Shown here: in pieces, positions 1 through 59,389 of the stretch
Numbering within the stretch: the stretch's first letter is position 1
How the letters are laid out: each line of letters begins with the position of its first letter
Origin: an uncultured archaeon
GTDB lineage: Archaea > EX4484-52 > JAADEF01
NCBI GenBank assembly: GCA_964407715.1
Contig: CAYOWP010000002.1
Span: 53,838 to 113,226, forward strand
DNA length: 59,389 nucleotides
Direction of reading: 5' to 3'
Made by a program: the position numbers and the translations under genes
Notes under the pieces: model-generated
The model's database searches: none
The model's input: the letters and a program-made list of their open reading frames with translations, nothing else
What the model was told of the DNA's origin: nothing

Positions 1-37
1 CGAGCCATGGCCCCGGGTTCAAATCCCGGCCGGAGCA
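1..37 (+). tRNA. 3' portion of a tRNA truncated by the window edge (T-arm plus 3' acceptor strand)
   Basis: T-stem/loop CCGGG-TTCAAAT-CCCGG followed by a 7-nt acceptor 3' strand and a discriminator base. It sits in tandem with the next tRNA. The anticodon is not in the window. Confidence 0.55.
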
Positions 38-49
38 TTAGATTTTTGG

Positions 50-121
50 AGCCCCGTGGTGTAGCGGTAATCATGCAGGGCTTTGGACCCTGCGACCCAG
101 GTTCGAATCCTGGCGGGGCTA
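50..121 (+). tRNA. tRNA-Gln (anticodon TTG)
   Basis: Cloverleaf: acceptor AGCCCCG/CGGGGCT, anticodon stem GCAGGG/CCCTGC with 7-nt loop CTTTGGA (anticodon TTG), T-arm CCAGG-TTCGAAT-CCTGG. It closely resembles known archaeal tRNA-Gln. No intron; CCA not encoded. Confidence 0.85.
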
Positions 122-622
122 TAAGAATTTTTCATATAATATCTCATATATAGGCCCTTGTGAAGTTAACGTGCTATTAAATAAACATACACTCTTCAAT
201 TTTATTTTTAATTCTATATCTCTATTATAGAATATTCTATTGTGTTTTATTCTAAAGAGAGTTATGTGAGCATGAAATTTCTCATCGCGATGATTTAACT
301 TTTTGTTAATTTCATTGTTCATATTTTTAAATGCTTCTTGTTGAGCGACATTTAGAAATATTATTCTTCCATTGAAATTATCTATTTTATTTATTTCAAT
401 TTTATTAGGTATTTTATCTGTAGACAATGTTTTTACAATTTTTTTTAATTTTTCTTCATCCTCATATTCTCCAATGAACTTAATAGTTAGATGAATATTT
501 TCCTTTTTCACTTCTGTAAATCTTATTCCCCTGGATATTAACTCTTTTTTTATTTCATTTTGGATTTTTATTATTTCATTTAAATCTTTTTCATCAATTC
601 TTATACCTATAAAATATCTCAT
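119..622 (-). CDS. 2H phosphoesterase, 2'-5' RNA ligase family (LigT/ThpR)
   Basis: 167-aa ORF with two H-x-T-x motifs (HLTIKFIG and HITLFR) at the spacing typical of the LigT/2H family. Its 3' end abuts the tRNA-Gln 3' end. Confidence 0.75.
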   Translation of the reverse strand: MRYFIGIRIDEKDLNEIIKIQNEIKKELISRGIRFTEVKKENIHLTIKFIGEYEDEEKLKKIVKTLSTDKIPNKIEINKIDNFNGRIIFLNVAQQEAFKNMNNEINKKLNHRDEKFHAHITLFRIKHNRIFYNRDIELKIKLKSVCLFNSTLTSQGPIYEILYEKFL

Positions 623-713
623 TTAATAATAACTGAGAATAAATATTTAAAAAAATAATTTAAATTTAATATTAATGAATTAATTTAAATTAACAAAATG
701 TAGGTGTATAAAA

Positions 714-1685
714 ATGGGAAATCCCTTTGTATTAAATGTATATCCAGATATCTTTGTTGGATATGACAATCAAAAGAAAGAATTATTATCTGCTATTAAT
801 TCTGATGAAAAATATTTATTGCTTATAGGAGAGATTGGGGTTGGAAAAACAACAATGGTGAGATGGCTATTAATGAACAAGAAAGGAATATATTTTCCAA
901 GACCTCCAAAAAATATATCAGAGTTCATCAAAAAAATAAAAAGAAATGCTTTTTCACATATACTTAATATGATCCTAAAAAGATCCAATAAAAGAATTAT
1001 TGTAATTGATGAATTTCATGAGGCAAATGAAGAATTTATAGAAAATTTAAGAAGTTATTTAGATTTAATTAATGATGTTATTGTCATATTTGTTATTTTA
1101 CCTAAATTCGAAGATGAATTAATGAGAAAACATGCTTCTTTATATAGCAGAATTACCACAAAGATATATTTAACAAAATTAAATAAAAATGAAACATTTC
1201 AATTAATTAAACAAAGAATTTGTAAATTTGGCGGAACAGGAATAGAGCCATTTACATCAGATGCAATAGATATAATTTTTGATAAATCTGGAGGAATACC
1301 AAGAGAAATCTTAAAATTAAGTTCTTACTATTATAAATTAGCATCTGAAAAGGGAATAGAGATTATTGATAAAAGTTTTATCCTTTCACATGAAAAACAA
1401 GAAATTTCATCTTATAAAAAAATAACAGATGAATATAAACGAGCAGAGAGACATAAGCAAGAGAATATTTCATCAACTTTTACACCAAAACAAAAGGAAA
1501 TAATGAATTTAATTAAAAAGCATGGTGCTTTGTCACCTCCAGAGATAATCTCATTAATTGATAAAAAAGATTATTCATCTGATCTTCATGCTTTGAGAGC
1601 AGTAAACAATATCTTAAGAAAGTTGGAGTCAGAAGGTTTTCTAAAAAGAAAGAGAGAAGGTAGGAGATATGTTTATTACATATAA
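714..1685 (+). CDS. AAA+/P-loop ATPase with a C-terminal winged-helix DNA-binding domain (divergent Orc1/Cdc6-like or archaeal-ATPase family)
   Basis: Walker A GEIGVGKTT near the N-terminus, Walker B-like IVIDEFH, and a C-terminal wHTH-like segment (LSPPEIISLID...LRKLESEGFLKRK). Family assignment beyond P-loop plus wH is uncertain. Confidence 0.45.
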   Translation: MGNPFVLNVYPDIFVGYDNQKKELLSAINSDEKYLLLIGEIGVGKTTMVRWLLMNKKGIYFPRPPKNISEFIKKIKRNAFSHILNMILKRSNKRIIVIDEFHEANEEFIENLRSYLDLINDVIVIFVILPKFEDELMRKHASLYSRITTKIYLTKLNKNETFQLIKQRICKFGGTGIEPFTSDAIDIIFDKSGGIPREILKLSSYYYKLASEKGIEIIDKSFILSHEKQEISSYKKITDEYKRAERHKQENISSTFTPKQKEIMNLIKKHGALSPPEIISLIDKKDYSSDLHALRAVNNILRKLESEGFLKRKREGRRYVYYI

Positions 1686-1706
1686 GGTATTATAAAGTGA
1701 TTTTTT

Positions 1707-2762
1707 ATGAGAGCGAATATATATGTTCTTGGAGGAAATGGTAATGTTGGATCAGAATTTGTGAGGCAGGTTGTAAATAAAGATCTTGATAAATTGAGAA
1801 TTATTGGATTGGCATCAATTGAAGGATATATTTATAATCCAAAAGGCATAAAAAAGGAAGATGCCTTAAAATTTACAAAAAATGAGATACCTATTAAAGA
1901 ACATCCAGGTTTAGATGAACTTTTGAACGAGGTTATTAATGATTTCTCAGAAGAAGAAATTATTTTTGTAGATATTACAGCAGGAAAGGGACTTTTTCTT
2001 GAATTACATAAAAGAATTATAAAAGAGACAAATTTTAAGATTGTTACTGCGAATAAGAATCCTCTTTCATTTTGTAATTTTGAAACGTTTAACTTTCTAA
2101 CACATGACTTAAGAAGATATGGATATAGAGTGACTGTGATGGCGGGGGCTGAGAGTATTTATTTTTTACGGGATTTACGAGAATTAAAAGAAGATGTATA
2201 TGAGATTCAGGGATGCTTCTCTGGTACATTAGGATATATAACCTCTGAATTAGAAAAAGGGAGAAAGCTTTCAGAGGTTGTAAAAGAAGCAAAGATGAAG
2301 GGATATAGTGAACCACATCCGCGTGATGATCTTAATGGTTTGGATGTGGCAAGAAAACTTTTAATATTAGCACGGACATTAGGTATGAAAGTGGATCTTG
2401 ATGACATCATTATTGAACCTTTTATTCCATACGAGTATTTGCAAGAGGAAGATGATTCTTCTTTTCTAAATAATTTAAGGGAACTAAATGGAGTTTTTGA
2501 AGAAAAATTTCAAGATGCTATGAAGAAAGGAAATGTTTTGAGATACATTGCCTCCTATAAAAATAATAAATTTGAGGTCTCTTTAAGAGAGATACCAAAA
2601 GAGAGCCCCTTGGGAATATTAAAAGGTACGCGTAACAAATTTGTTGTATATAGCGAATCTTATAATAAAGAGAATTATTATTGTGTGGAAGCTCCCGGAG
2701 CAGGTCCAAGAATTGCTGCCATGAATTTAAGAAGAGATATAATCAACATTTTAAATTTATGA
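1707..2762 (+). CDS. hom: homoserine dehydrogenase
   Basis: N-terminal Rossmann motif VLGGNGNVGSEF. The segment HPRDDLNGLDVARKLLILAR and C-terminal GAGAGPRIAAMNLRRDI match conserved homoserine dehydrogenase blocks. Confidence 0.8.
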   Translation: MRANIYVLGGNGNVGSEFVRQVVNKDLDKLRIIGLASIEGYIYNPKGIKKEDALKFTKNEIPIKEHPGLDELLNEVINDFSEEEIIFVDITAGKGLFLELHKRIIKETNFKIVTANKNPLSFCNFETFNFLTHDLRRYGYRVTVMAGAESIYFLRDLRELKEDVYEIQGCFSGTLGYITSELEKGRKLSEVVKEAKMKGYSEPHPRDDLNGLDVARKLLILARTLGMKVDLDDIIIEPFIPYEYLQEEDDSSFLNNLRELNGVFEEKFQDAMKKGNVLRYIASYKNNKFEVSLREIPKESPLGILKGTRNKFVVYSESYNKENYYCVEAPGAGPRIAAMNLRRDIINILNL

Positions 2763-2791
2763 GAGATATTTTAATTTATCTATGTATCTTT

Positions 2792-2875
2792 GCCGGGGTC
2801 GCCTAGCCTGGTATGGCGCAGGTCTGGAGAACCTGTTCCCGCAAGGGAGCGAGGGTTCAAATCCCTCCCCCGGCG
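2792..2875 (+). tRNA. tRNA-Ser (anticodon GGA), class II with a long variable arm
   Basis: Acceptor GCCGGGG/CCCCGGC, anticodon stem CAGGT/ACCTG with loop CTGGAGA (anticodon GGA), long variable arm TTCCCGCAAGGGAGC, T-arm GAGGG-TTCAAAT-CCCTC. A GC-rich island in AT-rich DNA. Confidence 0.85.
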
Positions 2876-2906
2876 TAAAGCATGTGTTGTGAGTATGTGA
2901 TAAGAT

Positions 2907-3260
2907 ATGAGATTAAAAGAACAAACATTTTTCAGATTTTTTTATTGTCTAATATTCTTTTGCATCTTTTTATCTTTTATGTATTTGATTTACTATTTGC
3001 TTTATGAAAACAAATTTCATTTTTATGAAATTAATGAAATTAATGTTAACTTAATTGGAGAAAAAGTAGAAACATGCGGCGTGATTGATTACATAAGAAG
3101 AACAGAGGAGGTCTTGTTTATTAAATTAACAAACTATAATCATTCTATAGATGTTGTAGATTTCAACTTTAAATATCTCAACTTTTCTAAAGGAGATTTC
3201 ATTTGTGTGAGAGGAGTTGTCAAACAATACAAAGGAAAATTGGAGATTATTGCTCAATAA
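2907..3260 (+). CDS. membrane-anchored OB-fold (nucleic-acid-binding type) protein
   Basis: N-terminal hydrophobic segment, then an OB-fold-like C-terminal region (VETCGVIDYIRR...GDFICVRGVVKQYKGKLEI) resembling anticodon-binding/RPA-type OB domains. Confidence 0.4.
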   Translation: MRLKEQTFFRFFYCLIFFCIFLSFMYLIYYLLYENKFHFYEINEINVNLIGEKVETCGVIDYIRRTEEVLFIKLTNYNHSIDVVDFNFKYLNFSKGDFICVRGVVKQYKGKLEIIAQ

Positions 3261-3275
3261 TTAAAAGAGAATATC

Positions 3276-3332
3276 GGAGCGGGTACGCCGCGGAGATACC
3301 CGCTCCTATCACCCCAGCCAGAAAGGGGTGAT
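3276..3332 (+). other. GC-rich twin-hairpin element downstream of the OB-fold gene (candidate small structured RNA or terminator)
   Basis: Perfect 10-bp stem GGAGCGGGTA/TACCCGCTCC with an 11-nt loop, immediately followed by an 8-bp stem ATCACCCC/GGGGTGAT with a 9-nt loop. The GC content is far above the surroundings. Confidence 0.35.
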
Positions 3333-3399
3333 CATGAGCACATACAAAAATAAATATATTAAGAAAAATTTTAAAATATTTCAATTAAGTTAAGGTTTT

Positions 3400-3816
3400 A
3401 TGAAAAAAAGATATTCTTTTTGTTTGATACCTGGATGCTTTCTTTGTATCCATCCTGGACATATATTTTTATTTGAAAAAGCAAAAGAAATGTGCGAATC
3501 TCTTATTGTAGTTTTGGCGCATGACAAAAAAATAAAAGAAAAGTACAATATCAAAGATAACACAATGAAAGATAGAAAAAAGATGTTAGAGGCAATAAAA
3601 TATATAGATCATGTGATAGAGGGTTATGAGAAAAAAGAGGATTTTTTAAAGGTGTTAGATTTATTTCCTTTTGATGCCATTATCTTCTGTAAGTCGCATG
3701 ACATACCAAAAGAAGTGTTAGATACCTTAAAAAATATCAAAAAAGATATAGATATAGTTGTTTTGGATTGTTATAAAAAAGAGATATTTTCTACAAGGAA
3801 GGTGTTGGACATATGA
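3400..3816 (+). CDS. cytidylyltransferase-fold nucleotidyltransferase (archaeal FAD synthase RibL / PPAT-like)
   Basis: 138-aa protein with the nucleotidyltransferase signature GxFxxxHPGH (PGCFLCIHPGHIFLF). Size and layout match archaeal RibL-like enzymes. Confidence 0.55.
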   Translation: MKKRYSFCLIPGCFLCIHPGHIFLFEKAKEMCESLIVVLAHDKKIKEKYNIKDNTMKDRKKMLEAIKYIDHVIEGYEKKEDFLKVLDLFPFDAIIFCKSHDIPKEVLDTLKNIKKDIDIVVLDCYKKEIFSTRKVLDI

Positions 3817-4628
3817 GAAGAATCATAATTTTGAAATATGGTGAATTATGGTTAAAATCCAGAAGAACAAAAAAGAGATTTATTAAGTTATTAAGAAGAC
3901 ATCTAACATCACTATTTCCAAAAGATATTTTTTATTTTAAAAGGGATAGAGTAGAGGTTATAACAAACAATTTTGATCTCATGAGATTTAAGTATATTCC
4001 TGGCATTGAGTATGCACATCTATGCTATAAAACATCATCTATTATAGATGACATCATAGCGGTGGTTGAAAAAATTTTAAATGAAGAAAAACTGAAGTTT
4101 GAATCTTTTGCTGTGAGATGCAAGAGAACAGGAAAGCACAATTTTAGAAGCAAAGATATTGAGGAGATAGTAGGCAATTTAATAAAAGAGAAAACACATG
4201 CAAAAGTGGATTTAAATAATCCTGGTTTCACTTTGAAAATAGATATAATAAGCAACGAAACTTATATCTCTCTTTCCTCCCTTGAATGTATTGGTGGATT
4301 ACCATATGCTAGTGAGGGAATATGCAAGGTTAACAATCCAAATAACCTCTTCTTAATCATAGAATTATTAAAAAGAGGGATGTATATTGAAAACCTACCC
4401 GATAAATTGAGAAAATACTTTCCTAAGATAAAGGAAGAGCTTTATCAAAGGCAGGATTTCAAGGTTATAGTTTATGATTATACCTTTGAGGACATAAATG
4501 AGATTCTGAATATCAAAAAAGAAAGAGATTTGGTTTTATTTCCACTCATTGTATATTCTAAAGATGAGATAGAAAGAAAAAATGAAATAATAACAAAAGA
4601 TATTAAAAATCTTTTTAAATCTCTATGA
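3813..4628 (+). CDS. THUMP-domain RNA-binding protein (ThiI/Tan1-like N-terminal architecture, no PP-loop)
   Basis: N-terminal ILKYGELWLKS matches the KxGEIxLKG start of THUMP/ThiI-type proteins. It overlaps the upstream gene by 4 nt (ATGA), consistent with an operon. Confidence 0.45.
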   Translation: MRRIIILKYGELWLKSRRTKKRFIKLLRRHLTSLFPKDIFYFKRDRVEVITNNFDLMRFKYIPGIEYAHLCYKTSSIIDDIIAVVEKILNEEKLKFESFAVRCKRTGKHNFRSKDIEEIVGNLIKEKTHAKVDLNNPGFTLKIDIISNETYISLSSLECIGGLPYASEGICKVNNPNNLFLIIELLKRGMYIENLPDKLRKYFPKIKEELYQRQDFKVIVYDYTFEDINEILNIKKERDLVLFPLIVYSKDEIERKNEIITKDIKNLFKSL

Positions 4629-4644
4629 TGATAGCAATTTATTG

Positions 4645-4937
4645 GGGAAGATGCTAAGAAGCGATGCTGCCTTTGGCAGCAGGAAAGTCCCCTCCCCAAT
4701 CACGGCAACCTCTCGCAAGAGAGGGTCCCGAGAGGGACGGCTCTGCCACAGAAAATAACCTCTAAAAAGCAAGCAATGATTTGATTTGAGCAATGCACTT
4801 TTTAGAGGATGAAATGGCATCCTTGCCGGGGCAACCTCACAATAGAGGGCTTAGACGGATGCTTCACATCCATCACCGCTTATATTTTGAAAGCGGGATG
4901 ACGGATGCACAGAAAGGGGCTTATTAGCATCATCCCC
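4645..4937 (+). ncRNA. rnpB: RNase P RNA (archaeal)
   Basis: GC-rich ~290-nt island containing the universally conserved P4 5' strand AGGAAAGTCC and the CR-IV-like ACAGAAAGGGGCTTA near the 3' end. The 5' end GGGGAAGATGCTAA is complementary to the 3' end TTAGCATCATCCCC (P1). Only short, compositionally odd ORFs occur here. Confidence 0.85.
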
Positions 4938-4945
4938 ATAAAATT

Positions 4946-5446
4946 TTATGATTTAACAAGCAAATAGAAAATACCTATTAATCCTCCTATTACTACAATT
5001 ATAGAGATTATTTCATTTAAACCATAAAAAGATAACTTATCTAAACCAAAATATCCATAGTTTTCAGTCACGATTAATGCAGCAATTACTGATATAAATG
5101 CAAGCCCTATACCTATGTACACTATCCAAGTTTTTTCTTTAAGAATATCTGTAATGTTTACACCAACTAATGCAGAGATTAAACTACCTAAAAGAAAGAT
5201 TAATATGAAAATGCTAAATATCCAGAATACATTTGCCATAAACATTCCTCTTCCAAAGTATGAAATCAAGAAAGCAACAGACAATGCAATAGCACCATTT
5301 ACAGATGCTTCATCACTAATATATTTTCTATTTTGTAACACTCCATATATCAATGCTGTAAATAGCAACCAAGGAAAAAAGAAATCAAACATGTCCAATC
5401 TTTTCATAAACTCAAACAAATCTCCAAAAGTTATCATAATAACCAC
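4946..5446 (-). CDS. integral membrane protein, unknown function
   Basis: 166 aa with four to five hydrophobic helices. No recognisable motifs. Confidence 0.4.
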   Translation of the reverse strand: MVIMITFGDLFEFMKRLDMFDFFFPWLLFTALIYGVLQNRKYISDEASVNGAIALSVAFLISYFGRGMFMANVFWIFSIFILIFLLGSLISALVGVNITDILKEKTWIVYIGIGLAFISVIAALIVTENYGYFGLDKLSFYGLNEIISIIVVIGGLIGIFYLLVKS

Positions 5447-5506
5447 AAATATTTATTATAAAAACAAATATTTATATTTTTTAAATGACATTTGTAAGGG
5501 ATTCAC

Positions 5507-6337
5507 ATGTATGCCGTATTATTTGCTTTTATTTCCGCATTGATATATAGTATTGAAAATGTTCTTCCTAAATATCTTAAAAGGATGGACGCCATAGATA
5601 TTATAATTTTAAGAGAACTGTTAATGCTGATACCTCTTACTCCATTTTTTATAGAAAAGTTTAGCTCTATCTCATTACTTTTAATACTTTTTGGCTTTTT
5701 ATTAGGTTTTATACCTTACTTTGCATTTCTAAAAGCAGTAAAAATGGGCAAGGCAGGTGTGGTTATTGCGCTCTCACAAACACATAACATATTTTCTATA
5801 TTTTTCTCCTTATTGCTTTTTTCTATATTACCTCCTAAAACATATATTATTCCCTTGATGCTTATGCTTCTTGCAATAGGAATTCTTTATTTATCTAAAC
5901 CTTATTCTTTTGATTTTTTACCTATTATGTACTCTTTAATAGCCGCAATACTTTGGGGTTTGCAAGCAGTAATAATTAAACATTATTTTGCTAATATCTC
6001 CCCATGGGATTTAGTTTATTTTACAGAACTTGGCTTATTCCTTACAGCCTTATTTTATGTGATATTCAAGAAGAAGAAAATCACAAAACCTGTCTTTAAA
6101 GGAGAATATATATGCTTGATCATTATGGCTTATGGAGCTTTAATAGCACTTTATTTTTATATTAAATCTCTACAACTTAGTGAACACCCTTCATTACCAT
6201 TGATAATTCTTCCATCATCCACAATTCTTAGCTGTCTATGGGCTTATCTTCTTTTTAAAGAAAAATTAAAACTGCGAGAGATATTTGCAGTTATTTTATC
6301 AATTATAGCAGTAATTATTGCAAGCATAAAGATATAA
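5507..6337 (+). CDS. EamA/DMT-superfamily-like transporter (10 predicted TM helices)
   Basis: 276 aa, hydrophobic throughout, with a two-fold internal repeat of ~5 TM segments typical of drug/metabolite transporters. Confidence 0.45.
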   Translation: MYAVLFAFISALIYSIENVLPKYLKRMDAIDIIILRELLMLIPLTPFFIEKFSSISLLLILFGFLLGFIPYFAFLKAVKMGKAGVVIALSQTHNIFSIFFSLLLFSILPPKTYIIPLMLMLLAIGILYLSKPYSFDFLPIMYSLIAAILWGLQAVIIKHYFANISPWDLVYFTELGLFLTALFYVIFKKKKITKPVFKGEYICLIIMAYGALIALYFYIKSLQLSEHPSLPLIILPSSTILSCLWAYLLFKEKLKLREIFAVILSIIAVIIASIKI

Positions 6338-6360
6338 TTTTAACTTTGATGTGACACATG

Positions 6361-6657
6361 TCACATAATAGAAAAGTTTACTAAAAAAATCAATGTCCCA
6401 AAATACCAAGCAAGAAAATTCAATATCATATAAGATCTCAGATTCCTCTTAAGAATCTCAAATTTTTTATCATTAAAATAAGCTTTTAACAATAAAATAT
6501 ATTTGATCATAAGAACAAGAAGAATAATGATAGTGCAATATCTAATATTAATGATATTTAGTTTATCAATTTGGAATGCAGCATAGCCTGTGATGATCCC
6601 TAATAATGTTGAAATATAAAACATCTTGTTTGAATTTATAAGTATTTCTCTTACCAT
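6361..6657 (-). CDS. small membrane protein (3 TM), last gene of an envelope-protein operon
   Basis: 98 aa and hydrophobic. Co-oriented and tightly spaced with three upstream secreted-protein genes. Confidence 0.35.
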   Translation of the reverse strand: MVREILINSNKMFYISTLLGIITGYAAFQIDKLNIINIRYCTIIILLVLMIKYILLLKAYFNDKKFEILKRNLRSYMILNFLAWYFGTLIFLVNFSIM

Positions 6658-6670
6658 ATAAATATAAGTA

Positions 6671-7546
6671 CTATGCTCTTTTGATTTTATAAAGATTTGT
6701 GAGAATCCATACTAAGAGCACCACATTCAAAATTATTGAGAAAAATAATACGATATCCTTAAAAGAGTATGCTTTTTCGTGAGATAAAGTGGTGTGGGTT
6801 AGATTTATATTATGTGAGACATAAAAATATTGATCTTCAGAATCTTTCAAAACAAATAAAAAGTCAGTACAGCAAGGGGTTCTTTCTGGCTTATAAAAGG
6901 AGTAAGTTAAATTAATAAAACTTTGATTTTTATTAAGGATAATCTTCTTTGTAGGCAATATCCATCCACGAGGAGAATTAGGAATGATATAAAGCTCTTT
7001 AAATGAAATGTTGTTTGGTGATTGATTTATCTTAAATTTAAAGATTGCTTTGTTTTTATCTAATACAACATAAGATATATTTATTTTTTCCTTAATTCCT
7101 GTAACGTTTGAATTTGCAATATGTTTTCCTGTTGAATTATAATTGATTAAAGAGATATTTCTAAGTTTTTTTATCTCATTGCAATAATAAAAATATGGAA
7201 TTATCGTTATGTTATTCATATCTTCCTTAGGTAGGAAAGAATAAACTCTTAATATCCCAACACCACCAGGAGGAACATTTACTTTTTCACTCCAGAAATC
7301 TCTTTCTAAATCCTTGGAGATAATCTTTAATCTTAGATATGTATCGCATGTAATAGAGCCTATGTTCTCCCATACAGCTTCTATAGAGATTATATCTCCT
7401 CCAATGGTATAATTGAAATATGGAAAATAGCCTTCTAAGCTCTCTTTTATATTTACCAGAATTGGAATCTGTAAAGAGACAGGTATTATCAAAAGACTTA
7501 TCAATATACTATACAAAAAAACACTTTTAATAGTATCCTTTCTCAT
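6671..7546 (-). CDS. type-I-like surface protein with signal peptide, C-terminal TM anchor and many N-glycosylation sequons
   Basis: N-terminal and C-terminal hydrophobic segments. At least 10 N-x-S/T sequons (NYT, NIT, NIS, NST, NVT, NQS, NLT...). It overlaps the upstream gene by 20 nt. Confidence 0.5.
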   Translation of the reverse strand: MRKDTIKSVFLYSILISLLIIPVSLQIPILVNIKESLEGYFPYFNYTIGGDIISIEAVWENIGSITCDTYLRLKIISKDLERDFWSEKVNVPPGGVGILRVYSFLPKEDMNNITIIPYFYYCNEIKKLRNISLINYNSTGKHIANSNVTGIKEKINISYVVLDKNKAIFKFKINQSPNNISFKELYIIPNSPRGWILPTKKIILNKNQSFINLTYSFYKPERTPCCTDFLFVLKDSEDQYFYVSHNINLTHTTLSHEKAYSFKDIVLFFSIILNVVLLVWILTNLYKIKRA

Positions 7547-7997
7547 ACATCTTCACCATGAACCACTCCGAAATCTTGTTTTTTGGATATCTTATATAAA
7601 TGCTCAGATTACCTGTATAATTTCCTTCTTTTTTAGCATGAAATTTTATATAGATTGATTTTTTAGAATTACTTTCTAACATAAATTTATCTTTTAGAAT
7701 TAAGAAAGGAGTTGCATTTCCATTAACAAAAAGATAACAAATAACTTTATAAGGCAAAGGATTGTTTATATCTAATATTTTTGTAGTATTTGTTTTGTTT
7801 ACAATCATTCTACCAAAATTTAATACATCTAAATCAACAGCCACACCAATTTTTGTTATGTTTCCAGTCTTATTTGTAACTTCTGCTTTTATAATATAAG
7901 AGGTTACATATCTATACTTTGTGCTTATAAAACTGAACATCGAGAAAAACAAAAATAATAAAAAAATGAAAAGCATAATTAAATTCTCTTTTCTCAA
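7527..7997 (-). CDS. secreted/membrane-anchored protein with sequon-rich ectodomain
   Basis: Signal/anchor MLFIFLLFLFFSMFSFI, several N-x-T/S sequons. Operon partner of the flanking genes. Confidence 0.45.
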   Translation of the reverse strand: MRKENLIMLFIFLLFLFFSMFSFISTKYRYVTSYIIKAEVTNKTGNITKIGVAVDLDVLNFGRMIVNKTNTTKILDINNPLPYKVICYLFVNGNATPFLILKDKFMLESNSKKSIYIKFHAKKEGNYTGNLSIYIRYPKNKISEWFMVKMYEKGYY

Positions 7998-8016
7998 TTA
8001 TATCACCTTTACTCCC

Positions 8017-9033
8017 TCACATTTTCCAGTATATGTATAGCGCAATCAATCCCATAATAATAAGTAAGAACCACCATGGAATCTTACGAGGTTTCTTTTC
8101 AATAACCTTTCCTTCAGAAGGCACATATATTTTATCAACTACTTTGATATATCCTGTATATTCTGCCTTATCTGTAATATAATCCACTACTGCATCCACA
8201 TGATAACTACCTGATTTTATTCCTTTCTTATTTCTCCATATAGCGCTTAACACTACAGTCTCACCAGGCTTAACCTTTGAAGATGTTCTCAATGCTATAT
8301 TTCCTGTTCTATACCCATAATCATCATAAACTACAAGATTTATAAGTCTTCCAGTAATTGTAACGGTTCCTTCATTTTTAAAGAGCACATCTACTCGCAC
8401 AGTATTTTTATCTAATCTTTTGGCATCCACATATATTATTCTCCCTTTCCTTATTGCATTCCCAGCAACCTTAAAAACAAATAGAGGTCTCACAATTCCT
8501 ATGGTGGAAATAGAGGTTCCTTGTCCTCTTTCTCTTCCTAATGTTGGTACAAGATTTATGCTCCCTGCATGATACCCGGGCTCTGCATCTTCTGGTATCT
8601 TTACAATAAATCTAAATTCAGAATTATACTTTATTGTTCCTTGCTTGGTGTTTATAGTGTGTACTTCCTTTGGATTTATTAACACTGTACTCTTTGGAAA
8701 TTCCACCCATTCCCTTATGCTTTCTTCTGATGCTTCTGCAGGAATAAAATCATATCCATTAACACTTCTTCTTTTCTCTTTATAATATATAGTTGTATGA
8801 GGATCCCTATACTCCAAAGCTATCTTCATAGGTCTATTTAAGGTTGATGTTATATAAAAAGTGCCTATTATCTCTTGCCCTCTTTTAACCTCTCCTAAAT
8901 CAAGTACTCCTGGTATGGTTCCTATTCCTATAGGAAAAGATATGTTGATTATCAACATGCAAAAAAACATAATTCCAAAAATAAGTTTGATGTATTTTAA
9001 GTTCTGAAGCATAATATTATTATTTGCCTTCAT
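8017..9033 (-). CDS. large surface protein with N-terminal signal-anchor and C-terminal TM segment (IPWWFLLIIMGLIALYIYW)
   Basis: 338 aa, beta-rich ectodomain composition. First gene of a four-gene minus-strand operon (9033 to 6361). Confidence 0.45.
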   Translation of the reverse strand: MKANNNIMLQNLKYIKLIFGIMFFCMLIINISFPIGIGTIPGVLDLGEVKRGQEIIGTFYITSTLNRPMKIALEYRDPHTTIYYKEKRRSVNGYDFIPAEASEESIREWVEFPKSTVLINPKEVHTINTKQGTIKYNSEFRFIVKIPEDAEPGYHAGSINLVPTLGRERGQGTSISTIGIVRPLFVFKVAGNAIRKGRIIYVDAKRLDKNTVRVDVLFKNEGTVTITGRLINLVVYDDYGYRTGNIALRTSSKVKPGETVVLSAIWRNKKGIKSGSYHVDAVVDYITDKAEYTGYIKVVDKIYVPSEGKVIEKKPRKIPWWFLLIIMGLIALYIYWKM

Positions 9034-9088
9034 ACATTCAAAATAATATAAATTAAATATTTAAATATTTGGCTTATATATTTCCTCT

Positions 9089-9379
9089 ATGCCAACTGAA
9101 ATAACACAAGAAGAAATTAAAAAAATCTGCGAAATTGCAAGGTTAAATTTAACAGAAGATGAAATTAAAGAGTTTTCCAGAGATTTAATAAATATCCTGA
9201 AATCCTTTAGTGTCATTAATAAGGTCAATACAGATAATGTAAAGCCTACATTTAGACCCATAGATGTTATTAACAAATATAGAGAAGATAAAATAAAAGA
9301 GAGTCTCAATAGAATAGAGGTTATGAAAAACATAAAAAATAAAGAGAAGTTCTATTATAAAGGGCCAAAAGTAGTGTAA
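9089..9379 (+). CDS. gatC: Asp-tRNA(Asn)/Glu-tRNA(Gln) amidotransferase subunit C
   Basis: 96-aa acidic helical protein (EEIKKICEIARLNLTEDEIKEF...) immediately upstream of gatA with a 1-nt gap. Confidence 0.75.
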   Translation: MPTEITQEEIKKICEIARLNLTEDEIKEFSRDLINILKSFSVINKVNTDNVKPTFRPIDVINKYREDKIKESLNRIEVMKNIKNKEKFYYKGPKVV

Positions 9380-9380
9380 G

Positions 9381-10790
9381 GTGAAGATAATGAATGCAAA
9401 AGAATATATACAGAACATCTCAAAAAAAGAAGAGATAGAGGAATATCACGAAAGAGCATATTCTTTTTTTGAGGAAAAAAATAAGGAGTACAATTTTATT
9501 GTAACATTCTCAAATCATGCTCATGGTGATTTGGAAAATACATCTTTAAAAGGACTTATATTTACGGTTAAGGATTGTTTTACAACAAAAAACCTCACAA
9601 CCACAGCAGGGAGCAAGATATTGGAAAACTATGTCCCTCCATTTGATGCTACTGTTGTCAAAAGAATAAAAGAAAATGGAGGATTTATAATCGCAAAAAC
9701 AGCAATGGATGAATTTGGTTTTGGAAGCTTTAGTACTAACTATTTTAGAGGTCCTGTAAGGAATGCTATAGATAAGGAATATGTGGCTGGTGGTAGCAGT
9801 GGCGGAAGTGCTGTTGCTACTGCTTTAGCAAAGTTTCCACATATCTCTATAGCTGAATCAACAGGGGGAAGTATATCAAATCCAGCTGTATTTAATGGAG
9901 TATTTAGCCTTACACCAACATACGGATTGTTATCAAGGTATGGATTGATAGATTATGCCTCTTCCTTAGATAAACCTGGAATAATGGCAAAATGCATAGA
10001 TGATATTGCAATGACCTTAGATATCTTAGCTGGAATTGATATGAATGACTCAACAACTATTGAGAAGCCTGTAGAATCCTTTGAAAAAGAGATTAAAAAA
10101 GAGAACATTAAATCATATAAAATAGCTTATATAGAGAACTATGCGGAGTTAGCAGATGAAAAAATAAAAGAGGCATTTTTTAAAGTAATAGATTTCTTGG
10201 GAGAAGAGGGATTTAATATAGATAAAATAAGGATATCATATACAGAAGAAGCATTAGCAGCATATTATATAATAGCAACTTCAGAAGCCTCTACTAATTT
10301 AGCAAAATTTTGTGGGATGAGATATGGATATGAAAAAAGCGTTGATGGAAAGTATTATAACGATTATTTCTCAGAGGTTAGAGCATATGGGTTTGGAAAA
10401 GAAGCAAAGAGGAGAATATTGCTTGGTACCTTTGCTAGGATGTCTGGATTTAGAGATGCATATTATCTAAAAGCCCAAAAGATTCGTACTTTAGTAATTG
10501 AGGAATTCAAAAAATATTTTAAAAGATACGACATTCTTTTAGCACCTACAATGCCGATCTTTCCAATAAAAATTCAGGATGCTCATAAATTAAGACCGGA
10601 AGAGATATATGCTATGGACATACTAACAGTAGGGATAAATCTTGCCTCCGTGCCCCATGTTAATATTCCAATAAAATCAAAGAACAAATTCCCAGCGGGA
10701 TTACATATCATTGCTGATCATCTAAAAGAGGTAAAAGCATTATCATTTGGAAGGTTTATTGAGAAAGAATATAAAGGCTTATGGAGGTAA
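9381..10790 (+). CDS. gatA: Glu-tRNA(Gln) amidotransferase subunit A (amidase signature family)
   Basis: Amidase signature GGSSGGSAVATALA with the catalytic Ser-cisSer-Lys context. 469 aa, adjacent to gatC. Confidence 0.85.
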   Translation: MKIMNAKEYIQNISKKEEIEEYHERAYSFFEEKNKEYNFIVTFSNHAHGDLENTSLKGLIFTVKDCFTTKNLTTTAGSKILENYVPPFDATVVKRIKENGGFIIAKTAMDEFGFGSFSTNYFRGPVRNAIDKEYVAGGSSGGSAVATALAKFPHISIAESTGGSISNPAVFNGVFSLTPTYGLLSRYGLIDYASSLDKPGIMAKCIDDIAMTLDILAGIDMNDSTTIEKPVESFEKEIKKENIKSYKIAYIENYAELADEKIKEAFFKVIDFLGEEGFNIDKIRISYTEEALAAYYIIATSEASTNLAKFCGMRYGYEKSVDGKYYNDYFSEVRAYGFGKEAKRRILLGTFARMSGFRDAYYLKAQKIRTLVIEEFKKYFKRYDILLAPTMPIFPIKIQDAHKLRPEEIYAMDILTVGINLASVPHVNIPIKSKNKFPAGLHIIADHLKEVKALSFGRFIEKEYKGLWR

Positions 10791-11558
10791 TTATAAGAGC
10801 TTTATTTGTCCTGGTCTTGGCTCATAGCAGCTTCCTTCTGATAATAGCTCTACAATAATTTCCTCGAGTATCTCCTCATTATAGGGGAGATCCTTTATTA
10901 TTTGTGTGTACTCTACTCCTTCATCTCCTTGTTGTGCTTTAATATATTCAATTACTTGTGCTTTTATATCTTCCTTTTTTATTTCCTCCTTTTCTTCGCT
11001 TTTCATCACATTTATATATGATTTTTCTATTGCTCCTGTTATCAAAGAGGATTCTATCTCGCTTAAATTATAATTATCAACAATATGCTTCACTGCTTCC
11101 TTTCCATCTAAATTTCTCTCAGAAAGCTCCTTTATTATTTTCTTAAATGTTTCTACTTCCTTCATGAATTCCAATCTATGCAAAATAAAATAATTAAGAT
11201 TCTCTATTTTAACAAAATCCTCATTTATTATGTGAATCTCATCATTATATCTACTTACCCTCCCAAATATTGCTACGCAATCTCCTTCCATAATCTCATT
11301 AATTCTCAGCGCATCCTTAAAGAATTTTACCATCACAATGCCAGTTCCATCATCCACATTTACAAACCCATATTTTCTGTCAGGACTTAAATATGTATTT
11401 GTAACAAATCCAACAACCTTCACTCTCTTAAAAGGAGTTAGATATCTCTTGCTCATTCCCCATAATGTTAAATATTCTCCTTCTTGAAGCTCATAATACT
11501 CTGAATTGAAAAGCACATCAATAACCACAGGTCTATAAGTGGAAGTATATTTTCCCAT
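10791..11558 (-). CDS. OB-fold nucleic-acid-binding protein with an acidic C-terminal helical/wH-like region (RPA-like)
   Basis: N-terminal OB-fold-like block (VKVVGFVTNTY...GIVMVKFF...GDCVAIFGRVSRYNDEIHI) and an acidic C-terminal half. Exact family not resolvable by eye. Confidence 0.4.
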   Translation of the reverse strand: MGKYTSTYRPVVIDVLFNSEYYELQEGEYLTLWGMSKRYLTPFKRVKVVGFVTNTYLSPDRKYGFVNVDDGTGIVMVKFFKDALRINEIMEGDCVAIFGRVSRYNDEIHIINEDFVKIENLNYFILHRLEFMKEVETFKKIIKELSERNLDGKEAVKHIVDNYNLSEIESSLITGAIEKSYINVMKSEEKEEIKKEDIKAQVIEYIKAQQGDEGVEYTQIIKDLPYNEEILEEIIVELLSEGSCYEPRPGQIKLL

Positions 11559-11632
11559 ATTAAGGATATATAAATCATTAAGTTTTAAAAATTTGTTAAA
11601 TTAATTTAAAATCAACATTCTTGAAATAATTT

Positions 11633-12970
11633 ATGCTTGAAAGAATTAAGGAAGCAATTATTAATTTCAGATCACAAAAAAAGATTGATAAAAAAGACCT
11701 TGAGGTTCTTTTAAAGGAAATTCAAAGAGCTCTTATTTTGGCAGATGTCAATGTTAAGATTGTATTGGATATTACTGAAAAAATTAAAAGAAAGATATAT
11801 GAAGAAAAGCCAGAAAACATTCCGCTTAGGGATTATGCCATAAAAGCTATATACGAGGTTCTAACAGATTACTTAGGTAAAGAAAAAAGAGAATTAAATC
11901 TAAAAAGGCAAAGAATATTGGTTATAGGATTGTATGGTGCAGGAAAAACAACTACTGCAGCAAAAATAGCATATTACTTTAAAAAAAGAAACTTATCTGT
12001 TTGTTTGGTTTGTGCTGATATTCATAGACCAGCGGCATATGATCAATTAGAATCATTAGCAAAAAAGATAAATGTCTCCTTTTATGGAGAAAGAAATTCT
12101 AAGAACGTAATAGAGATTATAAAAAATGCGATTGAAAAATGTAAGGAAGATGTTATGATAATAGATTCTGCAGGGCGTGATAGCATAAATGAGGAATTAT
12201 TAAATGAAATAAAAAAGATTTATGAAATTTCAAAACCTGAAGAGGTTTTCTTGGTGATGGGAGGAGATATTGGAAGTAGCGCTAAAGATCTAGTTGAGAA
12301 ATTCAAAGAAACAATTCCAATAACAGGTATTGTGTTGACGAAAATGGATTCCTCTGCTAAAGGAGGTGGTGCATTGGTTGCGAGTTATCTCTCTGGTGCA
12401 AATGTTGTATTTTTAGGTACAGGAGAAAAGATAGAGGATCTTGAATGCTATGATCCAAAGGGATTTGTCTCAAGATTATTAGGATTGGGAGATTTGAATG
12501 CCCTTCTTGAAAGAATAAAGGAGTTGGAGGAGGAATATAAGGAAATTAAGCATTATATTGAAAGAGGAGAATACAATATGTATGTTTTTTACGAGCAGAT
12601 TAGAGCAACACAAAAAATGGGAAGCTTTCAAAAGATTTTGGACATGATTCCTGGAGCAAGCATGATTGGTATAAAGAAGGATGAACTTGAAAATCAAGAA
12701 AGAAAAATTAGGAAATGGAAATATATTATAGATAGCATGACTAAGGAAGAAAGATTGCATCCTGAAATAATTAATGCTTCTCGCATAAAAAGAATTGCAA
12801 GAGGTTCTGGTACAAAGGAGGAAGAGGTGCGTGAGCTTTTAAAGGCATATAAGACAAGCGAAAAAATATTTAGAGGATTAAGAACAGGAAAATTCTTAAA
12901 GGATCCAAGATTAAAGAAATTCTTGAAAGCAATACCTAAGGAAGCCCTTCAGAGCCTTCAAGGATTTTAA
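11633..12970 (+). CDS. srp54: signal recognition particle protein SRP54
   Basis: N domain, G domain with GLYGAGKTTTAAKIA (G1), DSAGR (G3) and TKMD (G4), and a C-terminal Met-rich M domain. Confidence 0.9.
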   Translation: MLERIKEAIINFRSQKKIDKKDLEVLLKEIQRALILADVNVKIVLDITEKIKRKIYEEKPENIPLRDYAIKAIYEVLTDYLGKEKRELNLKRQRILVIGLYGAGKTTTAAKIAYYFKKRNLSVCLVCADIHRPAAYDQLESLAKKINVSFYGERNSKNVIEIIKNAIEKCKEDVMIIDSAGRDSINEELLNEIKKIYEISKPEEVFLVMGGDIGSSAKDLVEKFKETIPITGIVLTKMDSSAKGGGALVASYLSGANVVFLGTGEKIEDLECYDPKGFVSRLLGLGDLNALLERIKELEEEYKEIKHYIERGEYNMYVFYEQIRATQKMGSFQKILDMIPGASMIGIKKDELENQERKIRKWKYIIDSMTKEERLHPEIINASRIKRIARGSGTKEEEVRELLKAYKTSEKIFRGLRTGKFLKDPRLKKFLKAIPKEALQSLQGF

Positions 12971-13565
12971 CCCATTGACATCTTCCATTAACACATTTAC
13001 ATGCGACTTTATATTTTTTTGCATCATAGCAATCAAGCCATTCACATGTTGTGATCAAAGGTTTCTCAAACCTTGATTGACAAATCTCTCCAGAGCAACC
13101 AGATTTTATGCAATCCTTATCGCTATTACATTTTCCATATGTTGACCATCCACAAAACTCTGCTGAAGGTGTTAAAACAAAAGAATTACCATCCTTATCT
13201 AAAAACACAATCTTTGTGTTTTTGGGAACATTGAATATAGTTACTCTCTTTTTGCACATGCATCTACAAAGCTCTCCATATTGCCTTTCTATAATCTTAT
13301 AAGTTGAATCTTCTTTCTCAACCTCTACTTTGACCCCACAACAATTGACCCAAATATCAGCACTTAAAGTTTTATTTTTTTCATCATAGTTTATCAAGAA
13401 TTTTTCAGAACTTGGCATTCCTACTTTGCAATCTTCAACATTATAGTTTATCATCTGGGAATTATCTTTTGTTAAGTAATAAACTCCAAGCAAAAACAAT
13501 ATCACTATTCCCACAACAATCTTTGATTTTATGGTTTTCATTTTATTACCTATTCTATCTCCCAC
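12936..13565 (-). CDS. secreted cysteine-rich protein (signal-anchor plus ~18 Cys)
   Basis: Hydrophobic N-terminus (IVVGIVILFLLGVYY) followed by Cys clusters (CCGVKV, CRCMC, CGWSTYGKCNSDKDCIKSGCSGEICQ, CEWLDC, CKCVNGRCQW). The true start is probably the internal Met (MKTIK...). Confidence 0.45.
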   Translation of the reverse strand: MGDRIGNKMKTIKSKIVVGIVILFLLGVYYLTKDNSQMINYNVEDCKVGMPSSEKFLINYDEKNKTLSADIWVNCCGVKVEVEKEDSTYKIIERQYGELCRCMCKKRVTIFNVPKNTKIVFLDKDGNSFVLTPSAEFCGWSTYGKCNSDKDCIKSGCSGEICQSRFEKPLITTCEWLDCYDAKKYKVACKCVNGRCQWVKILEGSEGLP

Positions 13566-13780
13566 GCATCTTCCAAAACAGAAAAATATCTTATAAGAGA
13601 ATTTACGGCTATTTTAAAAGCCATTATATCCTTTGCTTCTATATAAATCTTTTCATCTTTAAAACATACCTTAGCGCGATTTTTTATCTCCCCTTCAGAG
13701 TGTCTCCTCAGAATATCATAGAAAATTTGCTTTTTATGTTTATCCTTAATGTTAAGAGATATGGAGCATGCTATTTTCAT
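13550..13780 (-). CDS. small protein, Pcc1-like (KEOPS complex subunit) candidate
   Basis: 76 aa. The C-terminal block IEAKDIMAFKIAVNSLIRYFSVLEDAWE resembles the conserved Pcc1 dimerisation helix (ieaeDlsalRaslnsylr). It overlaps glyS by 4 nt. Confidence 0.45.
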   Translation of the reverse strand: MKIACSISLNIKDKHKKQIFYDILRRHSEGEIKNRAKVCFKDEKIYIEAKDIMAFKIAVNSLIRYFSVLEDAWEIE

Positions 13781-15261
13781 TCTTTCACCATATTATTTTT
13801 CAAAAAATCTACCAAATCCCTTATTTTTATTCTATCCTGATGTGTTGTATCTCTATATCTTATTGTAACTGTATCATCCTCCAATGTTTGATAATCTATA
13901 GTAATACAATAAGGAGTGCCTATCTCATCCATGCGTGCATATCTTTTGCCTATACTCCCAGAAGAATCAAAGAAGACACAATCTATTTCTTTTTTCAAAA
14001 AAGCATATACCTCATATGCTTTTTCATAAAGACCATCCTTATTAACTAATGGGAACACAGCAACCTTTATTGGTGCTAAAAATGGTTTAAGTTTAAGATA
14101 GATTCTCTTACCTTCCTTGGTATATGCGCTATCTATAATAGCCATAAATACCCTATCAATGCCTATAGAAGGCTCTATCACATAAGGCACAACCTTTCCT
14201 TTTATGTTTTCATCATATACACACAAATCCTTATTGCTATATTTCATATGCTGTCTTAAATCATAATCTCCTCTATTTGCTATTCCCACTATTTCCTTCC
14301 ATCCAAAATCAAAAGCATATTCAATATCCCAAGTATCCTTAGAATAATGACTCAATTCATCCGGTAGGTGTTGCCTTAATCGAAGTTTCTTAGAAGGAAT
14401 GCCCAAATCTATTAAGAATTTATAGATTTCATATAGCCAATATACATGCCAGTTATCTTTAATAATAGATAGAAGATCTTCCCATGTACCTTCAAAAGGC
14501 TCTTTCATGGCTATTTGATCCTCTTTTGTATAGATTATGATTTTCTCTGAGAGATTTATATCTTTGATATAAGGACATTTGTTCTCCATTTCAGGATGTA
14601 TAAAATATTCTATCTCAGCCAATTCAAATTCCCTGCTCCTAAGCAAAAGATTTCTTGGAGAAATCTCATTTCTATAAACCCTTCCTATCTGCGCTATACC
14701 TAAAGGAAGCTTTTTTCTCATAACCTCAAAGGTATTCCTGAAGTTAATGAAAATGTTCTGTGCTGTTTCTGGTCTAAGATATGCCTCTAAAGCTCTTTCT
14801 TTTTTTACACCTATATAAGTTTTGAACATTAAATTGAAGATTTCTATGCTCCTCAAAGATTCTTTTCCGCATACAGGACATCTTATTTTGTTCTCAACAA
14901 TGATTTTCTCGAGTTCTTCTATAGTTTTACCCTCTACATTAATACCTAAAACTTCTTGAATAAGATGATCAGCTCTAATCTCTGTATTACATTCTGTGCA
15001 TATTACAACAGGATCAAAAAAGTTTTCTACATGACCAGAAGCATACCATGTTTTTGGATGTGTAATAATTGCTCCATCTATACCCACAATATCCTCTCTT
15101 CTAAGCACAAATCTTCTCCAAAAAGCCTCTCTAATGGATCTTTTAATCTCAACACCTCTTGGACCATAATCCCAGAAGCCAGCTAAACACCCGTAGATTT
15201 CTCCAGATGGATATATCATACCTGTCTTCTTACAAAATCTTGCCATCTCCTCTATGTTCAT
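13777..15261 (-). CDS. glyS: glycine--tRNA ligase (archaeal/eukaryal-type class II)
   Basis: Class II motifs (GIAQIGRVYRNEISPR, RSREFELAEIEYF) and an anticodon-binding C-terminus. Start placed at the internal Met (MNIEEMARFCKKTGMIYPSGEIYG) matching the canonical GlyRS N-terminus. The track ORF extends to 15309. Confidence 0.85.
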   Translation of the reverse strand: MNIEEMARFCKKTGMIYPSGEIYGCLAGFWDYGPRGVEIKRSIREAFWRRFVLRREDIVGIDGAIITHPKTWYASGHVENFFDPVVICTECNTEIRADHLIQEVLGINVEGKTIEELEKIIVENKIRCPVCGKESLRSIEIFNLMFKTYIGVKKERALEAYLRPETAQNIFINFRNTFEVMRKKLPLGIAQIGRVYRNEISPRNLLLRSREFELAEIEYFIHPEMENKCPYIKDINLSEKIIIYTKEDQIAMKEPFEGTWEDLLSIIKDNWHVYWLYEIYKFLIDLGIPSKKLRLRQHLPDELSHYSKDTWDIEYAFDFGWKEIVGIANRGDYDLRQHMKYSNKDLCVYDENIKGKVVPYVIEPSIGIDRVFMAIIDSAYTKEGKRIYLKLKPFLAPIKVAVFPLVNKDGLYEKAYEVYAFLKKEIDCVFFDSSGSIGKRYARMDEIGTPYCITIDYQTLEDDTVTIRYRDTTHQDRIKIRDLVDFLKNNMVKE

Positions 15262-15271
15262 GATGAACACC

Positions 15272-16528
15272 TTAAACATAATCAAAAATGTTTCTTTGCT
15301 TTTTTTCATTTTCTTTATTGTTTATTTCTTCTTTATTGATCACGGGAACTCCATACATCCCATCACATCCTGGCTTAATAAAAATTTTTCCTTTTCTATT
15401 TTTAATAATTAACTCCTCTAATTTTTTATCTTCTAATGAAAGATTTGCAAATAATAAAACTTGGTATTCGTTTCCATATTTATTAATGAGATCATTATAT
15501 ACGCTCCATACTTCTTTACTATTAATATTTTTATTATATCTTAAACTTAGTATCTCATGTAGCGGGAGTATCTTATAAAATTTTTGTTGATGTTTTCGAT
15601 TCCTATTGTTTTTGTTGGAGAGATCATATACTCTATGTAACACCCCTAACGTCATCTTTTTTCCGCAATATGGGCAGAGATTATTTAATTTCATAGCCTC
15701 CAATGGATGCATACAGATATTGCACTTTCTATGCCCATCATAATGATATTTCCCATAAGCAGGATCCACCTCTATTGTTTCCAATTTCTTGTTTTTTATT
15801 CTCTCAATGATTTCATCAAATGATAAATCCTTTTCATAAAAGATGTTTGCTTCTCTTCCCAATCTCCATGGCCAATAAGAATGGGCATCAGAATTGGAGA
15901 GAAGAGAGAAAGAGTATGTCTCATCTACTAATGCATTCATATCTGGATCGCTACTTAGTCCTGTTTCAATAGTTGAGATGTATCTTGAATATTTTCCAAA
16001 GCATTCTTTCATACTATCAAATCCTGATTTTGAGCCATAAACCCCAAACCAGGGAGTCCAAGCATGTGCAGGAAAAACAAAGATATCTTTAAAGATGTCT
16101 CTCTCTAAGAGAATTTCCATCATCTCCTCACATGATAGCATAAGCGTTGGCCTTCCATCCTCTTCTAAATTACCATATTTTGAAAAGATTTCATTTAATA
16201 TGTCAACAACATCAAAAGATTTTGCTAAAATCACATTATGGACTTTCCTTATTTTGCCATCCTTTTCAAATACATTGTTAATCTCTGTCTCCAATATATA
16301 TTTCATATCCTCATATTCATAAATTCCATCTCTAATTTCTTTAAGGTTTTCTTTAAGTTCTTTTAACCATAAAGGATGTGTGAAATCTCCAGTACCTAAG
16401 ATAGTAAGCCCTTTAATTTTAGCCCAATAGCTCAATTTCTTAAGAGAGATATCATGAGATGTTGCACGACTATAACGAGAATGTATATGCAAATCCGCTA
16501 TTTCCATCTCAAGTTCATTTGAGGACAT
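15272..16528 (-). CDS. PHP-domain metal-dependent nuclease, endonuclease Q (EndoQ)-like, with zinc ribbon
   Basis: N-terminal PHP signature ADLHIHSRYSRATS, more His/Asp metal ligands, and a zinc ribbon (CNIC...CPYC). This architecture and size match archaeal EndoQ. The assignment is from memory of the family, not a search. Confidence 0.5.
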   Translation of the reverse strand: MSSNELEMEIADLHIHSRYSRATSHDISLKKLSYWAKIKGLTILGTGDFTHPLWLKELKENLKEIRDGIYEYEDMKYILETEINNVFEKDGKIRKVHNVILAKSFDVVDILNEIFSKYGNLEEDGRPTLMLSCEEMMEILLERDIFKDIFVFPAHAWTPWFGVYGSKSGFDSMKECFGKYSRYISTIETGLSSDPDMNALVDETYSFSLLSNSDAHSYWPWRLGREANIFYEKDLSFDEIIERIKNKKLETIEVDPAYGKYHYDGHRKCNICMHPLEAMKLNNLCPYCGKKMTLGVLHRVYDLSNKNNRNRKHQQKFYKILPLHEILSLRYNKNINSKEVWSVYNDLINKYGNEYQVLLFANLSLEDKKLEELIIKNRKGKIFIKPGCDGMYGVPVINKEEINNKENEKKQRNIFDYV

Positions 16529-16720
16529 AAAGATAAAAAGAACAGAATAATTTTAAATTTTTTAAAGATAAAGGGAACATGTTTTTGAGAGCATAAAGAT
16601 TTCGTAGAATGCTAACATTTTTAATTGGGTAAATGATTTCAAACTTCCTTAAAAAAGATAGATACTTGAAAACTTTCTCTTTATTGCCTAAATTAAAACT
16701 TCTGAGTTAATAGCTTTACA

Positions 16721-17686
16721 TTAAACAGCCTCTATTGTTGAGGGCGGTTTCTTTGTTATGTTATATGTAACGCTTACAACACCAGGCACTTCTTGCGTTA
16801 ATCTCTCTGCCAGTTTTTCTAAAGTTTCATAAGGAAGCTTTGTTGGAGAAGCTACTTTTGCATCTTCGCTATCCCAACATCTTACTTCTATTTGCAATCC
16901 ATATTCTCTTTTTCCATTCTTTATTCCAGTAACTTTGTCCTCATGCAAAATGGCAAAATATTGAAAAGCCCCTGTTCTTGATAACTCTTCTTCCACAATC
17001 TTTGTTGCCTTTCTTATAATTTCTACCCTTTCTGGCGTAACCTCTCCTATTATCCTTGTTGCCAAAGCAGGCCCGGGAAAGGGAGGTCTATTGTATATTT
17101 CTTCTGGCAAACCAAGAGCCTTTGCTACCTTTCTTATTGCTGGTTTTCTTAGTTGAAGCAGAGGTTCTATAACTTTATAGCCGTATGCTTGCTCAGTATC
17201 AATTCCGAGTTGTTCAAGTATATTATGCTGTCTTTTAATTCCCGCAACGGTTTCTTCTATATCTGTATAGTTTGTGCCTTGGAGAATGTATTTAACCTCA
17301 AGTTTTCTTACCAATGGTCCAAAAACATCTTTGTAAAATGCTTGTGTAATTGCTTCTCTTTTTTCCTCTGGATCTTTAACTCCTTTTAATCTATCAAAGA
17401 AAATTTTTCGAGCATCTATAAGCTCAACATTCACGCCAAGGTCTTTAAACAATGAAACAATATGTTCTGGTTCGCCTTCCCGCATTAAACCATTATCAAT
17501 GAAATAGATCTTGAGCCTATCACCTAAAGCCCTGTGAGCTAGCATTGTCACAGTTGAAGAATCAACACCGCCAGATAATGCGCTGATAGCTTGTTCATCA
17601 CCAACAATTGAGGAAATTTCTTGAACCTTTTCTTCAATAAACCTTTCAGGATCCAATTCTTCCACCGTTATTTCTTTGATTTTCAT
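16721..17686 (-). CDS. guaA: GMP synthase [glutamine-hydrolysing] subunit B (ATP pyrophosphatase)
   Basis: PP-loop SGGVDSS near the N-terminus. ~320 aa, the size of archaeal split GuaA subunit B. Its GC content and amino-acid usage differ from neighbouring genes (see findings). Confidence 0.85.
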   Translation of the reverse strand: MKIKEITVEELDPERFIEEKVQEISSIVGDEQAISALSGGVDSSTVTMLAHRALGDRLKIYFIDNGLMREGEPEHIVSLFKDLGVNVELIDARKIFFDRLKGVKDPEEKREAITQAFYKDVFGPLVRKLEVKYILQGTNYTDIEETVAGIKRQHNILEQLGIDTEQAYGYKVIEPLLQLRKPAIRKVAKALGLPEEIYNRPPFPGPALATRIIGEVTPERVEIIRKATKIVEEELSRTGAFQYFAILHEDKVTGIKNGKREYGLQIEVRCWDSEDAKVASPTKLPYETLEKLAERLTQEVPGVVSVTYNITKKPPSTIEAV

Positions 17687-17742
17687 AATTTTTTATTTCT
17701 TTGATTTAAAATTTATAAAATTTGCTCCTTAGAAAGGTTAGC

Positions 17743-17990
17743 GGCATTGTCCAATAATTCTCTATTTGTTAAGCGGAAAAGTATCCTCTTAAAAAACCGC
17801 ATCAGAGCAGCAAACCTTGTAGAGCTAATGCGATCGTAAGAGCAAATTTTTAGTTAACAACTTCTCATCAAAAATTATTGGACAATTTGTTAACAGGAAG
17901 CATAGCCATATTCAAAGGCTTAACTGTTCTCATGCGCTTCTTTAAGATGTTATTTTTCTGCTTAACAATAAGGAATTATTGGACAATGCC
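17743..17990. repeat. dispersed repeat family, locus A: one complete TIR-bounded unit (17743-17886) abutting a second core plus TIR (17887-17990)
   Basis: GGCATTGTCCAATAAT at 17743, internal ATTATTGGACAAT at 17874, ATTATTGGACAATGCC ending 17990. Core sequences (GTTAACAGGAAGCATAGCCATATTCAAAGGCTTAACTGTTCTCATGCGCTTCTTTAAGATG...CTGCTTAAC) match the other loci. Confidence 0.8.
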
Positions 17991-18242
17991 AAGGATAGCT
18001 GATTATGTGTTATTTTTAAACACGATAACTTTAAAAAATTAACGGTAAGATACCGAAAAATTTAAATATAGATTTGAATTATAATCATTTAAGTGGTGAA
18101 AATGAAAACTTTAAATTTTAAAAAGAACATTTATGATATTTTTATCAGAGATAAGAATATAAAAAATAAGCATAATTTATCTTTTTCTTGTACAAGGTAT
18201 TATATAGTAGTAGCTATGAAGGTGCTTCCATTCTGGATATAA

Positions 18243-18303
18243 TGCGCATCACATACAGCATTTGTATTATATCATGATATTTTTTTGCTGTATGTGATGC
18301 GTA
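18243..18303. repeat. long near-perfect hairpin (16-18 bp stem, ~25-nt AT loop) in the large intergenic region
   Basis: TGCGCATCACATACAGCA ... TGCTGTATGTGATGCGTA are reverse complements of each other. Confidence 0.7.
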
Positions 18304-18357
18304 TAGGAGGACAATCTTATCATAATAATTATAATTTTTAATTCCGAGCCCAACCCT

Positions 18358-18379
18358 CCCGTAAAATGCGGGTTTTTTT
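18358..18379 (+). terminator. short hairpin followed by a T7 tract (intrinsic-terminator-like)
   Basis: CCCGTAAAATGCGGG followed by TTTTTTT. Archaeal termination uses oligo-T tracts. Function not established. Confidence 0.3.
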
Positions 18380-18489
18380 GTTTTCCTTTACTTTTATATT
18401 ATTTTTCATCATGATTATCACCACCTAAATGTTGGGAAAATAACATTTAAATATGTATGTATGAAATAATATTATATAAGAGGATTCAT

Positions 18490-18655
18490 GATGGGCTTTA
18501 TAGGTGAGTTAAGGGCATGAGTAGGGATGAGGAGCAGAGGCTCTGACCTAAATTGTAGAGGAGATTAATAATAACCGGCAGGCAGACACATAACCCCTGC
18601 CAGGGTAGGTGGCAAGTAAGAGCATCTGTGCGTGTCTGCCTGTCCGGGCCCAATC
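18490..18655 (+). ncRNA. GC-rich structured RNA candidate (unclassified; weak SRP-RNA-helix-8-like words)
   Basis: A 15-bp helix CCGGCAGGCAGACACA (18575-18590) / TGTGTCTGCCTG-CCGG (about 18630-18646, one bulge) encloses GCCAGGGTAGGTGGCAAGTAAGAGCA. The outer closure is GATGGGC / GCCCAATC, then an oligo-T. GC content is far above the surroundings and there is no plausible ORF. Confidence 0.35.
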
Positions 18656-18678
18656 TTTTTTATATGGATGTGACATGT

Positions 18679-19191
18679 ATGAAAAAAACAAGATATGTAT
18701 GTGAAATTTGTGGAGCATCTACAGATACCTTATTTAAGATTATGTTGGAAGGTAGTATTGTTAATGTATGTCCTTCTTGCAGAGTTCTTGGTAAGGAAAT
18801 AAACGTTGATAAATCAAAAAAAGAAAGAAAGCAAAGTTTTGATATCGAGAGATCTCAAGATTTTGAGATGGTTGAGGAAGTAATGGATAATTATGGTGAA
18901 ATTATCAAAAATAAGATATTAGAGAAATATGGAGACATAAAATCGTTCTGCAAGAAATATAACATCTCATATAATTACCTTATTGGGATTATTAGAGAGG
19001 ATTTTAAACCTACTTTGGAGGAATGTAAAAAATTTGAAAAATTGCTAAATGTTAGGTTAATAGTTTATGAAAAAAGAGAATATTTTATGGAAAATGAAGA
19101 AAAGGAGAATGAAAAAAATTTCCAATCACTTCAATTAGGCATGTTCATTAAAGATGAGAGATTAAAAAAATTACTTAATAATGATTTATAA
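18679..19191 (+). CDS. archaeal MBF1-like transcription factor (N-terminal C4 zinc ribbon plus HTH)
   Basis: Start placed at MKKTRYVCEICGASTD...VCPSCR (C4 ribbon) with a central HTH-like segment (KSFCKKYNISYNYLIGIIRE). This layout is that of aMBF1. The track ORF starts at 18628 inside the GC-rich structured element. Confidence 0.6.
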   Translation: MKKTRYVCEICGASTDTLFKIMLEGSIVNVCPSCRVLGKEINVDKSKKERKQSFDIERSQDFEMVEEVMDNYGEIIKNKILEKYGDIKSFCKKYNISYNYLIGIIREDFKPTLEECKKFEKLLNVRLIVYEKREYFMENEEKENEKNFQSLQLGMFIKDERLKKLLNNDL

Positions 19192-19249
19192 ACCTTTATA
19201 AAGAATATTTAAATATGTGAAGATTTAATTCTAAAGATTAGGTGATAAT

Positions 19250-20539
19250 ATGATGCAAATTAAAGATAAAATGGTAAGGCTTTTTGTATTGTTTATTTCT
19301 GCTATGTTTCTAATATCTATCTTTGGAATATCGCAGGTATTTGCAGTCGAGAATGTGGTCAGCGAGATCAATGTGAATAAAGAAATTCAAATATCTCCTG
19401 AGCCAAAAGATGAAAATGCTAAAAGCGAGATAGGAGAAAGAATAAGTGAGAGAGCTAAGAGAATAAAAGAAAAGAGAGAACTTCTTAAAACAGTTTTTAA
19501 AGATTTAACACCTGAGCAAAGAAGAGCATTATTGTTAATGAATAAAGATGAGATATCAAAGATGATTAGAGAAGGAAAAAAGGAGGAGATAAAAAAGAGA
19601 ATTGAGGAGAAAATAAGAGGAAGAATGATGTTAGAGAAAAGAAAATGGAAGAAAAGGATTGTTGATGTGAGGGAGAAAGAAAGAAGAATAAACAAGATTA
19701 AAGCAAGATTAAAGAAGGTTCAGATAAGGATAAAGAAGCACCATGAAATGGAAATGAAACTAAGAATATTAAGAAATAAATACAAGCAATGTTTAGCATC
19801 AAACAATACACTTGAAAATGAATCTTGTGATGAGATAATAAATGAATTTATTGAAAAATCTAAGGCATATCTTATGAATGGTATCAATGTAAGTATTGAG
19901 AATCTTGAGGCTCTTAAGGACAAAGTAGAATCTTCAGAATACTTGAATGAGACACAGATACAGAACATTGTTATAAAGATAGATAATGAAATAGAGATTT
20001 TGAAATCTATTGAAGATGAGATTGCTGCATGCAATGAGATATCTTGTCTAAGAGATGCTGCAGAACGTTTAAAGAGAAATATTATAAGAATAAAATTTTT
20101 GCTCAAATTGCGTATATTTGAAGAAGAGATGGAAAGGATTGGATTGATAAATGAGAGAGCAAATGCAATACTTGCAAGATTAGAATTGCTCATGGAAAGA
20201 GCAGAAAAGATGAATCTATCTCAAGATAAGATAGAGTTGTTGGAAGAGAATGTAAATGAGATCAGAGAGGATATTGATTTAGCATGTGCTAAGAAAGACG
20301 AGGCTCAAGAGAACTTTGAAAAAGCAAAAGAAGCATTCAGGGAAGGAGATATAGAAGCTGGAAAGGCATATTTGGAGATGTCTAAGGATGCGCTTGAAGA
20401 AGCAAGAAGAGCATTAAGAGATGCAAATAGCAAACTCCAAAGAATTTGGAATTATATAAAATTGAGGAAGAAATTGAGAATCTTTTTAGTTGAAAAAACA
20501 GAAGCGTTAGAGGCACAAACACAAATAGAAATAGAATAG
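19250..20539 (+). CDS. secreted, highly charged coiled-coil protein
   Basis: Signal peptide (LFVLFISAMFLISIFGISQVFA) then ~400 aa of K/E/R-rich heptad-like sequence. Confidence 0.5.
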   Translation: MMQIKDKMVRLFVLFISAMFLISIFGISQVFAVENVVSEINVNKEIQISPEPKDENAKSEIGERISERAKRIKEKRELLKTVFKDLTPEQRRALLLMNKDEISKMIREGKKEEIKKRIEEKIRGRMMLEKRKWKKRIVDVREKERRINKIKARLKKVQIRIKKHHEMEMKLRILRNKYKQCLASNNTLENESCDEIINEFIEKSKAYLMNGINVSIENLEALKDKVESSEYLNETQIQNIVIKIDNEIEILKSIEDEIAACNEISCLRDAAERLKRNIIRIKFLLKLRIFEEEMERIGLINERANAILARLELLMERAEKMNLSQDKIELLEENVNEIREDIDLACAKKDEAQENFEKAKEAFREGDIEAGKAYLEMSKDALEEARRALRDANSKLQRIWNYIKLRKKLRIFLVEKTEALEAQTQIEIE

Positions 20540-20562
20540 CCTTAGTTTTTTCTTTTTCTTTT

Positions 20563-22044
20563 TTATCCTTTAACAACACCTAATGGAATTAGCCTAGCAA
20601 CCAATGTACCAATACCAACCTCATGACTTACTTTTGCAACTTCATCTATATCTTTATATACTTGAGGTGCCTCTTCAACAATCCCTCTCCAAGAAGTTGA
20701 TCTAACATAGATGCCTTTTGTGGATAGCATCTTCTCTATCTGATTTCTATTAAAAGTCTCTATAGCTTTTTTTCTTGACATCAATCTTCCAGCGCCATGT
20801 GCTGTTGATGAGAAACTTACTTCCTCTGCCTTAGAGCTTCCTAATAGAACATAACTTGCAGTTCCCATACTCCCAGGAATTATCACAGGTTGTCCTATGT
20901 TATAATATGCCTTAGGCAACATCTTATTTCCTTTTCCTAAGCTCCTCGTTGCTCCTTTTCTATGTACTATTAACTTTATCTTTTCACCATCTATCTTATG
21001 CTCCTCTAATTTTGCCATGTTATGTGCTACATCATATATTATACCTATATCCATATCCTCTGCACGTGTTTCCATTATCTTCTCAAAGCTTTGTCTGACC
21101 CAATGTGTGATTAATTGCCTATTAGTAAAAGCAAAATTTGCAGCAGCATTCATGCTTAGAAAATACTGTTGTCCAATCTCTGATGTGAACTCAACACTCA
21201 CTAATTCTCTATCTGGTAATGATTTTATATCAACATGATGTTCCATGATTCTTAGAAAATCGCTTGCAACTTGATGCCCAAAACCTCTGCTTCCTGTATG
21301 TATCATTATCATTATTTGATCCTCTTTTTCGATTCCCATTGCTTTTGCAGCTTTTTCATCAAATATTTTCTCAACCTTTTGAATCTCCAAGAAATGATTT
21401 CCGCTCCCTAAGGATCCTATTTGCACTTTTCCTCTATCTATGGCTTTTTGAGAAATATATTCATATGAAGCTTCCTTTAATCTTCCATTTTCCTCTATAA
21501 ATTCCTTATCCTCTTTCCATCCAAAGCCGTTCTGTATCGCGAAATCAACCCCTTTAATAAGTATTTCTAATAATTCATCTTTTGTAAATTTTATCTTTGC
21601 TTCTCCACCAAGACCTGCAGGAACATTTCTGAAGATCTCATCAACCAATTCTCTTATCTTATCCTTTATCTCATCATAAAACAAGTTTGTTCTTAATAGC
21701 CTTACTCCACAGTTTATATCAAATCCAACACCGCCAGGGCTAATTATTCCTTCTTCTTTTATATTAAAAGCTGCTACTCCTCCTATTGGAAATCCATATC
21801 CCTCATGTCCATCCGGCATTAGTATGGCATTTTTTACAATGCCCTTAAGTGATGCGACATTGCTTAATTGCCATAGCGTCTTATCTCTGCTCATATCTTC
21901 AAGTATTCTATCTGAGGCATATATTATTCCATCAACTTTCATTTTCTCTGTTTTCTTTAATTTCCATATATTTTCCTTTAGTTTTACAATTTTTAGATCC
22001 TCATTATTTATCTTTAACATATATTCCTTTTTCATAATTTTCAA
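20563..22044 (-). CDS. rtcB: tRNA-splicing ligase RtcB
   Basis: Conserved RtcB blocks: GGVGFDINCGVR, HTGSRGFGHQ, HNMA, HGAGR, with Cys/His metal ligands. 493 aa. Confidence 0.9.
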   Translation of the reverse strand: MKIMKKEYMLKINNEDLKIVKLKENIWKLKKTEKMKVDGIIYASDRILEDMSRDKTLWQLSNVASLKGIVKNAILMPDGHEGYGFPIGGVAAFNIKEEGIISPGGVGFDINCGVRLLRTNLFYDEIKDKIRELVDEIFRNVPAGLGGEAKIKFTKDELLEILIKGVDFAIQNGFGWKEDKEFIEENGRLKEASYEYISQKAIDRGKVQIGSLGSGNHFLEIQKVEKIFDEKAAKAMGIEKEDQIMIMIHTGSRGFGHQVASDFLRIMEHHVDIKSLPDRELVSVEFTSEIGQQYFLSMNAAANFAFTNRQLITHWVRQSFEKIMETRAEDMDIGIIYDVAHNMAKLEEHKIDGEKIKLIVHRKGATRSLGKGNKMLPKAYYNIGQPVIIPGSMGTASYVLLGSSKAEEVSFSSTAHGAGRLMSRKKAIETFNRNQIEKMLSTKGIYVRSTSWRGIVEEAPQVYKDIDEVAKVSHEVGIGTLVARLIPLGVVKG

Positions 22045-22092
22045 TATACATCATAGAAATTTAAAATAATTCAAATTGTTTTTGAAAAACCA

Positions 22093-22227
22093 GCATTGTC
22101 CAATAATATATTTTTGAAAAATTTGGTTAACGGGAAACATAGCCCTATTCAAAGGGTTAACTGCTCTCATGTGCTTCTTTAAGAGGTTATGGTTCCGCTT
22201 AACAAATAGAGAATTATTGGACAATGC
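22093..22227. repeat. dispersed repeat family, locus B: single complete 135-bp unit with 15/16-bp terminal inverted repeats
   Basis: GCATTGTCCAATAAT (22093-22107) ... core GGTTAACGGGAAACATAGCCCTATTCAAAGGGTTAACTGCTCTCATGTGCTTCTTTAAGAGGTTATGGTTCCGCTTAAC ... ATTATTGGACAATGC (22213-22227). It lies in the divergent rtcB/gyrB intergenic region. Confidence 0.8.
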
Positions 22228-22266
22228 CTGAAAACCCTTTTAAAATCCTGTCTCTTTTAATAATCT

Positions 22267-24192
22267 ATGGTTGAAAAAAAGGATTCTAAGACAAGATATA
22301 CTGCTCAAGATATAAAGGTGCTTGAAGGTTTAGAAGCTGTAAGAAAGAGACCTGCAATGTACATAGGGGATACTTCATTTAGAGGATTTCACCATCTCTT
22401 ATGGGAAGTCATTGATAATAGCATAGATGAAGCCTTAGCAGGTTATGCAACAAAGATAGAAGTTATACTTCATAATGATGGTTCAGCAGAGGTTAGAGAT
22501 AATGGTAGGGGAATTCCTGTAGATATTCATCCATCATATAATATCTCTGCCCTTGAATTGGTATTAACAAAACTTCATGCTGGTGGAAAATTTGATACAA
22601 AAGCATATAAGGTTTCTGGAGGTTTGCATGGGGTTGGGATAAGTGTTGTAAATGCTCTTAGCGAGTATTTGGATGTTAAAATAAAAAGAGATGGCAAAAT
22701 ATGGCATATGAGATTTAAAAAAGGAGAAAAAGAGAAGGATTTAGAGATAATTGGAGAAACAAAGGAGATAGGAACTATTATAAGGTTTAAGCCAGATAAA
22801 GATATATTTAAAAATTTGGAGTTTGATTATAAATACATAAAAGGCCGAGCAAAGGAACTTGCATATCTTAATAAAAATCTTCAGATTACATTAGAGGATA
22901 GAAGAACAGGAAAAAAGGAGACTTTTGTATATAATGAAGGAATTGTGCAATATTTGGATGAGTTGGTAAAATATAAACAGAAGGTTATAGAGAGGCCAAT
23001 ATATTTTAGCGAGCGCCAAGAAGGGGCAGAGGTTGAGATAGCTTTTTTATATGTTCTTGAGGATTATAACATAATAAGAGGATATGTAAATAATATTCAT
23101 ACAATTGAAGGAGGCACGCACATAACTGGTTTTCTCCAAGCATTAACAAAGACAATAAAATCTTATATCAATCATCTGAAAATAAAGACAAAATATGAGA
23201 TAGAGGGAGATGATATAAAGGAAGGCTTGGTAGCCATAATTTCTTTAAAACTTCCTCAACCAGAGTTTGAAGGACAAACTAAGACAAAGTTGGGAAGTAG
23301 AGAAGGAAGAACCATAGTTTATAATGCAACATCAAAGCATTTGGAGGAATACTTTGATAGGCATAATGATGATTTGAAAAAGATCATTGAGAGAGTATTG
23401 AAGGCTGCTGAGGCAAGAATAGCAGCAAAAAAGGCAAGGGAACTTGTTAAAAGAAAATCTGCATTAGAATCGTTTGATCTTCCAGGTAAGCTCTCTGATT
23501 GTTCAACAAAAGATAAAGAAAAGGCAGAATTGTTCATTGTTGAGGGAGAGAGCGCAGGTGGTTCTGCAAAATTGGCAAGAGATAGAAATTTTCAAGCAGT
23601 TTTACCTTTAAAGGGTAAAATAATAAATGTAGAGAAAAACACTATGTTAAAAGTACTGAAGAATGAGGAAATAAGGACATTGATTTCAGCAATAGGTACC
23701 GGGATAGGTGAAAACTTTGATATTAATAAACTTCGATATGGAAAGATAATAATAATGACAGATGCTGATGTTGATGGGGCACATATAAGAACTTTAATAT
23801 TAACATTTTTCTATAGATATCTACCAAAGCTAATAGAAGAGGGGAGAGTATATTTGGCATTACCTCCTTTATATAAAATAAAAACATCAAACAACGAGAT
23901 TTATTATGTTTATAGCGATAAGGAAAAGGAGGAGCTAATTAAAAGATTAGAGAAGAGCAATAAAAAGATTTCAGAGGTTCAGAGATATAAGGGTCTTGGA
24001 GAAATGAATCCAGAGCAATTGTGGGAAACCACAATGGATCCAAAAAGAAGGAAACTTAAAAGAGTGGAGATTGAGGATGCCATAGAAGCTGAAAAGATGT
24101 TTACAATATTAATGGGAGAAAAGGTTGAGCCAAGGAAAGAGTTTATCTTAGAAAATGCGCCATTGCTCAAAATAGAAGAATTGGATATTTAA
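22267..24192 (+). CDS. gyrB: DNA gyrase subunit B
   Basis: GHKL ATPase blocks (GLHGVGISVVNALS), Toprim (LFIVEGESAGGSA), C-terminal YKGLGEMNPEQLWETTMDP. No gyrA follows in this window. Confidence 0.9.
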   Translation: MVEKKDSKTRYTAQDIKVLEGLEAVRKRPAMYIGDTSFRGFHHLLWEVIDNSIDEALAGYATKIEVILHNDGSAEVRDNGRGIPVDIHPSYNISALELVLTKLHAGGKFDTKAYKVSGGLHGVGISVVNALSEYLDVKIKRDGKIWHMRFKKGEKEKDLEIIGETKEIGTIIRFKPDKDIFKNLEFDYKYIKGRAKELAYLNKNLQITLEDRRTGKKETFVYNEGIVQYLDELVKYKQKVIERPIYFSERQEGAEVEIAFLYVLEDYNIIRGYVNNIHTIEGGTHITGFLQALTKTIKSYINHLKIKTKYEIEGDDIKEGLVAIISLKLPQPEFEGQTKTKLGSREGRTIVYNATSKHLEEYFDRHNDDLKKIIERVLKAAEARIAAKKARELVKRKSALESFDLPGKLSDCSTKDKEKAELFIVEGESAGGSAKLARDRNFQAVLPLKGKIINVEKNTMLKVLKNEEIRTLISAIGTGIGENFDINKLRYGKIIIMTDADVDGAHIRTLILTFFYRYLPKLIEEGRVYLALPPLYKIKTSNNEIYYVYSDKEKEELIKRLEKSNKKISEVQRYKGLGEMNPEQLWETTMDPKRRKLKRVEIEDAIEAEKMFTILMGEKVEPRKEFILENAPLLKIEELDI

Positions 24193-24212
24193 TATCATAA
24201 AGGGATGATAAA

Positions 24213-25193
24213 ATGAAATATCAAAATATACTTGTTACAGGTAGTGCAGGATTTATAGGTTTTCATTTATGTAAAAAGCTTTTGGAGGAGTTTTCTCATA
24301 TTAATGTTTATGGTTTGGATAACATGAATAACTATTATTCTCCTCTATTAAAACAAAAAAGAAACGAGATATTGAAAAAGGACAAGAGATATTTTTTCTT
24401 TAAGATAGATTTTTCTGATTGGAATGCTTTAATAGATAGCTTTAAAGATAAAGAGATTGACTTGATTATTCATCTTGGTGCTCAAGCAGGGGTAAGGTAT
24501 TCCTTAGAGAACCCATTTGCTTATGAGACATCCAATGTTAGAGGCACTTTAAATATCTTTGAATTGGCAAGGAAAAAAGATATCTCAAAGGTAATTTATG
24601 CCTCATCATCATCTGTATATGGAGCAAATAGCAAGATTCCTTTTAGCGAGCAGGATCCTGTAGAGAAGCCAATTTCTTTATATGCTGTAACAAAAAGAGC
24701 AGATGAGCTTATGGCATATACATATCATCATCTGTATGATATTGAGATGATTGGTCTACGTTTTTTTACTGTCTATGGGGAATATGGAAGACCTGATATG
24801 GCATATTGGAAATTCGCAAAAAAAATAATGAATAATGAGCCTATCGAAATATACAATTATGGAAATATGATGAGAGACTTTACATATATAGAAGATGCAA
24901 TAAAAGGCATTTTGCTATCTATAGAGAAATCATTTGATTATGAAATTTTCAATATTGGAAATGATAACCCAATTAAATTGGAATATATGATTTCTTTGTT
25001 AGAGAAATACTTGGGAAGAAAGGCAATAAAAAATTATTTACCAATGCAACCTGGAGAAGTAGAGAAAACGTGGGCTGATCTCACTAAATCAAGAAAGATG
25101 CTTGGATATAATCCAGAAACATCTATTGAAGAGGGTCTAAAAAGATTCTCTAAGTGGTTTTTGGATAATTGGAACTGGCTAAAAGATATCTAA
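24213..25193 (+). CDS. NAD-dependent nucleotide-sugar epimerase/dehydratase (SDR family)
   Basis: GSAGFIGFHL Rossmann motif, catalytic YAVTK (YxxxK). 326 aa, typical UDP-sugar 4-epimerase size. Confidence 0.7.
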   Translation: MKYQNILVTGSAGFIGFHLCKKLLEEFSHINVYGLDNMNNYYSPLLKQKRNEILKKDKRYFFFKIDFSDWNALIDSFKDKEIDLIIHLGAQAGVRYSLENPFAYETSNVRGTLNIFELARKKDISKVIYASSSSVYGANSKIPFSEQDPVEKPISLYAVTKRADELMAYTYHHLYDIEMIGLRFFTVYGEYGRPDMAYWKFAKKIMNNEPIEIYNYGNMMRDFTYIEDAIKGILLSIEKSFDYEIFNIGNDNPIKLEYMISLLEKYLGRKAIKNYLPMQPGEVEKTWADLTKSRKMLGYNPETSIEEGLKRFSKWFLDNWNWLKDI

Positions 25194-25213
25194 ATGTTCC
25201 TTGGGTGTATAAG

Positions 25214-27100
25214 GTGTGCGGCATAAATGGCATTGTAAAAAGAGGAAAAAAGATATCTCAGCATGAGATTATATCAATGAATAAAGCAATAAAACATCGA
25301 GGCCCAGATGATGAAGGAATTTTCATTAATTCTTTGAATAAATTTGGAATTGGATTTGGACATGTAAGATTATCAATTTTGGATTTAAGTGAGAAAGGAC
25401 ATCAGCCAATGGGATATAGTATAGAGAATGACAAAATTATCTATAAGGATAAAGAATTAGAGAAAGCGGATATAATAATAGTGCACAATGGAGAAGTTTA
25501 TAATTATCTTGAATTAGCTGAGAAGTATAATCTTAATAGAGAAACAAATACAGATACAGAGGTTATCTTAAAGTTATATTGTCTTAAAGGTATTGATTTT
25601 GTGAGGGAGCTTAATGGAATGTGGGCTTTCTGCATATATGATAAAAGAACATCCAAAATATTTTGCTCAAGAGATAGAGTTGGAAAAAAGCCGTTTTATT
25701 ATCTTATCAATGATAAGGAATTCGTATTTTCTTCTGAGTTAAAGGGAATATTGAGCATAAGAAACATTAATAAAAAAGAAAATATTTCAAAGGAGGCTGT
25801 AGAATTGTATTTCTCTTTAGGTTTTATTCCTTCTCCTTATACAATCTATAAGAACATATTTAAATTGCCTGCCTCACATATCTTGATCTTTGATATTAAT
25901 AAGTGGAAGATTTCATTAAGAAGATATTGGAAACTTCCAAAATATGCTCCTTCTTATGAGAACAAAGAAGCGCTTAAAAGAAAATTTTTGTCATTGTTGG
26001 AGGATGCTGTAAGGATAAGGCTGAGGTCAGAGGTTCCAATAGGTTGTTTTTTGAGCAGTGGATTGGATAGTTCTGTGGTTACTTATTTTATGAAAAAATT
26101 CGTAGGCAAGTCAAAATTACATTCCTTCTCTGTAGGATTTGAAGGAAAATATGATGAATCTCCTCATATAAAAAAGATAGTTAAGGTTTTTGATACTATT
26201 CATCATCACATATACTTTAATAAAAGGGATTTCGATAGTGTTTTAGATATAATCCCATATGTGTTTGATGAACCATATGGTGATCATTCTATTTTCCCTA
26301 CTTATAAGATATCTGAATTTGCTAAAAAAGAAGTTGGTGTGGTGTTATCTGGAGATGGAGGTGATGAAATACTTGGCGGATATGAGATTTACGTCTATGC
26401 CAAAATCATTGATATATTAAGGAAACTTCCTTTCTTTTTACGTAAAATACTTGCGAGAATTCCTATGAAAAATAAAAGCGAGATTATATATAGGATTGGT
26501 GAGGCATTTAGATTGTCTCTTTTACCTTCTGAAAAAATATGGTCTGAGGCATATGCAGATATAATGTATAAACCTGAGATATATAAAAAATGGACAGAAA
26601 AAAGGATGAGGGAGGCACTTAAACTTGGAGGTTCCTTAGATGAGAGCATGAGAATCTTTGATTTGCTTTATAGAACTTTGGGAGATAACTATCTAACAAA
26701 GATGGATAGAGCATCAATGTATCATTCTTTAGAGGTTAGATGTCCTTTTTTGGATTATAGATTGATTGAATTTTGTCAGAATATTCCTTCTGAATTGAGA
26801 GTAGGAATCTTTAAGACAAAAAAATTTATGCGTGATGCTCTAAGTGGAATCTTGCCAAAAGAGATTATAAAAAAGAAGAAGCGTGGATTCACACCACCAA
26901 TTGATAAGTGGATTGTTGATGAAAAATATATAAAGGAGATAAAAAAGAAAGATAAAATTCTAAAGGAAATCTCTGAGGATTTATATAGATTTTATAGGGA
27001 AAAAGTCTATCCTAATGCAAAAGATATCTTATATCATAGAATTTATCTTATAAGGTTGTATATATTCATAAAATGGTGGGAGAAATGGATAAGAGATTAA
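25214..27100 (+). CDS. asnB: asparagine synthetase (glutamine-hydrolysing), class II amidotransferase
   Basis: In-frame GTG at 25214 gives the N-terminus (M)CGINGIV, with the mandatory Cys2 nucleophile. Synthetase-domain PP-loop SGGLDSS. The track ORF starts at an upstream ATG (25169), which would bury the Cys. Confidence 0.8.
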   Translation: MCGINGIVKRGKKISQHEIISMNKAIKHRGPDDEGIFINSLNKFGIGFGHVRLSILDLSEKGHQPMGYSIENDKIIYKDKELEKADIIIVHNGEVYNYLELAEKYNLNRETNTDTEVILKLYCLKGIDFVRELNGMWAFCIYDKRTSKIFCSRDRVGKKPFYYLINDKEFVFSSELKGILSIRNINKKENISKEAVELYFSLGFIPSPYTIYKNIFKLPASHILIFDINKWKISLRRYWKLPKYAPSYENKEALKRKFLSLLEDAVRIRLRSEVPIGCFLSSGLDSSVVTYFMKKFVGKSKLHSFSVGFEGKYDESPHIKKIVKVFDTIHHHIYFNKRDFDSVLDIIPYVFDEPYGDHSIFPTYKISEFAKKEVGVVLSGDGGDEILGGYEIYVYAKIIDILRKLPFFLRKILARIPMKNKSEIIYRIGEAFRLSLLPSEKIWSEAYADIMYKPEIYKKWTEKRMREALKLGGSLDESMRIFDLLYRTLGDNYLTKMDRASMYHSLEVRCPFLDYRLIEFCQNIPSELRVGIFKTKKFMRDALSGILPKEIIKKKKRGFTPPIDKWIVDEKYIKEIKKKDKILKEISEDLYRFYREKVYPNAKDILYHRIYLIRLYIFIKWWEKWIRD

Positions 27101-27121
27101 AAGTTTTCTACATCGCATTTT

Positions 27122-28210
27122 CTATCTTGTAATTTCATAAGATTTTATTTCCTCAAACAATTTCCTTGCCTTTTTATTCTTCTCAAAATGCTCTCTTATA
27201 GGTGCTATCATCTCATTCAAATATTTTGCAAGAGTATCCTTTAAATCTAATGGGTGAATTTCTCCTTTAATATATCTTGATTCCAACTCATCATATGAAA
27301 GCACCTCTAAGTTTCCTCCATATTTTGCTGGTCTCTCTATAATAACTCTATCATATCTTCTGAAAACAATTTCTTTAAAGTATTGAAGAATAGGATTATC
27401 ATTAGCCTCTTTTTGTGGACAATAAGCTCCTCTTAATTTTCTTTTTATTTCATCATAAGAATCATGAACAAATATTGCAGTATCTGGCTTTGATTTGCTC
27501 ATTTTTGAGGTGATAATAACATCTTTTCTTAAATCCTCATCCATATGCTGTGGCTTTATAGGTCCTTTTAATCCCATAAGGAGATTATGATGCACAGCAA
27601 TAGGCTTTTTCCATTTTAATTTTTCTGCTATCTCTCTGGCAAGCACATTGACTTTTCTTTGATCCAAACCAAGCTGACAGATATCCACATCCAAATGAAA
27701 TATATCAGCACATTGCATGCTTGGATAGAAAATGATAGAGGTCGAGTTTTCCATGCTCTCAACTCTACCAGCAATTGTTAATGCTCTCAAAGTTCTCCTT
27801 AAAGTATGATTCTGCGCAATCAAAATGACCTTTCTCCAATACTCTTCATCTGAGATAAAATCCTTATGCCAGCATACCTCTACCTTACTAAAATCAACAC
27901 CTGCTGCCTTCCAAACCTCTATAAAATATTCTCCTACTTTTCTTATTTTTTCTATGTCTCCTCCAAATTTCAGATTTATCCATGCGAATGTATCAGCTAA
28001 AAGAAGTTTGAATTTAATGCCTGTCTTCAGCAATTCATTTATTAAAAGAGGTCTATATATACCAAAAGGTAAATGTGCAATACCTGAGGGCTCAAATCCA
28101 TCATAAGCTACAGGATGTGTTTTAGTTTCAAACAGCTCTTTTAGATCTTTTTCAGTGATTATTTCATACGATATGCTCTTAAATATAGATATCTTTTCCT
28201 CAATATCCAT
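27122..28210 (-). CDS. tyrS: tyrosine--tRNA ligase (archaeal type)
   Basis: Class I motifs (YDGFEPSG...HLPFG region, KMSKS) and a C-terminal block (KRKLRGAYCP...SYDELESRYIKGEIHPLDLKD) closely resembling archaeal TyrRS. Start placed at internal MDIEEK (28210). The track ORF extends to 28492 through a hydrophobic low-complexity stretch overlapping the next gene. Confidence 0.75.
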   Translation of the reverse strand: MDIEEKISIFKSISYEIITEKDLKELFETKTHPVAYDGFEPSGIAHLPFGIYRPLLINELLKTGIKFKLLLADTFAWINLKFGGDIEKIRKVGEYFIEVWKAAGVDFSKVEVCWHKDFISDEEYWRKVILIAQNHTLRRTLRALTIAGRVESMENSTSIIFYPSMQCADIFHLDVDICQLGLDQRKVNVLAREIAEKLKWKKPIAVHHNLLMGLKGPIKPQHMDEDLRKDVIITSKMSKSKPDTAIFVHDSYDEIKRKLRGAYCPQKEANDNPILQYFKEIVFRRYDRVIIERPAKYGGNLEVLSYDELESRYIKGEIHPLDLKDTLAKYLNEMIAPIREHFEKNKKARKLFEEIKSYEITR

Positions 28211-28265
28211 AAAAATTCTAAAAGAAATTAAATTTAAAAAATAATCACATAAAAATACATAAGAT

Positions 28266-29183
28266 ATGGTACTATCCTCTAAAGAGATTGAGTTTTTAAA
28301 CTCAAGAATAAAAATAAGGAGAGATGATTTTTTAGAGATAACATCACGTATATCTCCAAAAAGGAGGGAAAGACATATATTCAGATATGCTGAAAAAGGA
28401 GAAAAAGGAATATGCATATTCTGCAAGGAAAATTTGAGGAGATATGTAAAAATTGAAATTAATGGAAAGATATATAGAAGAGGAGAAAGCATAATTTTTT
28501 ATAATAAATATCCTTTTGCATCACACCATCTTGTGGGATTGCTATGTGAAAAACATAACTTAGAAATGAGTGAGTTCTCTAAGGAGATGTTTGAAAACCT
28601 ATTGTTATTGACAAGAGAATACTATAAAGATGAAGGTCTCGACAATTTTTATGTATATTTTAACATGAACTTTTCTCCAGAGGCAGGGGCATCACAACAA
28701 CACCCTCATGTGCAAATATATATAGAAGATGCAAAAAGCACGCTTCATAGAACAATTGAAAAGAACAAAAATCTTTTTGCTATGTGGTTAGAGCAACATA
28801 AAGAAAAAGGATTACTTATAAACAAGAAAGATATCAAATATATATTTAACTATGCTCCTCTGGGCAATAATAACATAACCATACACCTTCCTTTCTCATC
28901 TTCCAAAGAGATGTTAAGGCTGAAAAGCATAAAGTTATTAAGTAATGGAATTATAAATATTATTCATCTCTATGATACTCTAAATGAGAGATGTTTTAAT
29001 TTTAGCATATTTCCAACAAAGATTGGCACATTTGGATTTTTTATAACTCGAAATCAAGCGCGAGAAAGATATGTCAATGATAGAGGATTCATGGAAACAA
29101 TATTGCGTGAAATTGTGGTTAACACAGACCCTAAGGAGATATCAAAAGCCTTCAATTCTTTTTTAAGAGAACACGAGGCTTAG
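28266..29183 (+). CDS. GalT-like HIT-superfamily nucleotidyltransferase/phosphorylase (Gal-1-P uridylyltransferase family)
   Basis: His-phi-His-phi-Gln motif (QQHPHVQIY) characteristic of the GalT branch of the HIT superfamily, plus an N-terminal Cys pair (CIFC) like the GalT zinc site. Confidence 0.5.
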   Translation: MVLSSKEIEFLNSRIKIRRDDFLEITSRISPKRRERHIFRYAEKGEKGICIFCKENLRRYVKIEINGKIYRRGESIIFYNKYPFASHHLVGLLCEKHNLEMSEFSKEMFENLLLLTREYYKDEGLDNFYVYFNMNFSPEAGASQQHPHVQIYIEDAKSTLHRTIEKNKNLFAMWLEQHKEKGLLINKKDIKYIFNYAPLGNNNITIHLPFSSSKEMLRLKSIKLLSNGIINIIHLYDTLNERCFNFSIFPTKIGTFGFFITRNQARERYVNDRGFMETILREIVVNTDPKEISKAFNSFLREHEA

Positions 29184-29199
29184 TTCAACAATTATACAC

Positions 29200-29446
29200 T
29201 TCTTTAAAAGGCTACTTTTTAACAAGGAATTATACCCCATCAATGAGCAGCAGTAGAGCAGCTAACCTTAAAGATGACATGCTACAAAACCTATAGTAAT
29301 AGCGATTTCTTCCAGTTAACAAAATCATTTAAAATGGTTAACAGGAAGCATAGCCTTATTCAAAGGGTTAAATCGCTATAAGTGCTATTTGCGTGTTAAG
29401 TTTCCGCTTAACAAAATTTTGTTAATAAGGGATTATTGGACAACGC
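29200..29446. repeat. dispersed repeat family, locus C: extended copy ending in a TIR variant (ATTATTGGACAACGCC)
   Basis: 29213-29443 is the near-exact reverse complement of part of locus F (48250-48470). It includes the core GGTTAACAGGAAGCATAGCCTTATTCAAAGGGTTAAATCGCTATAAGTGCTATTTGCGTGTTAAGTTTCCGCTTAAC. Confidence 0.75.
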
Positions 29447-29502
29447 CAGAACACAAGAATTAAACGCAAAAAATATATCCTATAATGAGAAAAATATAAT
29501 AT

Positions 29503-30321
29503 ATGGTCTTAGATATTATTTTTAAACCACAAGATTTGGAGACCCATCCTTTGGAGATGTTCATTTATAGTTTTCTTGTTACATCATTAAGCAGTATCTT
29601 TGCTTTAATCATTTTCAGTGAGCATTCCTCTGTTGTTTTTCCATTTCTTGTTACGTTGGCATTGTTGCCAGCGATGCATAAGATATTGAAGGATCAGGAA
29701 AGGATAGAGGAAAGATTTGAGAATCTCTCGTTTTTTGAAAGATATAAAAAGATATTGGAAATATATACTTTTTTCTTTTTGGGTGTAGTGTTTTCTGTTA
29801 TCTTCACAATGGCTTTTTTGCCAAACAATTTTTGTGAAAAATTATTTTCTGATCAAATCTCAACCATAAATGCCATACGCAACGAGAATATTGAGATTCA
29901 GGGAAAATATTATAGCACATATGAAGACTTCTTAAGCATCTCTTATAATAACATTAAGGTTTTGGTTATTGCATTTCTTCTCAGTTTCTTTTTTGGTAGC
30001 GGTGCTTTGTTTATTTTATCATGGAATGCATCTGTTGTGGGAGTATTCATCTCGCTATATGCAAAGATATTGTCAGATGCATATGATAAGCATATCTTAA
30101 TATCACATATTGAAGCATTTTTGAGCATTTCTTTACATGGCATTCCTGAGGTCTTTGGATATTTTCTTGGTGGAATTGCAGGTGCTGTGCTATCTTTTGG
30201 TCTTGTTGAAGGAGAAAATAGAAAGATTATTTTATGTGATTCTTTTAAGACATTGTTAGTTGCTATTTTCTTTATTTTATTAGGTGCTTTCTTAGAAAGT
30301 TTTATTGTTGCTTCACTATAA
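29503..30321 (+). CDS. integral membrane protein (6 TM; SpoIIM/DUF95-like topology)
   Basis: 272 aa and hydrophobic. Family call is tentative. Confidence 0.35.
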   Translation: MVLDIIFKPQDLETHPLEMFIYSFLVTSLSSIFALIIFSEHSSVVFPFLVTLALLPAMHKILKDQERIEERFENLSFFERYKKILEIYTFFFLGVVFSVIFTMAFLPNNFCEKLFSDQISTINAIRNENIEIQGKYYSTYEDFLSISYNNIKVLVIAFLLSFFFGSGALFILSWNASVVGVFISLYAKILSDAYDKHILISHIEAFLSISLHGIPEVFGYFLGGIAGAVLSFGLVEGENRKIILCDSFKTLLVAIFFILLGAFLESFIVASL

Positions 30322-31299
30322 AATATTGTTTAACACATCCTTTAATATTTCTCGTATTTCATTCATTTCCTTTTTGTTCTCATATGCACATCCTATCACA
30401 GATTCGTGTCCTCCACAAACAAATCCCTTTTCCTTTAATCCCTTAGATATTCCCTTATCAAACAATCTCAATTTTCTATCATATCTAATGCTTATCCTTT
30501 TGCTTTTATAATTTACACATATTGCAATATCAAAACCTAATTGTGTAAGTAGATTTGCTATCTTGCTTTCCTCACTGCCTACAAAGGTATAGGCACACCA
30601 ATAATCCTTTATCTTAAATACCTTTAATCTCTTCAATGCTTTCATCTTTATCTTTTTATCAATATCCTCAAATGATTTATATAAAAATGAGAAGTCTTTC
30701 AAATCTATATTATATTTATTTATTAAAAAAGAGATGATATTAAGATCCTCTTTTGATGCATATCTTAAATATCCAGTATCAGATAATATTCCCGCAATTG
30801 TATATACCGCAATACTCTTATTGATATCAAATAAAAGAGAATATATTTCATATAGCATTCTTGTTAAGGATGAATATCTTTTGATAATATGAAGATCAGC
30901 AATCTCTTCTATCTCGTTCTCTGCATGATGATCAAATAACATAATCTTAATCTTTTTTCTTTTTGATATTTTTTCTCTTATTTTTTTTGGTATTTTATGA
31001 AAATTTGCTGTATCTACAATTAGAAACACCACCTCTTCATTTTTTTCTATTTCAAACTCTGAGGCATCTCTATATAAAAAAGGAAACCTCTCCAACAATT
31101 TTTTTGCTTGAGAATTCATTTTCTCAATTATGATCTCTGATCTAATATTGAATCTCATTAATAAATCCTGAATAATTAACGCGCTACATATTGCATCCAC
31201 ATCTGCATGTTCATGAGGAACTATAAAAAATTTGCTTTTCTTATGCTTCTTTAAAAAATCTTTTAAATTCCTTGTGAAATCAACAATTTCAACATCCAT
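30316..31299 (-). CDS. DHH-family phosphoesterase (NrnA/RecJ-like core)
   Basis: Motifs HEHADVDAICSA (DHH motif I-II region), LIVDTAN, and LFDHH (motif III). 327 aa. Confidence 0.7.
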   Translation of the reverse strand: MDVEIVDFTRNLKDFLKKHKKSKFFIVPHEHADVDAICSALIIQDLLMRFNIRSEIIIEKMNSQAKKLLERFPFLYRDASEFEIEKNEEVVFLIVDTANFHKIPKKIREKISKRKKIKIMLFDHHAENEIEEIADLHIIKRYSSLTRMLYEIYSLLFDINKSIAVYTIAGILSDTGYLRYASKEDLNIISFLINKYNIDLKDFSFLYKSFEDIDKKIKMKALKRLKVFKIKDYWCAYTFVGSEESKIANLLTQLGFDIAICVNYKSKRISIRYDRKLRLFDKGISKGLKEKGFVCGGHESVIGCAYENKKEMNEIREILKDVLNNIL

Positions 31300-31331
31300 A
31301 AATCTTAAGGAGATTTCAATCTTTTAAAAAG

Positions 31332-32777
31332 TTGGAACATATTAAAATTAGAATTATGAACCAGACAGATAGCGAAATACTATATGAGAAATATAAAGAA
31401 AAGATAAAAGAGTATTATTTACAGGATAATTTGCTAAAATATTATCAGCTTTTTGGACAAGACAGGGAGGTGGTTCCTGTAATAAAAGCAAAACATTATG
31501 CTAAAAGACCATCTATGCTATTATATGATACAGATTATAAATTGCATATTCTTGAAGGAGCAACTTCTTTCCATACTTCTGTTGAGAGATGGAAAAATGT
31601 TATGAAACTAAAAGAGATTGGTGAAGATAAGGACAAGATGAATGAGATAAGAAGCGGTTGGGATATTATAATAGATATTGATTCAAAAAGAGGAATAAAT
31701 GATGCAAAAATTGTTGCTAAAACAATTATAGATTTCTTAAGAGATATCTTTGAGATTCATCCTATTTATATTAAATTCTCAGGAAGTAGAGGATTTCATA
31801 TAGGAATAAGCGGCGCTTCTTTACCTCAAAAAATAGATGATGTGCCTATACAATACTTATATCCTGACTTATTACATAAAATATCCATCTATATAAAGGA
31901 AAAGCTTTTGAATACATTTAAGGCTCTTTTAAATTCCAATAATCCTCAAGATATAGTAGAGATAGAAAGCAATTGGTCTTATAGACATCTATTTAGAATG
32001 CCATATTCAATCAATGAGAAAACATATCTAATTAGCGAAGTAATACCTTGTGATGAATTAATGGATTTTGAGCCAGAAAATGCAAGAATAAGGTTCTTAG
32101 ACAAACTTCAACCTTTCTTAGAGAAACCTTCAAAAGGAGATTTAGAGGGTTTATGTTACGAGGCTATAGAATATTATGAAAATAGCGAATATAAAAAAAT
32201 GTTAAAGAACAAAGTAATTGAAAACTTAGAAAAAAGAAAAAAAGGATTCTTTTATGATATAAACTTGGACGAGATATTACAGGAAATCAATACAGCTAAA
32301 GAAGAGCTTATAAGAGAATATGGATCAAAGAGGTTTAATATAAGAGTTGAGGAAGAATTTTTTCCACAAACAATAAAAAACATACTTAAAGGATTGAGTG
32401 ATGGAAGAAAAAGAGGCATATTTATTCTTCTTAATTTCCTTAGAAAGATGAACTGGACCTGGGATGAAATTGAAAAGAAGATAGAGGAATGGAACAATAA
32501 AAATCAGCAACCTTTAAGGGAAAGTTATATAAGAACGCAGATAAGATATTTTAAGAAAAATGAGGAGAAGATAAAGCATATTCCTCCTCCAAATTTTGAG
32601 ACCCAAGGATATTATGATGATATGGGAGTGCTTGATAGGGAAGATTTAAAATTAGGAGTGAAGAACCCTATTACTTATGCATATAAAAAGAAGATGTTGT
32701 ATTTAAAAACAAAGAAAAAACAAAAAAGAAGGGGAAAATATGAGAATATTAATAACAGGAACGCCAGGAACAGGTAA
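31332..32777 (+). CDS. DNA primase, PriS catalytic core fused to a PriL-CTD-like helical domain (Nanoarchaeota-type compact primase)
   Basis: PriS signatures IIIDIDSK (metal-binding DxD) and FSGSRGFHIGI (SGxRGxH). The C-terminal FFPQTIKNILKGLSDGRKRGIFILLNFLRKMNWTWDEI resembles the PriL-CTD FPPCM...GR..FL block, but no cysteines remain for a 4Fe-4S cluster. Confidence 0.6.
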   Translation: MEHIKIRIMNQTDSEILYEKYKEKIKEYYLQDNLLKYYQLFGQDREVVPVIKAKHYAKRPSMLLYDTDYKLHILEGATSFHTSVERWKNVMKLKEIGEDKDKMNEIRSGWDIIIDIDSKRGINDAKIVAKTIIDFLRDIFEIHPIYIKFSGSRGFHIGISGASLPQKIDDVPIQYLYPDLLHKISIYIKEKLLNTFKALLNSNNPQDIVEIESNWSYRHLFRMPYSINEKTYLISEVIPCDELMDFEPENARIRFLDKLQPFLEKPSKGDLEGLCYEAIEYYENSEYKKMLKNKVIENLEKRKKGFFYDINLDEILQEINTAKEELIREYGSKRFNIRVEEEFFPQTIKNILKGLSDGRKRGIFILLNFLRKMNWTWDEIEKKIEEWNNKNQQPLRESYIRTQIRYFKKNEEKIKHIPPPNFETQGYYDDMGVLDREDLKLGVKNPITYAYKKKMLYLKTKKKQKRRGKYENINNRNARNR

Positions 32778-33288
32778 AACTTCAGTAAGTAAAAGATTAA
32801 GTCAACTAATAAAGATGGAGGTTGTTCATCTAAATGATATTATTTTTGAAAAAAATATCTATAAAGAGTATGATAAGGAAAGAGAAAGCTATGTGGTTGA
32901 TTTGGAAAAAATGGAGAGAATATGTAAGGCATATGAAAATGTGATTATTGAGGGACACCTCGCACATTATTGTATGAGAGATGGAGATATAATAATAATC
33001 CTCCGCGCTAATCCTTTAACACTCAAAAAAAGATTAAAAAGAAGAGGATATAATATTAAAAAGATAGAGGAGAATGTTGAAGCAGAGATTGTAGATGCTA
33101 TAACACAAGAGGTCTTAGATTTATCAGAGAGATATGATGTGGAGATATATGAGATAGACACATCTGACAAAAAGATTGATAGAATCGCGATAATAATAAA
33201 GAAGATATTGGAAAACAAAGAATATGGAAGACACTTTTTACCTGGAAATATTGATTATACAGATTATTTACTTGAAGGAAAAATTTAG
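32740..33288 (+). CDS. Fap7/AK6-like P-loop kinase (archaeal adenylate-kinase-like NTPase)
   Basis: MRILITGTPGTGKTS start, 182 aa, typical Fap7/hCINAP-like size and motif. It overlaps the primase 3' end by 38 nt in a different frame. Confidence 0.6.
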   Translation: MRILITGTPGTGKTSVSKRLSQLIKMEVVHLNDIIFEKNIYKEYDKERESYVVDLEKMERICKAYENVIIEGHLAHYCMRDGDIIIILRANPLTLKKRLKRRGYNIKKIEENVEAEIVDAITQEVLDLSERYDVEIYEIDTSDKKIDRIAIIIKKILENKEYGRHFLPGNIDYTDYLLEGKI

Positions 33289-33297
33289 GAGGTTTTT

Positions 33298-33378
33298 TTG
33301 TTAACTGGAAACATAACCTTTCAAAGAAGCGCATGAGAGCAGTTAACCCTTTGAATAGGGCTATGCTTTTCCTTTAAC
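33298..33378. repeat. dispersed repeat family, locus D: core-only copy in reverse orientation, no TIRs
   Basis: Reverse complement reads GGTTAAAGGAAAAGCATAGCCCTATTCAAAGGGTTAACTGCTCTCATGCGCTTCTTTGAAAGGTTATGTTTCCAGTTAACAA. Its two ~19-nt termini (GTTAACTGGAAACATAACC) form a perfect inverted repeat. Confidence 0.75.
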
Positions 33379-33431
33379 CAAATCTCTCAATTCTAAAATT
33401 ATATATGCCAGAAAACCTCATTTAATATATT

Positions 33432-34364
33432 ATGATTCTCTCAAGGAGGAAAGGCATATATTTGATGAATAGATATGTTTTTGATGGAAATCCTACAAGG
33501 GAGAGTGATCTCCTATTTGTGTCTCACGCGCATGAGGATCATTTACCAAATAAAAAAAGCAGAGCCTTGGCATCTTCACTTACAATAGATATTGCCAATA
33601 TTAGAAAAAATAGAGCTTTATTAGATGATGGCTTGTCTCTTTGGACTAATGAGAATTTCTCTCTCTATAATGCGGGTCATGTTCCAGGAAGCAAGATGAT
33701 AAAATTAAAGATTGATAATACAACTATCTTATATACTGGAGATTTCTCTCTTCATGAGAATCCCTTAGTAAAATTTGATTTGCCTTCATGTAGGATTGAT
33801 GTTTTGATTATGGATGCCACATATTTTAGTCCATACTATTCTCTACCAGAACCTAAAAGTGTCATTGATGAAATAATAGATTTTATTCATAGAAATTATA
33901 AAAGTTCAATTTATTTCTTTGTTTATCCCTATGGAAAAAGCCAAATATTAGGAAGTTATTTTGATAAATATGGGATAGATTATACATTTTATATAGGATT
34001 TAAAAAATTAAATGAAACCTTAGAAAGACATCTTAATTATAAGTTTAATGGCAAGTATTTATCATTGGAGGATATAAGAAGAAAAAGCCATGGAATTTTT
34101 ATTTTGCCATTAAAGTATAGACATATGATAAGAGGAGGAATTAAAGTTGGTATAAGCGGATGGGGTAAAAATCCATATTATGCAAAGATGCTAAACCTGG
34201 ATAGGGTTTTTCCATATTCTGATCATGCTGATTTTGATGATCTATTATATTTTATTGAGAAAATTAAACCTGACATAGTTTATGGTTTTCAACTTAATGG
34301 AAATAAAGAATTCTTTGAAAAATATCTTCGGGAAGAATATGAAATCTATGCTCAGGCAATTTGA
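33432..34364 (+). CDS. metallo-beta-lactamase-fold hydrolase
   Basis: HxHxDH motif (SHAHEDH) near the N-terminus and downstream His/Asp ligands. The likely start is the internal MNRYVFDG. Confidence 0.55.
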   Translation: MILSRRKGIYLMNRYVFDGNPTRESDLLFVSHAHEDHLPNKKSRALASSLTIDIANIRKNRALLDDGLSLWTNENFSLYNAGHVPGSKMIKLKIDNTTILYTGDFSLHENPLVKFDLPSCRIDVLIMDATYFSPYYSLPEPKSVIDEIIDFIHRNYKSSIYFFVYPYGKSQILGSYFDKYGIDYTFYIGFKKLNETLERHLNYKFNGKYLSLEDIRRKSHGIFILPLKYRHMIRGGIKVGISGWGKNPYYAKMLNLDRVFPYSDHADFDDLLYFIEKIKPDIVYGFQLNGNKEFFEKYLREEYEIYAQAI

Positions 34365-34369
34365 TATGA

Positions 34370-34440
34370 TGCGCCGGCCGGGAATTGAACCCGGGCCACC
34401 GCCGTGGGAGGGCGGGATCATACCACTAGACCACCGGCGC
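34370..34440 (-). tRNA. tRNA-Gly (anticodon CCC)
   Basis: Reverse complement GCGCCGGTGGTCTAGTGGTATGATCCCGCCCTCCCACGGCGGTGGCCCGGGTTCAATTCCCGGCCGGCGC(A): 7-bp acceptor, anticodon loop CTCCCAC (CCC), T-arm CCGGG-TTCAATT-CCCGG. No intron. Confidence 0.85.
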
Positions 34441-34515
34441 ATTTCTTTGATAATATATTATATCTCCACTTTATTTTTAAAAATAATATAAACCAAAACA
34501 ATAATTTTATTTTTT

Positions 34516-35658
34516 ATGGAAAGGATACACATAATCCATATGCTATATAGATTACCAGAAGAACTCAAGCATTTTGCAATGCTCACAATATTGCGGTATC
34601 TTATCTATTCAGCGATAAACATCTTCTTACCCGCATATCTAATCTACAAATATGATTTAAAAACATCTTTGATGTTCTTGGCGTTTCAATATTTCTTTAT
34701 ATATACCTTTATATCTATTTCCTTTTTCAAAAGGTTAACCTCAAAATGCTCTGCTGAAATGATACAGATACTCTCCACTATATTTGGAGTTTTAGGTATT
34801 GTAGTGGTTTTCCTTATAAAGAATCTCCTTGGGATAATATTTGGAGCGTTTTTGCTAAATCTGAATTTTACTTTATATTGGCTTTCAAAACATTATGTAA
34901 TAGTAAAATATGCAAAAAAAGAAGAGGAGATAGAAGAGTCTGTTATTATTGATAGTATAGGTAGAATAGTATATTTTGTGACACCTCTAATCTCTTCTTA
35001 TATTATCTATAAACTTGGCTATCCAATATATTATGCCATAACCATATTTATTATATTTTCTATAATAGCATACATAATAACAAGAACAAAGAAGAAGAAA
35101 ACATATTTTTATACAAAGGAAAGAGCATTATTTAAATACAAATTATTGTTCTTTTTAGAAGGAGTTATAGGAAGCGGATGGATATTATCAACAACTGCTC
35201 TTTTATTTTATAATATACATACAGATATAAAATTTTATGGTATATTAAAAGGACTTTCGCAGATTCTCATTATAGCCCTTTCTTTTTATATTGCACGAAT
35301 GATAGATAAAAAGCACAATCTTAAGATAAGCATACTCTCTCTTATCTTTTTGGCAATATCCTTCTATCTTTATATTTTGTTTAAAGATAATATTTACGCT
35401 CTATCTATTATTGTAACATTAATATCTTTATTTTATAATCTTGGATCCATTTCTCCATCAGCATTTTTATATGAGTATGCAAAAGCAATAGATTCTGGCA
35501 TAATCTTAGGTAGAGAAATATTACTGACGTTTGGCAGATCCATAATCTTATTTTTAAGTGTTTATTGTCAACAGATAATTTATGTAATTGCTTTTCTTAC
35601 ATCCATTTATGTATTCATATTCTATGAGATTGCCATCAAGCATAGAGATTTGCTATAG
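34516..35658 (+). CDS. polytopic membrane protein (about 10-12 TM; transporter-like)
   Basis: 380 aa and hydrophobic throughout. No diagnostic motif identified. Confidence 0.35.
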   Translation: MERIHIIHMLYRLPEELKHFAMLTILRYLIYSAINIFLPAYLIYKYDLKTSLMFLAFQYFFIYTFISISFFKRLTSKCSAEMIQILSTIFGVLGIVVVFLIKNLLGIIFGAFLLNLNFTLYWLSKHYVIVKYAKKEEEIEESVIIDSIGRIVYFVTPLISSYIIYKLGYPIYYAITIFIIFSIIAYIITRTKKKKTYFYTKERALFKYKLLFFLEGVIGSGWILSTTALLFYNIHTDIKFYGILKGLSQILIIALSFYIARMIDKKHNLKISILSLIFLAISFYLYILFKDNIYALSIIVTLISLFYNLGSISPSAFLYEYAKAIDSGIILGREILLTFGRSIILFLSVYCQQIIYVIAFLTSIYVFIFYEIAIKHRDLL

Positions 35659-35663
35659 CTCTT

Positions 35664-37028
35664 CTATTTCTCATATCTTTTGATTTTTTCATTTATCTTT
35701 TCTATCATATTTTGTAGAAGTATATCATCACAATATGCTCCTTTAAGGCTTTTTATGCTCTCATATCTCTTCCTATCTAAGACATAAAAGTACTTATCTT
35801 TTAGTCCTAAGTCATTTATAGCAATTTCCAAAGCCCTTAAGCTTTCGCTTTCAGGTTTAAGATATGCAAAAATAATATCATAATCCTTATTATTTAAATA
35901 TTCTTCTATTCTTTTTGCATTAATCTCTATGTATGCTTTTTTAATCTCTTCTGTTTCCTCATACTCGGGCCAGTCATATGCATTAAAAGGATACTTATTC
36001 TCAAACTCCCTTGGTATTACTCCAGGATTTGAGATTATAAGTTGGTGTATCTTGGCATAATATGGGGATCTCACAAGATATGATAATATCTTTCTATGTG
36101 TTTTAGAACTGGAATATGGTTTCTTATATGAACAATGTAAAAATAAGGCATACCTTTTTATAGCGGGTTTTTCATAAAAATATGATATATATTCTTGCCA
36201 GATATTATAATAGGGATGAATCAAATTTGAGATCTTTGCTCCTTTAAGTTCATTTTTTGCTTTTTCTTTATATTCCTTAGGAAAATGAGGGTAAATAACA
36301 TAATCCTTTCCATAAATCTCAACTTTTGGATGGTATTTATATTCTCCAACAATTCTATAGAATTCTTTTAGCGTTATAGGCTTCCATCTTCCTTCTAACC
36401 ACCAATCAAAAAGCTCGGCATATCCAGAATATGCAAAGGTATTCATAATGGCTATGCTATCAGAATATTTTAAAGCAAATTCCATTGTATTTTTAAAATC
36501 ATCTTTGACATCTCTTACTCCTGGTAGGTTAACCATAACATATGTTCTTATTTTAAATCCATACTTTTTTGCTATATTCACTGCCCTTAAGAATATTTCT
36601 TTTGTTATACCTTTATTTATTATCTTGAGCACCTCATTATTTGCGCTCTCCAAACCCAATGCTAGATACACCTCTAACCCTTCTGAGTCTTTTTTTAATT
36701 CTTTCATTTTTTTCTCTGTAACAAAAGGGGGCCAAGTTTCAATTACAACCTTTTTAATATTTCTTTTTTTTAATTCATCAAAGATAAATTTCCTAACCTC
36801 TCTCGGTATCTGATTATCATCTATAAAACTGCCAGAATTATAGATCTTCACTACCTCTATTCCTTCTTTTTCCACATTTTTTATCTTTCTCAGAAATTCC
36901 TCTTTTAATTGTTTTTCTGTTTTGTTATAAAATCTTCGTTTTTTACTTAGAACACAAAAAATGCACTTTCTCCATGCACATTTTCCATTTTCTAGAATAA
37001 TAACTTTGCTTTTTAGCCCTTTTAGCAT
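35664..37028 (-). CDS. radical-SAM-like protein with an atypical CX4CX2C cluster motif and a C-terminal domain of unknown function (tRNA-modification-type enzyme suspected)
   Basis: N-terminal CAWRKCIFC (CX4CX2C rather than canonical CX3CX2C), followed by a TIM-barrel-like radical SAM core (YNSGSFID..., GLESANNEVL). The ~200-aa C-terminal extension has no recognisable motif. Confidence 0.45.
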   Translation of the reverse strand: MLKGLKSKVIILENGKCAWRKCIFCVLSKKRRFYNKTEKQLKEEFLRKIKNVEKEGIEVVKIYNSGSFIDDNQIPREVRKFIFDELKKRNIKKVVIETWPPFVTEKKMKELKKDSEGLEVYLALGLESANNEVLKIINKGITKEIFLRAVNIAKKYGFKIRTYVMVNLPGVRDVKDDFKNTMEFALKYSDSIAIMNTFAYSGYAELFDWWLEGRWKPITLKEFYRIVGEYKYHPKVEIYGKDYVIYPHFPKEYKEKAKNELKGAKISNLIHPYYNIWQEYISYFYEKPAIKRYALFLHCSYKKPYSSSKTHRKILSYLVRSPYYAKIHQLIISNPGVIPREFENKYPFNAYDWPEYEETEEIKKAYIEINAKRIEEYLNNKDYDIIFAYLKPESESLRALEIAINDLGLKDKYFYVLDRKRYESIKSLKGAYCDDILLQNMIEKINEKIKRYEK

Positions 37029-37084
37029 AAAGATGATTTACAAAACAAAATTTTTAAAGGTTCAAGATAATTTAGATAAGAATT

Positions 37085-37759
37085 ATGAATAAAGAAGAAT
37101 ACAAAATAATCGCTTTTTGGTTGAGTTTATTTATGCTATTTGTTCATATTCTTCAAATCTTATTTCCAAGCATTAATGAGAAACTCATTCTAAATAATCT
37201 CGCTTATGTTGAGATATACAGATTCGTAACCTCAATATTTTTGCATTCAAGTATGGAGCATCTATTACAGAATGTTATTGGTCTTATGATATTTGGTTTA
37301 ATTTTGGAGGGAGTAGTAGGTTGGAAAAACTTTCTAAAAATCTTTTTACTTAGCGGAATAATAGGTAATATAGCTATGTTAATCTATGATCCTAACATTA
37401 ATGGATTAGGAAGTAGCGGTGGAGTGATGGGAATCATTGGAGCATTGGCATATTTAAGACCATGGATGCCTGTTTATTTCTTTGCACCACTTCCTGTTAT
37501 TTCTCTTGCGATAATATACTTTATAATTGATCTCATAGGCTTAATACATCCTACTGAGAACATAGGATATGCTGCACATATTGGTGGATTTATTACAGGA
37601 GTAATATGGGCACATTTAAATAGAGAAAAATATAAGGATATTAAAACCTTAGAGGAGGATTCAGAAGATATAGATGATGAGGAAGCATATTCTATAATTA
37701 AAAATATAAATTTTAGGATAGAAAAATATTTAAATAAATACTACAATATATTACTATAG
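37085..37759 (+). CDS. rhomboid-family intramembrane serine protease
   Basis: GxSG catalytic serine motif (GSSGGVMGIIGA) in one TM helix and the catalytic His (AHIGGFITG) in the last helix. 6 TM topology. Confidence 0.75.
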   Translation: MNKEEYKIIAFWLSLFMLFVHILQILFPSINEKLILNNLAYVEIYRFVTSIFLHSSMEHLLQNVIGLMIFGLILEGVVGWKNFLKIFLLSGIIGNIAMLIYDPNINGLGSSGGVMGIIGALAYLRPWMPVYFFAPLPVISLAIIYFIIDLIGLIHPTENIGYAAHIGGFITGVIWAHLNREKYKDIKTLEEDSEDIDDEEAYSIIKNINFRIEKYLNKYYNILL

Positions 37760-37827
37760 TGTTTCTGTATATGTACAATATATAGTATCGCTATATATTG
37801 GCATATCTTGAAATAGGAGGGAGAAAT

Positions 37828-39921
37828 ATGTTCAAAAAAATAAGAAAAAGAGATGGAACAATTGTTGATTTCGATGCTGAGAAAATCACAAATGCTATTG
37901 CAAAAGCAGGAGAAGCAACAGGAGAATTTGATAGGCGCATTGCTAAGAGATTAACATTAAAAGTGCTAAATTTAGCACAACAAGTTATTAAAGATGACAT
38001 TCCAAGCGTGGAGGAAATTCAAGATATTGTTGAAGAGGTCTTGTTGAATTCTCCTTATAAAAAGACGGCGAAGGCATATATAATTTATAGAGATGAGCAT
38101 GCTAAAATAAGGGAACTTGTTTCTAAGGCAAATTCAGAATTAGTTGATCAATATCTCAATAATCTTGATTGGCAAGTTAATGAAAATAGCAACATGTCTT
38201 TTTCATTACAAGGGTTAAACAATTATATTTCCTCTGAAATAAGCAAGATTTATTGGTTGAATAGAATTTATCCAAGAGAGATAAGGAGAGCACATATAAA
38301 TGGAGATTTTCATATCCATGATTTAGGTATGCTATCTGTATATTGTGTAGGATGGGATTTGATGGATCTTCTAATAGAAGGTTTTAAAGGAGCATCTGGG
38401 AAGATTGAGAGTAAACCAGCAAAACATTTCCGCAGCGCTCTTGGACAGGTGGTTAATTTCTTTTATACATTGCAAGGAGAAGCAGCGGGAGCTCAAGCAT
38501 TTTCAAATTTTGACACTTTCTTAGCTCCGTTTATAAGATATGATGGCTTATCATATAAAGAAGTAAAGCAGGCAATTCAGGAATTTATTTTTAATGTAAA
38601 TGTCCCTACACGTGTTGGTTTCCAAACACCTTTCACAAACATAACATTAGATCTTGCTCCTCCTAAACATTTAGCAAATCAACAGGTTATAATAGGAGGA
38701 AAATTGCAAGATGAAGTGTATGGAGATTTTCAACACGAAATAGATATGTTTAATCGAGCCTTTCTTGAGGTTATGATGGAAGGGGATGCAAAAGGAAGGA
38801 TATTCACCTTCCCTATCCCTACATATAACATAACAAAGGATTTTGATTGGGACAATCCTAATTTTGATTTACTTTGGAAGGTTACATCAAAGTATGGTAT
38901 TCCATACTTCTCAAATTTCATTAATTCTGATATGGATCCAGCGGATGTGAGATCAATGTGCTGTAGATTAAGATTAGATAATAGAGAGCTTAGAAGAAAG
39001 GGAGGAGGTTTATTTGGGGCAAATCCATTAACTGGGAGTATTGGTGTAGTAACAATAAATATGCCAAGAATAGGATATCTCTCTAAGGATGAAACTGAAT
39101 TTTTAGAGAGATTGGAAGCATTAATGATATTAGCAAAAAACAGTTTAGAGATTAAAAGGAAGGTATTGGAAAAATTTACAGATAAAGGGTTATATCCTTA
39201 CACAAGATATTATTTGAGAAACATTAAACAAAGCCTAGGAGAATACTGGAAAAATCACTTCTCTACAATTGGTTTGGTAGGGATGAACGAGGCATGTCTA
39301 AATCTTTTAGGAGTGACTATAGGGGATAAAGAAGGCAGAAAGTTTGCAATTAAAGTTTTAGATTTTATGAGAGAAAAGCTTATTGAGTTTCAAGAGGAGA
39401 CAGGGAATAATTATAATTTGGAAGCAACACCAGCTGAAAGTACAAGTTATAGATTGGCAATGATTGATAAAAGAAAATATCCTGATATTATATGCGCAAA
39501 TGAGGAAGGGTATAGAAAAGGTGCTGAACCATTTTACACAAATTCTACGCAATTACCAGTGAATTTTACTGATGATATTTTTGAGGCATTGGATTTACAA
39601 GATGAATTGCAGATAAGGTATACAGGAGGCACAGTATTCCATATCTATATAGGAGAAAAGATAGATAACCCGAATATAATAAAATTATTAGTAAAGAAAA
39701 TATGTGAAAACTATCGATTGCCATATTTTACAATAACACCTACATTTAGCATATGTCCATTTCATGGATATATTGCTGGAGAACATCATCTCTGCCCTGT
39801 TTGTGGCTCAGAATGCGAGGTATATTCCCGTATAGTGGGCTATTTCAGACCCGTAAAGCAATGGAATAAAGGTAAAAGAGAAGAATTTAAGATGAGAAGT
39901 AGTTTTAAGGTGAGTGTGTGA
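37828..39921 (+). CDS. nrdD: anaerobic ribonucleoside-triphosphate reductase (class III)
   Basis: N-terminal ATP-cone (MFKKIRKRDGTIVDFDAEKITNAI), large barrel domain, C-terminal Zn ribbon CPVCG and glycyl-radical motif (RIVGYF). Start placed at the internal Met preceding the ATP-cone. Confidence 0.85.
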   Translation: MFKKIRKRDGTIVDFDAEKITNAIAKAGEATGEFDRRIAKRLTLKVLNLAQQVIKDDIPSVEEIQDIVEEVLLNSPYKKTAKAYIIYRDEHAKIRELVSKANSELVDQYLNNLDWQVNENSNMSFSLQGLNNYISSEISKIYWLNRIYPREIRRAHINGDFHIHDLGMLSVYCVGWDLMDLLIEGFKGASGKIESKPAKHFRSALGQVVNFFYTLQGEAAGAQAFSNFDTFLAPFIRYDGLSYKEVKQAIQEFIFNVNVPTRVGFQTPFTNITLDLAPPKHLANQQVIIGGKLQDEVYGDFQHEIDMFNRAFLEVMMEGDAKGRIFTFPIPTYNITKDFDWDNPNFDLLWKVTSKYGIPYFSNFINSDMDPADVRSMCCRLRLDNRELRRKGGGLFGANPLTGSIGVVTINMPRIGYLSKDETEFLERLEALMILAKNSLEIKRKVLEKFTDKGLYPYTRYYLRNIKQSLGEYWKNHFSTIGLVGMNEACLNLLGVTIGDKEGRKFAIKVLDFMREKLIEFQEETGNNYNLEATPAESTSYRLAMIDKRKYPDIICANEEGYRKGAEPFYTNSTQLPVNFTDDIFEALDLQDELQIRYTGGTVFHIYIGEKIDNPNIIKLLVKKICENYRLPYFTITPTFSICPFHGYIAGEHHLCPVCGSECEVYSRIVGYFRPVKQWNKGKREEFKMRSSFKVSV

Positions 39922-40607
39922 GAATTGGAGGACTTCAAAAGGTTTCTTTTATTGATTATCCTGGTAAGATTAGTGCTATTATTTTTACACAAGGATGTAA
40001 TTTTAGATGTCCTTATTGTCATAATCCAGAATTGGTTGATTCATCTTTATTTGATGAGCCTTTGGATATAGAAGAAATCTTCTCTTTTTTAAAATCAAGA
40101 AAGGGAAAAATAGATGGAGTAGTAATCACAGGAGGAGAGCCAACAATACAACCTGATCTCAAGGAATTTATAAAGGAAATAAAGCAAATGGGATTCTTCG
40201 TGAAATTAGATACCAATGGAACAAATCCAGATGTTGTCCGTGAGTTATTAAGAGATAGAATGATAGATTATATTGCAATGGATATAAAAGCGCCTTTAGA
40301 AAAATACAAAGATGTTGTTAGAGTTAATCTTAACATTGATGATATAAAAGAAAGCATCTCTTTAATTATGTCTTCCTCTATTGATTATGAATTTAGAACA
40401 ACTATATGCAAAAAACTACTTGATAAAGATGATATCATCAGAATTGCAAAGCAGATTAAAGGAGCTAAACTTTATGTTTTACAAAAATTTGTAAAATCTA
40501 AGACATTAGATCCTTTTTTTGATGATGAAATTCCTTATTCTGATGAGGAATTATTAGAACTAAAAAAAGAGATTGAGAGATATGTTAACAAGTGTGCTAT
40601 TCGTTGA
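39918..40607 (+). CDS. nrdG: anaerobic RNR activating enzyme (radical SAM)
   Basis: CNFRCPYCHN (CX3CX2C) near the N-terminus. Overlaps nrdD by 4 nt. Confidence 0.8.
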   Translation: MRIGGLQKVSFIDYPGKISAIIFTQGCNFRCPYCHNPELVDSSLFDEPLDIEEIFSFLKSRKGKIDGVVITGGEPTIQPDLKEFIKEIKQMGFFVKLDTNGTNPDVVRELLRDRMIDYIAMDIKAPLEKYKDVVRVNLNIDDIKESISLIMSSSIDYEFRTTICKKLLDKDDIIRIAKQIKGAKLYVLQKFVKSKTLDPFFDDEIPYSDEELLELKKEIERYVNKCAIR

Positions 40608-40658
40608 TACAATGATATATCTTTAAAAATTTTACTAAATTCTTATTATAAGTAATAT

Positions 40659-41369
40659 ATGGATATTGAATTGGAAGATATGATAATAAATAATGATAGA
40701 TATAATATAAGGAATAAAAATGAAAAAAAGCTTTTTGATGTATATAGAAGATGGGCTATGAATTTTTATTCTAAGATTTATGGGGATCCAATCTATTTAA
40801 CTCAAGAGGAACTTAAAACAATATTCAAAAAAACACTCAATACAGTATTGAACTTCTCAAAAGAGGTTTATAAAAAGTTAGATAGTAGGGTAATTTATGA
40901 TATAGGATGTGGTAGCGGTATCGCTGAATTCTATGTGAATTATATAAATAGAAAGAAATTCAATAACGAACTTCTCATTATTGGAATAGATAATGAATTA
41001 TATAATGAAGGAATATCAGAACTTAAACAAAAGTTTAATGTTCAAAATAATTACTTCTTAAAAATCTCTAATCTTGAGAGTTTCTTTTATCAACTTAAGA
41101 AGTATGGGGGAGAGATGGTTGGGTTCTCAAGTAATTTTGGAGACCCTCTTTATCTTACTAATATGATTTTTTCATCAAAAATTTTCTCACATTTCCTTTA
41201 TTTTGATATAAATACATACGTTGATCCATCAAAAATAAGGGACATTTCAAAAATATCCAAAGAAAATAAAGAATATGAGATAAAAATTATATGCGATGCA
41301 TCTGGACATCCAAAGAGCATTCCTCTCATAGGAGATTTATATATCTATCTTGAGAAGAAAAAGAGATAA
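40659..41369 (+). CDS. class I SAM-dependent methyltransferase-like protein
   Basis: Motif I-like DIGCGSGIAEF. Otherwise unrecognised. Confidence 0.35.
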   Translation: MDIELEDMIINNDRYNIRNKNEKKLFDVYRRWAMNFYSKIYGDPIYLTQEELKTIFKKTLNTVLNFSKEVYKKLDSRVIYDIGCGSGIAEFYVNYINRKKFNNELLIIGIDNELYNEGISELKQKFNVQNNYFLKISNLESFFYQLKKYGGEMVGFSSNFGDPLYLTNMIFSSKIFSHFLYFDINTYVDPSKIRDISKISKENKEYEIKIICDASGHPKSIPLIGDLYIYLEKKKR

Positions 41370-41374
41370 AGAGA

Positions 41375-42091
41375 TTAATATGCCTCAAACAATATATTTT
41401 CCTTATTTATTCCTCTTTCTATAAGTTTTGAATTTACATCTTGAACCATTGCAGGCATTCCACAAAGAAAGTATGTTCTATCATTTGATATCAATTTTCT
41501 ATTATCATCAAATAAGATATCTTGCACATGACCTTTATAAAAATCTTTATATTCTCTCTCATCCCTACTCAATATCGAATAATACTCAAAATTTTTTATC
41601 TCATTAGAAAGTTTTAAGAAGAGATCATGATATGCTACATCCTCCCTATATTTATTTCCATAAATCAAAACAATAGAATTGTACTTTCCTGTTTCTGCTA
41701 ACTCAAGTATCATGCTTCTAAAAGGAGTAATGCCAGAACCTGCTGCTATAAATACAAAATCTCTTGTTGGAGCATTATCTAATATCATATGCCCTTTACT
41801 TTGGCTTATCTCTACTTCCTCTCCAACTTTTAGTTTCTCATATACATAACTTGACACCTTCCCATTTTGCTTTCTTTTTATTCCAAATTCTAATATTCCT
41901 TCTTTTCTTACTAATGATGGGGGAGATGCAAAAGAATATGCCCTTGTTTCCTTTTCACCATTAATAAAGAATGATAGTAAAGCGAACTGACCTGCCTTGA
42001 AATCATAGCTTTCTTGTACCTTAATTCTTAGATGGCAAAAATCTCTTGCAATAATTTCCTTACTTATTACTTTACCTTTTATTGTTTCCAT
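41375..42091 (-). CDS. FNR-like FAD/NAD(P)-binding oxidoreductase (PyrK/sulfide-dehydrogenase-like two-domain reductase, without C-terminal Fe-S cysteines)
   Basis: FAD-binding RAYSFAS (RxYS), NAD-binding FIAAGSGITPF, C-terminal CGMPAMV. Confidence 0.55.
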   Translation of the reverse strand: METIKGKVISKEIIARDFCHLRIKVQESYDFKAGQFALLSFFINGEKETRAYSFASPPSLVRKEGILEFGIKRKQNGKVSSYVYEKLKVGEEVEISQSKGHMILDNAPTRDFVFIAAGSGITPFRSMILELAETGKYNSIVLIYGNKYREDVAYHDLFLKLSNEIKNFEYYSILSRDEREYKDFYKGHVQDILFDDNRKLISNDRTYFLCGMPAMVQDVNSKLIERGINKENILFEAY

Positions 42092-42102
42092 TTCAATCGC
42101 CT

Positions 42103-42711
42103 CTATTTGAAATCCATGCTTATTCTGCTTGGAGTTGCGCCATCTTCGTGAATATATTTGCTATTTTTCTTTTTATCATAAGGTATACTTGCAGGTGAGC
42201 ACATTTTTTCAAATACCAATTGGCATATTCTCATATTAGGATAGACCTTTATTGGAAGCTTTCCAACATTCCCTATCTCTAATGTTAACTTTCCCTTAAA
42301 ACCAGGATCAACATATCCCGCTGTCGCATGAATTATTAATCCCAATCTTCCCAAACTACTTCTTCCTTCTAATCTTCCAACAATGTCATGGGGAATTTCA
42401 ACCCTCTCTAAGGTTGAAGCTAATATGAACTCTCCAGGATGAATAACAAAAGAATCAACGTTCTCATAAAGTATGCTGTTCTCATATTCCCTAACCCTTA
42501 TTTTACCTATGTTATATGTTACCAATTCCTTATCATCAAAATTTTTTGTATCAATATATTCAATAGCACTTTGTTTAAATACCCTAAACTTGTTATCTAA
42601 TCTTAAATCAATAGAACTTGGACCAAGTTGTTCCTCTATATTTATAGGCTCAACAATAATCTTTTTTTGCTCTAACATCTCTTTTATTTCTCTATCTGAG
42701 AGGATGCACAT
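42103..42711 (-). CDS. dcd: dCTP deaminase (possibly bifunctional dCTP deaminase/dUTPase)
   Basis: N-terminal MCILSDREI and dUTPase-fold blocks (IDLRL, GRSSLGRLGL, GYVDPGFKG). 202 aa. Confidence 0.8.
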   Translation of the reverse strand: MCILSDREIKEMLEQKKIIVEPINIEEQLGPSSIDLRLDNKFRVFKQSAIEYIDTKNFDDKELVTYNIGKIRVREYENSILYENVDSFVIHPGEFILASTLERVEIPHDIVGRLEGRSSLGRLGLIIHATAGYVDPGFKGKLTLEIGNVGKLPIKVYPNMRICQLVFEKMCSPASIPYDKKKNSKYIHEDGATPSRISMDFK

Positions 42712-43902
42712 TTATATCCCCCAATCAAAGAAAGATTTTCTTTTTTCTTCTCCAAAGTAATCTTCCCATTCCTTATCTTTCTTTATTCTATTCCAAAAAT
42801 CTTTTAATTTCTTTTCAGTTTTATCTATTGTGCTTTTTGTATTTCCAATGCCACATGTATTTCCAACTCCTATTATCAATACTTTCTCAGATTTCTCCAC
42901 GACCTCTTCCAACATCTTTTCTAAAACTTTTATAGCATTATCTTTAGCATTATATATTTCTTTTTTCATAGGTATTGATGCCTCCTCAGACGACATCTTT
43001 ATAATGATACCATCCAGAGGTATATTATATTTTACTGCCAATTCCTCTATTTGATGTCTCTCAACACCAATACCTCCCATCATAACCCCAACCCCTTCAA
43101 CTACACTGCCTGTTTTTTCTCCTTCTAATTTTGCTGCAGCATCTATTGTTATGATATGATTTATCTTGTATTTCTTTATGGCTTTCTCTACACCTTCCCC
43201 TACTTTACCTAACTCAGCACCAGGCCCTTTTGCTTTCATTACATATACGCTTCTTTTCCCTATTTTCTCTTTACTAATTACAACGCCTTTTGCTATTTCT
43301 TTACCTTCTCTTGTTTTTATTTGGGCAGCAATTAGAGGTCCAATTCCATCACCAACAGGGATATTGTTTGCGAATGATTCAACTGCCCTCGCATTTGCTT
43401 TTGCGATTTTTGTTATCATTGGCATTGTCATTTGAAGAATCAATGCTAATTGTATGTTATTTGTTTTTTTAATCAATATTATGTAATGTTTCAAAGTTTT
43501 ATAAAGCTGATTAAGCCCTGTTGTGCCTATTAATGCGTACTTCATATCTTTTTTATGCTCCTCGCCTTCCCCTCTCATAAATTTATTTATGAAATAATCA
43601 AATCTTTGCTCATATCTGTTAAGGATATGCTCAATTTTTTTCACAAGATTTATTGGCTCTATATCAACTGGAAATGCAACTACAAAATCCAAGAAATTAT
43701 TTATTAACTGTTTTGTTTTTTTATCTTTTGTTTTGAAGTGCTTAAAAAGAATCCTTTTTGATTTGTTCAAATAATTTTCTATTTCTCTTAAATCGCTTTC
43801 CAATTTCCATGTGATTTGCATCATATATAACTTTGGATATAAAAAGAAAAAAAGTATAAAAATTAACCAACCTATCCAATTATCAAATAAAAGTTCCTTC
43901 AC
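42712..43902 (-). CDS. membrane-anchored conserved hypothetical protein (possibly the archaeal DUF1512-like family)
   Basis: N-terminal TM (WIGWLIFILFFFLY), glycine-rich blocks VGDGIGP and GVMMGGIGV. Family name is a recollection, not verified. Confidence 0.3.
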   Translation of the reverse strand: MKELLFDNWIGWLIFILFFFLYPKLYMMQITWKLESDLREIENYLNKSKRILFKHFKTKDKKTKQLINNFLDFVVAFPVDIEPINLVKKIEHILNRYEQRFDYFINKFMRGEGEEHKKDMKYALIGTTGLNQLYKTLKHYIILIKKTNNIQLALILQMTMPMITKIAKANARAVESFANNIPVGDGIGPLIAAQIKTREGKEIAKGVVISKEKIGKRSVYVMKAKGPGAELGKVGEGVEKAIKKYKINHIITIDAAAKLEGEKTGSVVEGVGVMMGGIGVERHQIEELAVKYNIPLDGIIIKMSSEEASIPMKKEIYNAKDNAIKVLEKMLEEVVEKSEKVLIIGVGNTCGIGNTKSTIDKTEKKLKDFWNRIKKDKEWEDYFGEEKRKSFFDWGI

Positions 43903-43906
43903 CTTA

Positions 43907-44398
43907 TCACCTTTTTATAAATCTTGGAATTTGAAGAATTGGCGGTAAAGATAGAACTTCTGTTAAATACATGAATTTTGGAATTCCTCTTTTTATTATG
44001 GCATTGAGTATCTCTACTTCTTTTCCTTTTAAATTCCCCTCTTTTTTCCAATTTTTTTCCAAATCCCTTGCTTCTTTTTCATCTTTTGTCGCATACAAAA
44101 TATCGCCATTCATGCTCAATAATGCAACTTCATTATTATTTTGAATATATCTTATCATAAAAGAATATTTTATATTTAACGCAGATATCTTAATTTCTTT
44201 TTCCAATAATGAATTAATTATCTTTGTTTCTTTAACATCTTCTATTTTTGGATTGTGCTCTATTTTTACTTTTCCAATTATAGGTTTTTTAACCTCTCCT
44301 TTTATCTCCTTAATTGTTATTCCTACTATAGACATATTTTCACCCTTATAGAAAAATTTCATTATTAAATATTTAAAAGTTTTACTATAATGTAGCAT
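43907..44398 (-). CDS. hypothetical protein
   Basis: 163-aa ORF. The likely start is the internal MSIVGITIKE. No motifs. Confidence 0.3.
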   Translation of the reverse strand: MLHYSKTFKYLIMKFFYKGENMSIVGITIKEIKGEVKKPIIGKVKIEHNPKIEDVKETKIINSLLEKEIKISALNIKYSFMIRYIQNNNEVALLSMNGDILYATKDEKEARDLEKNWKKEGNLKGKEVEILNAIIKRGIPKFMYLTEVLSLPPILQIPRFIKR

Positions 44399-44900
44399 GC
44401 TAACTTTAAAGAGAGGTTAACTGCTTCAATGTGCTTCATTAAGAGCATATTTTTCCCTTAACCAATTTTTATTTAAAAAATTTTGGTTAAGGGAAAGCAT
44501 AACCCCTTCTCGAGGCATATCACAGCAGGTAATCTCTCCGAGCGTTTAGGAAGCAGCTAACCTTTCTTCAGGTTAGCATGCTGTAATATGGTCGCGAATA
44601 TGATATCATCCCGTTAACCATATTATTCAAAATTAAATAAAATTTGGTTAAGGGGAACTATGCCTTACATCTATACCTTCATTGCAGCAGTTAACCTGAA
44701 GAAAGGTTACCTGCTCAAATGTGTTTTTGAGATGGTATGTTTCCCCTTAACCATTTTTATTCAAAATAATTGGTTAACGAGCAGAAATCGCTTTTCTAAA
44801 GCATACTGTAGCATGATAATCTTCTTTTTAGGTTATCTGCTTCTAATGTGTTTTCTTGGTTATGTGTATTTTCCTTTAACAAAATTATTTAAAATGCGAG
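44395..44900. repeat. dispersed repeat family, locus E: ~500-bp tandem array of at least five degenerate core copies, no TIRs
   Basis: Successive units beginning GGTTAACTGCTTCAATGTGCTTCATTAAGAG..., TTGGTTAAGGGAAAGCATAACCCC..., AGCAGCTAACCTTTCTTCAGGTTAGCATGCTGTAATATGG...CCGTTAACC, TTGGTTAAGGGGAACTATGCC...GTTTCCCCTTAACC, TTGGTTAACGAGCAGAAATCGC...TTTCCTTTAAC. All are recognisably related to the cores at loci B, C and F. Confidence 0.7.
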
Positions 44901-44956
44901 AAAATTGCTTTTTAAGTTAAAAATTATATTAATCTTCTTCGATATAAATAATATTT

Positions 44957-45634
44957 ATGGTTGAGAAGATACCTACAGGGATTCCTGGTCTGGATGAATT
45001 GCTATATGGAGGAATACCAAAAGGTAGCGTAGTCTTGGTTTCTGGAGTGGCGGGATCAGGTAAAACTACTTTTCTATCTCAATTCTGTTGGTATGGGCTT
45101 GTAAGAGGAGAAAGATGTCTTTTCATAACCTTAGAAGAGATGCCGGAAGAGATAAAAGATGACATGTTACAATATGGATGGGATTTCAAAAGATACGAGT
45201 CAGAAGGAACATTTAGAATTGAATATTTTGATCCATTTGAGTTAAGTGATATGAGCCACAGATTAAATGATCTCATTGAAGTTAATAAGTTTGATAGGGT
45301 TGTAATAGATTCTTTATCTTTATTAGGAATGTATATAAAAGATGAGTTTGAAATAAGAAAAAAACTCTTTAAAATAATTCAGAATATAAAGAAATCAGGA
45401 GCAACTGCTTTACTTTCTGGTGAAATTCCTGAACATGAACCAAACAAGCTATCAAGATATGGTGTAGAGGAATTTGTTGTTGATGGAGTAATCGTGCTAT
45501 ATTATCATAGGATGAGTGATGGCAATTTTGGGAATATAGAGATTAGAAAGATGAGAAGGACAAAACATGCTCACGGAACATTTCCAACTTTTATAACCAA
45601 CAAAGGATACGAGGTGAGTACAGAAAAAATATAA
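44957..45634 (+). CDS. single-domain KaiC/RecA-superfamily ATPase (ArlH/FlaH-like)
   Basis: GIPGLDELLYGGIPKGSVVLVSGVAGSGKTTF (KaiC-type Walker A context), Walker B VVIDSLS. 225 aa. Confidence 0.65.
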   Translation: MVEKIPTGIPGLDELLYGGIPKGSVVLVSGVAGSGKTTFLSQFCWYGLVRGERCLFITLEEMPEEIKDDMLQYGWDFKRYESEGTFRIEYFDPFELSDMSHRLNDLIEVNKFDRVVIDSLSLLGMYIKDEFEIRKKLFKIIQNIKKSGATALLSGEIPEHEPNKLSRYGVEEFVVDGVIVLYYHRMSDGNFGNIEIRKMRRTKHAHGTFPTFITNKGYEVSTEKI

Positions 45635-45728
45635 AAGTATAGTGATATATAAAATATATTGAGACACCATAAAGTATATATAATACTAAGGAACAATAAT
45701 TAATTATAATATTTTGGAGGGTTATAAT

Positions 45729-46250
45729 ATGAGCGAGAAAAAAAGTATGGAGGACATGCTAAAAGAATTAGAAAAACTTGCAGGAGAAATAGAAACAAAA
45801 AAGAAAACTTCTTCTAAAAGAAAAAAATCTTCTTCAAAACAGAAAGAGATAAAAGATGAGAAAATAAAGGAAGATTTAAATAAAGTAAAGGAGATAAAGA
45901 AATCTTTGGAAGTTTTGGAAAAAGAGGTGTTTGTCAAGATAAATGATCCTGAGAAGATAATTAATAATCTTTTAGAGAGCAAAAAGAGGGTAAAAGACAT
46001 CACTACAAGTCTAATGGCTTTGATTAAGCTTAGCAAATTAAGAGAGGAAATCATTGAAAGATTAAATAAAGATATTTCAGCTTTAAGAGAATTATCAAAG
46101 GAGATAGAGCATGAACTCAATTTAGATGAATATACCAAAACATTAGGAAAAGAGATTGGTAAAATAGATGAGGACATCATTACTCAATACATCGATACTA
46201 TTGAAGAAGACATAGAGGAGATAAGGAGATACATGGGAATAGCAAAATGA
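45729..46250 (+). CDS. acidic/basic coiled-coil protein
   Basis: ~175 aa, K/E-rich heptad pattern, no TM. Start taken at MSEKKSMEDM. Confidence 0.4.
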   Translation: MSEKKSMEDMLKELEKLAGEIETKKKTSSKRKKSSSKQKEIKDEKIKEDLNKVKEIKKSLEVLEKEVFVKINDPEKIINNLLESKKRVKDITTSLMALIKLSKLREEIIERLNKDISALRELSKEIEHELNLDEYTKTLGKEIGKIDEDIITQYIDTIEEDIEEIRRYMGIAK

Positions 46251-46294
46251 TACTTTTATGATAAGAGATATTTGTTAAAGCAGAGGTGATTTAG

Positions 46295-46783
46295 ATGAAA
46301 TTAAAAATAAAGGCTCAGAGTGCCACAGAATATTTGATGACATATGGTTGGGCGCTTTTAGCTATTGCAATTGTTGGTGGATTATTGTATATGTATGTGT
46401 TTAGCAACAAGGAGTGTACAGAGGTAACAAAAGGATGGTCCCAGCAAGGTGTTGTAATCGTGCCAAATGAATACCAAGTGATGACGGATGGAAACATTAG
46501 TATGATAGTAAAAAACAATTTAGATAAGACAGTATATATAACCAAAATAGAAGTTGATGGTAATGTATGTGATCTTTCAACAACTAAGATTACTTTGGCA
46601 CCAGGAGAGCAAATTCAAATCTCTACAACAGGTACATCATGTGATAGTGGAACTGTAAAGGCAAATCCAAGAAATGAAAATGCATGCGAGCAGATAAATA
46701 TCAAATTCACATATGATGTTGAAGGAGGTTTATCAAATAAGATTTCTAGTGGTAGCATTATAGCAAGAATTGTGGCACCTTAA
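46295..46783 (+). CDS. type IV pilin-like protein with archaeal class III signal peptide (DUF361-like)
   Basis: N-terminus MKLKIKA|QSATEYLMTYGWALLAIAIVGGLLY: basic residues, Ala at -1, Gln at +1, Glu at +5, then a ~20-aa hydrophobic helix. A Cys-containing beta-rich globular domain follows. Confidence 0.55.
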   Translation: MKLKIKAQSATEYLMTYGWALLAIAIVGGLLYMYVFSNKECTEVTKGWSQQGVVIVPNEYQVMTDGNISMIVKNNLDKTVYITKIEVDGNVCDLSTTKITLAPGEQIQISTTGTSCDSGTVKANPRNENACEQINIKFTYDVEGGLSNKISSGSIIARIVAP

Positions 46784-46785
46784 AA

Positions 46786-47766
46786 TTAGAGTATTTTTTC
46801 TATTATTGAGCACAAATTCCTTGCCTTTTTTTCTTTTCTTATTAGATATGTGCTCTCTAATCTAATACCAAATTTTCCTTTAAAGTATACTGCAGGTTCA
46901 AGCGCGACAATCATGTTCTTTTTAAGTATTTCATTCTCATTAAAATTTGGTGATTCATGAATCTCTATCCCTACACCATGTCCAAGCATATGATATCTAC
47001 TAAAAATTCCTTTTTTATATTTCCTCAGACAATCCTCTGCAATCTTTTTAAGCTCCTGAACATCCATTCCTTCTTTTGCATAATCTTCTAAAATACCTAA
47101 GGTATAGTACACATCTTCAAATACCTCTCTATATATATTTTTTCTTGGAATTGTTATTGTAATGTCTGAGCAATAACCATTAAATTGGGAGCCAAAATCT
47201 ATCATAACTATATCCTTAGCTATGTATTTTTTTGGTATATGATGTATTGATGATGTATTTTTCCCATAACTTACAATAGTAGGAAAGGCGGCTCTTGCAT
47301 TATAGTCTATTATTCCTTTCTCAATTTCTTTGGCTAAATCTGTCTCGTTTATATCAAAGATTCTTTTAGAGATTATTTTTTCATAAACTCTCTCATTTAT
47401 TTTGCATGCTTTTTTTATATTTTCAATCTCATCTTTTGTTTTTACTTCTCTTTTTTTATCAATTTCTTTGCTTATATCTATTATCCTAAATTTCTTTCTT
47501 ATTTGTTTTATTTGAGCATGGTAGAGGTCATTTAAATATACACCCACCTTAACTTTATTTTTTATTATATCATTTACATCTTTAATTTCTCTATCTGAGA
47601 TTATCCAAAACCGTACATCATCTTTATTTCTCTCTTTATCTTTTATTAAATAATATGCAATTTTTTGATATGGAAAAACAATTAAAGTGTCTATTTTATT
47701 TTTAGAGAATATCTCTCTTATTATCTCTATCTTGCTTGATTTTAATATTTTACTTAGATTGGACAT
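46786..47766 (-). CDS. M24-family metallopeptidase (Xaa-Pro aminopeptidase/prolidase-like)
   Basis: Pita-bread fold metal ligands: DIVMIDFGSQFNGYCSDITIT (Asp-Asp), HGVGIEIHE (His, Glu), and a C-terminal Glu. 326 aa. Confidence 0.65.
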   Translation of the reverse strand: MSNLSKILKSSKIEIIREIFSKNKIDTLIVFPYQKIAYYLIKDKERNKDDVRFWIISDREIKDVNDIIKNKVKVGVYLNDLYHAQIKQIRKKFRIIDISKEIDKKREVKTKDEIENIKKACKINERVYEKIISKRIFDINETDLAKEIEKGIIDYNARAAFPTIVSYGKNTSSIHHIPKKYIAKDIVMIDFGSQFNGYCSDITITIPRKNIYREVFEDVYYTLGILEDYAKEGMDVQELKKIAEDCLRKYKKGIFSRYHMLGHGVGIEIHESPNFNENEILKKNMIVALEPAVYFKGKFGIRLESTYLIRKEKKARNLCSIIEKIL

Positions 47767-47819
47767 AAAAAGAAAAAAGAATAAAAATAAATTAAAAAAG
47801 TTATTTTAGTGCGTCAGGG

Positions 47820-48128
47820 TTATTTTTTCTTTTTCTTCTTTTTCTTCTTCTCTATTTTTTCTATTCCTATCTTTTTCACATTAGCCTTATAAATCTCGTC
47901 ACCCATCCAAGATGGCCTGTTTGCAGGTGCTTTAACCTTTGTTCTAGAACCTTCATATATATGTATTTTGTTTGTTCCTCTTTCCCTTAATCTTATTTTC
48001 TTATATCCTCTGTTTGCAGCCTTTAATGCTGCTTGTCTTGGTGTCCTTCCAGTGAATACACCGATTTCATTTCCTTTGTCATCTAGCAATACAAAATACC
48101 TTTTTCCTTTTTTACCTGCCATTTTCAC
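47820..48128 (-). CDS. chromosomal protein MC1 family, with C-terminal poly-lysine tail
   Basis: RYFVLLDDKGNEIGVFTGRTPRQAALKAANRGYKKIRLRERGTNKIHIYEG...NRPSWMGDEI is near-colinear with the MC1 consensus (NFVLRDE-GNE-GVFTGKQPRQAALKAANRG...RLRERGTKK). It ends in 11 consecutive Lys. Confidence 0.8.
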   Translation of the reverse strand: MKMAGKKGKRYFVLLDDKGNEIGVFTGRTPRQAALKAANRGYKKIRLRERGTNKIHIYEGSRTKVKAPANRPSWMGDEIYKANVKKIGIEKIEKKKKKKKKK

Positions 48129-48224
48129 CTACCTCCTTGACCTCTCCATATAGAATGTCACATGCTTATAATATATTATATATCCGAAAATATTTATATA
48201 TTTATCGGTTATCATTAGATTTTT

Positions 48225-48595
48225 GGCATTGTCCAATAATCCTCTATTAACAAAATTTTGTTAAGCGGAAACTTAACACGCAAATAGCACTTATAGCACT
48301 TAACCCTTTGAATAGGGCTATGCTTCTCGTTAACCATTTTAAATGATTTTGTTAATGGGAAGAAATCGCTATTACTACAGGTTTTGTAGCATGTTAACCT
48401 CATCTTTAAGGTTAGCTGCTTTACTGCTGCTCATTGACTGGGTATAATTCCTTGTTAAAAAGTAGCCTCTTAAAGAAGCGCATCAGAGCAGCAAATCTTA
48501 TAGAGCTAATGCAATTCAAAGGGTTAAACTGCTCTCATGCGCTTCTTTAAGAGGTTATATTTCCGCTTAACAATAGAGAATTATTGGACAATGCC
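48225..48595. repeat. dispersed repeat family, locus F: 371-bp composite bounded by perfect 16-bp TIRs, holding a reverse-orientation core, a long spacer shared with locus C, and a forward core
   Basis: GGCATTGTCCAATAAT at 48225 and ATTATTGGACAATGCC ending 48595. Internal 26-nt inverted repeat CCTCTTAAAGAAGCGCATCAGAGCAG / CTGCTCTCATGCGCTTCTTTAAGAGG. Confidence 0.8.
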
Positions 48596-48644
48596 TAGAT
48601 TTTTATAAGAAACTTTTAAAATACTTTATATATATCAAGAATTT

Positions 48645-49676
48645 ATGGGAGTAAATATAAGAGAGCTTGTGGATGATTGTAGAGAAGAGATTTCCTATGA
48701 GATGCTTAGCGGCAAGACAATAGCATTAGATGCATTTAATATTCTCTATCAGTTTTTGGCAGCAATAAGACAGCCTGATGGTACACCTCTTATGGATTCT
48801 AAAGGCAATATAACCTCTCATCTCTCTGGGATTTTTTATAGGAGCATATCCTTGATGGAATATAATATAAAATTGGTGTATGTTTTTGATGGAGAAAAGC
48901 CAAGTTTTAAGGAAGAGGAGATAAAAAAGAGATTACAGGCAAAGGAAGAGGCTGAGGAGAAATGGAGAAGAAGCATAGAGGAAGGTAACTTAGAGGAGGC
49001 AAAAAAATATGCTCAGGGAGCATCATATCTTACACCTCAAATGGTAGAGGAGGCAAAGAGACTGATAAAAGCTATGGGTATGTGCTATGTGGATGCTCCA
49101 TCAGAGGGAGAAGCACAAGCAGCATATTTAGCAAAGATTAATAAAGTATATGCCGCAGGATCTCAGGATTATGATTCATTGCTTTTTGGCTCTCCAATTT
49201 TGATAAGGAATCTTGGTGTTACTGGTAAAAGGAAGATTCCTGGAACGAATCAATATAAAGAGATAAATTTGGAGAGGATTTTTCTTGAGAAGATATTGGA
49301 AGAGTACAAACTTACACAGGATCAATTGATATGTTTAGGTATCTTGGTTGGTACAGATTATGCAGAGAACGGAGTAGAGGGTATAGGAGTAAAGAAGGCA
49401 TTAGAGATAGTAAGAATATACAAAACACCAGATAAAATATTTTCTGCCATAAAGGATAAGTGGGAACATGATGTTGATTTTATGAAAATATATGAGTTTT
49501 TTAAAGAGCCTCCCGTAAGAGATGTGGAGATATCTTTTGATAGATTGAATGAAGAAGAAATATATAAGATCCTTGTAGATGAGCACGATTTTTCTCAAGA
49601 AAGGGTCTCTAATGCTATAGAGAGATTAAAAAAAGCAAAGAGTAAAACATCCCAAAGGACACTTTTTAGTTTCTGA
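48645..49676 (+). CDS. fen: flap endonuclease 1
   Basis: N-domain MGVNIRELV..., I-domain acidic residues, H3TH motif (GIGVKKALEIV), C-terminal PIP-like tail. Confidence 0.9.
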   Translation: MGVNIRELVDDCREEISYEMLSGKTIALDAFNILYQFLAAIRQPDGTPLMDSKGNITSHLSGIFYRSISLMEYNIKLVYVFDGEKPSFKEEEIKKRLQAKEEAEEKWRRSIEEGNLEEAKKYAQGASYLTPQMVEEAKRLIKAMGMCYVDAPSEGEAQAAYLAKINKVYAAGSQDYDSLLFGSPILIRNLGVTGKRKIPGTNQYKEINLERIFLEKILEEYKLTQDQLICLGILVGTDYAENGVEGIGVKKALEIVRIYKTPDKIFSAIKDKWEHDVDFMKIYEFFKEPPVRDVEISFDRLNEEEIYKILVDEHDFSQERVSNAIERLKKAKSKTSQRTLFSF

Positions 49677-49690
49677 ATGAGAGGGAAGCT

Positions 49691-50857
49691 ATGAATTTTA
49701 AAATCACAGAAAATTATAAGATTGGAAAAATTGTAACATTTATTCCAAACAAAGCATTGCCTGTGTATAATTGGTTTTATTATAAGGAGGGATTTTCAAG
49801 ACAATTTGTGGAATATGCATATAAGAGATTAAATATAAGTGAAGATGATGTGATTCTTGATCCTTTTGTTGGATGTGGAACCTCTGCATTATATGCAAAA
49901 GAGATGGGAAATCTCTTTTATGGATTAGATGTTAATGATGTTGCCATATTAGCTGCGAATGTTAAAACTTATGATTATGATATTTCTATTCTTAAGAACT
50001 ATGCTAAGAAAATCTTAAAGAAGCCAACAGAACATGAGATAAAAGAGGCTGAGAAAGAGATTGAGAGGATAACTTTATCTATAGTAAAGAAAGCATATCC
50101 TTCACCTGTATTAAAGCAAATTTTGGCATATAAGCATAAGATTCTAAATAAGATAGAGGAGAAAAAATATCAGGAGTTTTTTATCTTAGGATTGATGAAA
50201 ACATCAACAATAACCACATACGCAAGAAAGGAAGGAGGGAGTATAAAGATAGATAAAAAAAGGAAATTTCCTCCTGTTAAAGTTGCATTTAAAAATATCA
50301 TCAAAAAAATGCTCTCAGATTTGCAAAAAATTAATTTTAAAATTGATGAAAACAAAATCATTATAATAAAGGGAGATGCAAGGGAGCTGAGCAGATATGT
50401 TAAGGATAAGATAGATGTTATTATCACATCTCCTCCATATTTAAATAAAATAGAATACACTAATGTCTATGCCTTAGAACAATATCTTTTTATTTCAAAA
50501 AGAATCTCAAGACCTGCTGTGAGGTCTTATATAGGAGAGATAATTGAGGAAGAAGAAGATGTGTTTTATGGTAAGTATCCTATGAACAATATAAGTAGAG
50601 CATATTTTCGTGATATGTATCAGGTTATCAAAGAAATCAAAAAAATTTCCTCTAATAAGATGAGAGGTGCTCTTGTGATAGGTGATGGATGCTTTCCTAA
50701 TGGAGTTGTAAAAAGCGATATTTTAATAAGTGAGCTTCTTGAAAGAGAAGGATTTGCTGTTGAGGAAATAGAAAGGGTTAATGTAAGGTGGTGTATGAGA
50801 AATCGCATATCAAAAGTTGGGCCAATGCATGAAAGCATAGTTTGGTTTAGAAAATAA
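49691..50857 (+). CDS. DNA (N6-adenine or N4-cytosine) methyltransferase, apparently orphan
   Basis: Motif I DPFVGCGTSALYA (FxGxG) at the N-terminus and motif IV DVIITSPPYLNKIEY (SPPY) ~200 aa later, an alpha-like motif order. No endonuclease-like ORF adjacent. Confidence 0.6.
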   Translation: MNFKITENYKIGKIVTFIPNKALPVYNWFYYKEGFSRQFVEYAYKRLNISEDDVILDPFVGCGTSALYAKEMGNLFYGLDVNDVAILAANVKTYDYDISILKNYAKKILKKPTEHEIKEAEKEIERITLSIVKKAYPSPVLKQILAYKHKILNKIEEKKYQEFFILGLMKTSTITTYARKEGGSIKIDKKRKFPPVKVAFKNIIKKMLSDLQKINFKIDENKIIIIKGDARELSRYVKDKIDVIITSPPYLNKIEYTNVYALEQYLFISKRISRPAVRSYIGEIIEEEEDVFYGKYPMNNISRAYFRDMYQVIKEIKKISSNKMRGALVIGDGCFPNGVVKSDILISELLEREGFAVEEIERVNVRWCMRNRISKVGPMHESIVWFRK

Positions 50858-50860
50858 ATA

Positions 50861-51679
50861 TCACTTCTTTTTATTACCCATAAATGCCTTCATTAGCTCT
50901 AATGGCAATACAAATACAAACTTCTCATTTGGATCAGAGGAAATCTCTGCTAATGTATGCAATGTTCTTAGATTTATGGCAGCGGGTTGTTTTGCGATTA
51001 GCTCTGCTGCCTTTGTAAGATTCTCTGCTGCCTTTATTTCTCCCTCTGATTTTATAATAACAGCCCTCCTCTCCCTTTCTGCCTCTGCTTGTCTTGCCAT
51101 TGCTCTCCTCATTTCTTCAGGTAACTCTATATCTTGCAACCTAACACCTGTAACATCAATACCCCAGTCATCTGTTATTTTGTCAACTATTTTGCGTATA
51201 TCCTCTGCTATCTTTTCTCTTTTCTGTAATAGGCCATCTAAATCCACTCCACCAATGACATCTCTCAAAACTGTTTGGGCATACATTATAGTTGCATAAG
51301 AGTAATTTTCGACATTAAGCACAGCTTTTTCAGGATGTTGAACTCTAAAGAATACAGTAGCATTTATTTTAACAGGAACATTGTCTTTTGTGATTACTTC
51401 CTGTTTTGGCAGATCAATGGTTTTTACTCTGATATCAATCTTTATTAATTTTTGGATGATGGGAAAGAACCACATTAATCCAGCATCATACTTCCCTGAG
51501 TACTTACCTAAGGTGAAGAGAATACCTTTTTCATATTGAAATATAACCCTTATACCTGAGATAGCGTATAATATTAGCAACACACCAATAATAACCCAAA
51601 CATAACTAAAGGATAACAACATCACAACTCCCAAAATGAAAATTAAACAACCAAAAAGCACATATATTGCTCTTTCCAT
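50861..51679 (-). CDS. SPFH/band-7 (stomatin/prohibitin-like) membrane protein
   Basis: N-terminal TM, SPFH core blocks (TKDNVPVKINATVFFRV, AQTVLRDVIGGVDLDGLL), C-terminal coiled coil (ARQAEAERERRA). Confidence 0.75.
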   Translation of the reverse strand: MERAIYVLFGCLIFILGVVMLLSFSYVWVIIGVLLILYAISGIRVIFQYEKGILFTLGKYSGKYDAGLMWFFPIIQKLIKIDIRVKTIDLPKQEVITKDNVPVKINATVFFRVQHPEKAVLNVENYSYATIMYAQTVLRDVIGGVDLDGLLQKREKIAEDIRKIVDKITDDWGIDVTGVRLQDIELPEEMRRAMARQAEAERERRAVIIKSEGEIKAAENLTKAAELIAKQPAAINLRTLHTLAEISSDPNEKFVFVLPLELMKAFMGNKKK

Positions 51680-51755
51680 ATACTTTATTCTTTCAAGAAT
51701 ATTTAAAAATTTTTTATAAAAATAAAAGAAAAGGAAAGGGATTAATTTTATGCTA

Positions 51756-52748
51756 TCACTCTGTGCTTGCCAATATTGTCAATGTACCTGTTGGCACATT
51801 TCCGTCAGGTACTCCATAAGGTACATGCAATTCTACATCTGCAATTAAACTATCTCCTGGATATATGGTATTGCCATTATTCAAAGTTAATCCTACCTGA
51901 CTACCACCAAATGCAGTACATGAACTTGCTCCTGGTGCATCTGCATTCCATCTAAAGATTCTTATTTTTGAACAGTCATAGTATACGGCAACACAATATG
52001 TAGTACCTCCTATTTCTATACCATTTATAAGACCCCAATCTGAATCTCCTGTAGCGCCAATATTTGCCCATTTAACATTTCCATCAATCAAATCAATTGT
52101 ACCTGTGTTTGTAGTGTTGTGAGGCTCCACTCCTATCACAATATCTGCATCTGTGCCTGTGGAACCATTACAATATGGTTCTGGATCTGTTGAAGTTGTT
52201 GCATTTATCACCCAGAAATATTCATGGTTAGCATCTCTTATTTTTCCAAAACTTACCCAATTGTCTGGTTTCTGGAGATATATGTAATCTGTGCTTGAAT
52301 TGAATTCTACTCTATCAACAAAACTCATGTTTGCACCTGTGTAATCTGTTGGCTTTAACAATAACCAGTTTCCTGAATCATAATTTTGTAAGTTACCTGT
52401 TCCGAACGGATTACTTGAAGGTTGTGATACATTTGCCCATACATATGTTATATCCGTAGAACCCATATTTTCTATCTGTATTTGGCTTAGTGTTACCCCA
52501 TCTTCAGTATCTGTATATTGCGTTAACACAGTTCCAGGATCCGCATTACCCCAATCCATTCCTGCAGGAGTAACATCTATTATTGTTTTATTGTTTACTG
52601 TTACTGTAACCTGAGAGCTATCTGTTGCATCTGCCGTATACGCGTTTGCAATACCATCAAAATCTAAAAATAATCCAGCAATTAAAGCACCTAAAATCGT
52701 CAACACAAAAGCCATTTTACTCATGCTCTTTAATTCTACCCTTTTCAT
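51756..52748 (-). CDS. secreted surface protein, paralogue 1 of a pair
   Basis: Signal peptide (MAFVLTILGALIAGLFL), beta-rich, T/N/G-rich. Shares colinear blocks with 53018-54016 (ITYVWANVSQPSSNPF / ITKIWLNNSYPSSRPF; RIFRWNAD / RIFFVRWNAD; GTLTILAS / GTLTVYAS; TYCVAV / TYCVFI). Confidence 0.5.
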   Translation of the reverse strand: MKRVELKSMSKMAFVLTILGALIAGLFLDFDGIANAYTADATDSSQVTVTVNNKTIIDVTPAGMDWGNADPGTVLTQYTDTEDGVTLSQIQIENMGSTDITYVWANVSQPSSNPFGTGNLQNYDSGNWLLLKPTDYTGANMSFVDRVEFNSSTDYIYLQKPDNWVSFGKIRDANHEYFWVINATTSTDPEPYCNGSTGTDADIVIGVEPHNTTNTGTIDLIDGNVKWANIGATGDSDWGLINGIEIGGTTYCVAVYYDCSKIRIFRWNADAPGASSCTAFGGSQVGLTLNNGNTIYPGDSLIADVELHVPYGVPDGNVPTGTLTILASTE

Positions 52749-52787
52749 TTCTCACCACCCCGTTCAAGCATGCTCATTTTATCATGA

Positions 52788-53018
52788 TTATTCTACCCAC
52801 CACATCATTTTTTTGCTCAATCCAACCCTTGCTGATTTTTCTTCTCCTTTGATAATGCCTTTATCTTTTAGTTTATAGCAATAGGTATTAGCAGTGCTCC
52901 ATGCAATGCCCAATTTTTTGGCTATTTGATATGTTGTTAGCGGTTTTTTCTCCTTCTTTAATATCTCTACAATTAATTTCTCAATGCTTTTCATATTCTC
53001 TACCATCAATCCCACCAT
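52788..53018 (-). CDS. small winged-HTH transcriptional regulator
   Basis: 76 aa. LTTYQIAKKLGIAWSTANTYCYKLKDKGII is a typical HTH recognition-helix pattern. It sits between the two paralogous secreted-protein genes, sharing a stop/start base with the upstream gene. Confidence 0.5.
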   Translation of the reverse strand: MVGLMVENMKSIEKLIVEILKKEKKPLTTYQIAKKLGIAWSTANTYCYKLKDKGIIKGEEKSARVGLSKKMMWWVE

Positions 53019-54016
53019 TATGCTGATGAAGCATATACTGTCAGCGTACCTGTGCTTAGATCACCACTTGCAGTACCAAATGGGACTCTTATATGAACCC
53101 ATGCCTTATAAAACCCTCCTGGTGGTATAGGTTCAGAGTTTATATAGCCACTGTTCATGATGTTGGTGCATATTGTTTGAACTGTTGAATCAGCAAGAAA
53201 ATCAGCATTCCATCTAACAAAGAAGATTCTTGCACCAGTTGCTGGGCAAGACACTGGTATAAATACACAATAAGTCTCACCATCTCCAAAATCAACTTCT
53301 CCTACATCATATTGCTGTCCATCTAATACTCCTCCTCCTGTGTTCAATGTTACTGGAGTAAATGGAATAGGTGTTTGATCCCTTAAATCCACATCACCAG
53401 TACTTGTCACTGTCTTTGGAGATGAAGTATTGATATAGAGCTGTCCATTTGAACAATTGTTTGAATATTGGCTTATATATTCAAAGAAGTATTCAGTACT
53501 ACCATTCCTAAATCTTCCAAAAATTATTCCAATATCGTTTAAATTTGTATTGGGAACTTTTATATATAATGGATCATCTTCCTCATATTCAACCCTATTT
53601 ATAAACATAAAATGACTATCAGGAGCATTTCCAGAGTTGTTAGCTATAACAACAAAGTTTGCTGGATCATAAGCTAAAGGATTAGCTGTGGCAAATGGTC
53701 TTGAGGAAGGATATGAGTTATTTAGCCAAATCTTTGTGATATTTACTGAACCTATATTTTCTATCCATATATTTTCATAGTTATTTGCCTCTGCACTTCC
53801 ATTATATTCTTTTCCAGGCTCAACATTATACCATGATAATGATGAAGGATTGATATCTACCATAGTTTTTTCAGAGACATTCACAAATATGGTGATGGTA
53901 TCATTTGCCTCTGAGATTGGAGCATATACTCTATGGATATTGAATATTGATAAAATAATTACAAAACAAACTATTAAGAACACAATACTTCCTATTTTTG
54001 TTCTTGTATGCTCCAT
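53018..54016 (-). CDS. secreted surface protein, paralogue 2 of a pair
   Basis: N-terminal signal/anchor (IGSIVFLIVCFVIILSIF). Colinear similarity to 51756-52748. Several N-x-S/T sequons. Confidence 0.5.
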   Translation of the reverse strand: MEHTRTKIGSIVFLIVCFVIILSIFNIHRVYAPISEANDTITIFVNVSEKTMVDINPSSLSWYNVEPGKEYNGSAEANNYENIWIENIGSVNITKIWLNNSYPSSRPFATANPLAYDPANFVVIANNSGNAPDSHFMFINRVEYEEDDPLYIKVPNTNLNDIGIIFGRFRNGSTEYFFEYISQYSNNCSNGQLYINTSSPKTVTSTGDVDLRDQTPIPFTPVTLNTGGGVLDGQQYDVGEVDFGDGETYCVFIPVSCPATGARIFFVRWNADFLADSTVQTICTNIMNSGYINSEPIPPGGFYKAWVHIRVPFGTASGDLSTGTLTVYASSA

Positions 54017-54190
54017 GTTTCCTCATCCCCTTCCATTAATCATGAAGGAATATGATGATATGTTGATATTTAGTTATCTCAAAGTTTTGATATATCAATA
54101 TAACAATATAATATAAAATTGGCTTTAGTAGGAATATATAGTTTTTGTAACTATTCAATAGTGAAATAAAAAGGGTATATATTATTTTAC

Positions 54191-55483
54191 GTGAGTAAAT
54201 TAAAGTTTATGTTAGAGAGTACGAAAAGGACATGCTTTATCCTTTTCTTTTTTTGGATAATGATTCTTTTGCCATGCTATAGCTTATATACTAATGTCTC
54301 AGGAAAACTCATTATAGAGGAGAAATTTTATATCAATAATAAGAATAACATAAAAAATATAACTTTTATAATTCCATTTAAACAACACTTTTCCAATTTC
54401 AAAGTTATTTCATGTGTTAATTGCACATGTAAATATAATGGAACACATATAACTGCTTATGTAAATCCTAATACACTTCATGATGGCATAAATATCATCA
54501 ACATAATAGGAAAGATAAGACAAAATCTTATATTACCTTATAAACCAAAAGATTTAGATGAAGTATCTAAATTTACAACCTCTACAAAAAACATTCAGAG
54601 CAATATAGAAAGCATAAAAGAAATATCCTCTTTAATTATGGATTCTTGTGATGGAGATAGAAGATGTTTTATAATAAGTTCTGTTAAGTGGGTAAATGAA
54701 TATCTAATATATGATACAAGATATAGTGATAGAAATTATGATACTCGATGGATATTAAAAAATAAGAGAGGAGTATGTGCAGAATATACAACACTTTTTA
54801 TAAGTTTGATGAGAAGCCAAGGAATTCCATCACGATATGTATCTGTTCTCTCTTATGATATTAAAAGAAAAGAACTAATACCACATGCATATGCAGAGGT
54901 ATATATAGATGGAGTATGGTATCCAGTTGATGTTTTATGGAAGCAGATTGGATATGCTGATGCATTGCACATATATAGATACTACTCCAATGACAATCAT
55001 GTTGAAAGCAATATTAACATCTCTTACTTGGATGAGATTGATTTTAAGTGGATTGATGAAAAGATAAACCTCATGAATGTAGGTATTGGGATTAACAACA
55101 GCTACTTTAACATTGCTAATACTTCCTTAAATATAGAGCCAAAAAAGATTGCTAATATATCCTTAAATATATCAAAACTCAAAGAAGTGAAAGATGCGTG
55201 CGTTTATATAAAGATAAATCCATGTGTTGGTGGCAACATTTCAGTTGCTCCTAAAGAGGATATTGCATGCGAAAATCTTAATTTTTTTATAATTTCATAT
55301 GATGAAGACATTATTTGCCCGATTACCATTCAATATGATACAAAATTTTCAGTTATAAATATGACTTCCTCAACACAATTGTTTGAGATAAATGCATCTC
55401 AATCAGAAGGTTTTATTTCTTCATTAATAGATTTGTTAAGGAAGTTGTTTAACATGATAATTTCTCTTATTAACTCACTGTGA
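54191..55483 (+). CDS. secreted transglutaminase-like (cysteine protease fold) domain protein
   Basis: Signal-anchor (CFILFFFWIMILLPCYSLY). Transglutaminase-core triad context GVCAEYTTLFISLMRSQGIPSRYVS (Cys) ... HAYAEVYIDGVWYPVD (His, Asp). Confidence 0.6.
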   Translation: MSKLKFMLESTKRTCFILFFFWIMILLPCYSLYTNVSGKLIIEEKFYINNKNNIKNITFIIPFKQHFSNFKVISCVNCTCKYNGTHITAYVNPNTLHDGINIINIIGKIRQNLILPYKPKDLDEVSKFTTSTKNIQSNIESIKEISSLIMDSCDGDRRCFIISSVKWVNEYLIYDTRYSDRNYDTRWILKNKRGVCAEYTTLFISLMRSQGIPSRYVSVLSYDIKRKELIPHAYAEVYIDGVWYPVDVLWKQIGYADALHIYRYYSNDNHVESNINISYLDEIDFKWIDEKINLMNVGIGINNSYFNIANTSLNIEPKKIANISLNISKLKEVKDACVYIKINPCVGGNISVAPKEDIACENLNFFIISYDEDIICPITIQYDTKFSVINMTSSTQLFEINASQSEGFISSLIDLLRKLFNMIISLINSL

Positions 55484-57315
55484 TGAATCACAGCAATATT
55501 GTTATACCTTGTTTTTATATATGAAAGATACGCTGGATAGGTGTATCTATTATCTATAAAAAAGATTATCCCTTTTTCCTTTTCACTTCTAATTATCCTT
55601 CCAGCGCTTTGAATTACCTTATTGATTGTTGGTATTATATAACCATATTCCTTTCCTTTACCATACATCTTTTCATAATATGAGATTATAGATTTTGCAT
55701 ATAAATCTGGTTTTTCAAATGGAATGCCTATTATCCCAACAATCTCTGCTGTTTTTTCTTTGAAATCTACTCCTTCATAAAAGTTTGCTCCGCTTATGGC
55801 TAATAATACAACATCATTGTTTTTCCTCATAGTTTCCAATATTTTGTCCTTCTCAGATTTTGTTATATCTTTTTTCTCCATGAGTATTATTTTTCGAGGT
55901 TCAAATGAAAGATAAGGAAGTATGTGGTCTCGTGTTTCATAGGAAGGGAAAAAGAATATAATATTGTTCTTAAAATTGTTTGCAATTATTGAGATGATTT
56001 CACCATATATCTTAAAGGTATTTTCATCCCTATACTCATATTTTGTTGTTACACCTTTTATAATATATACCTTCTGATTCTCGATTGGGAAAGGAGATGT
56101 CAATTCTAAAGCCTTGCTAATATGCTTTAATCCTGTGATATCTTGATACATATTTAATGGATAAAGAGTTGCAGACATAAATATTGCTCCTTTAACTTGA
56201 GAGATGATATCGTATATTTTTGAAGATACATCCATATCTATTATTCTTATGTTCCATGAGATGTTATCATTTTTGTTAATCTCACCAATTCTTACTATAC
56301 TTTCCATTTCATCTTCCCAAAATTCTAAAAATTTTCTTATACTATTTGCATAGGATCTATTATTATTGCGATATACTTTTTCTGCAATATCATATAAGAA
56401 ATCTAATAAACTTTGATATGAAATCTCTTTCTCTATAATAGACATGATTTCCTCTTTTGTTAGATATGCTTGAGAATCTTCCTTTTTTATTTTATTGAGC
56501 AACAAAGCCTCTATGTTCATTCCTATATTTAGCAGAATTTTTGCTATTTCAGGATAATGCTCTCTGCTCTCTTTGATTGCTCTCTTTAATATATATGATG
56601 AAAGTTTGATATCATTCATCCTTCTTATTCTATCTGGCAGATTATGTGCCTCATCCACTATTACTACTATATCCTCAAGTTTAAGATTGAGTTTTCCAAG
56701 AAATGTGTTACTTATAGATGGATGGAAGAGATAATAATAATCCGCTATTATAACATTTGAATCCTTCAATAATTCCAATATCATCTCATATGGACAAAAA
56801 TCTGAGAGATTTTCTTTTATCTTCTCAGATTCTGTTATAATGGCATCTTTATATTTTGCAAGTGCTATCCTTGCTTGAGATGTTAATGAGCCGTTTCTTA
56901 TTGTATTCTCATAAAAATAGCATAGGTGATCCTTACGTAATGTTTTGCAGTAATCATGAAAGTCCTCCATGTTTATCTTCTCAATTTTTTGATTGCACAA
57001 TGATTTCTTGTTCAATATATTTATTGCCTTAAAATTTTTGTTATATTTTTCATTTATTTTTCTAACTGTTTTGAACACTATCCTGTGATGTTCATGTCTG
57101 TTAGTCAAGAAAAAGACTTTTAAGTGGTTTTCTTCTGCAAATTTCATTGCTGCTCCTAAAGCTGAAGCTGTCTTGCCAATGCCAGTAGGTGCATGAACAA
57201 AACTAATAATCCCTTTCTCAAGATTTTCTTTTATAAACTCAAACATCTCCTTTTGACCCTTTCTAAATGTTTCATGTGGAAAATATGGGTAAAGAGTTTT
57301 GGTATGTTGTACCAT
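55399..57315 (-). CDS. XPD/Rad3-family (DEAD_2) Fe-S helicase
   Basis: Walker A HAPTGIGKTAS, DEAH box VVIVDEAHNL, and four Cys in the Fe-S insertion (C-NQK, DYC, HLC, DFC). C-terminal helicase motifs. The 3' end overlaps the convergent transglutaminase-like gene by 85 nt. Confidence 0.8.
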   Translation of the reverse strand: MVQHTKTLYPYFPHETFRKGQKEMFEFIKENLEKGIISFVHAPTGIGKTASALGAAMKFAEENHLKVFFLTNRHEHHRIVFKTVRKINEKYNKNFKAINILNKKSLCNQKIEKINMEDFHDYCKTLRKDHLCYFYENTIRNGSLTSQARIALAKYKDAIITESEKIKENLSDFCPYEMILELLKDSNVIIADYYYLFHPSISNTFLGKLNLKLEDIVVIVDEAHNLPDRIRRMNDIKLSSYILKRAIKESREHYPEIAKILLNIGMNIEALLLNKIKKEDSQAYLTKEEIMSIIEKEISYQSLLDFLYDIAEKVYRNNNRSYANSIRKFLEFWEDEMESIVRIGEINKNDNISWNIRIIDMDVSSKIYDIISQVKGAIFMSATLYPLNMYQDITGLKHISKALELTSPFPIENQKVYIIKGVTTKYEYRDENTFKIYGEIISIIANNFKNNIIFFFPSYETRDHILPYLSFEPRKIILMEKKDITKSEKDKILETMRKNNDVVLLAISGANFYEGVDFKEKTAEIVGIIGIPFEKPDLYAKSIISYYEKMYGKGKEYGYIIPTINKVIQSAGRIIRSEKEKGIIFFIDNRYTYPAYLSYIKTRYNNIAVIHHSELIREIIMLNNFLNKSINEEIKPSD

Positions 57316-57374
57316 ATTTTTATAATGATAAGACCGAAATCTTTATAAACCTTTACCACACATAATTACTCTTT

Positions 57375-57707
57375 ATGAGAACTAAAACAAAAAAAGCAGT
57401 ATCTATAACTATCTCGGCTGTGCTTCTTGTTGTGTTTGTTACTGCTATAGCTGCACTATATAGCGGATGGTTCAAATCATTCATAAGGAGCATCTCAGAA
57501 TCAGCAGAAAAACAGGACTTACCTGTTAACTGCGATAAAGTAAAAGTCTCCATCCAAAAAGTAACTTATGGAGTAGTAGACAAATTAGAGAGCTATATCA
57601 ACAAAACTTTTCTCCATGACAAAGCATATGAGGAAAGTACTTTCAATCTAACCCTAAACAATAGCAATGTTGAAGTCACCATAGATTTAACACCCATACC
57701 TTATTAA
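57375..57707 (+). CDS. small pilin-like protein (class III-type signal peptide candidate)
   Basis: MRTKTKKA|VSITISAVLLVVFVTAIAALYSG: basic N-terminus, Ala at -1, ~22-aa hydrophobic helix, then a short beta-rich domain. No Glu at +5. Confidence 0.4.
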   Translation: MRTKTKKAVSITISAVLLVVFVTAIAALYSGWFKSFIRSISESAEKQDLPVNCDKVKVSIQKVTYGVVDKLESYINKTFLHDKAYEESTFNLTLNNSNVEVTIDLTPIPY

Positions 57708-57716
57708 GGTGATAAC

Positions 57717-59389
57717 ATGAGATATCTATTGTTCATCGCGATGCTTTTACTCATACTTTTCACATTACCTTTTTCCTATGCAGCCACCTCTCTCAACTCC
57801 TGCACCACAATCTCATCTCCAGGAGTTTACTATCTCACCTCTGACATCACTGACTCAAGCAGTACTTGCTTTACTATCTCCTCTTCTGACGTAATTTTGG
57901 ATTGCCAAGGACATGTGATTGATGGTACTCAAGCCTCTGGTAGTTATGGCATATATGCCAGTGGCTCCTTAAGCAACATCACCATAAGAAACTGCAAAAT
58001 CCAAGAGTTTTATTATGGAATTTACTTCTATAATGGTGTTCATGATAGCAAGATAGAGAATGTTGTGAGTAATAGCAACAATGGATATGGCATCCGGCTT
58101 AATGGCGGTTCCTCCAACACATTAACAAACATCACTACTGAGAATAACAATTGGGGTGGCATCCTTCTTGATTCCTCATCCTCCAACACCTTAACAAACA
58201 TCACTGCTAAGAATAATCACGACGACGGTATTCATCTCTATTCCTCTTCTTCCAACACCTTAACAAACATCACTGCCAATAATAACGGTGAGGATGGCAT
58301 TTATCTCTCTTCCTCTTCCTCCAACATAATAGCAAATTCCACAATAAAATACAATGCTCAATATGGTATTTATCTTACTTATTCAGATAACAACAACATC
58401 ACATCCACAACAATCACATTCAATTCTCAAGGTATTTACTTTAATGGCAACTCAGACAACAACATCTTCAAAAACAATACCATACTCAAAAACAAATTTA
58501 ATGATATAAGAATAACATCCAGTGATAATAACAATCTCTTTTATAACAATCTATTATCTACAGCTAAATATAAAATCTCAGATGAATCATCAACAACAAA
58601 ATGGAACTATACGAATATAGGAAATCACTGGCTAGATTATGATGCTGAACATGAAGGATGCTATGATACTAACAATGACAATATATGTGATGATCCTTAT
58701 GCTATCAATGATAAATATGATTACTATCCAATCTATACAGGAACACCTCAAAAAACATTTACTTGCTCATCATGTAGCGAGTGTACATCTATAATACAAA
58801 ACAATGCAACTCCCAATGATATAGTGCAATTAACTGTTGATATTATTGATTCCACCACATCTAAATGCATATATTTTGATCCTTATACATATCCAGAAAT
58901 AATATTTGATTGTCAAAACCATTTAATAGATGGAGATGACAATGTTGATTATGGAATTTATATTGATTATACTCAAGGCATTACAATCAAAAACTGTCAA
59001 TTAACAGATTGGGATTCTGCAAATATCTACTTAACCAATGTTAAATATAATACCTTAAAGAATATAATCACTAAAAGTAGTCCAGATCGTGGCATCTATC
59101 TCCGTTCCTCTTCCTTCAACACATTAACAAACATCACTGCTAAGAATAACAATTGGGATGGCATTTTTCTCTATTCCTCTTCCAACTATAACACATTAAC
59201 CAACATCACTGCCAATAATAATAACTGTGGCATCTGGCTTCATTCCTCTTCCAACTATAACACATTAACCAACATCACTGCCAATAATAACAATCGGGAT
59301 GGCATCTATCTCCTTTCCTCTTCCTCCAACACATTAACAAACATCACTGCCAATAGTAACTCTCGTTATGGCATCTATCTTGATTCCTC
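57717..59389 (+). CDS. secreted right-handed parallel beta-helix repeat protein (adhesin/NosD-pectate-lyase-like), 3'-truncated by window end
   Basis: ATG at 57717. Signal peptide MRYLLFIAMLLLILFTLPFSYA, then repeated 22-aa units (SSNTLTNITANNN-xDGIYL-SSS) typical of PbH1 beta-helix repeats. The frame stays open to the end of the window. Confidence 0.65.
   Translation, partial: MRYLLFIAMLLLILFTLPFSYAATSLNSCTTISSPGVYYLTSDITDSSSTCFTISSSDVILDCQGHVIDGTQASGSYGIYASGSLSNITIRNCKIQEFYYGIYFYNGVHDSKIENVVSNSNNGYGIRLNGGSSNTLTNITTENNNWGGILLDSSSSNTLTNITAKNNHDDGIHLYSSSSNTLTNITANNNGEDGIYLSSSSSNIIANSTIKYNAQYGIYLTYSDNNNITSTTITFNSQGIYFNGNSDNNIFKNNTILKNKFNDIRITSSDNNNLFYNNLLSTAKYKISDESSTTKWNYTNIGNHWLDYDAEHEGCYDTNNDNICDDPYAINDKYDYYPIYTGTPQKTFTCSSCSECTSIIQNNATPNDIVQLTVDIIDSTTSKCIYFDPYTYPEIIFDCQNHLIDGDDNVDYGIYIDYTQGITIKNCQLTDWDSANIYLTNVKYNTLKNIITKSSPDRGIYLRSSSFNTLTNITAKNNNWDGIFLYSSSNYNTLTNITANNNNCGIWLHSSSNYNTLTNITANNNNRDGIYLLSSSSNTLTNITANSNSRYGIYLDS
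58108..58330 (+). repeat. intragenic ~66-nt tandem DNA repeats (block 1) encoding beta-helix rungs
   Basis: Units CCTCCAACAC(A/C)TTAACAAACATCACTGC(T/C)AA(G/T)AATAA...GGCAT...ATCTC..TTCCTCTTC repeated ~3.5 times. Confidence 0.7.
59095..59389 (+). repeat. intragenic ~66-69-nt tandem DNA repeats (block 2), continuing past the window end
   Basis: At least 4.5 copies of TCCTCTTCC(AACTAT)AACACATTAAC(A/C)AACATCACTGCCAATAATAA...GGCATCT..CT. Confidence 0.7.

Follow-up and report, generated by a model that had tools for sequence, protein, structure and literature searches.

The spacer examined here lies in a 59,389-nt stretch of DNA from an uncultured archaeon, which is called the window below. It spans 992 bp (17687-18678) between the guaA gene for a GMP synthase subunit (16721-17686, minus strand) and an aMBF1-like gene, and it is the longest part of the window without an annotated gene, as a first-pass annotation had noted. 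The structures listed in that annotation were all found at the positions given for them. The repeats are a member of a dispersed family, the near-perfect hairpin has 19-nt arms that are 95% complementary, the hairpin followed by T7 was recovered by a terminator scan, the AAATGTT...AACATTT palindrome is located at 18427-18448, and the GC content of the GC-rich segment (18482-18683) rises to 61%, compared to 31% in the background. The middle part of the spacer (18000-18487) is AT-rich, with 25% GC. The statement that no plausible ORF is present does not hold, as a 49-codon plus-strand ORF begins about 25 nt 3′ of a conserved BRE/TATA element and has counterparts in four related lineages. The features are collected in Table 1; promoters, RNA ends and co-transcription are read from the sequence throughout.

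Table 1. Features of the guaA-aMBF1 spacer and related repeats elsewhere in the window (positions in the window; functions as predicted).
Feature	Position	Strand	Remarks
Left 9-bp target-site duplication AAGGTTAGC	17734-17742		matches right flank at 8/9
MITE copy A, 248 bp	17743-17990		terminal inverted repeats begin GGCATTGTCCAATAAT
Right 9-bp target-site duplication AAGGATAGC	17991-17999		partner of AAGGTTAGC
Promoter region P1	18022-18068	+	block ACGATAACTTTAAAAAATTAAC, then BRE/TATA ACCGAAAAATTTAAATA at 18052-18068
ORF1, candidate small protein	18093-18242	+	49 codons from GTG 18093 or 46 from ATG 18102
Hairpin directly after ORF1 stop	18242-18304	+	19-bp stem, core CACAUA/UAUGUG, U-rich 25-nt loop
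Conserved box GCCCAACCCTCC	18348-18359	+	anti-SD-like CCUCC
Hairpin CCCGTAAAATGCGGG + T7	18358-18379	+	terminator scan; probable terminator of ORF1 transcript
Promoter P2 GGGAAAATAACATTTAAATA	18434-18453	+	TATA 18446-18453; overlaps palindrome 18427-18448
Structured RNA, ~170 nt	18488-18661	+	AUGAUG to U6 tract 18656-18661; putative aMBF1 5′ leader
Possible mini-ORF MMGFIGELRA + stop	18488-18520	+	5′ end of the structured RNA
Closing helix	GGGC 18513-18516 with GCCC 18648-18651	+	added by RNAalifold
Kink-turn hairpin	18522-18550	+	fits standard k-turn, position by position
Long hairpin, 14-15 bp	18575-18647	+	inner hairpin 18598-18614 (loop GGGUAGG), A-rich internal loop
Shine-Dalgarno-like GGATGTGA	18666-18673	+	5 nt before aMBF1 ATG
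aMBF1 gene, 170 aa	18679-19191	+	zinc ribbon + HTH; TIGR00270, PF26602 match
Further MITE family copies	22092-22228; 29194-29447; 48225-48595		repeat search of window
MITE family copy / related units	33295-33381		repeat search of window
Related MITE units	44399-44900		repeat search of window

The guaA-proximal repeat is, judged by its long terminal inverted repeats, its dispersed copies and its 9-bp target-site duplications, a miniature non-autonomous transposon (MITE). Copies A, B and E each carry terminal inverted repeats starting with GGCATTGTCCAATAATTCTCTATT, with arms of about 68 nt that are 82-92% complementary. The target-site duplications agree at 8/9 positions for copies A and B and are perfect (9/9) for copy E. 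Copy A has a folding energy of -96 kcal/mol (z-score -10), and the motif ATTGTCCAATAATT occurs 11 times compared to 2.8 expected, a number reached in 0 of 100 shuffles. The family occupies at least five loci within the 59 kb, all intergenic and with no long ORF inside; MITE ends were also located at 22.1, 29.4 and 48.2-48.6 kb, with related units at 33.3 kb. It resembles prokaryotic MITEs, which are non-autonomous IS derivatives, in being small and present in several intergenic copies, in its long terminal inverted repeats and 9-bp target-site duplications, and in its strong fold-back potential. It differs from them by a modular interior of GTTAAC-bounded units of about 45-50 nt each and by copy lengths of 137-371 bp. 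Neither a parent IS nor a transposase was identified on this contig, and a 17-mer scan of viral contigs with the MITE end gave only short, chance-like matches confined to the end. The element landed between the guaA promoter and the remaining spacer and explains the repeats. A different set of repeats, tandem 69-nt units with about 80% identity, is present at the end of the window; these were considered as a CRISPR array, but at this identity they look like a 23-residue protein repeat.

The remainder of the spacer (approximately 18020-18678) is a module of ordered elements that are repeated upstream of aMBF1 in four other archaeal MAG lineages. These were found by an exhaustive HMMER search with aMBF1 followed by contig look-ups, and were reached through aMBF1 homologues with 41-49% identity. 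A word-based search with aMBF1 recovered the query alone and a first metagenome scan gave no match. The outer neighbours of the module are guaA here and rpoH with a tRNA, a tRNA, or a HAD hydrolase gene elsewhere. Relatives of GuaA in genome and metagenome collections (160 loci) did not share neighbours or spacer homology, and relatives of RtcB with 68-81% identity also have different neighbours.

The first part of the module is organized around ORF1. The two blocks of P1 are near-identical in L185, L188 and L182, and the position of the BRE upstream of the TATA element suggests, from archaeal promoter architecture, that P1 is directed to the plus strand. An ORF of 41-51 codons occupies the ORF1 position in all lineages compared, and each one stops with UAA directly before the hairpin. 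The encoded peptide has a hydrophobic C-terminus here; across lineages the peptides are only 15-28% identical, and the ORF is conserved in position only. When the local sequence was shuffled, an ORF of this length arose in no more than 144 of 5000 cases. The hairpin itself is unique in the window and has a folding z-score of -5.4. Homologues with stems of 14-19 bp are present in L185, L188, L182 and L184. At four stem positions both partners differ (U-A to C-G, A-U to C-G, C-G to A-U and G-C to A-U), and the G.U wobbles favour the plus strand. A scan of viral contigs for long hairpin arms gave nothing meaningful.

Downstream of the hairpin, the box GCCCAACCCTCC is present in L185 and L188, and in L182/L184 it occurs as GCCAACACCTCC. 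Inspection of the sequences indicates that it is conserved at the nucleotide level, because the reading frames differ or no ORF is present across lineages. A second plus-strand ORF that runs through the CCCAACCCTCC box seems genuine in L182/L184, with an SD and a 3-nt indel that leaves the frame intact. In the window it has no start codon and in L188 it is closed, so it was rejected as a gene here and the CCCAACCCTCC box was treated as a nucleotide-level element. A minus-strand ORF of 24 or 28 codons (18424 or 18411 to 18338) has a strong GGTGAT SD-like context, yet it was rejected because the conserved GGAGGGTTGGGC lies in another frame in L185 and the plus-strand architecture explains the conservation. 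The hairpin CCCGTAAAATGCGGG with T7 probably ends the ORF1 transcript; it is one of 5 sites in a terminator scan of the window that expected 0.5. At this position L185 has a different hairpin followed by T5, and L188 has T-runs only. P1 would thus drive ORF1, and the transcript would end at the C-rich box and the hairpin with its U-tract.

The second part of the module begins at P2, which is conserved in L185 and L188 and replaced by GGCGAAAGTTATTTATA at the equivalent place in L182. The P2 box lies 35-42 nt upstream of an invariant AUGAUG, so transcription is predicted to start 5-15 nt before this AUGAUG. The RNA that would follow, here about 170 nt and 163-174 nt across its homologues (L185, L188-L191, L182/L183 and L184), stands out by composition: only six islands with at least 55% GC exist in the window, and besides the RNA segment four of them are three tRNAs and the RNase P RNA. 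A covariance model built from clade 1 scored 182-199 bits in its own clade and matched clade 2 over the full length with 75-79 bits (E ~1e-16). It gave no match in 646 kb of control loci. Among six distinct sequences from five lineages, 97% of the pair cells are paired and 6 pairs (13 cells) are changed on both sides, in a model-fitted alignment that leans towards the given structure; slid controls showed 0-2 pairs changed on both sides and 22-44% pairing. Many pairs are invariant. RNAalifold produced the same helices independently, and the G.U pairs are compatible with the plus strand only.

The long hairpin has a z-score of -4.1. Its two helices (helices 3 and 4) are 97.5% and 100% paired with three pairs changed on both sides, and in clade 2 the long stem is interrupted distally. 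The 3′ strand, CTGCCTGTCCG[A/G]GCCCA (equivalent to CUGCCUGUCCG(A/G)GCCCA), has one variable position across all lineages, next to a protein that is less than 50% identical. A U-tract follows the structure in every lineage. Here it ends 17 nt before the aMBF1 start, and across lineages a tract of U4-U6 lies 16-19 nt before it; in four lineages it is only U4, a weak terminator alone. A mini-ORF may begin at the AUGAUG. In other lineages the in-frame ORFs have 10, 11 and 24 codons, the stop position is kept in three of four lineages (it is lost in L188), and the frame is preserved across a 3-nt indel. The structured RNA is lacking at a more distant aMBF1 homologue in L186 (36% identity) and is therefore lineage-restricted. 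Searches of Rfam 15 at gathering and permissive thresholds returned only chance miRNA and partial C/D matches and no family for the window element (E ≤10) or for three homologous loci (E ≤5). The RNA thus appears to be previously undescribed.

Within this RNA, the kink-turn is built from a C-stem (18522-18525 with 18547-18550), the bulge GAU (18526-18528), G.A/A.G pairs (18529-18530 with 18545-18546), an NC-stem (18531-18535 with 18540-18544) and a tetraloop (18536-18539). C-stem pairs covary (AU:3 UA:3 at one pair, AU:3 GC:2 UA:1 at another), while the G and A residues of the tandem G.A pairs are invariant in 6/6 sequences. Position 3b.3n is GU, UG, UU or UA; since it varies, the folding class of the k-turn is not uniform. 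Among 191 loci the k-turn motif was found upstream of aMBF1 only, and in L188 a second copy of the hairpin lies upstream of P2. It is probable that the structured RNA is a protein-binding leader of the L7Ae type.

The gene that follows encodes an aMBF1, the archaeal counterpart of the eukaryotic ribosome-collision factor Mbf1/EDF1. Archaeal MBF1 reportedly binds ribosomes (Blombach et al. 2014). The profile match to TIGR00270 (E = 8e-21, 74.5 bits) is below the curated cut-off of 110. Translation most likely starts at ATG 18679, and a start at GTG 18628 is not likely. In this genome, the first genes of transcription units are leaderless with a TATA element at about -26, and internal genes carry an SD of the GGTGAT type. 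An SD precedes aMBF1 in every lineage, for example GTGATC in L182 and GGTG in L188. As aMBF1 has an SD and no promoter at the leaderless distance, it should be transcribed through the structured RNA, which would make this RNA its 5′ leader. Co-transcription of the two is almost certain on these grounds. The RNA lies on the strand of aMBF1, immediately upstream and separated from it by the SD, which matches the layout of a cis-leader, and its linkage to aMBF1 in five lineages with different outer neighbours is combined with a covarying structure.

Our data indicate that the spacer is a composite of a MITE insertion and a conserved plus-strand expression module for aMBF1 with the structured RNA as 5′ leader; we put the probability of this reading at about 0.6. 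Two proposals of the first-pass annotation are thereby narrowed. From the suggested cluster of non-coding RNA genes, the GC-rich segment stands as a conserved plus-strand structured RNA upstream of aMBF1, whereas the near-perfect hairpin and the hairpin-T7 element appear to be pieces of the upstream small-ORF transcript on the same strand. A regulatory region for both divergent flanking genes is borne out on the aMBF1 side; on the guaA side there is only the TATA-like box of guaA itself.

It might be argued that the GC-rich element is an independent, stable, trans-acting k-turn RNP RNA that merely lends its promoter to aMBF1 without regulating it. The element has its own BRE/TATA promoter, a defined end at the U-tract, a compact closed fold and the high GC content typical of structural RNAs in this genome. 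Kink-turns are hallmarks of archaeal RNP RNAs, and the extra k-turn hairpin upstream of P2 in L188 would also fit. On the other hand, the element is immediately upstream of aMBF1 in 5/5 lineages although the surrounding synteny is scrambled, it is single-copy with none away from aMBF1 (191 loci and 646 kb of controls), and it lacks guide-like segments as well as C'/D' and ACA boxes. We consider a trans-acting RNA rather unlikely, but a serious alternative.

The known classes of such RNAs fit poorly. The segment GGGAUGA(U/G)GA ... C(U/A/G)GA forms the same C/D-type k-turn as archaeal box C/D sRNAs, and weak partial matches to sR60 and sR3 were seen. However, those RNAs carry C/D and C'/D' boxes and guides of 10-12 nt within about 50-70 nt, and the present RNA is three times longer with no guides and no C'/D'. 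A box C/D sRNA was rejected, as the RNA contains one C/D-like pair on a 5-bp stem with a tetraloop, and the Rfam C/D scores were 11-15 bits compared to gathering thresholds of 41-50. H/ACA sRNAs have a hairpin with a pseudouridylation pocket, an ACA box located 14-15 nt from this pocket, and a k-turn or k-loop in their upper stem. This class was rejected by sequence inspection, since the 14-15-bp lower stem is not followed by an ACA and the k-turn belongs to a different hairpin. SRP RNA was considered because of AGGU...GAGCA, which we take to be similar to SRP helix 8, and was dropped since no covariance model matched and the flanking helix does not form.

With the structured RNA read as the aMBF1 leader, the best reading of its function is that it gates aMBF1 expression, by a mechanism that might be as follows. 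P2 would start an RNA at AUGAUG that consists of the closing helix, the k-turn hairpin, the long hairpin and the U4-U6 tract. The k-turn would be bound by a protein of the L7Ae family. This binding, perhaps together with translation of the mini-ORF, would shift the fold of the leader, and the shift would set either transcription past the U-tract or the stability or translatability of the aMBF1 message. Production of the ribosome-associated aMBF1 would in this way be coupled to the state of the translation and RNP machinery. In a further-reaching version, the whole module would sense the state of translation and thereby control a factor for ribosome rescue or collision. The RNA would be remodelled by the progress of ribosomes on the two short ORFs and by L7Ae occupancy of the k-turn, which would set aMBF1 output. 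Such a sensor would be assembled from the promoter, the ORF1 stop abutting the hairpin, the anti-SD-like box and the k-turn leader with its leaderless mini-ORF. We regard this extension as speculative and improbable.

Another explanation treats ORF1, its hairpin and the structured RNA as a small hydrophobic-peptide toxin-like cassette or selfish module that came to lie beside aMBF1 by chance or by hitch-hiking. A short, fast-evolving peptide with a hydrophobic C-terminus, a strongly conserved promoter and a very stable 3′-end hairpin would suit such a cassette, but the order of the elements and the linkage to aMBF1 are identical in five lineages. Neither an antisense promoter nor an antisense RNA is evident, each contig has one copy, and the module lacks terminal repeats or flanking duplications, unlike the neighbouring MITE. 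This explanation is very improbable. The GC-rich stretch is still less likely to be protein-coding: minus-strand ORFs exist (18498-18653, 51 codons; 18548-18718, 56 codons), as do plus-strand mini-ORFs including the conserved AUGAUG with its in-frame short ORF, but substitutions are compensatory in helices without three-base (codon) periodicity, indels fall in loops and linkers, G.U pairs point to a plus-strand RNA, and the plus mini-ORF covers the first 33 nt only and loses its stop in L188.

The proposal of a chromosomal replication origin or DNA unwinding element in this region, with the repeats as initiator sites and the AT-rich stretch as the unwinding region, is not supported, and we give it next to no weight. 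The AT content, the divergent flanking genes and the minimum of the cumulative GC skew of the window, which is located here, would suit an origin. However, the skew is positive in 25 of 27 plus-strand genes and negative in 21 of 22 minus-strand genes of the window; its sign tracks the coding strand across the window, and the sign change in the spacer probably just follows gene orientation. No Orc1/Cdc6 gene adjoins the region or is present within the 59-kb window; a candidate at 714-1685, with AAA_22 and a winged helix, fails the Orc/Cdc6 models of NCBIfam. Archaeal oriC regions consist of ORB repeats, an AT-rich unwinding element and an adjacent orc1/cdc6 gene. The spacer shares with them the long AT-rich intergenic region, the repeats and the divergent genes, but it has no adjacent initiator gene, its repeats are the ends of a mobile element with target-site duplications, which recurs in at least four other intergenic regions, rather than origin-specific ORBs, and outside the MITE the sequence forms a conserved transcription module that accompanies aMBF1 into different contexts.

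These results illustrate that apparently empty spacers in MAGs can conceal small ORFs and RNA elements, and that a repeat-rich spacer flanked by divergent genes should not be called an origin unless an initiator gene is present. To our knowledge, gene regulation in DPANN-like uncultured archaea is almost unexplored. A covarying k-turn leader before aMBF1 offers a concrete, testable lead on the control of this gene, and it points to a second regulatory target of L7Ae-type proteins besides their own mRNA. If the sensor version were true, the module would add a new class to the archaeal cis-regulatory RNAs, and no regulatory circuit would have been described for aMBF1 before it.

The number of cis-regulatory RNAs known from Archaea is small (PMC7247131). 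The leaders of ribosomal proteins and other archaeal cis-regulatory leaders (Eckert and Weinberg 2020, PMC7247131) likewise have a structure that is conserved and covaries, immediately before a translation-related gene, and in the archaeal S15 leaders a poly-U follows the structure as a possible termination signal. In contrast to ribosomal-protein leaders, the gene here does not encode a ribosomal protein, and no resemblance to an rRNA site is established; none of the motifs published there and none of the Rfam families matches the aMBF1 leader. The closest parallel is the 5′ UTR of archaeal l7ae mRNA, which contains an L7Ae-binding kink-turn (PMC5539422; Huang et al. 2019, PMC6298567). For the l7ae 5′-UTR k-turn, L7Ae binding was shown experimentally (Daume et al. 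2017, PMC5539422), whereas the k-turn described here is predicted from its sequence. It also differs in that the gene is aMBF1, that the k-turn is approximately 130 nt from an SD that is not masked, and that the ~170-nt RNA around it also forms a closing helix and a long branched hairpin and ends in a U-tract. Both are nevertheless simple k-turn hairpins in SD-led 5′ leaders of genomes dominated by leaderless mRNAs, and both combine a short NC-stem with tandem G.A pairs and the 3-nt bulge GAU. The l7ae k-turn of S. acidocaldarius (PMC5539422) has the identical bulge GAU and a matching layout, and for both, a protein-dependent control of the gene that follows is proposed.

The spacer between the GMP synthase subunit gene and aMBF1 (17687-18678) is the longest stretch without an annotated gene in the window, and all structures that the first-pass annotation named there exist. 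Upstream of aMBF1, the plus strand encodes a structure that is conserved and covarying, carries a kink-turn consensus and is invariantly linked to aMBF1. Routes based on neighbouring genes found no relatives of the locus. An exhaustive HMMER search with aMBF1 yielded homologues at 37-49% identity, and the contigs of five of them were examined. These five contig look-ups revealed long gene-poor regions upstream of aMBF1 in four lineages, which keep the ordered elements of the window there. The outer neighbours vary (rpoH with an intron-containing tRNA, a tRNA, a HAD hydrolase, an amino-acid kinase). Upstream of the more distant aMBF1 of locus L186 (36%), the module is absent and only an A-rich spacer of 259 bp was found. 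On the minus strand of locus L182 (~4125-4255), we observed a tRNA-like gene, apparently with a long intron; the GCGCGTATACGAGG motif adjoining it recurs at the leader RNA 5′ end (4828-4841).

Features of the spacer and its surroundings, and loci with a homologous module
Feature	Position	Strand	Details
GMP synthase PP-ATPase subunit gene	16721-17686	minus	one flank of spacer
MITE copy A	17743-17990		inside spacer
Predicted promoter P1	18022-18068	plus	TTTAAAAAATTAAC, 8-10 nt, then ACCGAAA-NN-TTTAAATA; nearly invariant
ORF1	18093-18242, ~25 nt after P1 TATA box	plus	41-51 codons across lineages
Box and putative terminator	downstream of the ORF1 hairpin	plus	AGGAG-like stretch, box GCCCAACCCTCC, hairpin and U-run
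Structured RNA	18488-18661	plus	163-174 nt in all lineages
Closing helix	inside structured RNA		GGGC with GCCC
Kink-turn hairpin	18522-18550		followed by A-rich variable linker
Long hairpin	inside structured RNA		14-15 bp; internal loop with conserved AACCCC, A-rich 3′ side
Inner hairpin	within long hairpin		4-5 bp; loop GGGUAGG or GGUAA
aMBF1, zinc-ribbon/HTH gene	18679-19191	plus	other flank of spacer; TIGR00270 E = 8e-21, below curated cut-off
Further MITE copies	22092-22228, 29194-29447, 33295-33381, 48225-48595		all intergenic
Related MITE units	44399-44900		intergenic
L185			GCA_015520885.1
L182/L183			GCA_015520895.1 and GCA_027042685.1
L184			GCA_026997215.1
L188-L191			GCA_027076285.1 and three other samples

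An invariant AUGAUG opens the structured RNA, and its 3′ end is GCCCA-N3-4-U4-6; the SD and ATG of aMBF1 follow 16-19 nt after its end. RNAalifold and manual analysis concur on its helices. A covariance model trained only on the window, L185, L188 and L189 recovered L182 and L184 at full length with 75-79 bits (E ~1e-16, the E-values being rough), and no further match was obtained in the rest of the window, other DPANN loci or 646 kb of unrelated loci. In the alignment of six sequences from five lineages, which is fitted to the model, standard pairs make up 97% of 166 pair cells, and six pairs (13 cells) are changed on both sides. As a control, partners were slid by 1-3 columns, resulting in 22-44% pairing and 0-2 both-sided pairs. 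This RNA, a probable 5′ leader of aMBF1, matched no Rfam family, and no description of a structured aMBF1 leader was found in the literature searched. As far as seen, the leader RNA is confined to one narrow uncultured lineage. A possible mini-ORF at its 5′ end would encode MMGFIGELRA, MMSVARGELRA or MMARIRGIKA; a 3-nt indel preserves the frame, and one synonymous change separates L182 from L184. The leader could thus be translated as a leaderless message, but we regard the mini-ORF as a candidate only, since its stop codon is missing in L188, giving 24 codons.

The kink-turn reads UAGG / GAU / GA / GGAGC AGAG GCUCU / GA / CCUA. Its C-stem leads through a bulge of 3 nt and tandem G.A/A.G pairs into an NC-stem of 5 bp capped by a tetraloop. 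Its G and A residues are invariant. Pair three of the C-stem is A-U, U-A or G-C, pair four is U-A or A-U, and position 3b.3n is G.U, U.G, U.U or U-A. Among the 191 loci compared here (~1.2 Mb), GANGANGAGC-N4-GCTCNGA is confined to aMBF1-upstream regions. A second complete kink-turn, GUG GAU GA GGAGC AACG GCUCC GA CAC, was observed at 1421-1450 of L188 and likewise in L189-L191; it is peculiar to this lineage, where it precedes promoter P2, and represents a duplicated module missing from the window.

Gene starts were classified from the upstream regions of 50 ORFs of this genome. First genes of units lack an SD, have a TTTAAA-type box ~26 nt upstream of the ATG and are therefore leaderless; in internal genes, a GGTGAT-type SD precedes the start codon by 4-7 nt. 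The aMBF1 ATG (18679) is preceded by the SD-like GGATGTGA. No promoter of its own was found upstream of this ATG, only a T-rich stretch centred ~18 nt away, too close for a promoter. With an SD but without its own promoter, aMBF1 would therefore need an upstream transcript. Predicted promoter P2, which in the window includes the AAATGTT/AACATTT palindrome, would start transcription 5-15 nt before AUGAUG, and transcription would run on past the U-tract into aMBF1.

In the upstream half of the module, ORF1 peptides share only 15-28% identity. Only 144 of 5000 shuffles held so long an open frame, which makes its length unusual here. UAA ends the frame in every lineage. A hairpin begins 0-1 nt past this stop, with 19 bp in the window and 14-17 bp in other lineages, a shared CACAUA/UAUGUG core and U-rich loops. 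At four stem positions both partners differ from one lineage to another, and its G.U pairs become A.C mismatches if read on the opposite strand. The hairpin and U-run after the box, which we infer to be the ORF1 transcript terminator, take the form CCCGTAAAATGCGGG-T7 in the window; L185 has another hairpin with T5, and in L188 there are only T-runs. In L182 (4688-4795) and equivalently in L184, an ORF of 34-35 codons with a perfect GAGGTGAT SD lies between hairpin and P2; the two differ by an in-frame 3-nt indel, and this clade has a CCAACACCTCC box inside the ORF. This ORF has no counterpart in the window or L188.

The first-pass annotation had also considered a replication origin and proposed a search for a switch in GC skew as a check. 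This now seems very improbable. The repeats are mobile and present at several loci, and the spacer outside the MITE is a transcription module, travelling with aMBF1 across genomic contexts. Copy A is strongly self-complementary (-96 kcal/mol, z = -10). Inverted repeats GGCATTGTCCAATAAT... terminate copies A, B and E, each of which has direct repeats of 9 bp on either side (AAGGTTAGC/AAGGATAGC, TGAAAAACC/TGAAAACCC and TAGATTTTT/TAGATTTTT). Copies and derivatives are built from GTTAAC-bounded units of ~45-50 nt and fill most larger intergenic regions of the window, where no parent IS was seen. The same left-versus-right arm differences recur across copies; therefore, a composite element was copied as a unit. 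The spacer repeats are thus a transposon footprint rather than initiator-binding sites, and the MITE is an ordinary new example of a known element type. The window has no Orc1/Cdc6 gene, and GC skew follows the coding strand (mean +0.25 in 27 plus-strand and -0.26 in 22 minus-strand genes). The protein at 714-1685 (323 aa), an AAA_22 ATPase whose C-terminal part is a winged helix, superficially resembles Orc1/Cdc6 but was rejected, as it matched no Orc/Cdc6 model; in NCBIfam it comes closest to a PEP-CTERM-type ATPase, with a score far below cut-off.

The window is AT-rich (31% GC) and encodes an archaeal RNase P RNA and three tRNAs. These account for four of its six GC islands of at least 55%; the GC-rich segment of the spacer is another. 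The sixth (3238-3361), the sole further one without known-RNA identity, holds two adjacent GC-rich hairpins with 10-bp and 8-bp stems (3276-3332; -33 kcal/mol, z = -4.6) directly after a 70-codon OB-fold ORF (3048-3260, PF01336). They gave no Rfam match at the gathering threshold and could be a small RNA or 3′ element. Contig ERZ27248328:k141_306807 matches the window, and SRR7051321 carries an identical spacer copy. The closest source-named RtcB relatives come from MAGs, under the labels Nanohaloarchaeota, Woesearchaeota, Aenigmarchaeota or Nanopusillaceae; by these labels only, the organism is therefore placed as DPANN-like. For the GMP synthase subunit, proteins with 70-86% identity occur on contigs that were binned to many unrelated bacterial and archaeal phyla. 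Those contigs (loci L003-L165) share no neighbouring genes with the window, and the pattern suggests wide horizontal spread or mis-binning. A 481-aa protein (31332-32777) weakly matches the primase subunits PriS (N-terminal) and PriL (C-terminal) and may be a fused primase. Tandem 69-nt repeats (58047-58384 and 59049-59389; 3-4 copies each, ~80% identical) were considered as a CRISPR array but resemble more a 23-residue repeat of a coding gene running off the window end.

The most conserved stretch of the leader RNA is the 3′ strand CUGCCUGUCCG(A/G)GCCCA. Its GAGCC can pair with GGCUC of the NC-stem, and its UGCCU with the 5′ AAGGGCA. Mutually exclusive folds are therefore available, and a switch between them might be speculated on from the sequence. 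An L7Ae-type protein would bind the kink-turn, and this binding might alter read-through, stability or translation. A C/D sRNA-like sequence in L190 (421-475; Rfam sR60, 40 bits, E = 4.5e-7, short of the gathering score of 50), immediately upstream of a tRNA and ~1 kb upstream of aMBF1, suggests that L7Ae-dependent machinery is present in these organisms. The probable aMBF1 leader RNA can be regarded as a new form of known types, namely 5′ leaders with a kink-turn and cis-regulatory RNAs resembling r-leaders. In Sulfolobus acidocaldarius, the k-turn in the l7ae 5′-UTR binds L7Ae (PMC5539422), and the layout and GAU bulge found here equal those of that k-turn.

What the first reader, a model, noticed from the sequence alone, without database searches (positions are those of the whole stretch)
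22093..22227. Unannotated dispersed repeat family: ~80-nt GTTAAC-bounded core with 16-bp terminal inverted repeats, six intergenic loci, no transposase
The same sequence recurs in six intergenic regions: A 17743-17990, B 22093-22227, C ~29200-29446, D 33298-33378, E 44395-44900, F 48225-48595. Full copies are bounded by GGCATTGTCCAATAAT / ATTATTGGACAATGCC. The shared core is GGTTAAC-N-GGAARCATAGCCYTATTCAAAGGGTTAAMYGCTMTCATGYGCTTCTTTAAGAGGTTAT-NN-TTCCGCTTAAC. It starts and ends with GTTAAC and its arms are imperfectly inverted; they are perfect over 19 nt in copy D. Copies occur with TIRs (B), as a bare core (D), as tandem degenerate arrays (E) and as nested palindromic composites (A, F). No transposase-like ORF is in the window. 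This is the behaviour of a non-autonomous MITE-like element, or of a family of structured small RNA genes. Four of six loci sit between divergently transcribed genes (guaA/MBF1, rtcB/gyrB, hypothetical/KaiC, MC1/fen), so they could also supply promoters or regulator binding sites.
Basis: seen in the sequence. Interest (0 to 1): 0.8.

Follow-up and report, generated by a model that had tools for sequence, protein, structure and literature searches.

The report
Small mobile DNA repeats in archaeon
The repeats are a family of miniature, gene-less transposons (MITEs) scattered between the housekeeping genes of a small DPANN-type archaeon; the family is real and well defined, but it is an ordinary kind of selfish DNA, not a new RNA or regulatory system.

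Summary
The same sequence family fills six intergenic loci of the window and occurs nowhere else in it. The 16-nt end gives 7 hits against 0.11 expected.

Three loci (A, B, F) are complete elements of 248, 137 and 371 nt. Each is bounded by 16-24-nt terminal inverted repeats (GGCATTGTCCAATAAT...) and flanked by 9-bp target-site duplications (8/9, 8/9 and 9/9 matches). C is a one-ended copy of the F type, D is a solo core, and E is an array of 4 related units (one partial) with no terminal repeats.

A related metagenome (Ga0190367) holds many further copies. They have sharp boundaries, 9-bp duplications, one insertion nested in another copy's end, and two copies flanking a ParE toxin cassette.

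The ends resemble those of IS5-family insertion sequences. IS903 has GGC ends and a 9-bp duplication. An exact element-type end lies beside a decayed IS5-family transposase gene in another metagenome. The exact autonomous partner was not found, and the window holds no transposase.

The ~80-nt "core" is a shortened form of a ~107/135-nt modular palindromic unit. It shows no covariation, no strand bias and no Rfam match, so the small-RNA reading is not supported.

Verdict: a new member of a known kind. MITE-rich DPANN genomes are already documented. The arrays without terminal repeats remain unexplained.

The parts
17743..17990 (.). Copy A: complete 248-nt MITE. Layout: left terminal repeat, one unit in reverse orientation, an internal terminal-repeat-like stretch (17874-17889), the short core, then the right terminal repeat. 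Flanked by the 9-bp duplication AAGGTTAGC (17734-17742) / AAGGATAGC (17991-17999).
   Evidence: Eight further copies of this 250-nt type at unrelated sites align from GGC to GCC with unrelated flanks.
22092..22228 (.). Copy B (the finding): complete 137-nt MITE. Layout: left end AGCATTGTCCAATAAT, an AT-rich linker, the 80-nt short core (22125-22204), then the right end ATTATTGGACAATGCC. Flanked by the duplication TGAAAAACC (22083-22091) / TGAAAACCC (22229-22237).
   Evidence: Same-type copies at L014:1041-1175 and L007:11930-12075.
29194..29447 (.). Copy C: one-ended, inverted copy of the F type, 92% identical to F 48225-48478. Only one terminal repeat is present (29424-29447). The other end is missing, right after the stop codon of ORF 28266-29183.
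33298..33379 (-). Copy D: solo short core in reverse orientation, with no terminal repeats and no target duplication.
44391..44881 (.). Locus E: array of palindromic units without terminal repeats. The units are a partial one at 44391-44463, a 135-nt long-type unit at 44485-44619 (reverse orientation), a 107-nt unit at 44646-44752 and a 110-nt unit at 44772-44881. AT-rich linkers of about 20 nt separate them.
48225..48595 (.). Copy F: complete 371-nt MITE with several internal units, among them a short core in reverse orientation at the left and the right half of a core next to the right end. Flanked by a perfect 9-bp duplication TAGATTTTT (48216-48224 and 48596-48604).
   Evidence: A 390-nt counterpart lies at L015:11176-11565.

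Best explanation
[quoted passage not shown] A complete element has two 16-24-nt terminal inverted repeats (GGCATTGTCCAATAAT[TCTCTATT]). These enclose one to several copies of a modular palindromic unit and no gene; one minimal 89-nt copy (L008) carries only part of a unit.

I infer that a DDE transposase of the IS5 family, encoded elsewhere in the genome, binds the terminal repeats and excises the element. It reinserts the element at a 9-bp staggered cut in intergenic DNA, and repair of that cut produces the 9-bp direct duplication seen at the ends.

Size classes (89, ~137-154, ~250, ~300 and ~370-390 nt) arise by gain, loss, inversion and partial deletion of internal units. Two elements can also move the DNA between them as a composite.

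Shown: the repeats, their ends, the duplications, sharp boundaries at many unrelated sites, a nested insertion, a composite carrying cargo, and the absence of any gene in the elements and of any transposase in the window.

Inferred: mobilisation in trans, the IS5-family identity of the transposase, and whether the family is still active. Copies differ by 10-16% and several duplications carry one mismatch, which suggests insertions that are not very recent.
For: Repeat family:
- The terminal repeat has 7 hits against 0.11 expected. The family is confined to six intergenic loci.

Target-site duplications:
- F has 9/9 matches; A and B have 8/9.
- Across 15 elements from the window and metagenome loci, 7 have at least 8/9 matches in strict register. 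None of 210 non-cognate flank pairs reaches that.
- Three more (L006, L017 and the L014 composite) match with a 1-nt offset.

Boundaries and mobility:
- Nine 250-nt copies at unrelated sites align from exactly GGC to GCC, and their flanks are unrelated.
- L010:5354-5655 is inserted inside the terminal repeat of another copy, with the duplication AGACAATGC.
- Two MITEs flank a 510-nt ParE toxin cassette at two different loci. One of these composites is bounded by the direct repeat AGAACTGA.
- A short-read assembly of the same organism breaks inside copies B and C (its contig spans 22200-29269), as expected for multi-copy DNA.
- All 26 loci examined are intergenic.

Link to the IS5 family:
- An exact MITE-type end (28 of the first 30 nt identical to F's left end) lies 49 nt outside a decayed IS in L009. 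Its reconstructed transposase hits NCBIfam transpos_IS5_2 at E=6.5e-28.
- The ends of that IS clade, GGC(A/T)(T/C)TGTAGAA..CTCTATT, resemble the MITE end GGCATTGTCCAATAATTCTCTATT.
- IS903B, read from plasmid Rts1, has the end GGCTTTGTTGAATAAATC (14 of 18 identical to the MITE end) and a 9-bp duplication.
Against: - No autonomous element with exactly the MITE ends was found. The IS5-family elements recovered (L009, L018, L019, L038-L040) differ at positions 9-16 of the end and show no clear target duplication.
- No transposase is present in the window or in about 130 kb of MITE-bearing metagenome loci.
- Loci D and E, and at least six arrays in Ga0190367, lack terminal repeats and duplications. 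Transposition by the terminal repeats therefore does not explain every member of the family.
- No empty-site versus filled-site comparison was possible, because no orthologous regions were recovered.
Confidence: 0.88

Rival explanations
1. The cores and units are genes for a family of structured small RNAs, each a long hairpin. The AT-rich linkers would supply archaeal TATA boxes and oligo-T terminators.
For: - Units fold far better than shuffled sequence (z about -4.5 to -5.5).
- Linkers contain TTTTTAAA-like and T-run motifs.
- Two architectures, about 107 and 135 nt, are shared between the window organism and the Ga0190367 organism.
Against: - No Rfam family matches at gathering score or at E<=1.
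- No covariation: paired cells 86.7% against a shuffled 86.7%, and 2 compensatory pairs against 3.2.
- Middle arms pair no better with their own partner than with arms of other units (-6.9 against -8.5 kcal/mol, p=0.98).
- Both strands fold equally well, as expected for a DNA palindrome.
- Units occur in both orientations relative to neighbouring genes, and some arrays mix orientations.
- Base stems decay freely: half of the units have a C.C or other mismatch at pair 7.
Confidence: 0.05
2. The palindromic units form a second, independent repeat family that the terminal-repeat element merely carries as a passenger. That family could be a separate MITE with 13-nt ends (GGTTAACGGGAAG), or satellite-like DNA amplified by unequal recombination. 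The arrays without terminal repeats would then not be MITE relics.
For: - At least seven arrays of 3-6 units have no terminal repeat on either side (window E; L004, L006, L011, L013, L015, L017).
- Units have well-defined ends and a conserved central palindrome.
- In L013 the linkers between units are nearly identical while the units are only about 70% alike. This points to tandem amplification or exchange.
- Long units look like short ones with a duplicated 29-nt module.
Against: - No target duplication flanks solo units or arrays.
- No transposase with such ends was found. The unit pattern gave 0 hits in viral contigs.
- There is a continuum of forms: arrays with two, one or degenerate terminal repeats (F; L015:11176-11565; L014:~3650-4011; L011:9152-9547; C). 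This fits decay or partial deletion of larger MITEs.
Confidence: 0.3
3. The repeats are host regulatory DNA: promoters or binding-site arrays for a regulator or chromatin protein. The motif GGTTARC occurs four times per unit in alternating orientation. The repeats would be kept at these sites because they control the divergent housekeeping genes next to them.
For: - Four of the six window loci, and roughly 11 of 26 loci overall, lie between divergent genes.
- The GGTTARC motifs are the most conserved columns of the units.
Against: - Gene context is mixed, with tandem and convergent cases too.
- The neighbouring genes are functionally unrelated: guaA-type, rtcB, gyrB, kaiC, MC1, fen.
- For B, TATA-like boxes lie outside the element.
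- Target duplications and the nested insertion show that the positions result from insertion, not from conserved placement.
- Divergent spacers are simply the largest tolerant targets in a compact genome (inference).
Confidence: 0.05
4. This is a REP/BIME-like system: the palindromic units would be moved as single-stranded hairpins by a Y1 (RAYT or IS200/IS605-type) transposase.
For: - The units are imperfect palindromes clustered in mosaic arrays with linkers, superficially like bacterial BIMEs.
- IS200/IS605 is reported as the most widespread IS family in archaea (PMC13343696).
Against: - Units are 80-138 nt, whereas REPs are about 20-40 nt (own knowledge).
- Complete elements carry long terminal inverted repeats and 9-bp duplications, which Y1 transposition does not make (the Y1 mechanism is own knowledge).
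- No Y1 transposase or TnpB domain was found among 53 window ORFs.
Confidence: 0.03

Closest known systems
Prokaryotic MITEs derived from IS5-family insertion sequences, such as IS903-group derivatives and MITEAba12 of Acinetobacter (PMC6382973)
   Same: Small size, no gene, terminal inverted repeats starting GGC, intergenic location and multiple copies. The 9-bp target-site duplication matches IS903 (IS903B checked here). The MITE end is 14 of 18 identical to the IS903 end.
   Different: The host is a DPANN-type archaeon. The exact autonomous partner is unknown. The nearest transposases recovered (P0001 clade) are only 28% identical to IS903B transposase over 173 aa and 30-36% identical to IS5-family transposases of haloarchaea and Methanomethylovorans. 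The interior is built from variable numbers of long palindromic units.
Modular mosaic repeats with variable internal modules: pneumococcal BOX elements (boxA-(boxB)n-boxC; own knowledge) and the Porphyromonas gingivalis MITE that contains a minisatellite (PMC4596501)
   Same: End modules are constant, and the number of internal repeat modules varies, which produces the size classes.
   Different: The internal modules here are 107-135-nt palindromes with 13-nt inverted ends and a central palindrome. They also occur as arrays with no end modules at all.
[quoted passage not shown]
   Same: Two non-autonomous elements bracket cargo and appear to move as one unit. L014:1379-2295 and L005:2326-3334 carry a ParE toxin cassette.
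   Different: The host is an archaeon, the cargo is a toxin-antitoxin pair, and the composite is seen only in the related metagenome, not in the window.
MITE-rich DPANN genomes reported in the 2024 MITE census (PMC11602168)
   Same: The census reports the highest archaeal MITE densities in Ca. Altiarchaeum hamiconexum (146 per Mb) and a Woesearchaeal genome (105 per Mb). The window holds six loci in 59 kb, about 100 per Mb.
   Different: I could not check whether this particular family is in that catalogue, because the supplementary sequences were not consulted.

Membership tests
MITE (prokaryotic non-autonomous DNA transposon) | Small size (tens to a few hundred bp) with no transposase gene inside | tested here: met
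   Elements are 89-390 nt. None encodes a transposase; the only sizeable ORF crossing a repeat locus is a reading frame of 86 aa that runs through the units of the TIR-less array E.
MITE (prokaryotic non-autonomous DNA transposon) | Terminal inverted repeats | tested here: met
   The 16-nt core GGCATTGTCCAATAAT is present at both ends of A, B and F, and extends to about 24 nt.
MITE (prokaryotic non-autonomous DNA transposon) | Target-site duplication of fixed length | tested here: met
   The duplication is 9 bp. F has 9/9 matches; A and B have 8/9. In all, 7 of 15 elements have at least 8/9 in strict register against 0 of 210 non-cognate pairs, and three more fit with a 1-nt offset.
MITE (prokaryotic non-autonomous DNA transposon) | Multiple copies at unrelated sites with sharp common boundaries | tested here: met
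   Nine 250-nt copies align exactly from end to end with unrelated flanks. Further copies appear.
MITE (prokaryotic non-autonomous DNA transposon) | Ends shared with an autonomous IS that supplies the transposase | tested here: inconclusive
   An exact MITE-type end lies beside a decayed IS5-family IS in L009. However, that IS clade has related, not identical, ends. No partner was found in the window or the loci.
IS5 family, IS903 group (as source of the ends) | Ends start GGC and the target duplication is 9 bp | tested here: met
   The MITE ends start GGC and the duplication is 9 bp. IS903B in Rts1 has GGCTTTGTTGAATAAATC and the 9-bp duplication GACACAACG. That these features define the group is from my own knowledge of ISfinder.
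IS5 family, IS903 group (as source of the ends) | A cognate IS903-group DDE transposase in the same genome | tested here: not met
   tblastn with IS903B transposase found nothing in the window or the MITE-bearing loci. The linked transposase clade (P0001) is IS5 family but distant from IS903B (28%). Only 59 kb of the genome was available.
Any described RNA family (Rfam 15) | A covariance-model match at or near the gathering score | tested here: not met
   No match on the repeats at gathering score or at E<=1.
Structured RNA gene (undescribed) | Compensatory base changes that keep the helices, and a strand preference | tested here: not met
   No excess of pairing or covariation over shuffles. 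Cognate arms pair no better than non-cognate arms. Folding is equal on both strands.
REP/BIME with RAYT | Short (about 20-40 nt) palindromes, no terminal inverted repeats or target duplication, and an associated Y1 transposase | tested here: not met
   Units are 80-138 nt. Complete elements have terminal repeats and 9-bp duplications. No Y1 or TnpB domain was found in the window ORFs.
CRISPR array | Short conserved direct repeats separated by unique spacers | tested here: not met
   In the arrays the linkers and unit ends are conserved and the interiors are related to each other. The 69-nt periodic repeat at the window end is coding sequence.

The most novel reading that the evidence does not exclude
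The ~107/135-nt palindromic units are more than MITE filling. In this reading they are a distinct element with a role of its own. They form arrays, mostly head-to-tail, without terminal repeats, and carry four alternating GGTTARC motifs per unit with conserved AT-rich linkers. Both unit architectures are shared between two organisms. The role could be a binding array for a chromatin or partition protein, a second kind of non-autonomous element that amplifies in tandem, or processed RNAs. The IS5-type MITE would then have captured and spread these units.
Probability: 0.15. Interest if true: 0.55.

Novelty: new member of a known kind. Interest (0 to 1): 0.3.

Why it matters
DPANN archaea have very small, compact genomes, yet this 59-kb stretch of housekeeping genes carries six insertions, about 2.7% of its DNA. 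That fits the reported high MITE load of some DPANN genomes (PMC11602168).

The family is practically useful in three ways:
- It explains why short-read assemblies of this lineage break: the Logan contig ends inside copies B and C.
- It gives a marker for linking contigs of one population.
- Together with the ParE cassette bracketed by two copies, it shows one way small cargo can move in these genomes.

It opens no long-standing question. The only unexplained part is the origin of the unit arrays that lack terminal repeats.

Tried and rejected
- Genome-contig scan with the end pattern (one representative genome per species): only 2 chance hits, in a Bacteroides and a WOR-3 genome. The organism is not among the representatives.
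- Viral-contig scans: the 16-mer gave 18 single hits with no extended similarity, and there was no transposase at those loci, so these are chance. The unit pattern gave 0 hits.
- F against annotated plasmids and phages: no match.
- L012 and L016 from the metagenome scan turned out to be chance matches in virus-like contigs, one of them inside a coding region.
- Search for the partner IS: five intact homologues of the L009 transposase were fetched (L018, L019, L038-L040). All have GGCTCTGTAGAA-type ends, not the MITE end, and none shows a clear duplication.
- Extending beyond the window to find a transposase: look-ups returned only sequence identical to the window or short Logan contigs.
- Orthologous empty sites: no window protein has an orthologous region in the metagenome loci.
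- RNAalifold on 16 units predicted only the apical stem, with no covariation.
- I first took the 69-nt periodic repeats at 58047-59389 for a CRISPR array. Reading the sequence showed coding 23-aa repeats.
- The idea that the long hairpin is maintained by compensatory change was rejected.

Full report

Yes. The 16-nt end GGCATTGTCCAATAAT occurs 7 times in the window at up to 2 mismatches, against 0.11 expected. The 5' half of the core occurs 5 times, against 0 expected.

A sensitive self-BLAST of the six named regions, and later an nhmmer profile of the repeat unit, find the family in exactly those six intergenic loci and nowhere else in the 59 kb.

- The arms of copy D are not perfect over 19 nt. 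The longest perfect inverted repeat is 8 nt.
- C has only one terminal repeat. It is an inverted, truncated copy of F (92% over 255 nt).
- E is made of longer units than the 80-nt core.

**2. Host and surroundings**

The window has about 31% GC. It carries housekeeping genes: RNase P RNA and tRNAs, and genes with Pfam hits for GMP synthase, RtcB, GyrB, KaiC, MC1, FEN-1, SRP54, NrdD and others.

The closest named RtcB homologues are DPANN archaea: Nanohaloarchaeota, Woesearchaeota, Aenigmarchaeota and Nanopusillaceae, at 57-69% identity. None of the 53 ORFs tested has a transposase domain.

The window is part of a 113-kb contig. A short-read assembly of the same organism gives a 7,070-nt contig that starts and ends inside copies B and C (window 22200-29269). 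That is how multi-copy repeats behave in assembly.

**3. Copies elsewhere**

The species-representative genome collection gave only two chance hits. The metagenome collection gave 14 loci, most from one sample, Ga0190367. These loci carry dozens of copies.

The copies fall into discrete classes bounded by both ends: 89 nt, 135-154 nt (B type), about 250 nt (A type, at least 9 copies), about 300 nt and 371-390 nt (F type).

**4. Evidence for transposition**

- *Target-site duplications.* Nine-base direct repeats abut the ends: F TAGATTTTT (9/9), A AAGGTTAGC/AAGGATAGC and B TGAAAAACC/TGAAAACCC (8/9 each). Metagenome copies add AGACAATGC (9/9) and further 8/9 cases; ATGATTTTT (L006) and AAGTTTGCA (L017) are perfect 9-mers but sit 1 nt off register on one side. 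In strict register, 7 of 15 elements have at least 8/9 matches, and none of 210 non-cognate flank pairs does. Three more (L006, L017, the L014 composite) fit with a 1-nt offset.
- *Sharp boundaries.* An alignment of nine A-type copies with flanks shows similarity starting exactly at GGC and ending exactly at GCC.
- *Nested insertion.* L010:5354-5655 sits inside the terminal repeat of another copy, and the host repeat is duplicated over 9 bp.
- *Composite with cargo.* In L014 and L005 two copies bracket a 510-nt segment that encodes a small ORF and a ParE-family toxin (Pfam E about 1e-12). The whole structure recurs at two different sites. In L014 it is bounded by the direct repeat AGAACTGA.

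Together these features define a MITE family.

**5. Which transposase?**

One metagenome locus (L009) has an exact MITE-type end; 28 of its first 30 nt are identical to F's left end. It lies 49 nt outside a decayed insertion sequence of about 970 bp. The stitched pseudo-protein of that IS hits NCBIfam transpos_IS5_2 (E=6.5e-28, below the curated cut-off because of decay) and, weakly, Pfam DDE_Tnp_1.

Intact homologues of about 300 aa are common in uncultured archaea, including Micrarchaeota and Marsarchaeota. Six copies of this IS clade have ends GGC(A/T)(T/C)TGTAGAA..CTCTATT. These are related to the MITE end GGCATTGTCCAATAATTCTCTATT but not identical, and the copies have no evident duplication.

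I also checked IS903B on plasmid Rts1. Its end is GGCTTTGTTGAATAAATC (14 of 18 identical to the MITE end) and it makes a 9-bp duplication. Its transposase is only 28% identical to the P0001 clade over 173 aa.

The ends and the duplication length therefore point to an IS5-family DDE transposase. The exact partner was not recovered. This step is inference.

**6. What the core is**

The 80-nt core is a shortened form of a larger unit. The full unit is about 107 nt:
- 13-nt inverted ends, GGTTAACGGGAAG / CTTCCCSTTAACC;
- a central palindrome, GCAGCTAACC-N7-GGTTAGCTGC;
- two non-complementary middle arms.

A 135-nt variant carries an extra 29-nt module. The core of B and D keeps the 5' arm and the whole 3' half, but lacks the 5' strand of the central palindrome and the loop.

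Units sit inside the MITEs in either orientation. They also form arrays of 3-6 units with no terminal repeats, separated by conserved AT-rich linkers of about 20 nt. These arrays are mostly head-to-tail, though some mix orientations. Window E is one such array, and at least six more occur in Ga0190367. Intermediate forms also exist, with one or degenerate terminal repeats (C, L011:9152-9547, L014:~3650-4011).

I cannot tell whether the arrays are decayed or partly deleted MITEs, tandem amplifications of MITE interiors, or an independent repeat that the MITE captured. No duplication flanks them.

**7. The RNA and regulatory readings**

- No Rfam family matches at gathering score or at E<=1.
- On 16 aligned units the two conserved helices show no more pairing or covariation than column shuffles do: 86.7% against 86.7% paired, and 2 against 3.2 compensatory pairs.
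- The variable arms pair no better with their own partner than with arms of other units (p=0.98).
- Both strands fold equally well.

These results fit DNA palindromes that decay neutrally. They do not fit RNAs under selection for structure.

For B, TATA-like boxes for rtcB and gyrB lie between the element and each start codon. Across 26 loci the flanking gene orientation is mixed. The excess of divergent spacers is what one expects of tolerant targets in a compact genome.

**8. Comparison with what is known**

The family meets the defining features of a prokaryotic MITE. It works like IS5/IS903-type derivatives: GGC ends and a 9-bp duplication. Its variable number of internal modules recalls pneumococcal BOX elements (own knowledge) and the minisatellite-bearing MITE of Porphyromonas gingivalis (PMC4596501). 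MITE-bounded composites are known in bacteria (PMC11602168, PMC4133298).

A 2024 census already reports that DPANN genomes, Ca. Altiarchaeum and a Woesearchaeon, have the highest MITE densities among archaea: 146 and 105 per Mb (PMC11602168). The window's roughly 100 loci per Mb is in that range.

The sequence itself matches nothing in annotated plasmids, phages, viral contigs or species-representative genomes.

**9. Verdict**

This is a real, cleanly defined MITE family: a new member of a known kind. Interest is modest (0.3). The one open point is the nature of the unit arrays that lack terminal repeats.

Noticed in passing
L014:1379-2295 and L005:2326-3334 (Ga0190367 contigs): Two MITE copies bracket a 510-nt cassette that encodes a 62-63-aa ORF and an 85-aa ParE-family toxin (Pfam PF05016, E about 1e-12). 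The same composite occurs at two sites at 78% identity. In L014 it is bounded by the direct repeat AGAACTGA. It looks like a MITE-bounded composite transposon carrying a toxin-antitoxin pair.
   Followed up: partly
L010:5339-5664: One MITE copy is inserted inside the terminal inverted repeat of another copy. The host repeat ATTATTAGACAATGCC is split, and its last 9 nt but one (AGACAATGC) are duplicated on both sides.
   Followed up: yes
L009:4033-4080 and L018:80-128: At two different loci a MITE-type end lies just outside the left end of an IS5-family IS of the GGCTCTGTAGAA type. In L009 the end is exact; in L018 it is degenerate. The distances are 49 nt and about 118 nt, and no matching outer right end is present. 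Either these IS insert next to such ends, or the two are remnants of a larger element.
   Followed up: partly
window 57718-59389: The 69-nt periodic repeats near the window end (58047-59389) are coding. They are 23-aa repeats (...SSSNTLTNITA.NN..DGI.L...) in an ORF that runs off the window, reminiscent of parallel beta-helix surface proteins. They are not a CRISPR array. Both long assemblies end near here.
   Followed up: partly
window 17991-18627: An unusually long non-coding stretch (about 640 nt) lies between copy A and the next ORF. It contains a perfect inverted repeat of about 16 nt (GCGCATCACATACAGCA ... TGCTGTATGTGATGCG, near 18244-18303), a G+C-rich hairpin followed by a T run near 18347-18380, and a G+C-rich segment at 18500-18640. 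No Rfam match was found at E<=1.
   Followed up: no
L013:5357-5720: Within this array the two 20-nt linkers between units are nearly identical (AAATTTTTATTTTTAAATCT / ...TCA), while the units they separate are only about 70% alike. This is unexpected if the array arose by simple tandem duplication followed by uniform decay.
   Followed up: no
window 44396-44398 / 44391-44463: The annotated start codon of ORF 43907-44398 (minus strand, no Pfam hit) lies inside the first, partial repeat unit of array E. Either the true start is further downstream, or the insertion reshaped the 5' end of the gene.
   Followed up: no

Follow-up and report, generated by a model that had tools for sequence, protein, structure and literature searches.

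Monomeric primases that carry PriS and PriL in one polypeptide were first noted in Nanoarchaeum equitans (PMC3914693). The fused primase is a synapomorphy that unites DPANN cluster 2 with Undinarchaeota (PMC7414124; bioRxiv 10.64898/2026.06.17.729505), where it has been described as the sole primase (PMC10250227, PMC7414124). Its C-terminal part has been called an 'Fe-S cluster-binding' or 'metal binding' domain (PMC3914693), and the paper on NEQ395, the biochemically characterised member of the family, emphasises the cluster of this enzyme (PMC10250227). In NEQ395, mutation of D87/D89 abolishes activity, mutants of R301, R303 or F306 lose priming and keep elongation, and each of the Cys-to-Ala mutants is without the cluster, with primase activity kept or raised (PMC10250227). 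In Sulfolobus, a primase from which the Fe-S domain of PriL is missing is fully active through PriX, which uses D70 and 72-RKR-74 to hold the initiating nucleotide by its triphosphate. A further single-polypeptide enzyme is PolpTN2 from the Thermococcus nautilus plasmid pTN2, which combines PriS-like and PriL-like domains and reportedly has no sequence relationship with the fused primases of DPANN archaea (PMC3914693). The role of the [4Fe-4S] cluster of primases is disputed, being seen either as a redox switch based on DNA charge transport or as purely structural (PMC10250227, PMC5700102). Evidence that the cluster is not essential has until now come from engineered proteins, namely the Cys-to-Ala mutants of NEQ395 and a chimera of PriX and PriL.

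The stretch of DNA analysed here (the window, 59,389 nucleotides) encodes a primase of this fused type. In the open reading frame listing it appears as a single ORF at 31332..32777 (+) with a TTG start and 481 aa, and the strings IIDIDSK, FSGSRGFHIGI and FFPQTIKNILKGLSDGRKRGIFILLNFLRKMNWTWDEI are present in this ORF, each as quoted in the original prediction. The start codon is more likely ATG 31356 than TTG 31332, because the database gene call (P0001; 473 aa, 100% identical) begins at this ATG, the N-termini of the orthologues align with it, and a TATA-like sequence, TTTTAAAAAG, lies directly before the TTG. The preferred gene, at 31356..32777 (+), thus comprises 473 aa plus the stop, and the mechanical ORF reaches upstream to the TTG. 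Residues are numbered below from ATG 31356, and ORF numbers, where given, are larger by 8. The TATA-like sequence, as read at 31322..31331 (+), is located in a 56-bp divergent intergenic region and may be the promoter of a near-leaderless primase transcript. We read the gene as encoding the replicative primase of the chromosome in a DPANN archaeon, a single-chain enzyme of NEQ395 type that has given up its cluster and would prime without Fe-S; we place the probability of this reading at roughly 0.8.

The N-terminal part of the protein is the PriS-type AEP catalytic domain (residues 12-258; 31389..32129, +), which was assigned from Pfam PF01896 and from profile and Foldseek matches. PF01896 (DNA_primase_S) covers ORF residues 114-160 with E 5e-7 and a score of 30.7 bits (cut-off 26.8), and a family profile of 112 members matches human PriS in the PDB at E 1e-7. 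A phmmer search of the single protein against the PDB returned only a chance match; the real ones came from the family profiles. The catalytic domain is modelled by AlphaFold2 with pLDDT above 95, and the full-length model matches Prim-PolC, PriS and LigD polymerase (Prim-Pol) domains in Foldseek, with E values of 6e-8 to 1e-6 for Prim-PolC/PriS. The metal-binding D-I-D motif contains D107 and D109 (31674..31682, +), whose columns are invariant in the 112 homologues and which are equivalent to D87/D89 of NEQ395. Similarly, the KFSGSRGFH motif (31773..31799, +) contains the conserved sxH residue H148, and K140, G143 and H148 are invariant. In fact, the window primase keeps every family-invariant residue, that is, D107, D109 and H148 at the catalytic site and G350, K352 and R353 in the C-terminal domain (CTD). 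The PriS catalytic core named in the original prediction is thus borne out by a Pfam score above the cut-off, by the signature strings and by the structure matches to PriS/AEP (Prim-Pol) proteins.

The resemblance to the fused family spans the whole protein. Among 5.8 billion proteins searched, there were 590 homologues at E <=1e-3; the best 120 of these are mostly 400-500 aa long, with 85-98% query cover, 30-64% identity and E values of 1e-63 to 1e-182, and among them the only match more than 64% identical is the window's own protein. The family HMM scores 471 bits on the window primase over profile positions 3-422. Precomputed assignments of both PF01896 (PriS) and PF04104 (PriL) exist for many homologues, yet PF04104 was unreported for the window primase even up to E 10. 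Those homologues that carry a source label are assigned to Aenigmarchaeota, Nanohaloarchaeota, Nanoarchaeota/Nanoarchaeia, Micrarchaeota or simply DPANN archaea, and Woesearchaeota, Pacearchaeota and Undinarchaeota are represented in addition among the related genomic loci. The nearest source-labelled relative (P0074, locus L054) is a partial protein of 47% identity, deposited as Candidatus Nanohal(o)archaeota, and the best match among GTDB representative loci is 38% identical to the window primase. Judged by its sequence, the window gene is a full-length monomeric PriS-PriL(CTD) primase of the NEQ395 type, as in DPANN cluster 2/Undinarchaeota. The single-chain fusion of Nanoarchaeum type that had been proposed therefore stands, on full-length homology to the published fused family (PMC10250227, PMC7414124, PMC3914693). 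The further suggestion that it is informative about the lineage is right insofar as the fusion marks DPANN cluster 2/Undinarchaeota; being the marker of a very large clade, it says little beyond that.

The PriL N-terminal domain is absent, and its place is taken by a 68-residue helical linker (residues 259-326; 32130..32333, +) that joins the PriS domain to the CTD. The length and sequence of this linker vary among homologues; AlphaFold2 builds it as helices, with pLDDT dropping to 51-62, and residues 298-326 are the one part of the full-length model with low confidence. The linker is followed by a PriL-CTD-like helical domain without any Cys (residues 327-445; 32334..32690, +) and then by a Lys/Arg-rich C-terminal tail (32691..32774, +), which is poorly conserved; basic tails also end the homologues. 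This layout is shared with NEQ395 and the 'Nanostetteria' fused primases, which likewise consist of a single chain with an N-terminal PriS domain bearing DxD and sxH, a helical linker where the PriL-NTD would be, and a compact PriL-CTD in which R-x-R and F are equally spaced from ligand 1.

The assignment of the C-terminal domain depends on profile comparisons with known PriL. In the PDB, the 112-member family profile matches Pyrococcus abyssi PriL (9f26_B) at E 3e-7, and a profile of the CTD matches the same chain at E 5.6e-6. The stretches aligned with PriL are 'lFPPCVKNALKGV' and 'FPPNCD...LCTPDKHCKYVRNPLTY', and the four Cys columns are paired in this alignment; therefore, the Cys columns of the family are the canonical PriL ligands. 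The likeness of the C-terminus to the FPPC region of PriL, which had first been drawn by eye, is thus confirmed by the CTD profile. Profile searches against PriL-CTD and PriX had been suggested; the CTD profile matched the former, and no sequence-level match to PriX was detected. By structure, the modelled domain comes closest to the Fe-S domain of PriL and next to PriX, which has no cluster. The isolated segment of residues 320-455 is modelled with pLDDT 92.8 (91 on average for the full-length AlphaFold2 model), and PriX and yeast p58C rank at the top in Foldseek for the CTD model, but the match is non-significant, with E ~1. The alignment behind this model consists mostly of Cys-containing homologues, so the high pLDDT is no proof that the Cys-less domain folds alone. 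In comparison with canonical PriL (P. abyssi 9f26_B; yeast and human p58C), the window primase lacks the PriL NTD, the separate subunit and the ligand Cys residues, and it falls far under the curated cut-off of the PriL family NCBIfam NF002589 (18.8 bits vs 339; ORF residues 290-449, E 1e-3). In Sulfolobus solfataricus, PriX (4wyh, 5of3_C) forms a third subunit of its own beside a cluster-bearing PriL, whereas the window domain is fused to PriS and comes from a Cys-bearing fused ancestor.

The four ligand columns hold Cys in 115, 114, 102 and 114 of 120 homologues, and the share of Cys was about 85% or more in the alignment of 120 and then in that of 337 homologues. In the window primase, all four ligands are replaced. 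By alignment, ligand position 1 is T339 (ORF T347; 32370..32372, +), where FPPC has become FPQT; position 2 is F414 (ORF F422; 32595..32597, +), where PPNC has become PPNF; position 3 is L426 (ORF L434; 32631..32633, +); and position 4 is K432 (ORF K440; 32649..32651, +). The corresponding residues in NEQ395, which bind [4Fe-4S], are C289, C364, C376 and C384. The positions at +12, +14 (Arg), +17 (Phe), +75 and +87 from ligand 1, the last two being ligands 2 and 3, reproduce exactly the spacing of C289, R301, R303, F306, C364 and C376 in NEQ395. The only Cys residues of the protein are at ORF residues 240 and 275; consequently, the last 206 residues, including the whole CTD, are Cys-free, just as the original prediction had stated for the C-terminal extension.

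The window derives from a metagenome assembly, from which a sequencing, assembly or frameshift error could have produced the Cys-free reading. However, the identical 473-aa protein is found on two independently assembled contigs (ENA ERZ27248328, 110 kb, and Logan SRR7051321), and the primase sequence is therefore no assembly artefact. The orthologues P0002 and P0121, from other samples, have the same four substitutions T/F/L/K, and the primase frame is open throughout, with a gap-free alignment around the ligand sites. The chance of an error of this kind is negligible.

Fe-S clusters with non-Cys ligands such as His, Asp or Ser exist in other proteins. By analogy, the domain could still hold a metal centre or an Fe-S cluster through non-Cys ligands or ligands from a partner. 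However, the ligand positions are now occupied by T, F, L and K, and the single His of the domain lies elsewhere. The same conclusion is suggested by 337 pooled, deduplicated complete CTDs, a sample biased toward relatives of the query whose counts are thus not population frequencies: 260 are cluster-competent, 19 are partial and 58 have no Cys at any of the four positions. In the 58 Cys-less CTDs, T, A, S, P or V stands at position 1, Y, F or W at position 2 in all but one case (57), and mostly Y, L or I at position 3, a pattern that suggests hydrophobic filling over metal ligation. Retention of a metal by other ligands is accordingly very improbable, and the window protein probably contains no cluster.

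Apart from the ligands, the CTD looks intact by its sequence. Of the 39 CTD columns with a conservation of 80% or more across the family, it keeps 32, and the seven lost columns are the four Cys plus the adjoining P338Q, P428R and D429E. The motif D349-G-R351-K-R353-G-I-F356 (32400..32423, +) is complete, with G350, K352 and R353 invariant and D349, R351 and F356 at least 90% conserved in the family. From the behaviour of the equivalent NEQ395 mutants, DGRKR and F356 may be the binding site for the triphosphate of the initiating NTP and for the 5' end of the primer, and the D-G-R-K-R of the family looks like the same device as the D70/72-RKR-74 of PriX. The [DE]G[RK]KR form of this motif is kept in 58/58 of the Cys-less CTDs. 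The divergence from the orthologue P0002, which is 64% identical to the window primase and also Cys-less, was compared domain by domain. The identity is 63% in the PriS domain (dN 0.31), 50% in the linker (dN 0.36) and 81% in the C-terminal domain (dN 0.13). Synonymous sites are saturated between the window and the locus of this relative (L083; pS >0.75), and dN per domain is therefore reported in place of dN/dS. From these values, the cluster-free domain is the most strongly constrained part of the protein.

This constraint also bears on the idea that the CTD is a decaying remnant, with initiation supplied by a stand-alone PriL, a PriX-like helix bundle or DnaG encoded elsewhere. Six-frame translation and the family HMM revealed no other PriS- or PriL-like ORF in any frame of the 59-kb window, in agreement with the earlier remark that no separate priL is adjacent. 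The scan for primases was confined to these 59 kb, which leaves room for such a gene elsewhere, and Sulfolobus PriX, separate and cluster-free, can indeed take the role of PriL-CTD. However, a remnant would hardly be the best conserved segment in the comparison with P0002, all family-invariant residues are kept, DGRKR and F356 included, and the substitutions are limited to the cluster site. Moreover, no other AEP domain is reported in N. equitans, and its fused enzyme is treated as the replicative primase (PMC10250227). We consider the remnant explanation unlikely and retain the reading of a working, cluster-free fused primase, which would have kept primase activity and may serve as the sole replicative primase of its organism.

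Based on the NEQ395 mutants and the PriX structures, a mechanism for such an enzyme may be proposed. The PriS domain, through D107/D109 and H148, would make the phosphodiester bonds, and the flexible helical linker would tether it to the PriL-CTD-like helical domain. The latter would present the initiating NTP by means of DGRKR and F356, leading to dinucleotide formation, and would later hold the 5' end of the primer. In the CTD, side-chain packing may replace [4Fe-4S] as the structural core, such that the former cluster cavity is filled. An enzyme built in this way would prime without an Fe-S cofactor and would need no Fe-S delivery.

The loss of Cys is widespread in related primases and is thus not peculiar to the window genome. 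An exhaustive HMMER search of 1.84 billion cluster representatives found 391 CTD relatives, and the ligand Cys residues are absent in about 45 among the best 150 of them. In a set of 80 GTDB loci, the ligand positions are TYYE or SYYE in all 15 loci of classical Nanohaloarchaea type, among them the complete genome CP046106.1, whereas they are PFIL or PFLL in Nanoanaerosalina, Asbonarchaeum and QJJ-5 and SYIM in one Nanoarchaeota MAG. In rough neighbour-joining trees of the PriS domain, the window primase with P0002/P0121 is sister to P0003/P0004/P0122/P0124, which keep all Cys, and this group stands apart from the Cys-less clade of Nanohaloarchaeota type. As the sister group is Cys-bearing, the loss in the window lineage appears to be independent and relatively recent. 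Parsimony on the rough PriS-domain tree gives 17 changes between Cys-less and other states, which is an upper-range guess and not to be taken literally. The loss in the window lineage is probably independent of that in the Nanohaloarchaeota-type clade, and this is the one claim of independence that is reasonably supported. On balance, we lean towards a broader reading as well, in which the cluster was dropped repeatedly and convergently in fused DPANN primases (in the window lineage, throughout the Nanohaloarchaeota-type clade, and in several scattered lineages of Nanoarchaeota, Woesearchaeota and Pacearchaeota type), with a stereotyped replacement by small, aromatic, hydrophobic and variable residues, the initiation motif remaining invariant and the enzymes acting as the sole functional replicative primases.

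The fusion of PriS and PriL is established knowledge, and the cluster-free variant is apparently undescribed: no mention of natural Cys-less DPANN fused primases was found in the open-access literature, and a prior description is possible. The surprise is tempered, as the NEQ395 mutants and the work on PriX foreshadowed cluster-free function. On the other hand, natural single-chain primases that lack the ligands and have a constrained initiation motif would be a different kind of evidence from engineered proteins. The recurrent natural loss of Cys suggests that the cluster is dispensable for priming. If their genomes contain no other primase, DNA replication can proceed cluster-free in vivo; if the convergent-loss reading is true, evolution would have supplied the proof, in vivo, that the cluster is structural and replaceable and no required redox switch. 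In addition, Cys-less fused primases would be small, monomeric and oxygen-insensitive models for biochemistry, and matched pairs of about 50-58% identity are at hand, with the window primase or P0002 (without Cys) set against P0003 or P0004 (with Cys). The window primase itself is an ordinary member of its gene family, of moderate interest through its recurrent cluster-free C-terminal domain.

The genomic surroundings are relevant to whether the enzyme is a cellular primase. Downstream, an AAA_18 gene (Fap7/adenylate-kinase-like; 32740..33288, +; Pfam E 4e-27) overlaps the 3' end of the primase gene by 38 nt and is probably co-transcribed with it, and the overlapping pair is repeated in L083 and L085. 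The divergent neighbour is a DHH-family phosphoesterase gene (30316..31299, -; Pfam DHH E 8e-12), an arrangement repeated in L083/L084, so that the order DHH-primase-kinase is common to the window and its closest relative. Further housekeeping and replication genes in the window encode tRNA synthetases, an Orc1/Cdc6-like ATPase, an RPA-like OB protein, SRP54, RtcB, gyrase B, FEN1 and NrdD/NrdG, and no integrase or other mobile-element gene was seen among its annotated ORFs. The window has a G+C content of about 31%.

An origin in a mobile element, with a secondary role as primase-polymerase in repair, translesion synthesis or replication of the element, might be considered on two grounds, namely that plasmids carry fused PriS-PriL enzymes such as PolpTN2 and that a 2026 preprint derives the whole monomeric family from a mobile-element primase (bioRxiv 10.64898/2026.06.17.729505). 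In the conclusion of this preprint, however, the family has been inherited vertically as the primase of the cell. The neighbours listed above, from tRNA synthetases, SRP54 and RtcB to gyrase B, FEN1 and NrdD, are housekeeping genes, no mobile-element gene was seen among the annotated ORFs, the gene order is kept in relatives, and the window contains no other primase. A secondary enzyme of mobile origin is thus quite unlikely, and the chromosomal replicative role remains the preferred reading. PolpTN2 itself differs from the window primase in being plasmid-encoded and much larger and in having kept its four Fe-S Cys, with a brown colour when purified.

Two possible causes of the Cys loss were considered. 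A general loss of Fe-S metabolism was rejected, as NrdG (CNFRCPYC) and a radical-SAM protein encoded 3-8 kb away have intact Cys motifs, from which it follows that the organism still makes Fe-S proteins. An aerobic lifestyle is likewise unsupported; the anaerobic ribonucleotide reductase NrdD/NrdG is encoded in the window, which argues against oxygen exposure as the driver of Cys loss here.

As to the source of the DNA, NEQ395 is absent among the 120 best of the 590 homologues, in which nothing but the window's own protein exceeds 64% identity. N. equitans is reported to be without RNase P RNA. An archaeal RNase P RNA is encoded in the window, and the source is neither N. equitans nor a close relative of it.

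The loss of the Fe-S cysteines from the C-terminal PriL-like domain (CTD) is clade-wide in Nanohaloarchaea-type fused primases and extends beyond the lineage of the window. At the four ligand positions (T339, F414, L426 and K432 in the window's protein), all sampled classical Nanohaloarchaea-type fused primases (15 loci: L008 (CP046106.1), L009-L011, L013, L014, L016, L018-L020, L024, L026-L028 and L052) read TYYE or SYYE, with zero of the four cysteines. Likewise, all four are gone from the fused primases of Nanoanaerosalina, Asbonarchaeum and QJJ-5 (L015, L023, L025), which carry PFIL or PFLL, and from that of one Nanoarchaeota MAG (L082), which reads SYIM.

Other homologues show different arrangements. 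An Aenigmarchaeota-type subgroup (P0018, P0024-P0026, P0031, P0038, P0045) keeps four CTD cysteines, the third of which is shifted ('GLKQYCEECLKLGIKNP' in place of 'GVCxPDxxC'); this displacement implies a putatively rearranged ligand geometry. Just three CTD cysteines are retained in P0021 and P0022. In P0034, P0053, P0070, P0093, P0106, P0061 and P0063, an additional C2H2-like zinc-finger motif (for example, 'YVCRLCNRAFKTLRGLKMHQIRYH') lies C-terminal to the PriL-like domain, whereas the window's protein has a mere basic tail there.

The window also encodes a radical-SAM/DUF5591 protein (35664-37028, -), the anaerobic ribonucleotide reductase NrdD (37828-39921, +) and its activase NrdG (39918-40607, +), and the cluster-binding Cys motifs CAWRKCIFC and CNFRCPYC are intact in its radical-SAM and NrdG proteins. 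This archaeon probably lives anaerobically and continues to make Fe-S clusters.

The primase gene (31356-32777, +) stands between a divergent DHH-family gene (30316-31299, -) and an AAA_18 (Fap7/adenylate-kinase-like) gene (32740-33288, +). This arrangement is conserved in two loci of relatives, L083 (3363-6306) and L085 (6992-8864), and in all three the start of the AAA_18 gene overlaps the 3' end of the primase by 38-56 nt, which suggests that the primase is co-transcribed with the Fap7-type kinase. Fap7 is a ribosome-maturation factor.

Multiple replication or repair genes co-occur with the primase in the window. They code for an Orc1/Cdc6-like AAA+ protein that has a winged helix (714-1685, +), an RPA-like protein combining an OB fold and an RPA_C domain (10791-11558, -), DNA gyrase B (22267-24192, +), a KaiC/RadB-like ATPase (44957-45634, +) and FEN1 (XPG_N/XPG_I; 48645-49676, +). 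At E up to 1e-3, Pfam has no hit for several fairly large ORFs (290-430 aa), namely 6671-7546 (-), 8017-9033 (-), 15272-16528 (-), 19250-20539 (+), 33432-34364 (+) and 51756-52748 (-). The HxHxDH-like motif 'SHAHEDH' in ORF 33432-34364 suggests a metallo-beta-lactamase fold for its predicted product.

Among the RNA genes are tRNA-Gln (50-121), tRNA-Ser (2791-2876), tRNA-Gly (34368-34441, -) and an archaeal RNase P RNA (4646-4935, +; Rfam RF00373, 154 bits), an RNA that N. equitans reportedly lacks.

Follow-up and report, generated by a model that had tools for sequence, protein, structure and literature searches.

Locus E of a DPANN archaeal chromosome is probably a REPIN/BIME-like cluster of palindromic repeat units

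Gene context and anatomy of locus E

The window analyzed here, a 59,389-nucleotide stretch from an uncultured archaeon, is chromosomal DNA with a G+C content of about 31% and encodes tRNAs as well as an archaeal RNase P RNA. Within it, locus E lies in an intergenic space of 621 bp (44336-44956) between two divergent genes. The left neighbor encodes a 142-aa hypothetical protein on the minus strand with its start at 44335 (gene call from the ENA record), and the right neighbor is a KaiC-like ATPase gene on the plus strand (44957-45634; Pfam KaiC, E=3e-59). Repeats occupy about 44387-44900 of this space, ~500 bases, in agreement with the initial annotation, which had described a divergent promoter region filled with repeats. 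The unique 50-55 bp on either side of the cluster contain TATA-like and Shine-Dalgarno-like sequences for both genes. Direct reading of the letters suggested that the left flank (44336-44386, minus strand), which is not repeat, is likely the promoter and Shine-Dalgarno sequence (GGTGA) of the hypothetical gene. The right flank (44901-44956, plus strand), also outside the repeats, has a TATA-like AAATTATATTAA about 30-40 nt 5' of the KaiC-like start codon (44957) and is likely the core promoter of that gene.

The locus DNA was identical in the ENA assembly (21,191/21,191 bases) and in the Logan assembly of run SRR7051321 (4,319/4,319 bases), indicating that locus E is not an assembly artefact. 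The closest relatives of the KaiC-like ATPase (80-87% identity) were found only in MAGs labelled Nanobdellati (DPANN), and more distant ones in MAGs labelled Aenigmarchaeota or Nanohaloarchaeota. For a 93%-identical KaiC homologue, the contigs break inside the gene. The sole difference observed for P0241 was the start-codon residue. DPANN archaea have small, compact genomes, in which non-coding arrays of 0.3-0.9 kb between housekeeping genes stand out.

Locus E had been described as a head-to-tail array of decayed units. The repeats are real, but they are not arranged head to tail. Tandem Repeats Finder gave no report within 44063-45624, and the repeat finder run on locus E returned mostly inverted pairs (29 inverted vs. 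7 short direct families). The locus aligns with its own reverse complement, with symmetry centers near 44474, 44555, 44617, and 44762. Two of its motifs are strongly concentrated here: the B-box sequence TTTCCCTTAACC (≤1 mismatch) occurs six times in the window vs. 0.39 expected, four of them inside locus E, and GGTTAACTGCT occurs 10 times vs. 0.56 expected, with half of the copies inside the locus (5/10).

An HMM built from an alignment of ten repeat arms of the window gave seven matches in locus E, of which five were strong matches of arm subtype T1 (E 8e-8 to 1e-13), one was weak and one marginal. The strong T1 arms lie at 44411-66 (+), 44482-537 (-), 44643-99 (-), 44701-54 (+), and 44830-84 (+), in the order + - - + +; the weak match lies at 44569-622 (+, E=0.01) and the marginal one, an A-box fragment, at 44550-66 (E=0.8). 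The five core units counted earlier correspond to these five T1 arms, whereas the natural unit, which was recognized more clearly in the sister arrays described below, is an imperfect palindrome of ~128 nt; with a unit HMM, locus E resolves into about 3.5 copies in mixed orientation. One unit consists of a T1 arm and a diverged, inverted T2 arm, each ~55-64 nt long. Its first half runs from the A box GGTTAGCTGCT through ~26 nt to the B box CTTCCCnTTAACCAT and is followed by an AT-rich loop of ~17 nt; the inverted half then comprises the B' box ATGGTTAACGGGAgGAAATCGCT, ~15 nt, the A2' box GCAGCATGCTAACC, and a 9-nt junction. The ~17-nt loop and the 9-nt junction are also the two linker types found among related arrays, and the alternating degrees of similarity noted between units reflect the two arm subtypes. 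Folded back on itself, such a unit would form a long, imperfect hairpin. Overall, the arm and unit HMMs of the family match locus E at E 1e-13 to 3e-19.

The cluster opens on its left edge with a truncated T2 arm end containing the A2' box GTAGCATGCTAAC (44387-44404, plus strand), which was recognized through the direct repeat D3 (44387-44427 vs. 44803-44843, 73%). Unit U1 (44406-44537) follows, a near-symmetric palindrome in which two T1 arms (44411-44466, +, and, inverted, 44482-44537, -) enclose an AT-rich loop (44467-44481). It coincides with the inverted repeat I8, its arms match the arm HMM at E=2e-13 and 8e-13, and the unit HMM scores it at 49.6 and 46.3 bits in the two orientations. 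Next to it, a 29-nt accessory module with an extra A box (44538-44566, minus strand; reverse complement GGTTAGCTGCTTCCTAAACGCTCGGAGA) was found by sequence reading. Unit U2 (44569-44699) lies on the minus strand (unit HMM 48.1 bits vs. 36.7 on the plus strand); in it, an AT loop (44623-44642) separates a T2 arm (44569-44622; arm HMM E=0.01) from a T1 arm (44643-44699; E=8e-11). Unit U3 (44701-44830) is on the plus strand (66.8 bits vs. 30.9 on the minus strand), and its T1 arm (44701-44754; E=1e-13) is joined through an AT loop to a T2 arm (44771-44822). The right edge is formed by the half unit U4 (44830-44900, plus strand), a T1 arm (44830-44884; E=8e-8) with an AT-rich tail.

Relatives of the units in the window, in sister arrays, and at orthologous loci

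The arms of locus E also make up the interiors of MITEs that lie elsewhere in the window and are bounded by TIRs, which bears out the kinship proposed in the initial annotation. A 138-bp copy (22092-22229) contains one hairpin core between two TIRs and is flanked by the 9-bp target duplication TGAAAAACC / TGAAAACCC; a 248-bp copy (17743-17990) contains two cores and is flanked by AAGGTTAGC / AAGGATAGC. The composite 371-bp copy (48225-48595) holds about five alternating arms between its TIRs, with the perfect 9-bp target duplication TAGATTTTT, and its interior aligns with 44736-44882 of locus E at 69%. MITEs are defined as short non-coding elements bounded by terminal inverted repeats and a target-site duplication. 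Because they have TIRs and 9-bp target duplications, these three dispersed copies are genuine MITEs, whose cargo ranges from one arm to about five. In addition, a copy with only the right-hand TIR (29194-29447) is inverted relative to the 371-bp copy and 83-94% identical to it, and a single hairpin core without TIRs is located at 33296-33382.

The TIR of the MITE family is the 16-bp GGCATTGTCCAATAAT, and the TIR GCATTGTCCAATAAT of the dispersed copies does not occur in locus E. Allowing up to three mismatches, no match to the family TIR was found there, as had been noted before, and no flanking direct repeat was detected. Locus E is the cargo module of the MITE alone, multiplied.

A scan of JGI metagenome contigs with the MITE-end pattern matched a single metagenome, Ga0190367, with 14 stretches. 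On the Ga0190367 contigs, TIR-less arrays of 2-6 units occupy ten or more other intergenic sites and reach up to ~880 bp. The most regular array (L017 7246-7914) has five head-to-tail units with a period of 126-130 and a TRF score of 365, and a trailing partial unit extends to about 8009. This array begins like the left edge of locus E, with a truncated T2 arm end, closes like the U4 edge, with a B box and then TTAAAAT..GC, and contains the 29-nt accessory module at 7630-7658 and 7916-7942. Six units are present in L026 3758-4578, and further arrays lie at L016 3909-4667, L020 1981-2660, L027 318-980, L024 9-854, L025 3231-3710, L022 5335-5727, L014 145-485, and L023 3775-3980. A lone TIR at L024 3440 is followed by nucleotidyltransferase/HEPN-type genes, as judged by eye from the translations, and by no transposase. 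All sister arrays are intergenic, some between divergent and others between convergent genes, and their flanking genes are unrelated housekeeping genes (PolB, ProRS, L15e, L44e, proteasome alpha, tRNase Z, and PGM).

Proteins of the array contigs and of the window come from the same four sources, and orthologues on the array contigs were found for 0 of 28 window proteins. The array contigs may therefore be other parts of the window's own genome and not a second genome, in which case all copies found would belong to one genome. No plasmid or phage sequence in the collections searched by BLAST matched locus E. A scan of viral contigs yielded 18 single matches to the 16-nt TIR, none of which was accompanied by arms (0/18), and the unit pattern had no match in viral contigs.

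Comparison with orthologous regions of related genomes, one of the checks proposed in the initial annotation, showed no copy of the family at any orthologous locus retrieved from the nearest MAGs. At the KaiC-side loci compared (L002-L004 and L048-L051; KaiC 80-87% amino-acid identity), the downstream operon of two small genes, M24 peptidase, MC1, and CDC48 is conserved, and the upstream neighbor varies between genomes. At the DUF1512-side locus L053 (DUF1512 75% amino-acid identity), the hypothetical-DUF1512-DCD operon is preceded by IleRS at a distance of 104 bp. As both gene blocks are conserved and have different neighbors in relatives, locus E lies exactly at a lineage-specific junction, a synteny breakpoint, between them. 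Such repeats at synteny breakpoints may also be a cause of assembly breaks.

Box conservation, divergence, and the readings weighed

Across the units, the majority base reaches 0.82-0.88 in the four boxes vs. 0.61-0.64 in the spacers, a contrast that is partly inflated since unit detection and alignment went through those boxes. Conserved columns are clustered (26 in runs of ≥5 vs. 7.6 expected; permutation p=0.002). The term "decayed" used earlier for the units thus describes their diverged spacers, but not the four boxes. In alignment A1 the boxes start with GGTTA[A/G]C and have no GTAG/CGTC head. The idea of a restriction site was rejected: GTTAAC is invariant in the boxes, yet it is not depleted outside the repeats (10 observed, 8.3 expected). 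The four conserved boxes may be what a putative mobilizing or binding protein recognizes, and their conservation could equally reflect a function for the host.

A host function is the main rival explanation and is compatible with a selfish origin. By analogy with IHF/gyrase-binding BIMEs or centromere-like repeat arrays, the array would be a set of protein-binding sites used by the host: the four boxes, each containing GGTTA[A/G]C, would act like operators that a DNA-binding or nucleoid protein recognizes, and the cluster would shape local topology or the expression of the divergent genes. Conserved boxes, spacers near saturation, and the lack of covariation fit recognition of sequence rather than of structure; the arrays persist in a compact genome; and this genome encodes GyrB and MC1. 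Moreover, BIMEs and REPs are reported to bind several proteins (PMC2817692), and in E. coli BIMEs serve as binding sites for proteins. On the other hand, the genes next to the arrays are unrelated and may be divergent or convergent, the array is missing at orthologous positions in relatives, the same boxes travel inside MITEs, and the binding protein itself is hypothetical. On balance, we consider host use unlikely to be the main explanation. If the arrays are used by the host, they mark a chromosome-organizing system.

Two bolder readings, which together appear improbable, are that the arrays are domesticated, genome-wide platforms for sequence-specific protein binding in a reduced DPANN genome, or that they are the footprint of a hairpin-recognizing single-strand transposition system as yet undescribed in archaea. 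As platforms, the arrays would keep four GGTTA[A/G]C-centered boxes per 128 bp by selection while the rest drifts, and they might serve as topological barriers, gyrase/MC1 loading sites, or anchoring sites.

The initial annotation also offered a clustered small-RNA locus. If so, transcription starting in the AT-rich loop would give one hairpin RNA of ~100 nt per unit, with a regulatory or guide role. The locus as a single strand folds back far better than shuffles on either strand (z=-10.1 as DNA and -10.9 as RNA), and all 37 units of alignment A1, on which the RNA tests were performed, fold individually as one long hairpin of -22 to -55 kcal/mol. Sequence reading further showed oligo-T runs in the AT-rich loops and a resemblance of these loops to TATA elements of archaea. 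On the unit plus strand, G:T mismatches outnumber A:C mismatches (123 vs. 82), in cells that are not independent, several of them being fixed consensus differences between T1 and T2.

Structured RNA families are recognized by compensatory changes that keep base pairs, or by a match to a curated covariance model. RNAalifold returned an empty consensus structure for the 37 units, and when the long-hairpin structure of the individual folds was imposed, pairing was 78.9% vs. 78.4% in shuffles, with covariation of 0.165 vs. 0.158 (101/500 shuffles reached the observed score). As pairing is the same as in shuffles, it follows from the conserved palindromic consensus and not from compensation. At the gathering threshold, Rfam matched only tRNAs and RNase P, elsewhere in the window; in E-value mode, locus E and the L017 array gave only sub-threshold miRNA-like hairpin matches. 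Both strands fold equally well, unit orientation is mixed in locus E, and across arrays the units point either way relative to the neighboring genes. The small-RNA proposal thus found no support in these tests, and we regard it as distinctly improbable.

A recent local tandem duplication, in which slippage or unequal crossing-over multiplied one element that is now decaying neutrally, would agree with the regular period of sister arrays (126-130 bp) and with a few adjacent units that are 82-84% identical (e.g. L026 4136/4293 and L017 7372/7659). However, the pairwise comparison of units, likewise suggested in the initial annotation, showed that the three full units of locus E have a mutual identity of 0.61, no closer than to units of other arrays, where their best partners reach 0.70-0.76, and their orientations differ. 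Over all arrays, mean unit identity is 0.65 within arrays vs. 0.63 between arrays, and the best partner of most units is a unit of another array, indicating that the cluster is not a recent local duplication. Neutral decay would also not be expected to spare four boxes. We consider this explanation highly improbable.

The remaining readings (replication origin, CRISPR-like array, decayed gene, or assembly artefact) are scarcely credible, although AT-rich stretches flanked by inverted repeats in a long non-coding region might suggest them. In archaeal origins, ORB/mini-ORB dyads flank an unwinding element near orc1/cdc6 at one or few sites per genome, while CRISPR arrays consist of near-identical direct repeats of 23-50 bp with unique, constant-length spacers, usually with cas genes nearby. 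Here, ten or more similar arrays exist, the boxes contain no ORB-like dyad, the sole Orc1/Cdc6-like candidate (AAA_22 + winged helix, 714-1685) is 43 kb away, and the GC skew has no turning point at locus E. A CRISPR array can be dismissed, as it was in the initial annotation: identity between the repeats, which are inverted, is ~61-65%, the segments between boxes are diverged versions of a consensus and not unique spacers of constant length, and no cas domains were present among the Pfam matches of the window ORFs. A decayed gene is contradicted by the lack of any consistently open frame and by unit lengths that are not multiples of 3 but take every residue modulo 3, and the 86-aa ORF at 44660-44920 had no Pfam match; an artefact is contradicted by the identical sequence in three assemblies.

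Locus E is therefore to be annotated neither as a gene nor as a CRISPR array or RNA locus; most likely, it is selfish DNA. More specifically, it is probably a lineage-specific REPIN/BIME-like cluster of non-coding, non-autonomous palindromic repeat units. Among the three origins considered in the initial annotation, an insertion hotspot or a recombination-generated array fits best, with many sister arrays and none at orthologous loci. We infer that the TIR-less units were mobile, and that repeated insertion or recombination placed them side by side to build locus E. The site of assembly would be the lineage-specific rearrangement junction between two core promoters, where insertions may have been tolerated. 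On the REPIN/BIME analogy, a hairpin doublet would spread, decay to singlets, and pile up in ordered or disordered clusters, its conserved parts being recognized by a dedicated enzyme or by host proteins (PMC3116915, PMC2817692). A candidate insertion target of the units would be TTAA within ATGGTTAACCAT. If the units are mobile, some enzyme must recognize them. No transposase or RAYT-like gene was found by Pfam among the about 54 window ORFs or among 19 array-flanking ORFs (about 200 kb covered), and for the TIR-less units there was no empty site or target duplication marking their ends. A further point against this reading is that no unit pair exceeds 84% identity, so there is no sign of recent activity.

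Comparison with known repeat systems

Clustered palindromes of the REPIN/BIME type are well studied in bacteria, and the literature searched contained no description of such clusters for DPANN archaea. REPs are imperfect palindromes of 20-40 bp with a conserved GTAG or CGTC head, and REP/BIME/REPIN systems are associated with a RAYT gene (an IS200/IS605-like Y1 transposase), typically flanked by the repeats. An archaeal case is the MJRE of Methanocaldococcus jannaschii (Suyama et al. 2005, cited in PMC2229807). MJRE copies are reportedly extragenic palindromes about 100 bp long that differ considerably from one another, and their host genome is AT-rich. MJRE and the locus E family are alike in being extragenic palindromic repeats of archaea; some MJRE copies are reported to lie in frame inside genes, unlike the units studied here.

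The dispersed relatives of locus E resemble archaeal and bacterial MITEs (PMC2229807, PMC11602168): they are small non-coding elements with TIRs of 16 bp and target duplications of 9 bp. Locus E itself has internal sequence in common with these dispersed MITEs, but it has neither TIRs nor a target duplication and is therefore not a MITE insertion.

REPINs are hairpins of ~70-110 nt made of two inverted REPs and form tandem clusters over 700 bp (PMC3116915). As in the REPINs of Pseudomonas fluorescens SBW25, two inverted arms here make an imperfect hairpin of ~100 nt that is extragenic and non-coding. REPINs likewise occur singly or in ordered tandem clusters spanning several hundred bp, together with singlets and decayed copies, and in disordered clusters that are thought to arise from insertion beside existing copies (PMC3116915). 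In the family studied here, two inverted copies form one long hairpin and tandem clusters exist, and the units would, like REPINs, be replicative. There are also clear differences. The host is a DPANN archaeon instead of a bacterium, arm length is ~55-64 nt compared with ~20-40 nt for REPs, a GTAG/CGTC head is absent, and the about 200 kb covered contained no RAYT gene. In addition, the arms fall into two distinct conserved subtypes (T1 and T2), and the units also occur inside TIR-bounded MITEs.

BIMEs are described as regularly spaced REPs in alternating orientation (PMC2817692). With enterobacterial BIMEs, the family shares clustered palindromes in alternating orientation, two unit types, alternating linkers, and optional linker modules comparable to the 29-nt accessory module of locus E. 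It differs from BIMEs in its longer units, in the absence of any sequence relationship, and in its archaeal host. Binding by IHF, gyrase, or Pol I, as in BIMEs, would be hypothetical here. Extragenic clusters with alternating orientation and linkers are thus present, and the short unit of 20-40 bp with a GTAG/CGTC head is not.

Locus E therefore lacks the sequence-level defining features of both REP/BIMEs and MITEs, and works like a REP/BIME. By this analogy, the family appears to behave like REPINs and BIMEs, being extragenic and occurring as single cores and as clusters with alternating arm orientation; additionally, it is cargo between the TIRs of a MITE family whose members generate 9-bp target duplications.

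Conserved gene block and other genes of the window

The block at window 44957–47766 opens with the gene for the KaiC-like ATPase and continues with those for two small hypothetical proteins and an M24 peptidase; MC1 follows at 47820–48128. The gene order from the KaiC-like ATPase to MC1 is kept across related DPANN MAGs (orthologous loci L048–L051), whereas everything upstream of the KaiC-like ATPase varies between them; in L048, this gene is preceded by a 754-bp stretch without a called gene. The window also encodes DNA gyrase B (gyrB, 22267–24192), an anaerobic ribonucleotide reductase together with the corresponding activase (37798–40607) and an N6/N4 DNA methylase (49691–50857). Moreover, a 323-aa protein on the forward strand (714–1685) shows AAA_22/AAA_16 and C-terminal winged-helix matches. 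It could be a divergent Orc1/Cdc6, and it had no sequence match among PDB chains.

MITE copies and the right end of the window

MITE-family copies with the 16-bp TIR GGCATTGTCCAATAAT were located at window 17743–17990, 22092–22229, 29194–29447 (right-hand TIR only) and 48225–48595. The family is characterised by 9-bp target duplications, read at the three other copies, and carries one to about five hairpin arms per copy as cargo. One copy lies immediately upstream of gyrB, and the MC1 gene is likewise adjoined by a copy. No partner transposase for the family was seen in the window. On L024, a metagenome contig with a TIR-less array, a lone MITE TIR at 3440 adjoins three successive small-gene pairs (3611–6328), which by-eye judgement of the translations likened to nucleotidyltransferases with HEPN-like partners, a putative toxin–antitoxin-like arrangement.

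At the right end of the window, 69-bp (23-codon) tandem repeats are present in 3–4 copies each at 58047–58384 and 59049–59389. The ENA assembly of this DNA stops just short of them, at window position ~57755, and L026, another array-bearing contig, carries a region 86–87% identical to them.

Hairpin core and optional module

A single hairpin core of the repeat family occupies window 33296–33382 within a 143-bp intergenic gap, and both TIRs and an evident target duplication are absent from it. GTTAAC is invariant within the repeat boxes, and no depletion of this hexamer was found elsewhere in the window (10 observed vs. 8.3 expected). Furthermore, a 29-nt optional module, GGTTAGCTGCTTyCaAAaCGCTyTCAnrA, which duplicates the A box, was found repeatedly between units of different arrays, namely locus E (window 44538–44566, reverse strand) and contig L017 (7630–7658 and 7916–7942). 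In this recurrence the module much resembles the linker motifs of BIMEs.
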